Source: Geosiphon pyriformis uo1 (Eukaryota > Fungi > Glomeromycota). From it: 64,000 nucleotides of DNA. The notes under the pieces were generated by a model, which saw only the letters and a list, made by a program, of their open reading frames with translations, was not told the DNA's origin and did no database searches. Shown here in pieces: positions 1-64,000 of the stretch. Positions within the stretch are counted from its first letter, which is position 1. The number at the start of each line of letters is the position of its first letter. A program made the position numbers and the translations under genes. Where the stretch lies: assembly GCA_016748015.1 (NCBI GenBank), contig JAAOMT010000768.1:30079-94078 (forward strand), in the 5' to 3' direction.

Positions 1-1320
1 ACTTATTCGGTTTTCAAGAATAGAAAATTTTTGGTTACCCAAAAGCCCTATTCAACAACAAGAACCACTTCAAACTAGCACTAGTCTTCTTGACTTCTCA
101 ACAGAAAATCAAAGTGAACATTTTGAGACAGCCATTCATGACGAAAACAATTCTGAATCCTCCGAAGAAGAAGAATCAATCCACAGTGAAAGTGAAGAAG
201 ACGAAATGACAGCTTATATTGCAAAAATCCCCGAATTTAATGGAGAAGATATTAAGACCAGTCCCCAAGAATGGCTCAACCAAGTTACTAAAGCTGGAGA
301 TGCAAATGGATGAAATGCTGCCAGAATATTAAGAACAATTCCCTACTTTCTTAAAGGAACAGCAGGCGAATGGTTCGAAAACTTGACCATCCCTTTTAAT
401 AACTGGACAGCTTTCAAAACTGCCTTCTTAGAACAGTTTACCAACAACAACACTTCTATCACTCTTCAGAATCACTTCTAAAATATCAAACAGGAGCCAT
501 CTGAATCTGTCATGACTTATATTGGAAAATTCAACAAACTTCTCAGATGAATTTGCCAACTTGAAACTAATGATTATTATTCCGATGCTCAAATTTTAGA
601 TCAATTTATCACTGGGTTAAAGGATAAACTAATTAAAAAGATTCGTCTACATGCCCCAGAAGATTTAAACTCTGCCATTCAGCATGCAAAGAGATATGAA
701 ATGGCCATGGAAGAAGCCAATCGGACAAAACTTGTAAACTTAGCCATTGGAGAAACCAGCTCAGCAGCTGAGGAAAAAATTGACCAACTCACAAAAAAAG
801 TCAAAAACTATTTCACCAACCAACAACAACAACAATCCTAAAGATATCAACCATCTCAAAGACAAAATCAAAACAACTTCACATTATCTTCTAATAACCA
901 GCCTCAGAATTGCCATTACTGTGGAATTTCTGGCCACTAGAAAAGAGATTGCAGGAAACTACAAAGAGACCAACAAAACAGAAGCAATTAACATTACTCT
1001 TTGCCACAACAGTCTTATTATCAAACATCACCACCAGCTTACTATCTGCCAAGACCGCAATATCAAACCGACTACTATCAACCTGCTCCACAGCCAATAC
1101 AACAACAGTATTAACAACCCATTCAACATTACCAAGTACCTGCCCGAAGATTGGTTCAACAAAACCAATTTACATCACAAAGCCGATTTGCAATAAACAA
1201 CAACAGAATCAACCCAAATAACCAATTAGTTCCCCGAAATCCAGTTCAGCCAAGACCCACCCATTATCATACTCAGTCTAGCTATTTTAAAATACCTGAA
1301 AAACAGGATTTTCACCATAC
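1..1320 (+). pseudogene. gag: gag of A (capsid region, Q/N-rich region, zinc knuckle)
   Basis: KIPEFNGED..SPQEWL capsid start; CHYCGISGH*KRDC at 911-952; several stop codons. Confidence 0.9.
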
Positions 1321-1499
1321 TGCACTTTCGGAAGGTAGAGCTGCAGCACAACAAAACCCTTCCTATACTCCTACTACAATCCCACCAGCCAAAATTGCTG
1401 AAAATGCCAACCTTTCAGATATATTCCCTTTTGAGTTCAAAACAAATGAGTTACCATTCCTGCTTAACAATGCAGCTGCCAACAAACAAAAAACAATCA

Positions 1500-1870
1500 C
1501 TGCTATGTACACTGAAGCAGAAATCAAAGGAAAGGCAATTTGCTTGATCCTAGATAGTGGATCCACTGGAAGCATCATCACATATCAATTGATGCAGCAG
1601 CTAAAGAAAAATGTTGACTGACCAGCTCAGACAATTATTGTCACTGCTGATGGCATGAAAAAGACTCCAGTAGGAGAAATTGACAACTTTTCATTCACAA
1701 TTAACGGAATTACCATTTCAGTCAAAGTTCTGGTCATGGATGTTCCCCAATACCAAGCTCTCGTCGGAAATGATTGGCTCTAAAAAGCCAATGCTAATCT
1801 GAATTGGGAGACACAAGAGTTAACAATCTCCTACCAAGGACAACACACCTGGGTACCTGCCACTTGTGGT
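1500..1870 (+). pseudogene. Aspartic protease of A
   Basis: LILDSGSTGSII active-site motif followed by ALVGNDWL. Confidence 0.9.
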
Positions 1871-2084
1871 ACATTCAACAAACACTCTGAAAAAGCCCCA
1901 GCTTTTGAATTTGAACTGGAAGAAGAAAAGCCCATCATTGAAACATTTATGGCACTTGAATCAACCTCCAATTGGGCTAATGAAACTGAACAACAGTATT
2001 TTTCAACAAACAATCCTCGTGAAACAAAAGAACCAGTAACACTTGGATGGAATGTCCCCTATGTAAAACCAGAACCACGGAAAC

Positions 2085-2720
2085 AATGCCCTTACATTCC
2101 ACTCAAATGCAAAAATTGCCACAAGAAACTCTCATCGATGGAAGCCTGCATTTCACCTGAAGAAGAATATGAAAATCATACTTGTTATTACTGCAAAACA
2201 TGTTACAGAGAACAATGGGGTCATCTAATAAAAAGAAGTAGAAAATGGAACAACATCCCTTGTTTGACTTGTGGAGATATGCTATCAGAAGAATGCAATT
2301 GGATTAATGTAGCAATAAAAGAAGAAGTCTGCAATCAAACCTGCCAATATGCTTTATCAATTTCAGAAAAAGTCAAAAGAGAAACCTCTTTCGATGCTGC
2401 TTACAACAGTGCTCTTAACAAACTGTACTATTACCCTCACAATGCCAAAATGATTTTCGATCTAGCAATAGCTTTAATCAATGGAGCCACTCAAGAAAAT
2501 GTTCATCAAATAAAAGAATCAGAATACATTGTATACACTTTTGAAATTGCTGGATACAACTACGAAGATGAAGTAGAAGTATATCACCAAATTGCCAGTC
2601 ACACTTATCCAACCAAAGAAGCTCAAGCTTAACAGCTAGAGCAAATGAATGTTAAATTGTGTGAAAAATGCATAATGCCTTGTGATGAGCAATAGTGCCC
2701 TGAATGCTATGCTCTTAGCA
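2085..2720 (+). pseudogene. Cys-rich insert of unknown function between protease and dUTPase (A)
   Basis: CKNCHKK, CYYCKTC, CLTCG, VCNQTCQY and CEKCIMPCD..CPEC clusters. Also present in B and C; related clusters in F. Confidence 0.75.
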
Positions 2721-2865
2721 TTCCCCTACCCAGTGAAAACGATGAAAATGAGATTGAATTTGGAGAACCTGAAGCAACAGAAAAAATTGAGACAACACCC
2801 ATCTATCTCATCAAAAATTAGCCTGCCTTACAACTCAAATATTTCAACAACAATGGACAAGGAAT

Positions 2866-3259
2866 AAAACCTGAAAAAGCACATGAAATTAATGCTGGAT
2901 ATGACCTAAGATATCCAGACAAGGATACTCTTGTTCTTAAACCCAAATCTCTCACAAAAATTAATCTCAAAATTGCCCTCAAAATCCCACCAAGAGCAAT
3001 AGTTCAAATCACCTCTCAGTCCTTTCTGGCAAGCAAAAGAATCAATGTCAGAGGAGGAATAATTGATGCTGGATATACTGGAGACATCACAGTAATGCTT
3101 CAAAATAAAACTGACAAACCATTCAAGATCGAACATGCTGAAAAAATTGCCCAAGCTATTTACCTATCCCTAATCAACATTTTGGGTTTACAGTTAGTCA
3201 ATCAAAAAGAACAATTGGGAAAAAGCGAAAGAAGAACACAAGGTTTTGGTTCAACTGGA
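2866..3259 (+). pseudogene. dut: dUTPase domain of A
   Basis: Trimeric dUTPase motifs AGYDL, GGIIDAGYTG, EKIAQ and R.TQGFGSTG; motif 2 is decayed. Confidence 0.9.
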
Positions 3260-3759
3260 CAATTCACAGTTCCAGTAAACATAGCTCTTAATGAACAAAG
3301 TGAATCTTACCAGATTCTATGGCTTCCACAACCAATTACTATTTCACCCTTTGGAGAACATCTGGAAATCTACACCTGCCCAAAGCCAACAACCACACAA
3401 TAAATTTTTGAGTCCAATGAGCAAATCTGCTTGAAACATAATATCTTGATCCCAAACATTTATATTCCAGAAGAAACAAAAAAAGTTCGAGTTACTTTTT
3501 ACAATCCCAACAATTATCTCATAGTTTTATTAAATAACGTAAAAATTGGAGTCATTCACAATAACATCTTTCAACAAGAGTTACCCCAGACAGTTCTCAA
3601 TTTCTCGGAGATTATTGAACATTCACTATCAAAAAACAACCCAAACTCCAGCTCTGAAAACTACCATGTTGTTATGGAAAAACTATCTCGAATCAACATG
3701 GGACAACTTGAACCACAACAACAGAGCCAGCTCAAAGAGCTAATTGTAGAATTTGCCGA

Positions 3760-5100
3760 TATCTTTGCTGAAAACAACAATGACTTAGGAAGAACTGATT
3801 TGGTTCAACACCAAATCTATACAGAAGATGCCAAATCAAGACAACAACAAGCCTACTGAGTTGCTCCAAAAAGTCATCAATTTATCTAAGAAGAAGTACA
3901 ACGGATGCTTAACAATAGGCTTATTCAACCATTAATGAGCCCATGGGCCTCACCTGTGGTCTTAGTTAAAAAAAAAATGGAAAGATACAATTTTGTGTTA
4001 ATTATTAACAACTCAACAGTGTTACCATTGGAGATGCCTACTCTCTTCTCCAAATTGATGACATGTTGGATGCCCTTGGAAAGTCCAAATACTTTTCAAC
4101 ACTAGATCTAGAAAGTGGATACTGACAAGTTGCCATGGATCCCAAAGATCACCCCAAAACAGCTTTCACTACCCAAGAAGGAAATTACGAGTTCAACATA
4201 ATGCCTTTTGGATTATGCAATGCACCTGCAACATTTCAAAAACTCATGGATGTTGTATACAAAAGCCTTTTTCAGAAATCAGTAGTTGTCTATCTACATG
4301 ATATTGATGTTTATTTACCATCTTTTGAGTTACATTTAATTCACCTGCAAAAAGTTTTTCAATAATTACAGAAAGCAGGATTGAAACTGAACATTGAAAA
4401 ATGCTACTTTGGAAAAACAAGTCTGGTCTTTCTTGGTCACATTGTTAGCAAAGATGGAATTAAACCAGACCCTGGAAAAATCAGTACTGTCAAGAACTTC
4501 AAGACTCCACAAAATACCACAGAATTAAGAGGATTTATTGAATTAGCATCCTATTACCAAAAATTTATCAAAGGATTTTCAGAAATTGCAAAGCCTCTCA
4601 ACCAGCTCACTACTAAAAATGTCGAATACAAATAGACAGAAAAACACCAAAAAGCTTTTAAAATTCTCAAAGAAAAGTTAACAACAGCTCCAATTCTTGC
4701 CTACCCAGACTTCAGTAACCAATTTTGATTAGCTACAGACACTTCTTACACTGCCTTTAGTGCCATTTTATCACAATTAGATGACAATGGAAATGAGCGA
4801 ATAATCATTTATGCTAGCAGAACATTAAAACCAGCTGAGAAAAACTACTCTGTCATGAAACTAGAAACAGCAGCCATAATTTGGGCCTTGCATCACTTCA
4901 ACTTTTACCTCAAACCCAAAGAATTCGATATTATCACTGATAATATTGGACTTAAATGGCTTCAAAACAAAAACACTCAACTAAATGCAAAACAAACCTG
5001 ATGAACAGGATTTCTAGCCAACTACCGATACATTATACATCACAAACCAGGAAAACTTCACACCAACGTTGATTGTCTCTCAAGAATGAGGCAAGATTAG
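3760..5100 (+). pseudogene. pol: Reverse transcriptase and RNase H of A
   Basis: SPWASPVVLV, KTAFTT, MPFGLCNAPATFQ, YLHD (decayed YLDD), FLGHIVS, RNase H ..YASRTLKPAEKNY, NVDCLSR, then TAG at 5098-5100. Confidence 0.93.
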
Positions 5101-5149
5101 AATACAAAACCAACACCCATTTGAATTGACAGTAATAAAACAACAAACA

Positions 5150-6535
5150 ATAAACCCCAAAAACTACAATAATCTTAAACAATATTTGGAGACATTAACA
5201 ATCCCAACAGATTGGTCTCCAAATGAAAAACATCAATTACAACAACAAGCCAAACAATATTTTTTACACAACAACATTATTTATCATCGAAATTTCAAAA
5301 ACCCAGACAAATCATTCAGATTAATACAAGAACAGAAAAAAGAAACTATATTATACAACATGTATGCAGATCCTTCATCAGCATACTTTGGAAAAGACAG
5401 CACCACCTAAAGAACACTAGAATACTACTTTTGGCCTTGAATAAGAAAAGACATTCACGAATATGTCAAATCTTGTGATAGTTGTCAAAAAAGAGGAGAA
5501 ACATGTCCTACTGAACCATTAAATCCAATCAAAGTTGGACAACCCTTTAACCAAGTTGGTATCAATTTAGTTGGACTACTACCTATTACAAACCAAGAAA
5601 ACTGTTATATTGCAGTAGCTGTAGACTATCTCACTAAATGGCCTGAAGCCAGAGCCATTCAATGAGCAGATGCAAAATCAGTAGCAAACTTCATCTACAA
5701 AGACATCATTTGTAGACATGGATGCCCAATAGAACTTTTATCTGATCAAGGAACACATTTCGTGAACAATTTAATCCAGGAAATTTGTGAATAATTTAAT
5801 GTCAAGAGACCATTATCTTTGCCCTACCATCCACAAACAAATGGACTTGTAAAACATTTCAACAGAACATTGTGTGAATCATTAGCCAAAGTCTCAACCG
5901 ATTTTGATCAAGAATAGGATCTTTTTATTCCATCAGTGTTACTAGCATATAGAACACTAAAACAAGATACCACAAAACACACACTATTTGATTTAACCTA
6001 CGGAAGGACAGCAATATTACCAATTAGTTTCATAGCAGAAACATATCCAGTACAACCAATTAATAAAGACAACTTTCAGGAAACACTACAACGAAGAGCC
6101 TACATGCTGCTTAGCACATTGGAAGGAAAATGACAAATAGCAGCAACTCACATTAAACACTTCCAAACTCAACAAAAAGAATGGCATGACAACAAATTGC
6201 CACCAGTCACCAACAAATTTAAAGTTGGAAACAAGGTTCTCTTACATAGAACAAAGACTGAAAAACAATGAAATGGAAAATTTGAAAATAAATGAGATGG
6301 ACCATTCTTTATCCATGAAATCCTAGACAACGGATCATACAAGCTAAGACTTGATGACAAAATCCTAGCAAAAGTTGCACATGGAGATTGTTTGAAACAC
6401 TATAATTCCAGAAACAATCCTGAACCATTAATTCTACAAATTGGTACACATTTCCCTTTAATCAATCTTGAAGATATTCCTCAAAATTTAGAACCAATAA
6501 TTGTCATTGAACAACCTCTCAACTTGAACACTTAA
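5150..6535 (+). pseudogene. Integrase of A
   Basis: Zinc-finger remnant SCDSCQ, DYLTKWPEA, LSDQGTHF, YHPQTNGLV, GPF motif; no chromodomain. Confidence 0.92.
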
Positions 6536-6656
6536 ATTAAATTTATTATTACAGTTATCTCCTTATAATTTAAAAACAATCTCACAAAAACAAAACAAAA
6601 ATAACATAAAAACCCATACACCAAAAATAATTTTCTTTTATTTCAAATCTCTTATA

Positions 6657-7376
6657 ATGACTATTCCTCAAAACATTCAACAATTATCTCAAAAACTAAT
6701 GTTAGCTTTAAAAACAATGTCCGAATTATCCATTACTGTTACTAGAAACCACATTAATTATACTCAAACAAAAGTAGTTACAAATTTAGCCCCAAATTTA
6801 CAAAAATATCACCCATATAAGAAGAACACAAGAAGTTATTCTGGAATTCACCTGCTAGAACTTTTAAAGCTTGCTTTAAGAGAAAATTTAATGTTCACTC
6901 CTATTAATATTCCACCAAATACTACTATTCAACAAAAACTTCAACTGTGTCTTAATGAAGTAAACCACGACTATACTCCAATATATAGATATTTCTACAT
7001 TAGAAAAACACTTCACAAACAAAAACGGGAGCTTACAGCAGCAAACCTCACAAAAGAAGCTATTCAAAAACAACTCCACAACGAATTCAAAACAACAGCT
7101 GGACTTACAAACAGTCACTATAAACTAAGAGCTGCTCTTAGATTTTATGACCTATTTCACACTTGTGAAAACGTTCTACAAAACCCAATTTTACAATCTT
7201 TGAAAATTTGATACATTGGAAAGCTCACAGAACTGAAATTTCAACAATTTTTAGACCAAATTTCTTTAATAATTTTGGATTATTATCTAGAAATGATAGA
7301 CAGTACTTGGACTTCAATGGAGCTCAGTCTTAAGGAGGAGGTTATGTTACCAGACGAAATTAGAGATATTATTTAG
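6657..7376 (+). pseudogene. ORF3 of A (extra 3' ORF, ~239 codons, reads through the PPT into the LTR)
   Basis: 184-aa open frame, then TGA at 7209-7211 (probably CGA>TGA), then the same frame stays open to TAG at 7374-7376. Near-identical copy in C. Confidence 0.75.
7332..7344 (+). promoter_or_regulatory. Polypurine tract of A
   Basis: AAGGAGGAGGTTA immediately before the LTR start TGTTAC. Confidence 0.85.
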
Positions 7377-8326
7377 CATGAAATTATCTTTATAATTCTT
7401 ATCATTAATTAGCATATATTATCGTTTCAAATTATTACTTAGTATATTAGCAAAATGTCCGAAATTATCATTTAATTGATACCCAATTTGTACATAACAC
7501 AAATGTAACCAAATTGTAATAATCAATCATGCAATACCCCGAACTATGTAACATTCAAAAAGTTTGCTGAAATTTGTAAAAATTTGCCGAAATAATTGAT
7601 AGTTCACCAAAATATCTAATAGTTTGCAGAAATAACTTGTAGTTCGCCGAAATGTATCTTTAGTTCAGCGAAATTGTAGAAAATAGCAAAGTTCAAGTTT
7701 ATAAAATAGTGTTATGACAAGTTGTATAAAAGAAGAGCTTCTCTCTTCAAGAAAATGTATCTTACTTTAGATTTATCACTTAGAACTATTTCTACACACA
7801 CAAAAAGAAATAAATATCAAATAATTTGAAAAACCAAATTCTTTAATTATTACACTTAAAAAATCCCCAAAACCCAACTAATGTTTTGAAATTGATTAGC
7901 TACCAATTTCAATAAACTGTTAGTGACTCCAGGCCTGGATAGAAAACGTTTCTCTTGACAGAATTCTATTTCTTTTATATTTTTTTTATTTTTCTTTTTT
8001 TTTCTTATTACAATTATTAGGGTAGCCTACAGACGAAATTCCTGTAAAAGAGTTGACTTTCATAGCAAAGTAACTATACATTTTTAGTGAGCTTTCAGAC
8101 GAGCAATTCCTGGGAAAGAGTTGACATTTACTATAATGTAACTACATAAAAGCAACTGACAAGAAATTGGCCATTCCACTTATAAGCCCAGCAGTTCAAA
8201 TTATAGAAAATAATTTAAAGAGATAAATTCAGTTACTGGAGGTTCAATCACACCCAAAAAACGTGAATTTACAGCAAACAGGCATCAACAACATTCAAGA
8301 AAAGAGACCAAAAACCTCTAGTAACA
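7345..8326 (+). repeat. 3' LTR of A (982 bp)
   Basis: Ends TGTTACCAGA...TCTAGTAACA; homologous to 45730-46698, 54306-55288 and, inverted, 13479-14453. Confidence 0.95.
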
Positions 8327-11300
8327 GTGATTTGGCAATTTCTGAGAATCCTTTAATGAATTTCCAATAGTAGGAGACTAATCCTACAAATCCTTGTAGC
8401 TCTGTGGTATTTTTGGGTAATTGAAAGTTTTTAATAGTATTGATTGTTCCAGGATTTGGTTTGACTCCATCTTTGCTCAAAAAAGATTAAACTTGTTTTT
8501 CCAAAGTGACATTTCTTAATGTTTAACTTTAATCCTGTTTTCCGTAATTGTTGAAAAACTTCTTGCAGATAAATCAGATGAGCTTCAAAGCTTGGTGAGT
8601 ATATATTAGTGTCATTAAAATAGACAACTACTAATTGCCATAAAAGTTTTTCATATACAATATTCATGAGTTGCTGGAATGTTGCTGGTGCATTGCAGAG
8701 TTCAAAAAACATAACATTGAACTTATAGTTTCCTTCTTGAGTGGTAAATGCTGTTTTGGGTCAATCTTTTGGGTCCATTTTAACTTGTCAATATCCACTT
8801 TCCAAGTCTAAAGTTGAAAAGAACTTGGCTTTTCTTAAGACATCCAGCATATTATCAATTCTTGGAAGAGGGTAAACATCTCCAATTGTCACACTGTTGA
8901 GCTGACAATAATCTACACAGAATCTGATTTTTCTATTTTTCTTTTTAACAAAAACTACTGGTGAGGCCCAAGGACTTCTTGATAGTTGAATCAATCCATT
9001 ATTGAGCATTCTTTGGACCTCCTCTCTGATAAATTGGTGGCTAGCAGGTAGAACTTGATAGGCTTGTTGTTGTTTTAGTGGAGCATCTTCTGTGTGGATC
9101 TGATGTTGAACAATATCAGTTTTTCCAAGATTATTGTTGTTTTTTGCAAATATATCTGCAAATTCAGCTATTAGCTGTTTCAATTGCCTTTGTTGTTGGG
9201 GTTCTAAGAGACTCATGTTGATTTAAAAGAGTTTTTCTTCCAAAAAGTGGTAGTTTTCAGTAGTAAGAGTGATGTTTGGATTGAAAAGTAATGTATGTTT
9301 TATAATTTCGATAAAATTAGAGACAATTTAAGGGTTTTTATCTTGAAAAATATTGCTATGTATGATTCCAATCTCTAATTTATTCAATAAAACAATAGGA
9401 TAATTGTTGGGGTTGTAGAATATGACTCAAATTTTTTTCATTCCTTTGAGAATATAAACATTTGGAATTAAAATTTCATGCTTTAAACAGATTTGCTCAT
9501 TGGATTCAAAGATTTGTTGAGTAATAGTGAGTTTTGAGCAAGTGTAAATTTCATGATGTTCACCAAAAGATGAAATAGTAATTGGTTGGGAAAGTTGAAG
9601 AACCTGGTAAAATTTATTTTGTGCATTGAGAGCTATGTTTACTGACACTTTAAATCATCCAGTTGAACCAAAACCTTGCATTCCTTTTTCACTTTTTCTT
9701 AATTGTTTTCTATTGTTAACTGACTGTAGACTCGAAATGTTGATTAAGAGTAAATAAATTGCTTAAACAATTTTTTCAGCATGTTCAATCCTGAATGGTT
9801 TATTTGTTTCATTCTGCAACATAATGATAATGTCTCTAGTATATTCTGCATCTATGATTCCTCTTTTAACATTGATTTTTTTGCTTGCCAATAATGATTT
9901 GGATGCAATTTGAACCATTGCTCCAGGTGGGATTTCAAAAACAATTCTGAGATTAATTTTGGTTAAGAATTTTGGCTAAAGAACCAAAGTGTTTTTGCCA
10001 GAATATCTGAGATCATATTCTGCATCAATTTCGTGGGCTTTTTTTGGTTTTATTCCTTGTTCATTGTTGTCAAAGTATTTGAGTTATATAGCAGGCTGGT
10101 TTTCAGTAAAATAGATTGGTGTTGTTGTGATTTCTTTTTTTGTTTTTGGTTTTCCAAATTCGATTTTTTCCTGGTTATTTTTACTGGACAAAGGAATGCT
10201 AAGTGCATAGCATTTTGGACACCATTTGTTATCACAAGGCATGATGCATTCTTCACATAATTGAATGTTTATTTGCTCTAATTGTTAAATTTAAGCTTCT
10301 TGGGTTGGGTATGTATGGCTTGCAATTTGGTGATATGTTTCTACTTTATCTTTATAGTTAAATCTAGCTAATTCTATTGTGTATTCAATGTATTCAGCTT
10401 CTTTTATTTGGTGGACATCTTCTTGTGTGGCTTTATTGATTAAAGCTATTGCTAAGTCAAAGATTATTTCAGCATCATAAGGATAGTGGTAGAGTTTATT
10501 AAGAACACTGTTATATGCTGCATTAAATAGTGTTCCTTTTTTAACTTTTTCCGAAATTGATAGGGCATATTGGCAGGTTTGGTCACATACTTCTCTTCTC
10601 ATTGCAACATCAATCCAGTTGTATTCTTCTGGTAGCATATCTCTACATATGAGACAAAGAGTGTTGTCTCATTTTCTATTCCTTTTGGGATATCCAAATC
10701 GTTTTCTATGATATGCTTTGCAAAAGTAGCAGGTACAAGTTTCATATTTCTCTTCTGGAGAAATACATGCTCCCATTGATAAAAGTTTCTTGTTGCAATT
10801 TTTGTATTTGAGTGGGATATAAGGTGGTTGTTTCTGTGGTTCTGGTGTAGAATATCTAACTATATTCTATTCTCTGATTTCCTCAAAGATTTCTTGTTCT
10901 GTTTCTTCAGCCCAATTGGATGGTAATCCAAGAGCCATAAAGGTTTCAGTGGCTGGTAGTTCTTTTTTCTCTTCAAATTTGAATACTGGGGCTTTTTCAG
11001 TTTTCTTATTAAAAGTACCACAGGTGGCAGGTACTCTAGTGTATTGTCCTTGGTATGAAATCTTCAATTTCTGGATTTCCCAATCTAAGTTTGTATTGGT
11101 CTTAAAAAGCCAATCATTTTTGATGAAAGCTTGGTATTGGAGTGCATTCATAACTAGAACTTTGACTGGAATGGTGATTCCATCAATAGTGAATGGGAAA
11201 TTGTTGATTTCTCCTACTGGTGTCTTTTTCATATTATCTGCAGTGACAATTACAGTTTGGGCTGGTCTGTCAACAGTTTTTTAAAGCTGTTGCATTAATT

Positions 11301-14300
11301 GGTAAGTAATAATACTTCCAGCTGATCCACTGTCTAAGATTAACTGAATTGGTTTTCTTTCAACTTCTGCTTCAGTATATATTGCTGTAATTGTTTTTTG
11401 TTCATTGACTGCTGTATTGCTAAGCAAAAATGGTGATTCATTGGCTTCAAATTCGAATGGAAAGATATCTAAAAGGTTAAATTTTGGGCAATTTGGGCTG
11501 ATGGAATGGTGTTATTGGAAGGGTTTGATCTTGGTGCTGCAACTTCACCTTTAAAAAGTGCAGGTTGTTGAAAATTCGATTCTTCAGGCATTGTAAGATA
11601 ATTGGATTGAATGTGATAGTAAATGGGTCTTTGCTGATCAGAAGTTCAGAGAACTAACTGATTATTTGGGTTGATTTTGTTGTTGTTATTCTGAAATTGA
11701 TTTTGGTGTGAATTGGTTATGTTGAACCAATTTTCTGGCTGGTACTTGATATTGTTGAATGAGTGGTATCTGATATTGCTGAATTGGTAAAGGTTGTTGA
11801 TATTGTTGTTGAATTGGTTGTGTAGCTGGTTAATAGTAACTGCTTTAATTTTGTGGTCTTAGTAAATAATAAGTTGGTAATAAAGGTTGGTAATAAAATT
11901 GTTGTGGTGAAAAATAATATTAATTACTTCTGTTTTGTTGGTTTCTCTGTAATTTTCTGCAATCTTATTTCCAGTATCCTGAGATTTCACAATAATGACA
12001 ATTTTGAGATTGGTTGTTAGATGGAGATCCAAAATTGTTTTGGTTGCATTGTTATGATGGTTGATATCTTTATGGTTGTTGCTGCTGTTATTGTTGGTTT
12101 GTAAAGTAGTTCTCAACCTTTTTTGTGAGTTGGTCTATTTTTTTTTAACTGCTGAGCTGGTTTTTCCAATAGTTAGGTTGACAAATTTAGTGTGATTGGC
12201 TTCTTCTATTGTCATTTCATAGTTTTTTGCATGTTTAATGGCAGTTGCTAAGTCTGCTGGTGCATGTGGACAAACTTTTTTAATTAATTTGTCTTTTAAT
12301 TCTGCTATAAACTGATCCAGAATCTGAGCATTGGAATAGTAGTTATTGGTTTCCAATTGTTGAATTTGACAAAGAAGTTTGTTAAATCTCCTAAGATAAG
12401 TCATAACAGTTTCAGATGTTTCTTGCTTAATATTACAAAAGTGATTGCAGAGAGTAATAGAAGTGTTGTTGTCAGTAAATTGTTGTAAGAAAGCATTTTT
12501 GAATGCTTGCCAGTTTTCAAATAGTTCTTCTAAGTTTTCAAACTATTCTCTTGCAATTTTTTGGAGAAAGTATGGGATTGCTTTAAACATTTTTGCTGCA
12601 TTCTAACCATTTGCATCTCTTGCTTTTTGAACTTTGTCAAGCCATTTTTGAGAGCTGGTATTATTATCTTCACCAGTAAATTCTGGGATTTTTGCAATAT
12701 AAGCAGTTGTCATTTCTTTTTTGTTTTCTGTAGTTTCTTCTGGTTCTAATTTGGTTTCTTCACTTTCCAGATTTTCTGAATGATTACTTTTGTTTTTCTG
12801 TAAGTAATCAAGAAGATTAGTGTTGATTAATATTAGTTCCTGCTGTTAAGTAGGATTTTTAGGTGACTGAAAATCTTCTGGTCTGAAAAAATGGTTAAGT
12901 GGTGAATTTGGTGTTTGTGGTCGAGTAAATGAAATTGGAAATAGTGTAATAAAAAGTGGTAATTTGATACTGATTCCTTGTTCAGATATTTGTAAGTATT
13001 TGGCAGTTGTCTTTGGGGTCTTTGGAGTATTTGAGATGATACTTTAGTGTTGTTTCAGTTTTTGTTTGCTTTTGTTGCTTGTTTCTGTCTCTGATTCAAA
13101 ATCAATAGAGTATTTAAACTGTACTGGATATGTTTTTTTACAATACTTGATAATATTAAAATTAAGTTCTTAAAAGTAGGTGGCAAGTATTTCACTGTTA
13201 AGGTCTTCAGTTTCCAACTGTGAATAGTGCACTAAATTATTGTAAAGGTTGTTTTTAACTTCGGAAATGTTGTAATTTTCAAGAAGATAATTGTTGATGC
13301 AGTTTTTAATATACTGGTAAAGTGTCTTTTTAACAATTTCAATTCCATCTGGAATGTTGAATCTCTGTTTACAATGGGTGTAAATTGACTGATAATATTC
13401 TAGAATTGTTGTGTCTGGTGTGGTCACTACTTTGAAGTTGTTATTGCTGTGTTATTTCTGTGGAAGAAGAGCACCAAATGTTACCAGAGGTTTTTGGTCT
13501 CTTTTATTGAATACTGTTAATGTTTGTTTGTTGCTAATTTCACGTTTTCTGGAAGCAATTAAACCTCCAATAACTGAATTTGTCTTCAAATTATCTCCTA
13601 TAATTTGAACTGCTGGGCTTATAAGTGAAATGGCCAATTCTGTACCAGTTATTTTGTGTAGTTACATTGTAGTAAACATTAACTCTTTCCCAAGAATTGC
13701 TTGTTTGAAAGCTCACTAAAAATGTGTAGTTACTTTGCTATGAAAGTCAATTCTTTTACAGGAATCTTATTTGGAGGCTATCCTAATGATTATAATAAAA
13801 AAATAAAAAATAAATAAAAGAAGTGTAAAAGAAATAGAATTTTGTCAAAGAAAACGTTTTCTATCCTGGCCTGGAGTCACTAACAAATTACTAAAATTAG
13901 TAGCTAATCAATTTTGAAATGTTAGTTGTATTAAGGGAATTTCAAGTGTAATAATCAAAGGATTTTGTTTTTCAAATATTTAATTTTTATTTGAGATGTG
14001 TAAAAGATAATTTGTTTTAATTAAGATATCTAAAGTAAGATATTATGGTAAAATACTATAAAAAGATACATTTTTTTGAAGAGAGAAGCTCTTTTTTTAT
14101 ACAACTTGTTATAGTACTAGTCTTTGAACTTGCACTTTTCTCTTTGCTACAATTTTGGGTAAACTAAAGATATATTTTGGCAAACTACAAGTTATTTTAC
14201 TGAACTATTGATTATTTTGGCCAATTTTCATTAATTTCGGCCAATTTTAACTATGTTAAATGGTTTAGGATATTGTGTAATTTGATCATCTTAATTTTTA

Positions 14301-14453
14301 TTATACAAATCAGATTATTGATTAAGTAATAATATTTGATAATTTGATTAAATAATAAGTAATAATCAAAATAATAATAATATATGCTAATTAATAATAA
14401 GAATTATGAGGATAATTTTATGTTAATTAATAGCTAAAATTCTATTAGTAACA
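8327..14453 (-). mobile_element. Ty3/Gypsy element B (family 1 subfamily), interrupted in pol by insertion of A
   Basis: Minus-strand 5' LTR, PBS, gag, protease, Cys-rich insert, dUTPase (~9657-10050) and RT. It stops at GFSEIAKS exactly at the end of A's LTR. Confidence 0.92.
13479..14453 (-). repeat. 5' LTR of B
   Basis: Plus strand reads TGTTACCAGA...TAGTAACA; reverse complement aligns to A's LTR; PBS TGGTGCTCTT.. lies at 13476 downward. Confidence 0.9.
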
Positions 14454-15110
14454 TTATGCTTTTTCCTGCTCATTTGATTCTAATGTTTGTGTTCAGTTGC
14501 TAAACACCTATGTAGCTAATTGGAGGGTAATTTCTGGTCTGTCTTGCTCAGTTTTGTGTATATTACAGTATTTAAGTTTCTGTTCTTCTAATATTGTCAT
14601 GTGTGTGGCTTTGAACAAGAGTTTTGTTTTCAATAATTGGTATCAGAAGTTCTTTTCTATTTTCAAAGATTCTAAAATTGCAAATCAGACAGTTGTGGAC
14701 TTTGTATGTAAATTTGGCTTTGTATTTAGAGAGGAGATTTGGTTGGCTTGTGTCAAACACCAGACATTTATGGAGAAAAATGGTTTAATCCCACATAATG
14801 AGTCTGTTCTGGTCTTAGTATCTGGGCTTTTTTCAGTGTTTTCTGCCAGTATTGTTAAATTGCTGGGTATTGCTAATACTTTTAGTATTAGTTTTGGTTT
14901 TTGTAATTCTTGTTGGTTTTTTTCAGGTTTAAATAGTATGGTTTTAGTTCATATAGATACAAAGTGTTGTTTTAATTAGCCTAAGTAACTAGTTATGTGT
15001 GAAAAATGCATGATTCACACTTAGTTTATATTACTAAGTTGATATATTATACTAGGTAGTAATTGGATCTTACTTGTTAAATAATATAAAAAAAATAAAA
15101 ATAAAAAAAA
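14454..15110 (+). mobile_element. 3' remnant of a non-LTR (LINE) element, target of B
   Basis: Starts at YAFSC (likely decayed end of the C-terminal zinc knuckle), then a LINE ORF2-like C-terminus (14497-14979), the shared 3' tail and an A-rich end. Confidence 0.65.
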
Positions 15111-15309
15111 ATTGAATATTAATTTTATTAAAAAATAGTTAATTATTAATCTTAAATTTTTGTATAATATTTTTACAAATTTCAGATAATTGGATTTTAA
15201 ATTTTGTTTTTGTTTATTTTTATTGAATAATTATTAAAAATGCTTTTATTTTTTATAGATTATATCTTATCAAAAATATTAAATATTACAAATAATTATA
15301 TAATATATT

Positions 15310-15465
15310 ATTTTTTTTTATTAACAATATTTAACGAGCATAGCTCAACTGCTATCTAGTACATAGAACCAAACTAAGAGACTCAAACTAAATGCAGTTC
15401 ACACACTTTCTACATGTGGCTAGCCACTTAGACCAGACAAGACAACACTACACACCGATATTAAC
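15310..15465 (-). mobile_element. Extremely 5'-truncated LINE copy (3' tail only)
   Basis: Reverse complement aligns with the tails at ~14955-15085, ~21275-21390 and ~57705-57840; T-run at 15311-15319. Confidence 0.6.
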
Positions 15466-15977
15466 ACTTGGATTAATATATTAAATCATAAATTGGTATT
15501 TTTAATTAATAATAAGATTTAAAAAATTTAGTATTTGAAAATTTTAAACTAATAAAGTTTTTTGTATAATAGACAAAAATTTTTTAATACAGTAACCAGT
15601 TTATTTTGGTGTTTTTACTTTTTTAGTAAATAATTAAGTTAATTTTACATGTATTTTTATGTTTTTTATTAAACAATTTTTAATATTATAATTTTAGTGG
15701 TTTTTTTTAAACAATTAATAAATAACAAAAAAAATAAAAAAAATAAAAAATTAATGTTTTATTAATAATCATAATTAAAATTATTGTTTTAATAAGATTA
15801 ATTAATTAAAAAATTTTCTTATTATATATACATAAATTTTTAATAATTTTTATACTTTTTTAAATAATTTTTAATATATAATTGGCTAATTTATGCTATA
15901 TTCAATTATTAATTATTTTTTTTTTATAAATAATAATATTTACTTTAAATTTATATAATCAATTTATATCAAAGTAT

Positions 15978-18161
15978 TCAGTATTCTTTGTTCCATGCAC
16001 AAAGATTATAATGTTTAGTTTCTTTTGATCCTGCCAATACCCACTTTACAAGATGCAAATCATGGCTTTTTTCTATTTTTTTGTGAAGCCCAACATCATG
16101 ATGCCAGTTAATATATTGATTTAAACTTTCTGGATATTTAGCTTCTTCAACGCTCCCAGCCCAATCAAAATCAATAAGTTTTACATCATTAGTTGGTCCA
16201 AGGAGAATGTTAGGACCACGAAGATCTCCATAAACAAAGCCAAAATTGTGGAGCATGTTTACTGCATCCAGAATAGTAGTCTGCATGGTCTCGCGCTCGT
16301 TACCTGAAACCTTATCGAGATGTGAATAACATTGCAAGTATTCCATGATCACCAAACTCCAATCATCAAGTTCCTCAAAGTACAAAATCTTGGGAGCAAT
16401 CCCCTGACCAGAGCATGCATCGTGAGCTTTTTTGCAGTATCGAGGAGTGAATTTAACAACGACTTTTTGATTAGATCCATCTAAATCTGCTTCGGCAAGC
16501 CAGAGGTTTTTATCTTCTATCCTTGATACATAGCATAAATTTTGAAGACTTTCAATCTGAGTTGGGAAACGAGGAAAAGGCCCATTGCAAACCATTTTCG
16601 GGGTGTCTTGATTATTGGAAAGAGCAGTGTAGTATTCTTGAAGATCTTGCAGACAAGTAACAAGAGCAGAAATCGCACGGCATGCCATCCTAGCTGTGCA
16701 GCAATCATAGAACGTCATGTCAAGGGGGATAGCCGGAGTAAGTTTGTCTATACAATGGTAATCGCTTAGGATAGCACCGCTGATTGTGAGTTCTTGGCCT
16801 AAACAAAATGCTTTAATAACTACCAATACCATTAAAAGATGGAAACACAAAAATTTTTTTACCGTTCAAAGTAACCAGAAAAGATGGGTAACACGTGCGT
16901 CCACTATATTGCTCATTTGCCTTCCAAGTGAGATCGATGAACTTAACATAATAAGCTGCATTCTGTAAGTAAGAACAATTCCTCGTTCCCCAGTCCGTCT
17001 TCACCTCCAGGTTAAGAAGGAGAAACTCTGTGCCAGAAACTCTCTTGATAACCGTGCCCTCAGTCTCATACCCGTTACTGTGGTAATTTTCTATTGTCAA
17101 TGCTGGATTCAGATCTGTGAGGATATGAGTCAAAAATTTCTTGAAGAGGTTTTCTTGAGTTTTCTCCGTAGTTTCGAGACGCGATAATTGGGGCGAGAGC
17201 TCTCGGATGAGCTCCGCATATTTCTTTTCGTTGTTGGAAAGTGTAGGGGTATCGTTGTAAAATAAATTTCGGAATTTCTCGAAAACCTTGCAATAGAATC
17301 TGATTGGGATGTCAGAACGACTCATGGGTCTGTGATGGCGAATCCTTTTCTCTTGGACAGTATCGACAAAACTTGACGAAGAGTAGTTGCTAGGTGATAT
17401 ATTTTTAAGAAGGCTAACATTTTTCTCCCTCTCCTCGAATACTAGAAGAATGTAGATTTTGAACAGGTCAAAACTTCAATCTCTGCAAATTAATATCCTG
17501 TCCCAACTCACCCTTCCGACGCTTATTAACGTTGTCTAGCTCGGGAGATAGTGAGCGTGAACGTCGAATTTCTGGGTGATTGCAGTGAGAAAAATGAGAT
17601 GGCGAGGGAAAACAGACGCATTATGGTAGATGATTTAAGTGATAAATAGTTCGACAGTGGTTAAACCGCAACGAAACAGGCCGTGAGCGACATTAATAGA
17701 AAGGCATTATTTAAACAAGGAAGATAAATGAGACAATTAAGAAACAAGATGACAGTAATAAACAGGTAGATTTATATCTGCAAACAGTTATTTCATGATA
17801 GCGATAATTGCAAGCATAAAGGACATTATCGTATTACTAAACTCTATTCTATATACGCTGTCTACTCTAACTCTGTCCCCAACACCCAAGTCACAAAGTT
17901 GTTACCTGTCTTAGTTGTTTCTAGCAATGCATTTTGGAATCTTTGGACCTGCGCCTTCCACTCATTTTTCTCTACTTTTAAATCATTTGCATCTTCTTCC
18001 AACTCTTCCTTTTCTTCTATCCATGCCTCTTTTTCATCACTGTCCGTCCACTTTTGTCCTCTCAGATTCTTCTTTAATTCACTTAACCTATCTAGCTTCT
18101 CCACGCATCTCCTATACTCGGTCTTAGCGTCTTCTAATTCACGTTTAATATCTTCAGACAT
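15978..18161 (-). CDS. Crinkler-like protein, ~571 aa: coiled coil, PD-(D/E)xK nuclease-like domain, kinase. Exons 18161-17906, 17571-17512, 17441-16863, 16798-15978
   Basis: Three GT-AG introns, all phase 1, give one open frame. Nuclease-like TEG..LEVK..LQNAAYY; kinase VVVKF, YGDLRGPNILL, LIDFDWAG; basic NLS-like exon 2 (RRSRSLSP..NKRRK); CpGs retained. Confidence 0.85.
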
Positions 18162-19089
18162 GGTGTTTTGCGTGTTTGTTATGGTTTGGGAAAATATGGC
18201 CTAATATATGTTTGGTTCGTGTCAATGACGTTTCAGATCTTTGATTTATCAGTATAAATTTACTATTTAAGTAACAAACCCGCCTTTGTTAAATTACAAC
18301 AATAATCAGAGTTTTTACTATATAATATAATTGTTTTTTTAATAATTATTGTATTATGCAATATTCATTAAATTATTTGTTTTGTTAAATTAACATTATT
18401 ATTGTTTTATATATTTTAATATTGAATAAAATTCGTTTTATTATTTTAAAATTAAAATAATTGTGAGTTTTAAAATTGGAAAAAATTAAACCAGTATTAA
18501 ATATATTTAATTTATTATTTTGTATATATTAAACTTATTAAATAAAAGTTTATATATTTTAATTTGTAAATAAAACAAATTTAATAATGCTATTTTTTAT
18601 GTATTAATTAAATTAAAACTTAAAATATGTACCAAAAATATTAATTATACATTTTTTATATGTAATCAGTAATTTAAACTTATACTAAGATATATATAAA
18701 TTAAAAAAAAAACTATTTGTTTTTATTTTAATTTAATTTTTTATTTTTATATATTAAAGTTTTAATAACTTTATTATTACTTTTATATTAATAGTTTATA
18801 TTTTTACAAAATTATTAATTAATAATTTTTATTTTTATTAATAAATTTATTATTTTTATTATTTAAAAAATATATTATAATTTTTTATTAATTTTTAAAT
18901 AATATCAATAATATATTTAATTTAAAAAAACTTAAATATTTAATATTAAATAAAACTATTTTTAATAATTAATAAAAAAAAAGTAATTTAAATTATTAAT
19001 ACATTAATATATTTAACTATAAATTTATTAAATAAGTCAAGTTTTTAAGTAAAATTCCAAAAATTTTATTTTAAAATTAAGCAAAAAAA

Positions 19090-21420
19090 AAGTTTTTATG
19101 TTTTTGGTTATATTTTTATAATTATTTTACACTTTTTGTCTTTTTAATTTTATGATCATAATTAGAACAAAAAATAAAGAAGCTGTATCTAATATCTGTT
19201 CTGAGATATTTAATAAAATTTCAACCAAAAAAGCTTTTTCTGTTGTGGAAGCAACCAGGCAAAACGTATTAGAAATCTTTCTTTTACTTAATAATCATAA
19301 AAAACTGCTTTTGGTAGTTATTGAAGCAACTTCCTCATCTTTAGCTGGTTTTTTACCAGTCAAAATTCTTTCAAAGAGATATACTTAAATTAGTTTTAGT
19401 GTTGTCTCTACCCCAACTAAGAATCCAAAAGTTTTTAATAATAAATTAATCAATAAGCTGGTTTTTTTTTCTTTAGTTTTAATATCTGGTGCTGTTAGTA
19501 CCATCTCTTCAAAAAATAGTCAAAAAAACCAAAAGTTTAGATAAATAAAAGCAGTTATTTGCCTTTGCTATTATTATACTGAATTCTTTTGTAGTTCTCA
19601 ATAAGATCTTAAATGAGATCTTTATAATATTATCTAGCATATTATTCAAAATAGACCAAGATTAATCACTGGTTATATTGTCAAATATAGTGTTTTTTGG
19701 TAGATTATTACTGGTTTTAGAAGCAAAACAATTATCTTCTGTAATATTATCTGTTCTTGAAAACTGAACTAATCAAATAAAAACTGAATTATCTTCTTTT
19801 CTGGTTTCTGGTACTGTCTCTGGTGGTGCTTGGAAAACTATTACTAGTTATCAAAGATTTGCTGAGTAGATGACCTCTATTTTGGTGTTTGGTATTATTT
19901 TTAAGATTAAATTGGCTTATATTAAAGCTGTTTTTCAGTCTGTATATGGTTTTTTGAGCATAAAGTTAATATTAAAAGATAATATGAAGCTTTTTTGTAT
20001 AAAGTTTGCTTCTTAAGTGTCTTTAAAAGCTACATTTTTGGTTGAGTTTACAAGTTTTGTTCATTTAATTACTCTTAAAATTGCTAAGTCTTTGGGGTTT
20101 CTGAATCTAGTTTTTCTTATGCTGCTGTTGTACTATGTGATATGCCTTTGGGTGTGTCTGCTATTGACATTAAAACAGTTCTTAATATATTTGATAGTAT
20201 TACTTGTATTATACTAAAGTCTGCTAGTATTTGGCAATATGTAGTTGTTTATTTTGAAAAGTTAGATTCTGCTATATCTGCTTTGAATTATTAGTTAGTT
20301 TTGGTAGACAAAAATAGTATTAGAATCCTCTTCTTGGTAAATCAGAATAAGACTATTTTGTTTTATAATAAGTTTAAGACCAAACTGGTCAACCTTTTTT
20401 CTGGCTGTACTGCCTTTTAAATTAGTAATATAATCTCTTAGGTGATAATCAGATGTGTTTTATTCTTTAGTTTTCTGATTCTGGTTATTATTTTTGGTTT
20501 GCTCTGATTATGTTTGGTTCTCAAATTGATTTGGATTCTGCTGTTATTAAAATTAGTACACTGAAAAAGTGCCATATTTGGTAAAAGACTTCTGGTTGCT
20601 GGTGCTGTTTTATATGTCAAAAAATAAGTCATTTGGCTGTGAACTGCAAAGTGTCTCCACTTTTTTTCTTTAAGGCTTCCAAGATATTCAAACTACATTT
20701 TGTGAGAACTGTTTTTTATGTTAAAGCCTCTGTTTCTTTTGACTCTTCTGAGTTTTTTTTTGATAGCTTTGACATCTTTTTCTGTAGCTGTTGGTGATCC
20801 TTTGGTTTTTTCTCAGTTAGCTTCTCTGAAAGCTGATTTGGCTAAGCTTTCTGTTTTGGTTGAGTCTATTGTTAAGCTAGTTGGTTTTTTAATCAAAACA
20901 TTTAAACAATTCATTAATAGAGATTTGGTTTCAAGTAGTGCTCTTGGTCTTAAAATTAATGAGGTTTTGGTGCATATGAGTTTCTTTAATAAGACTTTTA
21001 ATAAGCTAAAAAGAGAAGTAGTTTCTTTAAAAAAAAGAGTACTGTATAGATAATATTGATATGTCTAATAATTTGGTGTATCTAATTGGCTTGAATAATG
21101 ATACATTTTCTAATTTAATATCTTTTTGGGCTCATGAGCTTGTTCATATCAAAACTAATCTCTTGAAAATAGCTGAATGGCTAGTTGAATTGGTTTCTAG
21201 TAGTGTTACTTTGTTTAATATTGTTCAAAAAATGTTATTTTTGGATAAATTTTCTTCTGTTGTATTAATATAATATAGCCTAAACTGGCTTGAATAGCTG
21301 GTTATATGTAAAAAGTACATGAGTTTCATCTAATTTAGAATACTTAGTTTGTTTTAAAGTATTAGATAAAAGTTGGGTCTTATTTGTTAAACTTTAATAA
21401 AATAAAAATAAAAAATAAAT
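19090..21420 (+). mobile_element. Decayed ORF1-only non-LTR element with LINE-type 3' tail
   Basis: Fragmented frame 19152-21273 with CFICQKISHLAVNC (CX2CX4HX4C) at 20606-20647 and a coiled-coil C-terminus. It is followed directly by the shared tail and an A-rich end; no RT or endonuclease is visible. The 5' boundary is approximate. Confidence 0.6.
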
Positions 21421-23009
21421 TTATTTTACAAAACAATAATTTTTTGGTTTTAAAATTAACAATTATTATTAATATTAATATAATTAAAAAAATCAGCAAA
21501 AAAAACTACTTATAATTTTACAAATAGTATCTTTATATAAAAATCTAAAGTTTTAATTAAAAATATTAAGTATTTAAATAATAAAATAAATTTAACTTTA
21601 AAAATACTTTTAAATAATAATAATACTAAATAGTTTGAAAATATAAAAACTAATTTTGTAAAAAAAATCAAAATTTTTTTCAAAAATTAATATTAATTAT
21701 AAAACAAAAATAAGATTTTTTTAAACTTAATTAAATATTTCTAAAACTAAAAAGATAAATACAAACAAAATAATAATTTTTTTATTTAGTATTATTGTTT
21801 TTAACATAAATAAAAATAAAATTTATTTTTTATTTTTATATTCTATTGCTTTAAAATCTAAATAATTAAATTTAAAAATTGTTATAAAATTTTTTTTTGC
21901 TTTAAATATTAATCTATTAACAATTAAAAAAACACAATTTTTATAAATTAAAAATACAATATTTTTATACAAAGAATTACAATATTTATTATATTAAAAT
22001 TATATAAAAAGAATCATATTATTAAAGTTAATTTAATAAATATTAATTAAAATAAAAGTTTTATAATCAGCTTAATTATAATTAAATTATGATACTATTT
22101 AATTAAAAATCCAAATAAATACAAAAAAAATTTAGTAAACTAAAAAATACTAATAAAAATTAAGAATTAATATCTGTAATTTAATAATAATAAATTTTAT
22201 TATATTTAAAAAATTTTATATATCTTTATTTAAATAATTTAATATTTTAAATTTGTAATTATTATTTAAAAATATTATTAAAAAATATAATTAGTTCATT
22301 TGCTTTTAATTATATTAATTATTATTATAATTAATATTATTAATAATTAATATTTTAAATCAAGTTATTTAAATTTAATTATATATATTATTAATTTTTA
22401 AAAAAATAATATATTAAATAAATTTATTAAATTAATTAATTTAATTAGTAATTTACTTAAGAATAATAATTAATCTATTAATATTATATAATATAAATCA
22501 ATAATACATAAAACCAAAACAATTTTGTTATACTTAAAAATAATTTAGTTACATAACTAATCATATATACATAAAAATTATATTATTTAATAATCTGGAA
22601 TCTTAAATGACTACTTTTATAAAATTTAAAATATAGCTATTTTTCTAACAAAAACTTTATTTAATGTAAAATAACATTTGTGGTTCCAAATATAAGAATT
22701 AAATTTATGATTTTAAAAATAAATTTATTGGTTTTTATTATGAAGTTAACTTTTTCAAGTTTAAAAACATGTAAAAAACTCAACTTATTATTTTAATTCA
22801 TTTTTATATTGCTTATTTTTGACTTTAATTATTATTGAAAAGCTTTCATTTAAATTAAACTACAATGTTGTTTTTGTTATTTGTGTCAAAAATAATTTAT
22901 TATATTGTAATATCCATTCTTAAATTTTTGAGATTTTTGGTATTTTATCTGATTTTAGTTCACTATTATCTACAAATTTTTTTAATTTATTATTTATTTT
23001 TTTAGCTAT

Positions 23010-23893
23010 TATTACTCATAAAAATTTAGAAATTCTTAATAAGAATATAAAATAGCCAATTAAAAAGAGGCATAATAAGAAAAAAATTTCAAAATTCCTT
23101 TCAAAAAATTTCAGAAATTTAAGATTCTTTTTAAAAAATTACAAAATTTCAGAAATTCTAAGATTTCTGGTTAAAAAAATTAAAAAATTCAAGAAATCTC
23201 ATATAATATTAAATATATATATATAATAAGAGTGTTAAAAGCAGAAAAAAGCAGAATTCAGTTCAAAATCAATATTTTTAATCAATAAATTATTTCATAT
23301 CTCTTTCTTTAACAATAATTTTCTACAATCTAAAGTGAAATCAAATCACATATAAATAAAATATTAATTATTATCCGAATTTATGCTATCATTACTTGAT
23401 TAAAATATCTTAAAAAAATCATTTTTAATCTATTAACACTTTATGTTGATAAAATCCAATACTTAATTATATTAAACCAATAGCTCTTAATTGTAATTAT
23501 TAATAGAATACTAATTTTTTATTTTTATTTTTTTTTATTTTTTTTATTTTTTTTATTTTTATTTTTTGTTTTCATTGTTGTTTATTAAACTGATTAAAAA
23601 ATTATCACATAGAATTATTGACATTAAAGAAACTGGTAAAAGACCCAGAAATAAGAATAAACACTCAGAATTAAAAATAGCTTATCAGAAAGAACTGGTC
23701 ATTAAGCTGAAAAAAAAATATACTTCTGAGAGAATACTAAAACAACTATTGAATTTCTGTTCATTATATAAAAGACTCAAACCAAAACTTTCAGATCACA
23801 AAAATTTTCAGATATTATCAACTATACTAGTTATTAAGCACTAAATTACAAGTTTTTTATTTGTTTTAATACTCCAAATAATTATCTGTAATA
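23010..23893 (+). repeat. Solo LTR related to family 2
   Basis: Ends TATTACTCATA...ATCTGTAATA; aligns to the reverse complement of 31138-32040; flanked by CTAT/CTGT (4-bp TSD with one G>A). Confidence 0.8.
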
Positions 23894-25403
23894 CTGTTAT
23901 TTAATTTTTAGCATGTATATTTCCAAGCAAAAACATTTGTTTAAGCATTTATTTGACTGCATTCAATATTTATTGTCTTTATTTTAATTATTAAATACTA
24001 TGTTTTTACATAAAGCTCATTTTTTATTTTAAGAATAATCAATATTAATAACAGATTTTATAACTGCAGATGCATTTTGTTCTGGATTTTATATTTATTT
24101 AATATTTGTATGTTAATTAAAAAATTATATATATACTTATGTATTTTTATATTTTTAGCAATAGGTTTTAGTGTATAATCTATAATATATACATATATAT
24201 AATCTTTAGATTAAAGTAATTAGTTTATTTATATAATGATTTTTTGAATAATTTTAAAACTTTTTTTTATTGTTATTTTTAAGATATAATGTTATATTAG
24301 TGCATTAATATGCTCTTAATATTGCTTTCCAAGTATAAAATTCTTTTTTATTTATTTTATAAATGAGTAAATATATTATAACAAGCATGTAATAAAATTT
24401 TATTATTAAATTGTTTTAACTTATTTAAGTAATAAACATATTTTGTCAATTAACTAATAAATTTATTATTATTTTGTGTTTTTTAATTGGTTGTTTAAAT
24501 ATTTATTCTATTTTATAAAAATTGGTCTATTTACTTAAAGTATAAATAAAATTCAAAAACATCTGACTGTTTAATATTATGTATTAAAACAATAGATGCT
24601 TATAATCAAATAGTATTATGCTATCTATATGTATTATAATATTAACTTTGTTTTAAATACTATTAGCCAATTAATTTTTATAATGTTATAATATATTTTT
24701 TTCTTTGTAAAAATCAAAAATAAATATGTTATTATTTATTTATTGTAGTGCCAAAGTTTTTTGACCTTTTTTTGTTAACACAAATAAAATAAAGTTATTA
24801 GTTCTAGAAATCTTAATTGTTAATACAACTATTATATTTTTTCTAATCTTAAAAAAAATAGATCTGAATATAACTTTAATTAATAGTTTTTTGATTATAT
24901 TATTATTATTGAAACCAAAAGCAGCTGATCCAGAATATACTGATTTTTTTCCAAAAATATTATACTATATATTATTAATTACTTGAGATAAAATTGGAAA
25001 AATCTTATTAGTTTTACTTTTATTAGTACAAACAAATTTTGTTAATAGATTTTTCTTATTTTAAACAACTGTTATAATAAATTAACATTGATTGAACACA
25101 TTGCTAACATATATATAGAGTTAGTATAATATAGATAAAAAAGTAGTATTGTCATTTTTTAATCACTAAAACATCTATCAATTATAAATATAAAAATTAT
25201 AATATAAATTAGGTAATATTATACCCTCTGTAAACAAAAAAATAGTTTTTAAAAGTAAGTTTTGCATGTTTAATAGTAGTTATAAAAACCAGAATTGGCA
25301 TTTATATTTGAGAATTTTTTATTAATTAAATAGATGTCATATTTTTCTATTTAATATTGATTATTTTATATTTTTAACTAGCAAATTATCAATTAATATA
25401 TAT

Positions 25404-26161
25404 TGTTACAGTTGAAACTTATACTTTTTTTTAATTATTACATATATTAATCACTGATGTCATATAATTAGCCATCTTATTTTTAGATAGTAATTATTGA
25501 TTTGATTAATGATTTGACTGTTGACCTAATTATTAACCTAATTAATGACCTAACTATTGATCTAATCATTGACCTAATTATTGACTTAGTTGTTGACTTG
25601 ATTATTAACTATTTTTGATAGCTATATAAGTAATGAATCTCTTAGCTATAAAAAAGGCATATCAAAAATACAAAACATGTCAGAAATCAAGGAAATTAAA
25701 TAATTAAAATAACAACTTTTATCTCAATTTTTTTTTTATTGCTAGTTTTTTTTTCCTACTTTCAAGTATCTGAACATCTTGGAATAAAAGATTACTTGTT
25801 GGTTATTCTCTATTCTTTTCCTGAAATGTGTAATTGTAGTATTTGAAAATTATTAAATAAAACATGACTAAAAAGTACATTTAATACCTGATATTGAATT
25901 CTAAGAGCACCAACATGAGGCATAGAATTATACTAATGTGTAATCATTTGTTGATAATACAAACTATCTTTTTATTTTTAGATTTTCCAATTATCTTTTG
26001 AAAAGTATAGTGACTGAGATATTTTATGAGACTGATCTTACACATTGAATTCATACTTATTTAATTTGTTTTTTGAAGTTGAATTCCCTTTGATTCTTTT
26101 TATTACCCTACAATTTTGTTCTTCTTTGCTATCTATTAGCTTGTTACTTCAATTTATAACA
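25404..26161 (+). repeat. 5' LTR of D
   Basis: TGTTACAG...TATAACA; matches 56849-57597; followed by PBS TGGTGCTCCCTGTAAGG at 26168. Confidence 0.9.
25495..25612 (+). repeat. ~12-bp tandem array inside D LTR (ATTGACCTAATT-like, ~10 units)
   Basis: Visible periodicity; repeated in the 3' LTR at ~56937-57056. Confidence 0.8.
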
Positions 26162-26245
26162 TAAAAGTGGTGCTCCCTGTAAGGTTGTCAAAATTCACTT
26201 TGTTTTCTATTGTATAGGTAATTATTCATACTTGTCACAACAAAA

Positions 26246-29200
26246 ATGATCCAAACTTTATTGAACTCAATTCTTTGCTCTTTTGCTTAATTTGCTTCTC
26301 CATTGAAAAACAATCTAGCAGACAATTCTAAGACTTTTGGAACTGGTTCTTAAATGAGCATTCAGTTAAAATCTACATATTCTATACAATCTATTACTTT
26401 AACCAAGCTTATTTTGAAGACAACTTTGAAGAAAAAAACAACAGTATTAATCAGCTTTTATACTCCACAATATTTGAAAAACAGTCTCTTAATTTTGAAT
26501 ACTTAAATCACCAAATTCACATTTGAATTGTTGCCTATTAGCTAGCTGAAACACCCTTTGAAACAAAAGAAGAAAGTTATCAAACTGCTTCTGTTTTTGA
26601 TTTCTTTTCAAGTGAATTAAAACACTTCATATAAACAGCTATTTCTGAACCAATGACTAATAACCTTATACAACAAAACATTCTGATTACTTTTTAAGGC
26701 ATACAAACTGCTTTAGGACAAAAAAACAATACCTCATTATCATTATTTAGAGATAATGCACAAAATCCAATTGAATGGTTGGATGACTTTGAAAGAGCTA
26801 CTACAGCCAATTAATATAATAATAAATACAAATTTCAAATCATTGGTGGCTATCTTTAAGACTCTCCTGCTACTTGGTTCTTATAAGAAACCAATGCCAA
26901 TACTTAACAAAGAATCATTAGATAAACACCATGAAATACTGGAAAAGACATCTCTTTTACTATTCAGTTTGAAACAAAATTTAGAATTCTTATCTTGATA
27001 TTCAAATAGCATATAGAATTAAAAAAAAAAACTTAAGGTCTTGCTAAAATTGTAACTGAATATGCCAAAGCAATCAGAAAGTTAATTAAGCAGGTAGACT
27101 TTAGAAGAAACTGGACAAAAAAGCAGAAAATTCACTCCTTTACAAAAAGATTGAGAATTGATCTCTCATATGCTTTTTGGTCTCTTCTGGCTCTAAAAAA
27201 CAATTCTATAATAGACATGATCATTAAACTTGTCCAATGAATTAAAGACAACCAAAGGATGCACTTGAAATCTACACTACCAGTTTTTGTTTCTGCTTCT
27301 GCTCCTCAAATAGTTGCTACTTTTTTCACTGCCCAGACTCTAAATTCCAATGAACAATTGAAAATAAATTTACAGCCAATCTTGCCTAGTTGTTAGAGCC
27401 CTTAGCCCAAACAATTAGAAAAAATCAACAACTCTAAAGACCCAGATTTAAACCCTATTTTAATTAACTCCAACAACTTCTTTATCAAAGACAGCAAAAT
27501 TGTGGCCCACTTGTGTACTATTGCTGTGAATTAACTAAACACATCTTCAGAGATTGCAACAATCTTTCATTGTCTCCTCCAGTTCTTAGAAACAATGACA
27601 ATCAAAACAACAAAACTATTAACAACAATGCCCTTAATTAAAGACCTAATCATGTCAACATCAATTTTTTTGGAAAGGATCTCTTAATTAAAACCACTGT
27701 TTATTAGCCTTTAAACTGGTAAGCATATTTCTAAAAAGTGAAAGTGCAAGCCAACCAGAAGAAAACTTTTTTTATACTTTTAACCTAACTGATAATAATT
27801 ATAATATAAATAAACTAGTAATCAATATCTTTGAATTAACAAGAAAGAAAAAAAAAGCCAAGATTGATTTCAATCTGGATTCAAACAAACTATCTACATT
27901 AATTGCTAATAACAATAAGCCACTAAAGGCTAAAGTTTTTAAAAATCCTCCAAAGTTGGAACTCCCAAAAATAATACAAAAATCTGGTCTTTATTTTATT
28001 GTTAAGGATTTCATAGAAATCCTAGCACATATTACATTTGTCCAATTAATGACTTATTCACAGTTTAAAAAAAATTTTTACAAATTATTAATTCCAAAGA
28101 AAAAAACACCAAAGATCAACAAACACCTTTGCCAAGCTAAACTTGCTAACAACAACAATATTACCCCTCTCATTTGCAAAACCCAAGTGGCTGGTTATTT
28201 TATTAACTTAATCCTAAACAGTAGATCATCTGTTAGTGTAATTGCCAAACACTTTTTAAAAGCCATTAAAAGAAAGATTAATGAACTTTTTATTCAGCCT
28301 ATAACCAATGTACATAGTGACAAGAAAAAAGGCCTGGGCATAGTCAAAGCTGTTCTTGTTTGCATTAATAACATCAGCATTGAAACTGACATAGAAGTAT
28401 CTGAAGCAAAAGAGTACACCATTATTGTTGGCAATGAATGACTTAAGAAAGCCAAAGCACTACTTGACTATAAACTTTGTAAGCTAACCATCAGATGTGA
28501 TGAAAAGCCCATTATGGTTAAATGTTATTATTAAACAACTCCTCTAGTACCCAAGCAAAACCAAAAAGAAAAACAATCAGATAATAATGAGAGTGATAAT
28601 GAAAAAGATCAAAAAGAACAAAAAAAAACTGCTGAACTTATTTATACTATCTTCATCAGCAATGGCAAATTATTAAATAATGTCAAAGTTAACAAAAAAG
28701 GAATTATTATAAATGGCAAGCTGATCTGTTGGCCTTATTATAATATCTTCAGAAAAATCTTTGATAGAAAACCTGGCAAAAAAGCCAAATACAATTATTG
28801 GTGGCATAGTTTTTGTGTTAGATGCTGGTATAATAAACTTTTGTGTTCTCCTAGTGATAAATACAAGTCTTGTCTAATCTATTACAAAAATTGAAAATCA
28901 ATTAGTTTGATATCCAAAGAAGAAATAAAAGAAGTGCAGAAATCTTTTAAGAATAAACCATTTAAAATTCAATCACTTACAGTAAAACAAAAAGAACCCT
29001 TCCTAGAAGAAAGAAAAATAGACATTAAAAATCTGTTGGCTAAAAATAGTCTAGTTATCTTAAAAGAAGATAATACTTCTGGACAAACCTATGTGATACA
29101 ACATACTATTACCATCAAAAAAACTTATCTCATCTATTTAAAGCCTTATCAATTCAATTGACACAATGATGAGTTTATTAAGAAAAAAATAAACTGAATA

Positions 29201-30394
29201 AAAAATTTTAGATTTATACAAAAAACCAAGAATAAATGAGCTTTTTCAGTTGTAATAATATCCAAAAAAGATAGAATCCTATGTTTCTGTGTCAACTATT
29301 ACTAATTAAATATTATTACTATAAAAGACATATACTCACTCTCTAAAATTGATGCAATGCTAAACAAATTCAATAGTACTGTTTTTTTTTCAACAAAATA
29401 CTTAACTACTGGATTCTGGCAAGTAAAAATGGATTCAGAAAGCAGAAAAAAAACTGCTTTCATTACCAAATATGACACCTATAAATTCACAGTTATGCTT
29501 TTTGGTCTTATCAATGTCTTTTCCACCTTTCAACACCTAATAAACAAAGTATTCAAATTAATAAAAGAAAACTTTGTTCTAGTTTATTTGGATGACATAA
29601 TGGTATACTCAAAAACCTGAAATAAATATCTTAAACACTTGCAAAAGATTTTTGATTTCCTTAGAAATGTTGGTCTTAAGATAAACCTAATCAAATCTTT
29701 TTTTAGACAACAATCCACCCAATTTTTTGGTCATTTTATTACAAAAAATAGAATTTTCTCTGACTTAGCTAAAGTTAAAAAAGTTCAGAACATTAAACAA
29801 TCAATAAATATTTCTAAACTACATTCTTTCCTTGGTTTGGCTTTTTACTATCGCAAATTTATTAAGAATTTTTTCAAAATTGTCTTTTTTTTCAATTAGC
29901 TACTTAGGAAAAATATCAATTATTATTAAGACACTCATCAACAAAAAGCTTTTGAAACTTTAAAGAAAAAACTTGTTACTAAACCAATTCTGAAACAATC
30001 TGACCTGGACTAATTTTTTATCCTATATATTAATGCATCTGGCTATGAATTTGGTGCTGTTCTTTTTCAAAAAGGTAAAGATAACAAAAAACATGCTATA
30101 GCATATGCCAGTAGAACTCTTACACCAGTAGAAAAGAACTATTCAATTATTAAATAAGAATGCTTAACAGTAGTTTAGGCTACTAGTTACTGGAATTAAT
30201 ATTTTTTTGGTGTGAAATTTTTAGTAATAACAGATTATTAAGCCTTAGTTTGGCTGTGCAATAAAAAAAAGCTGGAATACAAACAAATAACTTGTTAAAT
30301 ACTTCATCTGGATGAATTTAACTATGATATTCAATACTGCAAAAGATTAAATTATCAAAACACTAACACTTTTTCTAGATTTATCATTCAGTAA
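26246..30394 (+). pseudogene. gag-protease-RT-RNase H of D (no dUTPase)
   Basis: NPIEWLDDFE capsid, decayed knuckle at ~27515-27557, LILNSRSS (decayed LILDSGS), VYLDDIMVYSKT, YASRTL; stop TAA at 30392. Confidence 0.88.
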
Positions 30395-30457
30395 TAGTAT
30401 AACTTTTCAATCAAACCAACTTAATTATTAGTAACTTTCTTATAAACAAACATAATA

Positions 30458-31137
30458 ATAGACTTAGATAATTACTTTGTCTTAATAAAATTTTTGAGTA
30501 AAAGACAATATCCATCAGATTACACTTGACAGCAAAGAAAACATTTGCACAAACAATTAAATTTCTATTTGATTTGCCAAAACCAATTTTACAAAAGAAA
30601 TAAAAAAGATTCTAATTGTTTTTAGAGAATTATTAGATTTGAAGAAAAAAAAATTGTGATCTATAACATGCATACTGATTTATTAACTGGACACTTGGAA
30701 AAACAAAAACAATTCAAAAAACTTTAGCTCATTATTATTGGCTTACATTAGGAAAAGACATTGTTAAATACATAAAAATTTGTAATATTTGTTAAAGAAA
30801 AGACAAACCCAATCACAAAGAAGATATCCATTCAATTTTTGTTAGTCAACCATTTAACAGAATTGGTATAAATGTTATTAGACTTTTAATTATAATTCCT
30901 AATGGCAACAGATATATTATCACAGCTACTAACTATTTTACAAAGTAGATAGAAGCAAGAACCACTCCTAACCAAACAGCAGTTTTAATAGCCAATTTTA
31001 TTTATGAAGATATTATTTGTCATCATAGCTGTCCCAAAAAACTTTTATTTGATAAAAGAAGAGCTTTTCTCAATATATTAATTAAAAAACTTTGTAGAAA
31101 AATAAGAATACATTATAAACTTTCCTCCTTTTACCAC
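30458..31137 (+). pseudogene. Integrase of D, 5' part
   Basis: MHTD..TGHL and TNYFTK*IEA motifs; ends at SSFYH at the insertion site of E. Confidence 0.85.
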
Positions 31138-32040
31138 TGTTATCAATAATTATTTGGGGTCTCAAGTCAAATAACAAATCCATAACTTGGTGCTTGGTTG
31201 GTATTCTGGTGTTGATATTTGAAGGTTTGTTTGGTCTGAAGGTTTTGTTGTGGAGTTTTTTGTATAATAGACAGAAAGTTGATTAATAGTTTTATCTATA
31301 GCTTCCCAAAACTGCAGTTTTGTTAAATTTTTTTCTCAGCATGGTGGCCGATAATCCTCCTGATAAGCTATCCTCAAATCTATGAGTGTTTTACTCTTGT
31401 TTTACAGGTCTTTTACCAGTCACTATAACATCTGTATCTCAGTGCTTAATTTTTAATCGATTTAATAAATCCAAAGAAATAACAAAAGAAATAAAAAAAA
31501 TAAAAGAAGATAAAGAAGTTAACAAAAGCAATTGCAAGTTAGTATTCTGTCAATAGCTGTGATCAAGAGCTATTGTTCTAGTGTGGTTAAGTATCAATTA
31601 CTATCAACATGAAGTGTTGATAGTGAAGAGTGAATTAAGATAGTAAATATTTATTTATTGATATTTGTAAATAAAAGGTTGCTTAAATCAAATCTAAACT
31701 GAGAGATTTCTAATGGAAGGATTCTTTTTTTTCTACTTCTAACACTATTACTATATACACATAATTGATATTTTATGAGATTGCTTACATTCCCGAGTGA
31801 TGTGCTATGATTTCTTGAGCAATGCTCACATTGCTGAACAATTTGCCCTAATTTTCTAACATTGCTTCACATTGCTGAGCAATGTGCCATGTTTTTCTGA
31901 CATTGTTTCACATTGCTGAGCAATATGCCATGATTTTTGTCATTGCTCTACATTGCTGAGCAATGTGTTCATGTACTACATACTATTCTCTTATTAGTCT
32001 ACTATTTTTTTATATCTGTTTTCTTTTTCTATAAGTAATA
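31138..32040 (-). repeat. 3' LTR of E
   Basis: TGTTATC...AGTAATA; the reverse-complement PPT TTATCTCCTTC follows at 32041. Confidence 0.9.
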
Positions 32041-32055
32041 TTATCTCCTTCTTTT

Positions 32056-32691
32056 TTAATATTAAGCTCTGTCAAAATCTTTGTTTTGAATTAATTCTAA
32101 TACTTTTTTTTCAAGTATTGTTTGTTTGACTCTGTTTCTCATGTCTTCTACTTGTATATTGTTCATTTTTCCCTATTGGTTAATGGTTATGGTTTTCATG
32201 TTAGAGTGTAACAGTATTTTTAGGTTGTTCTGAAATATATTGTATAGTCAGTACATTGCTTTAACATGTAGTGTTAAATTCGTCTTCTTTCTGATAATTT
32301 CTTCAATTTGTTGTATTATGTCTTGGTTGAATATTCTCTTGAATTTGTCAGTATACAACTCCTGAATATTCAACTTTTGATCTAACTGGTAGTAGCAATA
32401 TGATATTAGAAGTCATTCTGTTCATTGCTTTCAATTTTCTTTTGTAAGCTCTTCTGTTGGTGCCATAACAGGTATTTTCCCAAAAGTGTTCTTTACTTTT
32501 CCTATTAAATTATCTGTCCAGTTTTTATTGTTCTTTGGTGGTTACTGGTATGGTCTATTTTTTGTTTTTCTTTGGATGTTTTGATAGCAAATTATTTGGT
32601 TGTTAATAACAATTTCCATGTCTAACTATTGTTCACTTAGGGCCTAGAATAATTGTTAAGCTATAGTGTGAATATGATTTGGTATTTCCAT
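32056..32691 (-). pseudogene. ORF3 of E
   Basis: MEIPNHIHTIA... start; homologous to ORF3 of F and of family 1; several stop codons. Confidence 0.7.
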
Positions 32692-32749
32692 TTTTCTTGG
32701 TTGCTTTTGTCACATATACTGTGTTTTTATATACTCTTTTGGTTGTTCA

Positions 32750-35700
32750 ATTTGACATGTTTGGTTTAATAACTATGATTGATTCCAGATCTTGTGGAAT
32801 CTCATCTGGTTGAACTAGTATTCTTTGTACTTCCAGTTGGGGAATGTTATTGGTAGATAATAATGCTATCTGGTGATATGGTTTTAGTCAATCACCATAT
32901 GCTGCTTTGGCTAAGATTTTGTTATCCCATCTTAATTTATAAGTTCTATTTCCAAGAATTTCTTCTATGTAAAATGGTTTATCCCATTTGGGGTTAAATT
33001 TTCTATTTCAATTTTTTTCCACTTTGGTATAATGTAATAGTATCTTGTCTTCAATCTTAAATTCAACTGATTTATTTGGTAGTTGGTTATCGTGTTGTTT
33101 TTTTTGCTTTTTTTGTGACTTTTGAATGTTATCAGCTGCTTTTTGTCATTTGTTTTCTAGTGTTTCCATTAAGTCATATGTTCTTCTCAACAATGTTTCT
33201 TGGAAATTATCTTCTGTTATTGGTTCAGTTGGATATGTATTGACCTCTATCTCAACTGGTAATGTTGCTGTTCTACCGTATACCAGTTCAAATAGTGTTG
33301 CTTGTATGGTGTCTTGTTTCATTGTCCAATAAGCAAATAATACTGATGGTATAAACAAATCTCATTCATCTTGGTTTTCTTGACTGATCTTGGCAATTGC
33401 TTCACACAATGTTTTGTTAAATCTTTCGACTAACCCATTTATTTGTGGATGGTATGGTGATGATAATGGTCTTTTAATTCCAAATCTTTGACTTAATTTT
33501 GTCAATATTCTATTCACAAAGTGAGTTCCTTGATCTGATAATAGTTTTTTTGGACATCTATGTTGACAAATCAACTCTTGATAAATAAATTCGGCAACAG
33601 ATTCTGTATCTGCTCTTTAAATTGCTTTTGTTTCTGGCCATTTAGTAAGATAGTCCATGGCTACTGCAATATATCTGTTGCTTCTGTTAGTAATTGTTAA
33701 TGGTCCGACTAGATCAATTTCAATTTGATTGAATGGTTGTCCCACTTTGATTGGTCTCAATGGTTCATTGGGTTTTGTTCCACCTCTTCTCTGACAAGCA
33801 TCACAATTTTGAACATATTGAATAATGTCTGGATACATTAATGGCCAATAGTATCTTTTTTTGGTTCTTTCTATGGTTGCTTCTTTATGAAAATATCTGG
33901 CTGTTGGATCTGAGTGCATGTTGAATAATATTGTCTCTTTTTTTGGTTCTGTAATTACTCTGATTGGTTGATCTGAATTTTTTCTGTTCTTCCAATAAAG
34001 TATATTTTGATAATTAATAAAATATTTTGATTGTTGTTTTATGTTTTTTTGTTCTTTTTGAGATAATTTTTTCTTGAACAATTGTGTATTTATATAATAT
34101 TAAAGTTGTTAGTATTTTTGTATATTCATCTTTTGTTGTATTTTTTGGGTTGAAATGTTTCTAGATTTGTCTTATTTGCAACAAACCATCAGCATTTCCG
34201 TTTTCTTTTCCTTTTTTGTAATATACTGTATAATTAAATGGTGAAAGTTCTATTTTCCATCTGACATGGCAATCATCTCCAAATTTTTGCTTCTGGATTG
34301 AAATCAATCCTTTGTGGTTAGTGTATACATCAAACTTCTGACTCAAGTATTCTTTCTATTTGATGACAGCTCAATAGATAGCTAAGTGTTCCAGTGCTGA
34401 AGTTCTATAGTTCTTTTCTGCTGGACTTAAGTTTCTACTGGCGTAAGCTACTGGATGTTCTCTTTCATCGGGTTTTTTCTGTGAAAGTACTGCTTCCAAT
34501 ACTTGGTCTGATGCATCAGTGGTGATTATGAATGGTTTGCTGTGATCTGGATACATCAATACTAAAGCTTGGATAAACTTTCTTCTTAATGTGTCAAATG
34601 CTTCTTGTTGAGCTTTAGTCTATTCATATTTCACATTCTTGGTTTGTAAATGATGAAGTAGTTGAACCAGTTTTGAAAAGTTTTTGATAAAATGGTGATA
34701 GTAGCCTGCAAAACCCAAAAATGCTCTTAGTTCTGTTAAGTTGGTTGGTACTGGAAAGTTTTTAACTACTTCAATCTTGTCTGAATCTGTTTTGATTCTG
34801 TTTTTGCTTACTACATGTCCCAAAAAATTGAGTTCAGTTTTTCCAAAGAAACATTTAGTTGCGTTTAGTTTCAATCTGGCTCTTCTTAGTCTTTCAAACA
34901 CTTGTTGGAGATGATGCAAATGATCATCAAATGTTTTTGAGAACATATTGGTGTCATTCAAGTATATGACTACTGATTTCCATAATAATCTAGTATAGAC
35001 AATTTCCATGAGCCATTGGAATGTTGCTAGAGCATTTATCAAGCCAAATGGCATGATTTCAAACTCAAAATTTTCCTCTCTTATGGTAAACACTGTTTTC
35101 TCTTTGTCGGCTGAATCCATGGCTACTTGTCAGTAACCACTATCTAGATCTAATGTTGAAAACCATTTATTTTTTCCAAAAGTGTCAAATAGTTCTTGGA
35201 TCTTTGGAGTTGGATAACTATTACCTTTAGTTATTTCATTCAGTTTTTGATAATTTACACAAAAGCAGATTTTCCCATTTTTCTTTTGGACTAGTACTAC
35301 TGGTAATGACCATAAATTCATTAATGGCTGAATTAGCCCATTGTCAAGCATTTGGTTAATTTCTTGATGAATGATCTTATGACTGGCTGGTGGTACTCTG
35401 TATGCTCTTTGTTTAATTGGCATTGCATCTCCCGTCTTAATCTGATGCTGGATGATGTTGGTATGGCCGAATTCATTTTCACTAGCAAAGATGTCATTGA
35501 AATTGTTAAGTAACATCCTTAGTTGCATCTGTTGGAATGGGTCTAGATTCCTCATGTTTATCTGTTCCAATTGTTCTGGTTGGAGCAGATAACATTCACT
35601 TTGTTTGTAGATAGTTTGTGATGTAATGTCCACATATCTGCAAAGCTGTGAAAAATCTGGAATGTGGTTTGGTGGTTGATTCTCAACTTTGGTAGTTAAA

Positions 35701-35998
35701 TATCTGATGATGATTTCTTTTAGTATTTCAATTACATTTCCTGTTGTGTTGTATATGGAAATTTTGATGTTTTTGGGGCTTTTGGCTGATATGTAGAAAT
35801 TAATGAGTTCAATCTTTTCTGATTCACAAATGGTGGTTTCTGCTTCAAACAACTGAGCTTAATTCTTTACTTCTCTTTTTATGGCTAACATATATTGGTC
35901 ATATGATAGAATGGAAATCAATTGACAGGTTGAGATAATTTCTTCTTTGTCAACAATTTCTTTCTCTGTTATATTGATTGTATATCTATTCTACCCAT
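32750..35998 (-). pseudogene. pol: Integrase, RNase H, RT and linker of E, truncated at the dUTPase C-terminus by F's LTR
   Basis: ORFs 33146-35852 carry CDACQ, DYLTKWPE, SDQGTHF, MPFGL, YLND and YASRNL. Confidence 0.92.
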
Positions 35999-36764
35999 TG
36001 TTACAGATGATTATTTGGGGTTTCAAGTCAAATAACAAATCTGTAACTTGGTGCTTGGTTGGTACTCTGGTGTTAATATCTGAAGGTTTGATTGTGGAGT
36101 CTTTTGTATAATGAACAGAGAGTTAAGTGATGGTTTTATCTGTAGCTTTCTAAAACTGCAGTTTTGTCAAATTTTTTTCTCAACATGATGACCAGTAATT
36201 TTCCTAGTAAGCTATCCTCAAATCTATGAGTGTTTTATCCTTGTTTCATGGGTCTTTTACCAGTTCTTATGATATCTATATCTCAATGCTTAATTCTTAA
36301 TCAATTTAGTAAAACCCAAAAAATAACAAAAAGAAATAAAAGAAAATAAAAAAATAAATAAAAGCAATTGCAAGTTAGTATCTTGTTAATAGCCATAATC
36401 AAAAGCTATTGTTCCAGTGTGGTTAAGTATCAATTACTATTAACATGAAGTGCTGATAGTGGAGAATGAATTGAGATAATAAATAATTATTTATTGATAT
36501 TTGTGATGTGGAAGGTTTCTAACTGATGGATTCTGTTTTTTCTACTTCTAATATTACTGCTATATATACATAATTTGGGTTCTATGAGATTGCTCACATT
36601 TTTGAGCAATGTGCCATGATTTCTGACATTGCTTCACATTGCTAAGCAATGTGCTATGATTTTTGACATTGCTCCACATTGTTGAGCAATGTGCTTACAT
36701 ACTAACTACTACTCGCTTATTGGTCTACTATTTTTATATATCTGTTTTCTTTTTATGAGTAACA
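35999..36764 (-). repeat. 3' LTR of F (internal third LTR)
   Basis: TGTTACAGA...GAGTAACA, then reverse-complement PPT TTATCTCCTCC. Shorter variant of E's LTR. Confidence 0.9.
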
Positions 36765-36781
36765 TTATCTCCTCCTTTTTT

Positions 36782-37413
36782 TTATTGAGCTCCATCAAAA
36801 TCTTCATTTTGAATTAGTTCTAATACTTCTTTTTTAAGTATTGTTTGTTCGACTCTGTTTCTTACATCTTCTATTGTGTATTGTTTATTTTTCCCCATTG
36901 GTTAATAGTTATGGTTTCCATGTTAGAGTGTAACAGTATTTCTGGATAGTTTTGAAATATGTTGTGCAGTTAGTAAATTGCTCTTACATATAGTGTTGAG
37001 TTCGTCTTCTTTCCAATAAATTTTTCAATTTGCTGTATTATGTTTTGGTTAAATATTTTCTTGGATTTGTCAATATACAACTCCTGAATATTCAACTTCC
37101 GACTTAACTGGTAGTAGCAGTATAATATTGGAAGTTATTCTGTTCATTGTTTTTAATTTTTTTTTGTAAGCTCTTCTGTTGGTGCCATAACAGGTATTTT
37201 CCCAAAAGTGTTCTTTACTTTTTCTATTAAATTATCTGTCCAGTTTTTATCGTTCTTTGGTGGTCACTGGTATGGTCTATTCTTTGTTTTTCTTTAGGTG
37301 TTTTGATAGCAAATTATTTGGTTGTTAATAACAATTTCCATGTCTAACTATTGTTCACTTAGGGCTTAGAATAATTGTTAAGCTATGATGTGAATATGAT
37401 CTGGTATTTCTAT
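36782..37413 (-). pseudogene. ORF3 of F
   Basis: Reads ILYCYYQLSRKL...NSTLYVRAIY*LHNIFQ...ITINQWGK; homologous to family-1 ORF3. Confidence 0.7.
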
Positions 37414-37469
37414 TTTATCTTGGTTGCTTTTGTCACATATACTGTGTTTTTATATACTCTTTTGGTTGT

Positions 37470-38835
37470 TCAATTTGATGTGTTTGGTTCAATAACTATG
37501 ATTGGTTCCAGATCTTGTGGAATCTTATCTGGTTGAACTAGTATTCTTTGTACTTCTAGTTGTAGAATGTTATTGGTAGATAATAATGTTATCTGGTGAT
37601 ATGGTTTCAGTTGATTACCATGTGCTGCTCTGGCTAAGATTTTGTTGTCCTATCTTAGTTTATAAAAATTTCTTCTATGTGAAATAGTCTATTCTATTTG
37701 GGGTCAAATTTTCCACTCTATTGTTTTTCTACTTTGGTATGATGTAATAGCACTTTGTTTTCAATCTTGAATTCAACTGGTTTATTTGGTAGTTGGTTAT
37801 CATGTCATTTTTTTTGCTTTTCTTGTGACTTTTGTATGTTGTCAACTGCTTTTTGTCATCTGTTTTCTAGTGTTTCTATTAAGTCATATGTTTTTCTCAA
37901 CAATGTTTCTTGCAAATTATCTTCTGTTATTGGTTCAGTTGGATATGTATTGACTTCTATCTTAACTGGTAATATTGCTGTTCTACCATATATTAATTCA
38001 AATAGTGTTGCTTGTGTGGTATCTTGTTTTATTGTCTAATAAGCAAATAATACTGATGATATGAACAAATCCCATTTGTTTTGGTTTTCTTGATTTTGGC
38101 AATTGCTTTACACAATGTTTTATTGAATTTTTCAACTAGTCCATTGGTTTGTGGATAATATGGTGATGATAATGGTCTTTTGATTCCAAATCTCTGACTT
38201 AGTTCTGCCAGTGTTCTGTTCACAAAGTAAGTTCCTTAATCTGATAATAGTTTTTTTGGACATTTATGTTGACAAATCAAATCTTGATGAATGAATTCGG
38301 CAATGGATTCTGCATCTGCTCTTTGAATGGCTTTTGCTTCTGGCTATTTGATGAGATAGTCCATGGCTACTGCAATATATCTGTTGTCTCTGCTGGTGAT
38401 TGTTAATGGTCTAACTAAGTCAATTCCAATGTGATCGAATGATTGTCTCACTTTAATTGGTCTTAATAGTTCACTTGGTCTTGCTTCTCTTCTTCTCTAA
38501 CAAGCATCACAATTTTGCATGTATTGGATGATGTCTGGATATATTGATGACCAATAGTATCTTTTTCTGGTTTTTTCTATGGTTGCTTCTTTGTGAAAAT
38601 GTCCTGCTGTTGAATTTGAGTGCATATTGAATAATATTGTCTCTTTCTCTGGTTCTGTGATTACTCTGATTGGTTGATCTGGATTTTTCTTGTTTTTTCG
38701 GTAAAGTATATTTTGATGGTTGATAAAATATTTAGATTGTTGTTTTATGTTTCTTTGTTTTTTTTGAGATAATTTCTCCTTGAACAATTGAGTATTTATA
38801 TAATGTTGTAGTTGTTGATATTTTTGTATATTCAT
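37470..38835 (-). pseudogene. Integrase of F, beginning at its own ATG
   Basis: MNIQKYQQLQHYI...MHSNSTAGHFH...CDAC; YPQTNGLVE. Confidence 0.9.
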
Positions 38836-38865
38836 CTTTTGTTATATTTTTGGGTTGAAATGTTT

Positions 38866-41800
38866 TTAGATTTGTTTTATTCGTGACAATCCGTTGGCAT
38901 TTCCATTATTTTTTCCTTTTTTATAATGTACTGTATAATTAAATGATGAAAGTTCTATTTTCCATCTGGTGTGACAATTATCTGCAAATTCTTGTTTCTG
39001 AATTGAAGTCAGTTCCTTGTGATTTGTGTATATTTCAAACTTTTGGCTCAAATATTCTCTCTATTTCATGACTGCCCAATAGATTGCTAAGTGTTCCAGT
39101 GCTGGTGTTTCATAGTTTATTTTGGCTGGACTTAAGCTTCTACTGATGTAAGTGACTGAATGTTCTCTTCCATCTGGTCCTTTCTGCGATAGTATTGCTC
39201 CCAATGCTTGGCCTAATGTATTGGTGGTGATGATAAATAATTTGCTGTGATCTGGATACATTAATACTAAAGTTTGCATTAGCTTTTGTTTCAGTATGTT
39301 GAATGCTTCTTGTTAAGTTTCTGTCCATTCATACTTGACATTCTTAGTTTGTAAATGATGGAGTGGCTGAGCCAATTTAGAAAAGTCTTTGATAAAGTGA
39401 CGATAATAGTCTGTGAATTCCAAAAATGCTCTTAGTTCTGTTAAATTGGTTGGTACTGGAAAGTTCTTTATTATTGCAATCTTATCTGGATCTGTTTTGA
39501 TACCATCTTTGCTTATAACATGTCCCAAGAACTTGAGTTCAGTTTTTCCAAAGAAATACTTGGTTGTATTTAGTTTCAATCCAGCTCTTCTTAGTCTTTC
39601 AAACACTTGCTGGAGATGATGCAGATGATCATCAAATGTTTTTGAGAACACATTGGTGTTATCCAAATATATAACTACTGATTTCTATAGTAATCCAGTA
39701 TAGACAATTTCCATAAGCCATTGAAATGTTGCTGGAGTGTTCATCAAGCCAAATAGCATGATTTCAAACTCAAAATTTTCTTCTTTTGTGGTAAATGCTG
39801 TTTTTTCTTTGTCAGCTGGATCCATGGCTACTTGCTAGTAACCATTATTTAGATCTAGTATCGAGAACTATTTGTTTCCTCCAAAAGTGTCAAATAGTTT
39901 TTGGGATTTTGGAGTTGGATAACTATCACCTTTGGTCACTCCATTCAGTTTCCAATAATCCACACAGAAATGGATCTTTCCATTTTTTTTCTGTACTAGT
40001 ATTACTAGTAATGACCATGGGCTCATTAATGGTTGAATTAACCCATTGTCAAGCATTCAATTGATCTTTTGACAAATGATCTTATGGCTAGCTGGTAGTA
40101 TTCTATATGCTCTTTGTTTAATTGACATTGTATCTCCAGTTTTAATCTAATGCTGGATGATGTTAGTACAGCCAAATTCATTTTTACTTGCAAAAATGTC
40201 ATTGAAATTGCTGAGTAACATTTTTAGTTGCATTTGTTGAAATGGGTCTAGATTCTCCATGTTTATTTGTTCCAATTGTTCTGGTTGGAGCAGATAACAT
40301 TTACTTTGTCTGTAAATGGTTTGTAATGTGATGTCCACATATTTGCAAAGCTGTAGAAAGTTTAAAACATGGTTTGGTAATTGATCCTCAACTTAAGTGG
40401 TTAAGTATTCAATGATAGTTTCTTTTGGTCTCAATGACATTTCCAGTTGTGTTGTAGATGAGAATTTTGATATTTTTGGGGCTTTTGGCTGATATGTAGA
40501 GATTAGTAAGTCCAATCTCTCTTGATTTACAAATGCTGGTTTCTGCTTCAAACAATTGAGCTTGATTCTTTACTTCTCTTTTTATGGCTAGCCTATACTG
40601 GTCATATGGTGGAATAAAAATTGATTGACAAGTTGAGATAATTTCTCCTTTGTCAACAATTTCTTCCTCCACCATATTAACTGATATATCTATTCTACCC
40701 ATTGATCCAAATCTCTGTATTCCTCTAGCTGTAATCCCTAATTCTTCTCTGTTTTTCACTGACACTAACTGCGCTATTTTCACCAGAAGTAGGAATATTG
40801 TCTGTGCTATCTTTTTGTTTGGATCTATGATATATGCTTTTTCTGAGTCATTTTGTAGCATAGCAATGATATTTCCTATGTATCCTGTGTCAATTATTCC
40901 TCCTTTGATGTTGATTCTCTTTTTTGCTAGGCTATTTCTAGATGCTAACTGGATTATTGTTGTTGCTGAAATTTCTAGTGCTATTTTCAGATCAATGCAA
41001 GTGTGCAAATATGGTTCCAATTTGAGAGAATTTTTCCTTGAATATCTTAGATCAAACCCTGCATTAGTATTATGCACACGTTCTGGCATAATACCTTCAT
41101 CATTATCACTAAACTATTTAAGTTCTTGTTTCTTAGTGAGGTCTGGAAGTGCAATATATTGTTTGGAGTTTGAATTGAAGTTTGAATCTGAGTTAAAATC
41201 ATTGTTATTTTGAACAGAGTTAGAATCATTATTTTTATCGTCATCGTTGTTGGAGTTTGAATTGGGATTGGAAATCAATTTCGATTTGGATACACAACTG
41301 CTTATTGGTTCGTCTTCTTCTGGGATCATGTAGATCATGTGTGGTGGTAGATTGTAAATGAGATTACACTTATTACAATATTGAAAGTCACATGAGATTA
41401 AGCAATATTGATATAATCAAGTGTTCAACTGCTCTAAATGCTGCTCTTGTTCTTCCCTAGTAAGTGCCAAATGCTGGTAATGTTTATGAAATTCTTCTGG
41501 GTTGTCCTCAATGTTGCCAAAGACATTAAAAGTTTGGACATATTCGGGTTTAGGAAGAGATAAAGAGTTGTTTTTGATCTCTAGTAATTCACTGGTTGTT
41601 ACGCCTTCTGCTTTTACATATGCCATTCTCCATAGTTCATCTTTATCATGAGGATATTTTTTCAATTGTCACAATACTCATTTCCAGGCATCATCGATTG
41701 GTGTTCCTTTGCTTACCCAATCATTTATCAGTATGGTGTACTGGCATGTCTTATCACATGTTCCTCCACACCCAGGAATGTTATTCCATATTTCTTTGTC

Positions 41801-44800
41801 AGGTAGGATAGTTTCACATGTGAGACATGGTTGGTTATCCCACTTTCCTTGTTATTTCAGTTGTTCAAAGTGCTCTATAATACATAAGCAGCAGTAGAAT
41901 CTTGTGGCTGTGGAGTATTTTTCGTTATCACCACAGCATGCACTCATTGACAACAATTTCTTGCTGCAATTGATGCATTCCAATTTTGGTCGATGATAAT
42001 TGGATGGTGGTGATAAAGTGTAAGCATATAAACTATAAGTGCTACTAGTGAGAATGGTTTTGTTTTCTTTTTCCTTTCTTTTATCAGTTTCTTTTCACAT
42101 CCAGTTTGCTGGTTTGTCTTGGTCATTATTAGTTTTCTAGTTTTGGTTAGTATTCCAAATAAGTTCTTTGTTTTCCTTTCTTTTTTCCTTGTTGTCCTAA
42201 AAAAGTATTGGTGATAGCTCATTGTGGTCTTTGTTAACCCAAAAAACTTGGTATGCTTCTCAGATAGGTTTCTCTTTTTCTTCTTTAAATTCGATAAGTG
42301 GAGCTGATAACATGGTGATGAGTTTGAAATGGCCACACATGGCTGGTACATGTGTGTGTTGTCTGTTCTGGCTAAGCTGGAGCTCTTGAGTGTTCCAGTC
42401 AAGTATTGTATTGATTTTAGACAGCCAGTTATTACTTACTAGTGCTTGGTATTGAGTGGCTTCTATAATTAATACCTTGATTGGTACAATGATGCCATTG
42501 ATTTCTATAAGCAAGTTATTTATTTCACCAATTGAAATCTTGGTGGTTCTATTAGCTGTAATTATCCTTGCACTGACAGTTCAATTAACTTGATGACCTA
42601 ATTGGTTCATGAACTGTCTTGTAATAATGCTGCCAGCTGATCTATTATCTAGAATCAGTTTGATGAACTGACCATCAATTTTGGCATCTGTGTACATTGC
42701 TGTGATAGGTTTTTCTTTGAGTATAGTTCCACTAAACAAAGGGGTTTCTGTCAGTTTCTCAATTTCGAAAAAAAATATAGCTGCTAGAGACTCATTTTTT
42801 ATAACAGTGGCTGGCAGAATATTGGTAAGTGATTGTTTCTGTTTGGGTTCCCAAGTGTTGGGTGAGATGTCTTCTGGGGTAACCAGAAGACTTAAATAGT
42901 TCTGGGAACTTGGGTTTTAAGTATACCCGGTTCCTGAACTCTGCTGTCATGATCCTGACAGCTGGTTGGATGAACTGGAGATCAGTTGGTGAACAACCAT
43001 CACCAATCTTCAGTTTTGGGTGACTCTTGATCTAGAATTTTCTGATGTTATTTGAGCTGGGTTTGATGATGGTGTTTGAACTGTAAGTGTCTGATAAATT
43101 ATTTGTGGCTGCAGTGGTTAATATATTATTGGTAGCTGTGGTTAATAAACTGGAGGTTGATATATGGGTGGTTGATATATTGGCTGTTACATCATTGGTA
43201 GGTAAATTGGTTGATATAGTGCATGGTTGGGTTGGTAATTCAGAGTTGAGAACTGGCAATCAGGGTTTCAATATTGATTTTCTGATCATTGGTTGTCTAT
43301 CCTTACCCTAGAGTCAATTTTTAAATGTTTTTGTTTATTACAATAGTGGCAAACACGTGTCTTTGGCTGTTACTGTTGATTGGTTGATAAAGATGGCCAT
43401 GACTGATTCTGGAAATAATTTATGTTTTTTTGAATATTGCATTATTGTGGAGATTAATAGATTGCGTGATTGTCAGCTAAGTATCTTTCTAATTTCTGAT
43501 TAAGGAAATCACTGAATTGTTTCAATTTGGAATCCAATTCAGATGATCTATTTATTACTAGATTAATGGCTTGGGCATGATTAACTTTGAGTTTAGCTGT
43601 TTCAAAATCTCTGGCATTGGTAATTGCAGCTTGAAGGTCTGCTGGATGCATTGGATGTATGCATTGGAGGATGCTACTGTGCAGACCTCTAATAAATTGG
43701 TTTAGAATTTGTGGCGCTGTAAAATAGTCAGCCTGAATTGCTTGTATTTGGCGCAGATTCCTATGAAAGTGTTCTAGATAAGTAGTGACTGCTTCATTTT
43801 CTCCTTGTTTGATAGTGGTGAAAGTGTTTGCTAGCTGATTAATACTATTATTATTGCTGAAATATTGTAGAAAGGCAAGCTTGAATGCAGCGAAATCCTG
43901 GAGTTTATTAGCCAAGCTTTAATACCATGAATTAGTGATATCCTGGAGAAAATAAGGGATGGCTTACATGGCTTTGGTGTCATCTCATCCATTGGCTGCG
44001 ATGGCTTTTTCCACATTATTTAGCCATACTTGGACATCATTCTTTTTGCTTGTGAATTTTTTGAGTTTGGCAATAGGAGCATATGCCATTGGTGCTACAA
44101 TTTGTTGTTGTGGTGGTTGTTGAAGTTGTTGTTGTGGCAGTGGAAACAGCTGTTATGGTTGTTGTTGCTGTTCTGTGATTAGTGGATCTGGTAATGAATT
44201 GATCATGATTTCTAAAAGTAAGAGTTGATTAATTAAGTCAGAGTTTTGATTATTCTGATTTTGCTGCGTTTGAAAACTCAGAGTTTCAATTTCTGGGTTT
44301 TCAATAATTGGGTTTTGGTAAGTGAATTCTTGTTCTTCAGATTCTTTTTTTTTTCTTCTTGTTCTTCTTCTGAATTTGTTACTTCCCAAGAACTCGTGAT
44401 TCCGAAATCTGGTTGAGGTAGCAGAGATTGAAGTCCTGATGGCATTGAAGATTATGATTTAAATCCTTTGAAATACATTCTGTATGGTTCTAGAAGATCT
44501 TCTTTCCTTTGTTTACTCTGAAATGGGAATTGTCCAAAAGTTGATGTCGCATGTGATATAAACACATCTATTAATGTAATGTTAATAGTGCTTCCGAGTT
44601 TGTAATGGTATGATAGGTTTGTTGGTGATTCAACTCTGGTTTTCTTCCAAGTGGGTGGTTGTATTTGTTTTGGTGTCACTGCTGGTGTTTGCAATCTTCC
44701 TTTGTCTTTGTCTGTGTAGGTAATAGGGAATTGTTGTTGTGTATATCTTTCAATGGTTTGGTTGATTTCCCTGATAATTGGTGTAAAACTGTAGTTTCTT

Positions 44801-45030
44801 GGTAAGCTGGTGTATTGAAATAATTCTGTATAGAAATTTTCTCTTGCTGATTCAATGTTAACTGTTCCTTTCAAGTAATCTGTAATTTTTTCATTGACGT
44901 AAAAGTTGAAATCAGATTCTGCTGGATAATGGTTGTTGGTTAATCCCAATTGTTGACTGTACTGTTAAAATAAGGATTTGGCAAATCCTAAATGGTTTGT
45001 CTCTATAATTTCTGATTCTGCCACTTTTGG
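38866..45030 (-). pseudogene. gag-protease-Cys-rich insert-dUTPase-RT-RNase H of F/E
   Basis: Gag ORFs 43454-44949; protease near 42330-42700; dUTPase ORF 40409-41089 (AGFDL, GGIIDTGYIG, KIAQ, RGIQRFGSMG); RT/RH ORFs; stop after GLSRIKQI. Confidence 0.9.
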
Positions 45031-45729
45031 ATGATTGTTGTTGGTGCTGGTTCTCTGTAGGATTATATTTCACAGGAAGCACTAAATATTACCGATGATT
45101 ATTTGAGATCTCAAGTCAAATAACAAATTTGTAACTTGGTGCTTGGTTGGTATTCTAGTGTTGATATCTGAAGGTTTGTTTCATTTAAAGGTTTTGTTGT
45201 GGAGTTTTTTGTATAATGGACAGAAAGTTGATTAATGGTTTTATCCATAGCTTCCCAAAACTGCAGTTTCGTCAAATTTCTTTCTCATTATAGTGGCCAG
45301 TAATCCTCTTGGTAAGCTATCCTTAAATCTATAAGTGTTCTACCTTTGTTTCACAGATCTTTTTACCAGTCACTATGATGTCTGTATCTTAGCACTTAAT
45401 CTTTAATCAATTTAGTAAAGAAATAACAAAAGAAATAAAAAAAAATAAAAGAAAATAAAGAAGTAAACAAAAGCAATTGCAAGTTAATATTTTGTCAATA
45501 GCCATGATCAAGAATTATTGTTTCAGTATGGTTAAGTATTAATTACTATCAACATAAAGTGTTGATAGTGGAGAGTAGATTGAGATAGTGAATATTTATT
45601 TATTGATATTTGTGAATAGAAGGTTGTTTAGATCAAATCTAAATTGAGAGGTCTTTAATGAAAGGATTCTTCTTTTTCTACTTCTAATGCTACCACTATA
45701 TATACATAATTGATATTCTACGAGATTGC

Positions 45730-46698
45730 TGTTACCAGACAAAATTAGAGATATTGTTTAGCATGAAATTACTCTTATAAATTTTGTCATTAATTAGCAT
45801 ATATTATTGTTTTAAATTATTACTTATTATATTAGCAAAATGTCCAAAATTATCATTTAATTAATAATCTAATTTGTATATAACACAAATGTAATCTAAG
45901 TGCAATGATCAATCATGCAATACCCCGAAATATATAACATTCAAAAGTTTGCCAAAATTTGTAGAAATTTGCCGAAATAATTGATAGTTCACTGAAATAT
46001 CTAATAGTTTGCAGAAATAACTTGTAGTTCGTCGAAATGTATTTTTAGTTTAGCAAAATTGTAGAAAAGAGCAAAGTTCAAGTTCATAAAATAGTGTTAT
46101 AACAAGTTGTATAAAAGAAGAGCTTCTCTCTTCGAGAAAATATATCTTACTTTAGATTTATTACTTAGAACTATTTTTATACACACAAAAAGAAATAAAT
46201 ATCAAATAATTCAAATAACCAAATTCTTTAATTATTGCACTTGGAAAATCCCCAAAACCCAACTAATGTTTTGAAATTGATTAGCTATCAATTTCATTAA
46301 ACTGTTAGTGACTTCAGGCCTGGATAGAAAATGTTTCCCTTGACAGAATTTTATTTCTTTTACATTTCTTTTATTTTCTTATTATAATCATTAGGGTAGC
46401 CTACAGACAAGATTTCTGTAGAAGAGTTGACTTTCACAGCAAAGTAATTACACATTTTTAGTGAGCTTCCAGACGAGCAATTTCTGGGAAAGAGTTGACA
46501 TTTACTACAACATAACTACACAAAGCAATTGGCACAAAATTGGCCATTCTACTTATAAGTCCAGCAGTTCAAATTATAGGAGATAATTTGAAGATAAAAT
46601 TCAGTTATCAGAGGTTCAAACACTTTCCATAATCATGAATTAACAGTATTACAACAAACATACAAGAGCTAAGAAGAGACCAAAAACCTCTGGTAATA
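45730..46698 (+). repeat. 5' LTR of C
   Basis: TGTTACCAGA...TCTGGTAATA, followed by TT and PBS TGGTGCTCTTCCAC. Confidence 0.93.
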
Positions 46699-49600
46699 TT
46701 TGGTGCTCTTCCACAAAAATAACACAGTGACAATGACTTCAAAAGTGGTGATTCAAACAGATTCAAGAACTCTAGAGTATTATCAGTCAATCTACACCCA
46801 CTGTAAGCAAAGATTTAACATCCCAGACAGAATTGAAACATTCAAGAAAACACTTTACCAGTATATTGAAAATTGTATCAACAATTATCTTCTTGGAGAC
46901 TACAATATTTCAGAAGTTAAACACAACTTATATAAAAGCTTAGTATATTACTCTCGTCTAAACACTCAAGATTTTAACAGTTAAACACTTGAAACATATT
47001 TCCAAGAATTCAACTTCAATATCATTCAGTATTGTAAAGAGAATTACCCAGTAGAACAGAAATTTTCTCTTAATTTTGAATCAGAAACAGAAAAAGGAAA
47101 AGAAAAAAAGAAACAAAAACTCAAAACTACTCCCAATACACTTAAAACCACTGTCAAACATTTACAAACTCCAGAACCAGGAACCAGCTTTAAATTACCA
47201 CTCTTAATCACACTATTTCCAGCTTTACCTGCTCAATTACAAACATCAAGCTCATAACTTATTCGGTTTTCAAGAATAGAAGATTTTCAGTCACCCAAAA
47301 GCCTTATTCAACAAGAGGAACCAATATTAACTAGCACAAACCTTATTGACTATTTAGCAAAAAATCAAAGTGAAGAGACCAAATCAGAACAAGAAACAGA
47401 AAACTCAGAAAATGAAGAAGAAATGGTCTTTACATATATCACAAAAATTCCTGAGTTCACAGGAGAAAACAATAAAACCAGTTCTCAAGAATGGCTTGAC
47501 AAAGTCTCAAAAGCAGAAGATGCAAATGGTTAGAACACTGCCAGAATGTTAAAAGCAATTCCATACTTCTTATAAGGAACAGCCAGTGAATGGTTTGAAA
47601 ACTTGGAAGCCCCACCAGAAGACTGAGAAACATTCAAAACTGCTTTTTTAGAACAGTTCACTGACAATAACACTTTCATTACCCTTTGAAATCAGTTCCG
47701 AAATATCAAGCAAGAACCAAGTGAATCAGTTATGACCTACCTTAGAAAATTCAACAAACTGCTTAGAAGAATTTGCCAATTGGAAACAAATGAATACTAC
47801 TCTAATGCACAAATCTTGAATCAATTCATTGCTGGACTAAAAGACAAACTTATCAAAAAAGTTCACCCACATGTACCAGAAGATTTAGCCACTGCTATTC
47901 AACAAGCAAAAAACTATAAAATGGTCATGAAAGAAGCCAATTGTACCAAACTTGTTAACCTGGCTATTGGAAAAACCAGCTTAGCAGCTGAAGAAAAGAT
48001 TGATTAATTAACCAAGAAAGTTGAAAACTACTTTACCAACCAACAGCAACAACAGCAGCTGCAGCAATCATAACAACCACAAAGATACCAACCCCCACAA
48101 TGACACAATCAAAACAACTTTGGACCACCATCCAACAACCAAATCCAAAATTGCCATTACTGTGGAATCCCTGGCCACTGGAAAAAAGATTGCAGAAAGC
48201 TACAATGAGACCAACAAAATAGGAGTAATCAATGTTATCTTCCACTACAGCAATCTTATTATTAACTACCATCACCAGTTTACTATCCACCAAGATCTCA
48301 ATACCAAAATAACTATTATTAGTTCACTCCACAGCCAATCCAACAGCAATACCAACAACTACCCACACAACATTATTAAGTACCTGCTCGAAGATTAATT
48401 ACACAAAATCAATTTACACCACAAAACTGATACCGAGTAAACAACAATAGAATTAGTTTGAACAACCAATTGGTTCCCTGAAATTCTGCTCAACCAAGAC
48501 CCAACCACTATTACACTCAACTCAATTATTTAACAATACCAGAAGAACAAGATTTTTACCATACTGCACTTTCAGAAGGTAGAGCTGCAGCACAACAACA
48601 AAATTCTTCTCATAACCACACCACTATTCCATCAGCCAGAATTGCTGAAAATGCCAATCTCTCTGATATCTTTCTTTTCGAGTTTGAAATCATCATTCCA
48701 GTTAAAGTTCTTGTAATAGATGCTTCTCAGTATCAAGCCCTTGTCAGAAATGACTGGCTTCAAAAAGCCAATGCAAAATTAGACTGGGAAACCCAAGAAC
48801 TACAAATCTCTTACCAAAGACAACATGCCTGAGTACTTGCCACTTGTAGTACATTCAACAAATGCTCCAAAAAAGCCCCAGCTTTTGAATTTGAATCAGA
48901 AGAAGAAAAACCAATAATCAAAACATTCATGGCTCTTGGGTCAACATCCAATTGGGCCAATGAAACTGAACAAAAACATTTTACTCCACACTCCAAACCT
49001 GAAACCTCTGGATGGAATACCCCTTACTCAAAGACTGAGCCAAGGAAACAATGCCCCTACATTCTTCTTAAATGTAAGAACTGCCACAAGAAACTATTGT
49101 CAATGGGAGCTTGTATTTCACCTGAGGAAGAATATGAAAGTCACACCTGCTACTATTGCAAGACCTGCCATCAAGAACAATGGAGCCACTTGATCAAAAG
49201 AAGTGAAAAATGAGATGGAACACTCTGTCTTACTTGTGGAAAGCAGCTTCCCGATGAATGTGACTGGATTGATATTGCATTTAGAGGAGGAGTCTGTGAT
49301 CAAACTTGTCAATATGCTCTTTCTATTGTGGAAAAAGTAAAACATGGAATACCTTTCAATGCCACATATAACAGTACTCTCAGCAAACTCTATCACTACC
49401 CCCATAATACCAAAATGATCTACAAACTTGCCATGGTTTTAATTAATAGAGGAACCAAAGAAGATGTCTTTCAAATAAAAGAAGCTAAATATATTGAATA
49501 TACATTGAAATTAGCTGGATTCGATTATGAAGATGAAGTAAAAGTATACCACCAAATTGCAAGTCACACTTACTTAACCCAAGAAGCTCAAATTCAATGA

Positions 49601-52600
49601 TTAAAGCAAATGAACATTAAATTATGTGAGGAGTGTATAATGCCATGTGACAAACAATAGTGTTCTGAATGCTACGCTCTTAGCATTCCATTGCCCAATA
49701 AAAGCAATGAATATGAAATTGAATTCGGAGAACCTGAAGCAACAGAAAAAATTGAAACAACATCCATCTACCTCATCAAAAATCAGCCTGCTTCACAACT
49801 CAAATACTTCAACAACAATAGACAAGGAATAAAACTGGAAAAAGCACATGAAATTGATACTGGATATGATCTACAATATCTAGGAAAAGACACTTTGGTT
49901 CTTCAACCAAATTTTTTTACCAAAATCAACCTCAAAATTGTCCTCAAAATCTTACCAGGAGCAATGGTCTAAATTACTTCACAATCATTATTGGCAAGCA
50001 AAAGAATCAATGTTAGAAGAGGAATCATAAATGCTGGATATACAAAAGACATTACAATCATGTTATAAAATGAAACTGATAAACCTTTTCAGATTGAACA
50101 TGCTAAAAAAATTGCTCAAGCTATTTATTTACTTTTAATCAACATTTCGAGTTTATAATTAGTCAATCAAAAAGAACAATTGAGAAAAAGTGGAAAAGGA
50201 ACCAATGGTTTTGGTTCAACTGGATGATTCACAGTTCCAGTAAACATAGCTCTTAATGAACAAAGTAAATCTCACCAGATTCTACAACTTCCACAACCAA
50301 TTACTATTTCACCCTTTGGAAAACACCCTGAAATTTACACTTGTGAAAAGCCAACAACCACACAACAAATTTTTGAGTCCAATAAATAAATCTGCTTGGA
50401 ACATAATATCTTGATCCCAAATATTTACATCCCAGAAGGAACAAAGAAAGTTCAAGTTACTTTTTACAACCCCAATAATTACCCCATAGTTTTATTAAAT
50501 AACTTAGAAATTGGAGTTATTTACAGTAATATTTTTCAACAAGAATTATCCCAAACAGTCCCCAATTTCTCTGAAATTATTGGACATTCACTACCAAAAA
50601 TCAACCCAAACCCCAGCTCTGAAAACTACCATGTTGTCATGGAAAAACTATCTCAAATCAATATGAGACAACTTGAACCACAACAACAGAGCCAGTTCAA
50701 AGAGCTAATTGCAGAATTTGCCGATATCTTTACTGAAAACAACAATGACTTAGGAAAAACTGATTTGGTTTAATACCAAATCTATACAGGAGATGCCAAA
50801 CCAAGGTGACAGCAAGCCTACCAAGTTGCTCTAGAAAGTCACCAATTTATCTGCAAAGAAATACAATAAATGCTCAACAATAGACTTATTCAACCATCAA
50901 TGAATCCATGGATCTTACCTGTGGTTTTAGTTAAAAAGAAAAATGGAAAGATACAATTTTGTGTTAATTATCGACAACTCAACAGTGTCACCATTGGAGA
51001 TGCCTACCCCCTTCCCTGATTTGATAATATGTTGGACGTCCTTGGAAAATCCAAATACTTTTTGACATTAGATTTAGAGAGTAAATACTGACAAGTTGCC
51101 ATGGATCCCGAAGATCACCCCAAAACAGCATTCACCACTCAAGGAGGAAATTATGAGTTCAATGTAATGCCTTTCAAATTATGCAATGCACCAGCAACAT
51201 TCCAAAGACTCATAGATGTTGTTTACAAAAGTCTCCTTTGGAAATCAGTAGTTGTCTATCTTAATGATACTAATGTTTATTCATCATTTTTTGAATTATA
51301 CTTAAAACACCTATGAAAAGTTTTTTAATAATTACAGAAAGCAGAATTGAAACTGAACATTGAAAATGCTACTTCAGAAAAATGAGTTTGGTCTTTTTTG
51401 GTCACATTATTAGCAAAGATAGAATTAAACCAGACCCCGGAAAAATCAGCACTATCAAAAACTTCAAGACTCCACAAAATACCACAGAATTAAGAGGATT
51501 TATTGGATTAGCATCCTATTATCAAAAATTTATCAAAGGATTCTAAAAAATTACAAAATCTCTCAACTAGCTCACTACTAAAAACGTTGAATACAAATGG
51601 ATGGAAAAACACCAAAAAGCTTTTGAAATTCTCAAGAAAAAGTTAACAACAGCTCCAATTCTTGCCTATTCAGACTTCAGTAACCAATTTTGATTAGCTA
51701 CAGACACTTTTTACACTGCCTTTGGTGCTATCTTATCACAATTGGATGACAATAGAAATGAGTGAGTAATTGCTTATGCTAGCAGAACATTAAAACCAGC
51801 TAAAAAAAACTACTCTGCCATAGAACTAGAAACAGCAGCCGTAATTTGGGCCTTATACCACTTCAATCTTTATCTTAAGCCTAAAAAATTCGACATTATC
51901 ACTGATAATATTGGACTCAAATGGCTTCAAAACAAAAACACTTAGCTGAATGCCAAACAAATTTGATGGACAGGATTTTTAGCTAACTACCAATACATTG
52001 TGCATTACAAACCAGGAAAACTCCACACCAATGTTGATTGTTTCTCAAAAATGAGGCAAGATTAGAACATAAAACCAACACCTATTTGAATTAACAACAA
52101 GACAACAAACAATAAACCCCGAAAACTACAACAATCTTAAACAATATTTGGAGACATTAACAATCCCAACAAATTGGTCTGCAGATGAAAAACACCAATT
52201 ACAACAACAAGCCAAACAATACCTCTTACACAACAACATGATTTATTATCGAAACTTCAGAAACCCAGACAATTCACTCAGATTAATACAAGAACATGAA
52301 AAAAAAACCATTTTATATAACATGTATTCAGACTTTTCATTAGCACATCTAGGAAAAGACAGTACCACTCAGAGAACACTAAAATATTACTTTTGGCCTC
52401 GAATAAAAAAAACATTTATGAATATGTTAAGTCTTGTAATAATTGTCAAAGAAAAGGAGGAACTCGCCCTACAGAACTTTTAAACCCAATCAAAGTTGGA
52501 CAGCCTTTTGACTGAGTTGGTATTGATTTAGTCAAACCACTACCTATCACAAACCAAGGAAACCATTATATTGCAGTAGCTGTAAACTATCTCACCAAAT

Positions 52601-53618
52601 GGCCCAAAGCCAGAGCCATTCAACAAGCAGATGCAAAATCAGTAGCAAATTTCATCTATAAAGACATCATTTGTAGACATGAATGCCCAATAGAACTTTT
52701 ATCTGATCAAGGAACACATTTTGTGAACAATTTAATCCAGAAAATTTGTGAATGATTTAATGTCAAGAGACCATTATCTTCGCCCTACTATCCACAAACA
52801 AATGAACTTGTAGAACATTTCAACAGAACATTGTGTAAATTATTAGCCAAAGTCTCAACCGATTTTGAGCAAGAATGGGATTTCTTTATTCCGTCAGTAT
52901 TACTAGCATATAAAACACTAAAACATAACATCACAAAAAACATACCATTTGACTTAACCTATGGAAAGACAGCAATGTTACCAATTAATTTTACTGTGAA
53001 ACCATACCCAGTGCAGCCAATTAATGAAGAAAACTTTCAGGAAACACTTCGACGAAGAGCCTACAATCTTCTTAGCACATTGGAAAGAAAATGACAAATA
53101 GCAGCCACTTATATCGAACACTCCCAAGCTCAACAAAAAGAATGGCATGACAACAAATTGCCACCAGTCACCAATGAATTTAAAATTGGAAACAAAGTTC
53201 TCTTACACAAAACTAAAGCTGAAAAACAATGGAGTGAGAAATTTGAAAATAAATAGGATGAACCATTCTTTATTTATGAAGTTCTAGGCAATAAATTATA
53301 CAAGCTAAGACTTGATGACAAAATCTTAGCAAAAGTTGCACATAGAGATCATTTGAAACACTATAATTCCAGAAACAATCCTGAACCATTAATTTCACAA
53401 ATTGATACACATTTTCCTTTAATTAATCCCGAAGATATTCCCCGAAATTTAGAACCAATAGTTGTTATTGAACAATCTCCCAACTTGAACACTTAACTTA
53501 AATTTATTATTATAGTTATTTCCTTATAATTTAGAAACAATCTCACAAAAACAAAGCAAAAATAACATTAAAACCCATACACCAAAAATAATTTTCTTTT
53601 ATTTTCAAATCTCTTATA

Positions 53619-54173
53619 ATGACTATTCCTCAAAACATTCAACAATTATCCCAAAAACTAATGTTAGCTTTAAAAACAATATCCGAATTATTCATTATTG
53701 TTACTAAAAACCACATTAATTATACCCAAACAGAAGTAGTTACAAATTTAGCCCCAAATTCACGAAAATATCACCCATATAAGAAGAACACAAGAAATTA
53801 TTCTGGAATTCACTTGCCAAAACTTTTAAAGCTTGCTTTAAGAGAAAACTTAATGCTTATTTTTATTAGTATTCCACCAAATGTTACTATTCAACAAAAA
53901 CTTCAACTGTGTCTTAATGAAGAAAACTACGACTATACTTTAATATATAGATATTTTTACATTGGAAAAACACTTCACAAACAAAAATGGGAGCTTACAG
54001 CAGCAAACCTTACAAAAAAAGCTATTCGGAAGCAACTCCACAATGAATTCAAGACAACAGCTGGATCTAAAAACAGTCATTATAAACTAAGAGCTGCTCT
54101 TAGACTTTATGACCTATTCTACACCTGTGAAAACGTCCTACAAAACCCAATTTTACAGCCTTTGAAAATTTAA
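53619..54173 (+). pseudogene. ORF3 of C (homology continues past the stop to ~54337)
   Basis: 184-aa open frame near-identical to 6657-7211. Confidence 0.75.
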
Positions 54174-54305
54174 TACATTGGAAAGCTCACAGAACTGAAA
54201 TTTTAACAATTTCAGACCAAATTTCTTCAATAATTTTGGATTATTATCTGGAAATTACAGACAGTACTTGGACTTCAATGAAGCTCAGTCTTGAGGAGAA
54301 AGTTA

Positions 54306-55288
54306 TATTACCAGACGAAATTAGAGATATTGTTTAGCATAAAATTACTCTTATAAATCTTATTATTAATTAACATATATTATCATTTCAAATTATCACT
54401 TATTACATTAGCAAAATGTCCGAAATTATTATTTAATTAATAACTCAATTTGTACATAACACAAATGTAACCTAAGTGCAATGATCAATCATGTAATACC
54501 CCAAAATATATAACATTCAAAAGTTTGCCAAAATTTGTAAAAATTTGTAGAAATAATTGATAGTTCACCAAAATATCTAATAGTTTGCAGAAATAACTTA
54601 TAGTTTGCTGAAATGTATTTTTAGTTCAGCGAAATTGTAGAAAAAAGCAAAGTTCAAGTTCATGGAATAGTGTTATAACAAGTTGTATAAAAGAAAAGCT
54701 TCTCTCTTCGAGAAAATATATTTTACTTTAGATTTATTACTTAGAATCATTTCTACACACACAAAAAGAAATAAATATCAAATAATTCAAAAAACCAAAT
54801 TCTTTAATTATTGCACTTGAAAAATCCTTAAAACCCAACTAATATTTTGAAATTGATTAGCTACCAATTTCAGTAAACTGTTAGTGACTCCAGGCTTGGA
54901 TAGAAAACGTTTCCCTTAACAGAATTCTATTTTTTTTACATTTCTTTTATTTTCTTTCTTTTATTTTCTTATTATAATCATTAGGGTAGCCTATAGACGA
55001 GATTCTTATAGAAGAGTTGACTTTCATAGCAAAGTAACTACACATTTTTAGTGAACTTCCAGACAAGCAATTTCTGGGAAAGAGTTGACATTTACTACAA
55101 CATAACTACATGAAGCAACTGGCACAAAATTGGCCATTCTATTTATAAGCCCAGCAGTTCAAATTATAGGAGATAATTTGAAGATAAAATTCAGTTATCA
55201 GAGGTTCAAACACTTTCCATAGTCATGAATTAACAGCATTACAACAAACATACAAGAGCTAAGAAGAGACCAAAAACCTCCGGTAACA
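54306..55288 (+). repeat. 3' LTR of C
   Basis: TATTACCAGA...TCCGGTAACA, preceded by PPT GAGGAGAAAGTTA. Confidence 0.93.
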
Positions 55289-55552
55289 TCACTCACATTT
55301 CTGAGCGATGTGCTATGATTTCTTGAACAATGCTCATATTGCTAAGTAATGTGCTCTAATTTTCTAACATTGCTCCATATTGCTGAGCAAAGTGCTGTGT
55401 TTTTCTGACATTGCTCTACATTGCTGAGCAATGTGCCATAATTTCTGTTATTGCTTTACATTGTTGAGCAATGTGCTTATGTACTACATACTAATTCCTT
55501 ATTGGTCTACTATTTTCCTATATCTGTTTTTTTTTTCTATGAGTAATACCAC

Positions 55553-56160
55553 TCTCAAACAAATAACTTAATGGAATATTTTAATAGAACACTATGTAAA
55601 ACCTTAGCCAAAACCAGTAAAGAAACAAATTTATAAGACAAAATACTGCTTTTAGCTTTGTTTGCTTATAGAACTGTGAATTATGACATAACAAGTTATA
55701 AATTTTTTTATCTGCTCTATGGACACATGACAATATTACTAATAAAAACTAATATTGAAACAATATTCTTTGAAAAAATCATAATAGAAAATTATAAAAA
55801 CATTTTGCAAAAAAGACTTGGTATCATTCTTAACTCATTGATAAAAGCACAAATAATTGCTTTTGAAAAAATAAAACAGTTCCAAGAAAAGCTTAAAAAG
55901 AAGAAAACCTATAAAACACTTTCCTTAAATGTTAGTGACTTAATATTGAAATATTATTTAGACAAAAACAATGTTTATGGTAATAAATTTTCTAACTGAT
56001 GGAAAGGACACTTTTTAATCAACAAAGTTTTGAACAATGGTTTTTATATTCTTTAAAATTAATCTGAAACAATCTTTAATAATCATTCTGTTTATAATAT
56101 ACAACTTAAAAAATATCATAAACGATCTGATTGATTGTCTGTTGTAGTAATACCGATTTA
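55553..56160 (+). pseudogene. Integrase of D, 3' part
   Basis: FNRTLCKTLAK, LFAYRT, WKGHFLI (decayed GPF motif). Confidence 0.85.
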
Positions 56161-56259
56161 ATAATTAGCAAAAATCAAGTATAAATAAATACATTGTTCC
56201 CAAAACAGAGGTATTTTCAATCAACATAAACAATTATTTTTTGGATCAAAACATTCAAA

Positions 56260-56840
56260 ATGTCTTTTATACTTTCCATAAGTATTGGATCAAAAACTAC
56301 TTAAATACTATTCTAATTATTAAAAAACAGACCACTATAACTGATAATAATAGAACACATACTGTTATTAAACCAAAGAAAACCACTATCAAAAAAGAAA
56401 AATTGGTAGCAAAATAGATAAATATTTGTTAGACAGTATAATAGCAGCAATACTTTTACCTTCTAGCACAATTGAAAAAACACTTCAAAAAATCTTGTCT
56501 ATAGACAAAAACTTGTTATATAGAAGACAATTAGAACTCTATGGTTGTTTTAGTGAAATCATAAAAGATATAAAGCTTATAAAGCTCAATTTCAGAAATA
56601 CAGGCAGAAATTTTGGGCATTATACAGTTAGATGTCTCAAAAGTTTTAATTATTGCTAAAAGAGCCAAAACTTTAATACAAAGATTTGGTCTCTTGGATA
56701 TAAAATTTATTTTGCTTCAAGTATTATATACCCTATTTACAAAAAATTTCAACAAACTAATTAGCTTTGAATTAGATAAAACACTTTAATTAGGTTACTC
56801 CATGAATAGTTTGATTTTGCTGGAGCTTAATTTCTTTAAA
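56260..56840 (+). pseudogene. ORF3-position remnant of D
   Basis: ATG-started decayed frame between integrase and PPT, including ORF 56426-56659; only weak resemblance to the other ORF3s. Confidence 0.5.
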
Positions 56841-56848
56841 GAGGATGA

Positions 56849-57597
56849 TATTATGATTAAAATCTATACTTTTTATTAGTTATCACATATATTAGCCACT
56901 GATGTCATATAATTAGCCACTCTATTTTTAGATAATAATTATTGATCTGATTAATAACTTGACTATTAACTTGATCATTGATCTGATCAATGATTTGACT
57001 GTTGACTTAATTATTAATCTGATTATTAATTTAGTCATTGACCTAATTATTGACCATTTTTAATAGCTATATAAGTGATGAATTTTTTAGTTATAAAAAA
57101 AGCATGTTAGAAATACAAGGCATGTCAAAAATTAAAATAAATAAAATAACAACTTTCATTTCAATTCTTCTTTTATTGTTAATTTTTTTTCCTACCTTCA
57201 AGTATCTAAACATTTTGGAATAAAAAATTACTTGTTAGTTATTTCTTACCTTTTTTCTAAAACATATAATTGTAGTATTTGAAAATTATTGAATAAAACA
57301 TGACTGAAAAATATGTTTGATATTTAATATTGAATTCTAAGAGTGCTAATATAAAGCATAGAATTATACCAGTATATAATTATTTGTTGACAATATAAAC
57401 TATCTCTTTACCTTTAGATTCTTCAGTTATTTTTTAAAAAATATAATGATTGAAATATTTTATGAAACTGATCTTACACATTGAATTCATACTTATTTAA
57501 TTCGCTCTTTGAAATTAAATTTCCTTTGATTTCTTTCATCATCTTACAATTTTGTTCTCCCTTGTTATCTATTAGCTTATTATTCCAACTTGTAACA
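56849..57597 (+). repeat. 3' LTR of D
   Basis: TATTAT (decayed TGTTAC)...TGTAACA; matches 25404-26161. Confidence 0.9.
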
Positions 57598-57699
57598 ATA
57601 TAAATAATTATTATATTTAAAATAGCATTAATATAATATATAAATCTTACAATTTGAGACAAAAAAAATAAAAATTATTATTTTAATTATTATTTTTTT

Positions 57700-60560
57700 T
57701 TATTTGTTTTATAAGTACAGCCCAATTTTTATCTAGTATACAAAAATAAATCAAGTACATTAAACTAAATATGGCTTATGTGTTTATTATATATGACTGG
57801 TTACTTAAGCCAATTAAGATTATACTATATATTTATATTGATTCTCAACTTATTAATTAAACCTGAAAAAAACAAACAAGTCTTACATAATCTAAAACTA
57901 ACAGTAAAAGATTCAATAATTCTAAGCAGACAAATCACACTTATTAAGAAAAAGTTAAACAGGCCATTATATGTCTTAAACAAAATTTTTATATTTTTTA
58001 CCAAACCATCCTTCTTTATATTAGTTCTGTACTTTAATTTAAAATTCCATAATCTATTATAATATATATTAACCAAATATTAAACAAAATTAGTCACTAT
58101 TATTACAGTCTTTTTTTTATTCTCAAATCTAAAAGCAGCTTTGCTAATCCAACCTTTAAACACAAATTCTTTATACAAAATATTATAAACACTAATGTTT
58201 AATATCTTTAATAAAAAAGTATACAACACTGAAAAAATTAGTAAAGAACAAAATCCTATCAAAAATGTTTATAATTTGAAGTAATTTAACAAAATTTTAA
58301 AGCATATTGAAATGTCTTTGAACAAGTAAAAACATAATCAAATAGTTTAATATTACTATAAAATAAATACAATACATCTGAGTACTTTTTGTTATAAAGT
58401 CTTTTTTTGATTGCAGTTAACAGTTTTTTATAAACTGTTTTTATTAAATATGTGTAGAGTACTACTAAAAATCTATTAGTATAACCAGAAAGCATATGAA
58501 AATTAGGGTGTTATACTAAAGCAATACAATATTAATTAATAGTTTAAATGAAAAAATCTTATAAAATCTCTATATTTAGATCTGCTTCCTATTAAACATG
58601 ATTAATTGTCTAATATATATTGTAGAAAAAATGCTAAACATTATCTAAAACAACCAAATCATTTGCCAAAATAAATCTTTTATGCATACAAATAAGTAAA
58701 AAATACAAAACTATACTGCAACATTTGTAAAACTATTAGCTCTTAACTTTTACTTATTCAATAAAAATGTTTTTAGATCTAATTAAGTTAGCTACATACT
58801 ATTTTTTAATCTAATATTTATTTCGAAAATTAGATACAAGCAATATGAGCTTTAATACATATATATTTATGACAGCTTGGCTATTTGTATGCAAAATTAT
58901 TGAAGAAAAAAAAAACACACTTCAAAGCCAAATTAATAGTCTACAATTCCAACAAAATTGATAACAGCAAACCAAAAACTTTTATACTTAAATCTACTTC
59001 AATCTTAGAAAAATATGCTGCTACTTCACATATTATATTAACAGTACCTAGATTATACAAAAAATTATTAGTGTAAACATTAATCTCTTCTGTCCAAAGT
59101 TTATATAAACACTTTTAAACATTCAAAAATTTAATTGAGTCATAAAAATCTGAACAGTTAAGGCCAAAGCCATACTTAACAAGTTTGATAAAAGAATTAT
59201 TTATATAAAAAATAGTTTTTACAAACTATACTAGTACTGAGTCCTTTGAACTTAGCTTTTTCTAATGATAAAAAATTTTTTAATTCATAATTAAGCCATG
59301 TTTATTTAATAATCTATTACTAAAAACAATTTTAAGTTGCTTTAAAGAGCAAATTATATCAAAGTAACATAAATTACTTAGAATTTTTAACATAAAAAAG
59401 CAATCAAAAGAATAAAAAACACAAGATAACTCATTAGTCAAAAAAATATTGTTATTCAAAAAAATTCTCATCATGTCTGTCAAAAAATTGTTTACAAAAC
59501 TGATTTTTAGCTTAATAGAAAATTGCAGTAAATTTTTTAATATCTAATCTATAATTTGTAGATTTAGAAACCAGTATACAGATAAACAGCCAAAAATTCC
59601 TATTGTATTAAAAAACCAAATCAATAAAGTCATCTTGGTCTTTGTCTAAAGCTGCTTAAATAATTTTAGCTTATATAATAATAGATAATATAAAATCTTA
59701 TTAGGAAAGTTACTTAATAAATTAGCTTTTAATCTAAGCTCTTTTTTAATTATAACATTCTATTTTTAACATATACTCTTAGACACAAAACTGAATTGTG
59801 TTTAATAATTGAAAATAAGCTGCAAAACTACTAAAACTAAGTAGAAAAATTGTTTATTTGACACAGTTTTTCTGAGAATTATGTTTGAAAAAAATCTAAT
59901 ATTTAAATGTGTCTTAGCAAAATTTGGCTTAAATATACTCTTTAATGACAAAAAAATTCTTAGATATCTGTGAGATTTTCCATGCTTGGCAATAGAAATA
60001 AGCTGACTACTAATGTGTAATAAAGTAGTTATAACTTTTTGGTTTATGAGAATTACAACTTTTGTCTTTTTATTAATACAAATGTTATTAATCTTAAAAA
60101 ACTAATCAGCCAAGTCTAAAATATACTGCATCAAAGTCTGACCAAATTGTGTCATCTATAAAAGCACCTACTGCAAAAAAAAAGTTTTCTTTTTACTGAT
60201 TTTTACTTTATCTGTTTTAGCTACAAAATTGGTATTAATCTAATATTCACACAAATGTTCTTAACATTTAACCTTGCACAATAAGAGATCATAGAAAATT
60301 CTCCAAAAAAGTGATGAGAAAACCTCACCCTGATCCAGCCCATTGTGCATCCTGTAACTATTTGAGAGACCAAAATTTGTTATCACTCTGTTGACCCTGT
60401 TTTTGTGAATGTTTTCAAAAAAGTTAATGAACCTGTTATACATTCTGATCTACCTTAAACTAGACTCTAAATGATGTCACTCAACTAAGTTGTAAGCTTT
60501 ACGCATGTTTTGTAGTATTAACCAAAGCTCTTGCCCTTTTTCTAAAGTATTCTTTACAAT
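57700..60560 (-). mobile_element. Decayed 5'-truncated LINE (RT, probable RNase H, 3' tail)
   Basis: LQNMRKAYN, GLDQGEVFSSLFWRIFYDLLL and AFIDDTIW (~60140-60165) are non-LTR RT motifs. VYTN..LYNLGT at ~59040-59080 is an RNase H-like start. Shared tail and T-run near 57705. Confidence 0.8.
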
Positions 60561-62318
60561 AAAACTAGTAGCAAGAAAAAATAAATCAACTGTTATATAA
60601 AAAAATTTGGTACAAGATAAATAATCATTATGTGCGATCTTTTCTCTTAAAAACAATTTATAATTCATATCGCTTTTAGAAATTGATCATTGTACCTGAA
60701 GTGTTATCGGATTTGCTAGCATGAATTTTACTTTTTAACACGTTAATAGTGTATAAAATTATTATATGTTACATGTAGAAATGGAAAGTTTACTTGTCCA
60801 TACAGTTTTAATGTTATTCAAGATCATAATTGTCAGAATATTATAGCTGTTCATCTATTCATTAAAAAATCTAAAATAGAAAGGTAAAGCTTCTATTAAT
60901 TTGATTTAATTTTATATTATATTAATGATTTACTTTTACTTTTAGTAAATTTATATATCAAAAGTAAATATCTCATTAGTTTATTTAATTTCTTTTAATA
61001 CTAATATTGATATATTATTTTTTCTTGCAAATATAAATTGCAAAGATAATATTTATATTATTTTATACAGTCTATATAATAATCTGTCTTTTCTATATAA
61101 GTATGCTGCTGAATTATCTACAACCAGTTCTTTCAAGTCTTATCTTCATTAAAGAGATGCTAGTAGCTATGCTGAAAATAAGTTTAGATTATTCCAATAG
61201 AGAAGTCTTAAGAATAAAAAGAAAATCTGATTAATATTACAAAAATTCATTCAGCTTCAGAATACAGTTTTAAACAGACTTTATTACAAAGCACAGATTA
61301 CTGAGATTATTGGCAATAGCAAATAATTATAGATATTACCTTTGAAGATTATAATACTAAGCAACATACTCTTTAATTAGTTGATATTATTAGATATGCT
61401 AATAAGCCATTAAAAAAAAATTGAAAATAATATGACTGCTTTTTTTATGATTTTTCTTTTCTAATAATAAATTTATAACTTAATAATTGAAAAAACAAGC
61501 TGTTTTTATGCAGTCAGCTCCAGTAGATAAAAACTCTTATAGTAATTTATTTGTTCATACAATGCTATATGGTAAAAATTAAGAAAGGTTGCACTTAATT
61601 TCTATGTTTCCAATGGATACAAGTCTAACCTTAATTCAAAGCACGTTTGACAACCAAAATATCTATAAACAAGATGTTTCTTTTGCTGAAATTGAACCAA
61701 TTTCGTAAACAAATCATCTTATTTGTATTTTTAAGCTCATAAAACAGAAATGATAGATTGAAGCCAAGATTCTTTGGATTGTGAATTTAATGAAGAAAAA
61801 CAGTTGAATTTATTCAGAGAGCTTTTAAAACAATTTTTTTAACAGTTTTTTCATAACTTCTTGGACCAGAATCTTCTTGCTGTCAAAAATGTAATAATAA
61901 CCACATACAGCTTTGACAATTGCCCAAATAAAGTCTTATTTTCAGTGAATTGGAACGATATTACCTTAATATAAGTTCATTATATATCTTTTATTTTATG
62001 AGACATTTTTGCTTATTTTTTTTATTTTGCTACAGTTAATATATTTATATTAATGTATATAATTTGTAGAAAACTGCAGGTTCCGGTATTATCAGAAAAT
62101 AATTATTTTGAATCTTGTTTTGAATACTGGCAAAATTTTTATATTGTTATATACAGATTAGAATTCAAATAAATAAACAGAAAGACTCTAAAAAATGTTT
62201 TTACAAATGCTTATATGACTGAAAAATGTATATCATTAGAAACTAAAAAGCCTGAATAAAGTGTTTAAATTTTTTTTTCTTTTTTGTTTTGTATTCTAAT
62301 CTTTTCTTAAGTATTTTT

Positions 62319-62743
62319 NNNNNNNNNNNNNNNNNNNNNNNNNNNNNNNNNNNNNNNNNNNNNNNNNNNNNNNNNNNNNNNNNNNNNNNNNNNNNNNNNN
62401 NNNNNNNNNNNNNNNNNNNNNNNNNNNNNNNNNNNNNNNNNNNNNNNNNNNNNNNNNNNNNNNNNNNNNNNNNNNNNNNNNNNNNNNNNNNNNNNNNNNN
62501 NNNNNNNNNNNNNNNNNNNNNNNNNNNNNNNNNNNNNNNNNNNNNNNNNNNNNNNNNNNNNNNNNNNNNNNNNNNNNNNNNNNNNNNNNNNNNNNNNNNN
62601 NNNNNNNNNNNNNNNNNNNNNNNNNNNNNNNNNNNNNNNNNNNNNNNNNNNNNNNNNNNNNNNNNNNNNNNNNNNNNNNNNNNNNNNNNNNNNNNNNNNN
62701 NNNNNNNNNNNNNNNNNNNNNNNNNNNNNNNNNNNNNNNNNNN
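62319..62743. other. Assembly gap (N run)
   Basis: 425 N bases. Confidence 0.99.
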
Positions 62744-64000
62744 ATTAAATTTTAAAAAAATAACATGTAATAATAATATGTATTATTTATTTTTATTAGA
62801 CAAATTAAAGTTGGATCATTAATTTTACTAGAAATAAATACAATATTTAGTTATTGCAAAGTAAAAAATAAATAATTAATTAACTAAATTTTACTTAATT
62901 TTGATATTTTGTATTATTATATTCTAAAAAACTATATTTATTACAAGTGTATTTTATGTATAGTTTTTTTTTTTTTTTAGTAGCAAACTTATAATATTTT
63001 TATTGATATTATCAACTTGATTGTTTTCCAGAACTTGATCTTAATTTTAAAGTATAAGCATTATTTTTTTATATTAACCAATAAATTGTCTTAACTATAT
63101 TATTATCTTACTATAATTGTTATGTTTAATAATAAGTTAAACAGTTTGTTATATAAGTTTTTACACTTAATTATATTTTTATTTCTTCTGTACTACAAGA
63201 CATAAAACATTGATAATAGTTTTAAGTATAATTAAAAAATTTGAAATTACTATTTTATCAAAAAATAATTTTGCAGTCTCTTAATTTATAAAGCAAAAAA
63301 CTTTAGTAACTAAATTATTGTTTCTTTTTTTATTAGTATACTATCATAAAAATATTATTTAAATATAAAATTCTATAATTTTTAAATGTAGTATTACTTA
63401 AAAATAATAGTACAAACAATATTACAAGATATACTAAACAAATATAAACAAAGATAAGAAACAGAATCAACAATTATAATAAAATGTAAATATTTATTGT
63501 TTTTTGGTTATAAATTTGTGATTTTTTACATTTTTTAATGTTTTTTTCATTAATTTTAGCAACTATTAATTTTAATAAGATTTGTTTCATATTATATAAA
63601 TTCTCAATAAAATTATCTATTATATTAGAACTAAAATCCTAAATATCAAAATATTATTAGATAAATAACTTAAAAAAGTACACTAAGAAATAAATTTCTT
63701 TACTTTATTATAAGTATTAATATTAAATAATAATTAACTTATAATAAAATATAGGCATTGTGCTATTTTTAAATGTTTTATAGATAAGATATAAGACATA
63801 AAATATTGAGTTATTTGTTTGTTAGAAAAAAAATATAGCAAATTGACATAATTTTTATATAAGATAAAAGTATACAATATTTAAAAAAACAATTCTATTT
63901 TGTTTTACTTTTAAGTCTTGTGTTTAATACACTAGTAAAATTATATAAACTGCTATTTATTAAAAGCATATATTTAATAATATTGTTAAGATCTTCAATC

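Follow-up and report, generated by a model that had tools for sequence, protein, structure and literature searches.

In textbook LTR elements, the integrase (IN) is produced as a portion of Pol; its amount is thereby fixed, and it is brought into the particle along with Pol. REM1, an LTR element of the alga Chlamydomonas, is said to have its integrase in a separate, antisense ORF. A dUTPase between the protease (PR) and the reverse transcriptase (RT) has already been published for Gypsy elements of fungi (PosPlaTy3-5 and the Phanerochaete and Tuber elements), where the captures are argued to be independent (PMC2864245), and of bdelloid rotifers (Juno, Vesta, and TelKA; PMC5408684). The rotifer elements are described there with a pol of the order PR-dUTPase-RT-RH-IN (RH, RNase H) and with a variable non-env ORF3, which encodes GDSL, DEDDy, or TM proteins. 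A Gypsy-like integrase as a gene of its own is found in the Ginger1 DNA transposons, which share TGTNR ends and a 4-bp, CG-containing target-site duplication (TSD) with the elements treated here, but are described as having TIRs and OTU/Ulp1 tails and neither RT nor LTRs (PMC2836005).

The window, a 64,000-nucleotide stretch of DNA, comes from Geosiphon pyriformis, whose genome consists of LTR sequence to 41.2% (PMC11952901). Element C, at positions 45730–55288 of the window, is a genuine but decayed Ty3/Gypsy-type LTR element with the module order gag-PR-Cys insert-dUTPase-RT-RH, a stop, integrase, and ORF3 (Table 1).

Table 1. Features of element C and related copies, in positions of the window.
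Feature	Position	Strand	Remarks
Left target-site duplication TTGC	45726..45729		right copy TCAC at 55289-55292
5' LTR of C (TGTTAC...GTAATA)	45730..46698	+	
Primer-binding site (PBS) starting TGGTGCTC	46701..46718	+	3' end nominal
gag	46733..48687	+	N-terminal extension of ~230 aa without Pfam family, capsid, CCHC knuckle, Q/P-rich linker; many stops
Protease remnant	48688..48850	+	N-terminal part with DSG motif missing in C, intact in A1 at ~1500-1840
Cys-rich insert, ~235 aa	49018..49735	+	CxxC clusters at both ends, helical middle
Trimeric-type dUTPase	49823..50225	+	PF00692, E 5e-18 on A1
RT + RNase H	50702..52065	+	frameshift near 51375 in C; ends at TAG 52063-52065
RH-IN spacer	52066..52111	+	46 nt, A/C-rich, unstructured; shifts IN into +1 frame
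Stand-alone integrase	52112..53496	+	H2C2, DDE core, SH3-like; start ATA in C; frameshift near 52380 in C
ORF3	53619..54337	+	non-env, basic, predicted all-helical; frameshift near 54210 in C
Pre-PPT motif (GGAGCTCA type) and polypurine tract (PPT)	54280..54302	+	PPT = 54293-54302
3' LTR of C (TATTAC...GTAACA)	54306..55288	+	
Sister copy A1	1..8326	+	truncated by window start; best-preserved reading frames; RH-IN junction as in C
Family B tandem element, host of C	31134..45729, resumes 55293-55548	-	module order as in C; intact integrase ATG at 38832-38834 and 34127-34129

Three LTR families are nested in the window, with C inside family B and B inside family D. The LTRs of C differ in 72 of 968 columns, and 69 of these differences are transitions. 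The original prediction, that the families share TGTTAC..GTAACA ends and 4-bp TSDs, holds for the ends as a consensus, but the inner ends of C have mutated and read GTAATA and TATTAC; 4-bp TSDs were confirmed for all three families, as TTGC/TCAC in C (compared with the empty site at 31770–31800), CCAC in B, and ATAT in D. TTGC and TCAC could both be derived from a single CpG-centred 4-mer via deamination. In addition, the GGAGCT of the pre-PPT motif was found in all three families as anticipated, whereas the PBS, although present in C, varies across relatives and is not clade-wide. C is the sole copy with both LTRs, and to this extent it is the most complete one, but a deletion of ~270 bp at ~48688 includes the protease DSG motif and leaves C without the protease active site, and its gag–RT frame contains 32 stops as well as frameshifts. 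In A1, the gag, zinc knuckle, PR, Cys insert, dUTPase, and RT start share one frame, and Retrotrans_gag and Ty3_capsid were matched (Pfam). The CCHC knuckle of C lies at ~48152–48193, and the five motifs of trimeric dUTPases are recognisable in its dUTPase.

The stop after RH with the integrase downstream was observed, as predicted, in both copies of family A and both copies of family B. Family D is represented by one decayed copy, whose in-frame junction contains several stops, and from D alone a real stop and decay are inseparable; its ATA-GAC-TTA-GAT agrees with the family start M-D-L-D. In the read check (315 contigs aligned over 52020–52150), the TAG at 52063–65 was free of any variant reaching at least 8% and of indels in other copies of the family, and the integrase start carried A>G at 52114 in 56,106 of 60,245 reads of depth, giving ATG in 93%; the read run X1 may be the assembly's own source, and it samples other copies, not an independent genome.

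Homologues of the stand-alone integrase comprise 1004 proteins of 264–842 aa, and nearly all of the 120 matches listed are integrases of 390–450 aa beginning M-D/E/N, with names from Rhizophagus and Geosiphon. RH was found upstream of the integrase in 47 of 80 metagenome loci, and in each of these 47 the integrase forms an ORF of its own, never in one open frame with RH, although the loci were gathered with a profile of stand-alone integrases and are thus biased toward the split result. ATG stands at the profile start in 45 of the 47, all three RH-IN phases are used (12/19/16), and the spacers measure −35 to +2 nt in 11 loci, 24–99 nt in 24, and >99 nt in 12. A purine occupies position −3 of the integrase start in 65 of 71 cases. 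The last AG lies anywhere from 2 to 111 nt upstream of the start, and conserved splicing as a general route to the integrase was therefore rejected, because there is no fixed acceptor position. Truly fused RH-IN relatives exist (P0394 and P0399), the former nesting among split integrases, and some fused gene models bypass the RH stop by a false intron. Because the RH stop is invariant in the reads, the ATG is the majority state, and 47 of 47 metagenome loci are split, the RH-IN split is not a product of decay.

Trees of RT-RH and IN (74 and 72 rows) were built from database matches only; they included every locus and window row of sufficient coverage, the best of the long proteins, and a third of the remainder. 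On the RT-RH tree the split-integrase label requires 2 changes, as against 23.1 when shuffled, and the split elements as one clade are not rejected (p-AU 0.935). Both trees group the split elements, and the RT sub-groups recur in the IN tree. Together with the 47 loci, these results bear out the lineage idea: a stand-alone integrase and a non-env ORF3 occur in a coherent group of elements that extends much wider than this genome and does not collapse to an ordinary gag-pol. No description of a split-integrase Gypsy clade was found in a search of open-access papers.

For ORF3, a conserved family with 592 representatives was obtained, and the predicted structure (148-aa model, pLDDT 96) is all-helical. 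None of 150 members contains a membrane segment (Kyte-Doolittle 19-residue window ≥1.9), in agreement with the predicted non-env nature of the protein. Members scanned matched no Pfam family, except that two longer members gave weak matches and the fused model P0259 matched through its integrase core; ESM Atlas gave no match, and no fold match was obtained in PDB Foldseek, BFVD, or VIA wide (best Z 4.4, none at least 5), a result that proves neither novelty nor difference. The charge and the lack of membrane segments hint that ORF3 is likely a soluble accessory protein binding nucleic acid or the particle. In copy A1 and locus L003, its reading frame crosses the PPT into the 3' LTR. A 3' accessory ORF had been proposed for all three families; in D its relationship to ORF3 is putative.

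Conversely, the notion of a clade-wide set of accessory modules did not survive. One sub-lineage is without ORF3, indicating that ORF3 is not clade-wide, and the dUTPase and Cys insert were present in families A and B but not D, as had been stated for the dUTPase, and in none of 22 relatives whose sequence spans PR to RT. Both were seen only in Geosiphon-named proteins, and judged by their distribution they are local additions, not clade-defining; they would be late, Geosiphon-specific gains. The dUTPase likely excludes uracil from the cDNA, and the Cys insert is a predicted zinc binder, which matched no Pfam family and nothing in the Atlas and gave an unusable structure model (pLDDT 39.8).

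We put at about even the chance that C is a dead copy of an AM-type-fungus Ty3/Gypsy lineage in which the Gag-PR-RT-RH frame stops after RH, the integrase and ORF3 are separate genes, and ribosomes that have terminated at the Pol stop likely restart on that RNA at the AUG of the integrase and so produce it. This reading builds on the stop, the in-sense separate integrase ORF with its conserved ATG, the free variation of phase and spacer, and the co-clustering of RT and IN. Reverse transcription would be tRNA-primed within Gag particles by analogy with Ty3; ribosomes would resume on the far side of a short spacer without structure (46 nt in family A, 34–35 nt in family B), and in some relatives an overlap of stop and start, or a structured RNA immediately 5' of the AUG, perhaps assists them; and the free integrase would need to join the particle or cDNA non-covalently. 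LINE-1 and SART1 provide precedents for restart. After an ORF of ~1,800 codons, however, restart is normally inefficient without a dedicated element, and none was found upstream of the Pol stop, which counts against restart. TURBS lies upstream of the stop and has an 18S-complementary motif, whereas the structured motif described below lies downstream, which also counts against it, as do the 12 long spacers (mutations in a Pol tail inflate the length of two, L069 and L070), the ORF that L079 has in addition between RH and IN, and the fused relatives.

It is unlikely that the integrase (and ORF3) is instead translated from a subgenomic RNA, arising from an internal promoter or from cleavage or nuclease-resistant processing at a structured RNA before the AUG. 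Spacers reach several hundred nucleotides and an intervening ORF occurs, as this account would have it, and in 28 of the 80 loci a covarying RNA stem-bulge-loop of ~40 nt stands immediately ahead of the integrase AUG, ending −1 to 31 nt from the ATG (2–3 nt in 16 of the 28). It consists of 10 pairs, 7 of which show two-sided changes, and is 97% paired as compared with 26–57% in slid controls, although the sequences are related to one another, which inflates the covariation counts. An invariant U-G pair suggests that the structure forms on the sense strand. Of the other loci, 10 of 41 have a different short motif, of the TTGA-TTAAC type, ahead of the ATG (2.6% in controls; the motif was defined on the same loci), and it is also present in C. 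Against a subgenomic RNA, neither the window nor 52 of the 80 loci contain the stem-bulge-loop, its single copies fold no better than shuffles (z −0.6 to +0.4), and at 11 junctions the integrase start overlaps or adjoins the Pol stop, so that non-coding signals would have no space. Searches of 15 loci (E up to 1) and of the window against Rfam found nothing, the stem-bulge-loop pattern had 0 matches in viral contigs, and a viral integrase scan gave only 4 distant loci.

The same structure, being single-copy, in sense, fixed beside the AUG, and invariant in its bulge and loop bases, might serve as an internal ribosome entry site (IRES) on the genomic RNA or as a site recruiting the free integrase for packaging. 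An IRES in an LTR element has a precedent, on antisense RNA (PMC10974842). Yet an IRES of about 40 nt would be very small, and in the window families the spacers are unstructured; we regard this role as improbable.

Fusion of RH and IN into one Pol by programmed frameshift or readthrough is highly improbable: families A and B do have TAG-A and a +1 frame that stays open through the stop (copies A1 and B2), and relatives have a readthrough-type TGA-CTA stop elsewhere, but all three phases are used, the spacers vary freely, in most loci the IN frame extends no more than a few codons upstream of the ATG before it closes, and the ATG and −3 purine are conserved. Mutational decay of an ordinary gag-pol, which would draw on the abundant C>T and G>A stops of the window copies and on the in-frame junction of D, is already largely refuted by the intact metagenome loci and the family reads and hardly merits further weight.

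Returning to the restart reading and the lineage around it, the ORF3 family and the covarying stem-bulge-loop before the integrase AUG are new here, and the dUTPase between PR and RT is already known. Our tentative wider proposal, to which we give somewhat less than an even chance, is an unnamed, old, abundant, tricistronic Ty3/Gypsy lineage of Glomeromycotina with a Gag-Pol devoid of integrase, a free integrase, and a lineage-specific accessory protein of a new helical fold, in which the 40-nt RNA at the integrase AUG, through internal initiation, RNA processing, or integrase recruiting, would be one of several branch-specific solutions for expressing and delivering an integrase that is not packaged with Pol. 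A successful lineage that breaks the integrase-in-Pol rule makes it testable how a fungal ORF downstream of a very long ORF is translated and how a free integrase locates its cDNA, and it offers a new protein family and a compact RNA structure, likewise new, for assay. In mycorrhizal-fungus annotations, many genes labelled 'DDE integrase/transposase' or hypothetical likely belong to such elements.

Overall, the elements resemble Ty3/Gypsy (Metaviridae) in their LTR-flanked internal region, PBS, PPT, gag with capsid and nucleocapsid, module order PR-RT-RH-IN, and Ty3-type RT, and Ty3 is the best solved relative of both RT-RH (E 9e-99) and IN (E 3e-48), but the integrase lies outside pol and the downstream gene is not env, so that they depart from the canonical definition of Metaviridae in the ICTV wording (PMC7879559). 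ORF3 is no envelope protein with TM segments, which sets them apart from env-bearing elements (Errantivirus), and no chromo Pfam, the mark of chromoviruses, was found at the integrase C-terminus in the window or among the 120 stand-alone integrases listed. PosPlaTy3-5 and the Phanerochaete and Tuber elements share the position of the dUTPase; the account of these elements in PMC2864245 makes no mention of a split integrase, a Cys-rich insert, or this ORF3. The bdelloid elements share the dUTPase and a non-env ORF3, but the present ORF3 has no TM segment and no Pfam match comparable to theirs. Unlike Ginger1, a TIR-flanked transposase, the present elements have LTRs and RT-RH, and their IN sub-groups mirror their RT sub-groups, in trees that contain no Ginger sequences. 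As compared with REM1, the integrase here lies in sense, directly after RH.

In C, the family A Ty3/Gypsy-type LTR element at 45730-55288, and in family B, RNase H (RH) is followed by a stop with the integrase (IN) downstream, as the original prediction had it. Family B retains an intact IN ATG 34-35 nt past the RH stop, and the RH-IN junction of family D is in frame and decayed. When contigs from one DNA run, possibly the assembly's own source, were aligned (315 records), the RH stop was invariant at the variant level of at least 8%, with no indel, and position 52114 was G at 93% of depth; therefore, the ATA of C is ATG in most copies.

Among metagenome loci with a stand-alone-type IN (the best 80 of 573 confirmed, from a collection method biased toward split members, in which IN is a separate ORF after the RH stop), RNase H was reached upstream in 47, and RH and IN shared one open frame in none of these. 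An ATG stood at the profile start in 45 of the 47, with one pick (L055) doubtful, and a purine occupied position -3 in 65 of 71 IN starts. The search for IN homologues yielded 1004 proteins, from 264 to 842 aa long. Of the 120 listed, nearly all were Met-starting integrases of 390-450 aa, several named from Rhizophagus. The search for long forms yielded 653 proteins, of which P0394 and P0399 appear truly fused, whereas in the best three AMF gene models the motif that ends RH is missing, as is some or all of the IN start, the pattern expected of a false intron spanning the stop. The invariant stop and majority ATG in the reads, together with the 47 unfused loci, uphold the stand-alone IN: RH and IN are separate genes, and the integrase start is real.

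The LTRs, PBS, PPT, and 4-bp TSDs of C were present as predicted, but the inner LTR ends are mutated. C, taken for the most complete copy, is so in outline only, because about 270 bp containing the protease (PR) active site are gone and 32 stops interrupt the gag-RT frame. In A1, the sister copy, a single frame covers gag, knuckle, protease, a Cys-rich insert of ~235 aa, dUTPase, and the start of reverse transcriptase (RT). The ~150 aa between dUTPase and RT (50226-50700 in C), which may be a degenerate dUTPase-like beta domain, gave no match in a Pfam search on the A1 copy.

Locations of element features in the window and in metagenome loci (L numbers)
Feature	Location	Strand	Remarks
RNase H end in C	TAG 52063-52065	+	then 46 nt, then IN in +1 frame
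Further family A copies	1-8326 and 8326-14453
Family B element	31134-45729 and 55293-55548	-	tandem LTR-internal-LTR-partial internal-LTR, single outer TSD
Structured RNA	L020:1217-1257, L027:5192-5232, L037:1129-1169, 25 more loci		covarying stem-bulge-loop
Pol extension past RNase H	L024:2518-3324, L027:4357-5163, L039:3497-4438, L056:2420-3271, L074:3084-4112, L044, L054, L077

Nested LTR elements make up most of the window, which is AT-rich and CpG-depleted (CG observed/expected 0.21): C lies within the minus-strand family B element, and the latter within family D. All four visible target sites (45726-45729/55289-55292, 31130-31133, 25400-25403, and 8327-8330) could have arisen from a CpG-centred 4-mer by deamination. 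A GC-richer, host-type protein kinase gene (PF00069, E 3e-10; 15978-17475, minus strand) lies between element clusters, and an assembly gap of 425 N (62319-62743) falls within a very AT-rich stretch.

As to its expression, IN would be translated by ribosome restart after the Pol stop, a route to which we give an even chance and which is favoured because 11 junctions overlap or abut, 24 spacers are short (the 47 range from -35 to 1026 nt), and no fixed splice acceptor is seen. Supply of IN from a subgenomic or processed RNA is the next candidate and rather unlikely. Separate branches may employ separate routes.

Less probable still is that a structured RNA drives internal initiation or recruits integrase. 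In 28 of the 80 loci, this ~40-nt, single-copy, sense-strand element has its end at -1 to 31 nt from the IN ATG, and the model, built from 22 of them, folds into two helices, of 4 and 6 bp, with a purine-rich, conserved bulge and a loop of 8 nt. Two-sided changes occurred in 7 of 10 pairs, and paired cells reached 97% versus 26-57% on sliding, both figures being inflated by kinship among the sequences; the stability of single copies was not unusual. An Rfam search with 15 loci returned no match, the element was absent from the window, and the RH-IN spacers of the window families are unstructured. In the eight tabulated loci, mostly of the branch with this RNA, Pol runs 220-340 aa beyond RNase H, with no Pfam family. 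The phase of IN relative to RH is distributed 12/19/16 over the 47 loci, and recoding that joins the two is very unlikely; that the RH stop, invariant in the reads, arose by decay of an ordinary gag-pol is scarcely credible.

In the RT-RH tree (74 rows), 27 of 29 split rows grouped together (SH-aLRT 83), the split label needed 2 changes versus 23.1 when shuffled, and a single clade of split elements was not rejected (p-AU 0.935). In the IN tree (72 rows), 27 of 28 split rows and the fused P0394 formed one set (support 96), with sub-groups identical to those of the RT tree. Because the same sub-groups recur, RT and IN look co-inherited in these trees of database hits, loci, and window copies, which would make it less likely that a Ginger-like transposase was captured repeatedly. 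Among solved structures, those of Ty3 RT and Ty3 IN are the nearest.

The trees agree with the predicted coherent lineage. Its accessory modules are not all shared across it: neither dUTPase nor the Cys-rich insert was seen in 22 relatives spanning PR to RT. The dUTPase is a trimeric-type domain, and the consulted parts of two papers place a dUTPase at the same position, between PR and RT, in PosPlaTy3-5 (PMC2864245) and in rotifer elements (PMC5408684). The Cys clusters of the insert are kept between families A and B; family searches gave no match, the predicted structure was unusable, and 119 of the 120 relatives listed are named Geosiphon pyriformis, the remaining one being the window's own protein, which makes G. 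pyriformis very probably the host. A lone in-frame TGA separates protease and RT in 8 of the 22 loci (L011, L012, L015, L058, L062, L073, L079, and L080), directly followed by CTA in seven, and TGA followed by CTA is a leaky readthrough context. ORF3 is missing as well from several of the eight, and L079 carries extra unnamed ORFs (1687-4093 and 9471-9992), located ahead of gag and in the interval from RH to IN.

For ORF3, the non-env gene 3' of IN, the downstream ORFs of 27 loci formed one BLAST cluster, which matched by profile (probability 85%, E 5.9e-6) the group in which the L003 ORF clusters with the ORF3s of families A and B. A profile search returned 592 representatives at E <=0.001, of which the best 150 had a median of 142 aa and no TM segment. 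The model predicted for a relative in L025 is all-helical (pLDDT 96.2), with no match in three fold searches (PDB Foldseek, VIA wide, and BFVD). Our guess is that ORF3 is a soluble accessory protein, putatively RNA- or particle-binding. In A1, L003, and several loci, the ORF3 frame extends across the PPT and the motif before it, sometimes entering the LTR; this pre-PPT motif, whose pattern derives from the same loci, occurred in 10 of the 26 loci whose PPT was located versus 0.3% of control windows. Eight loci are without ORF3, as their PPT lies only 18-178 nt from the IN stop. In L031 (1945-2886), a NUDIX hydrolase occupies the ORF3 place.

Integrase lies within pol in the ICTV profile (PMC7879559) and, in the portions consulted, in PMC3248453 and PMC6317226. 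No published account of a split-integrase Gypsy clade was found in the open-access literature. A precedent for a separate integrase ORF is REM1, which differs in that this ORF is in antisense.
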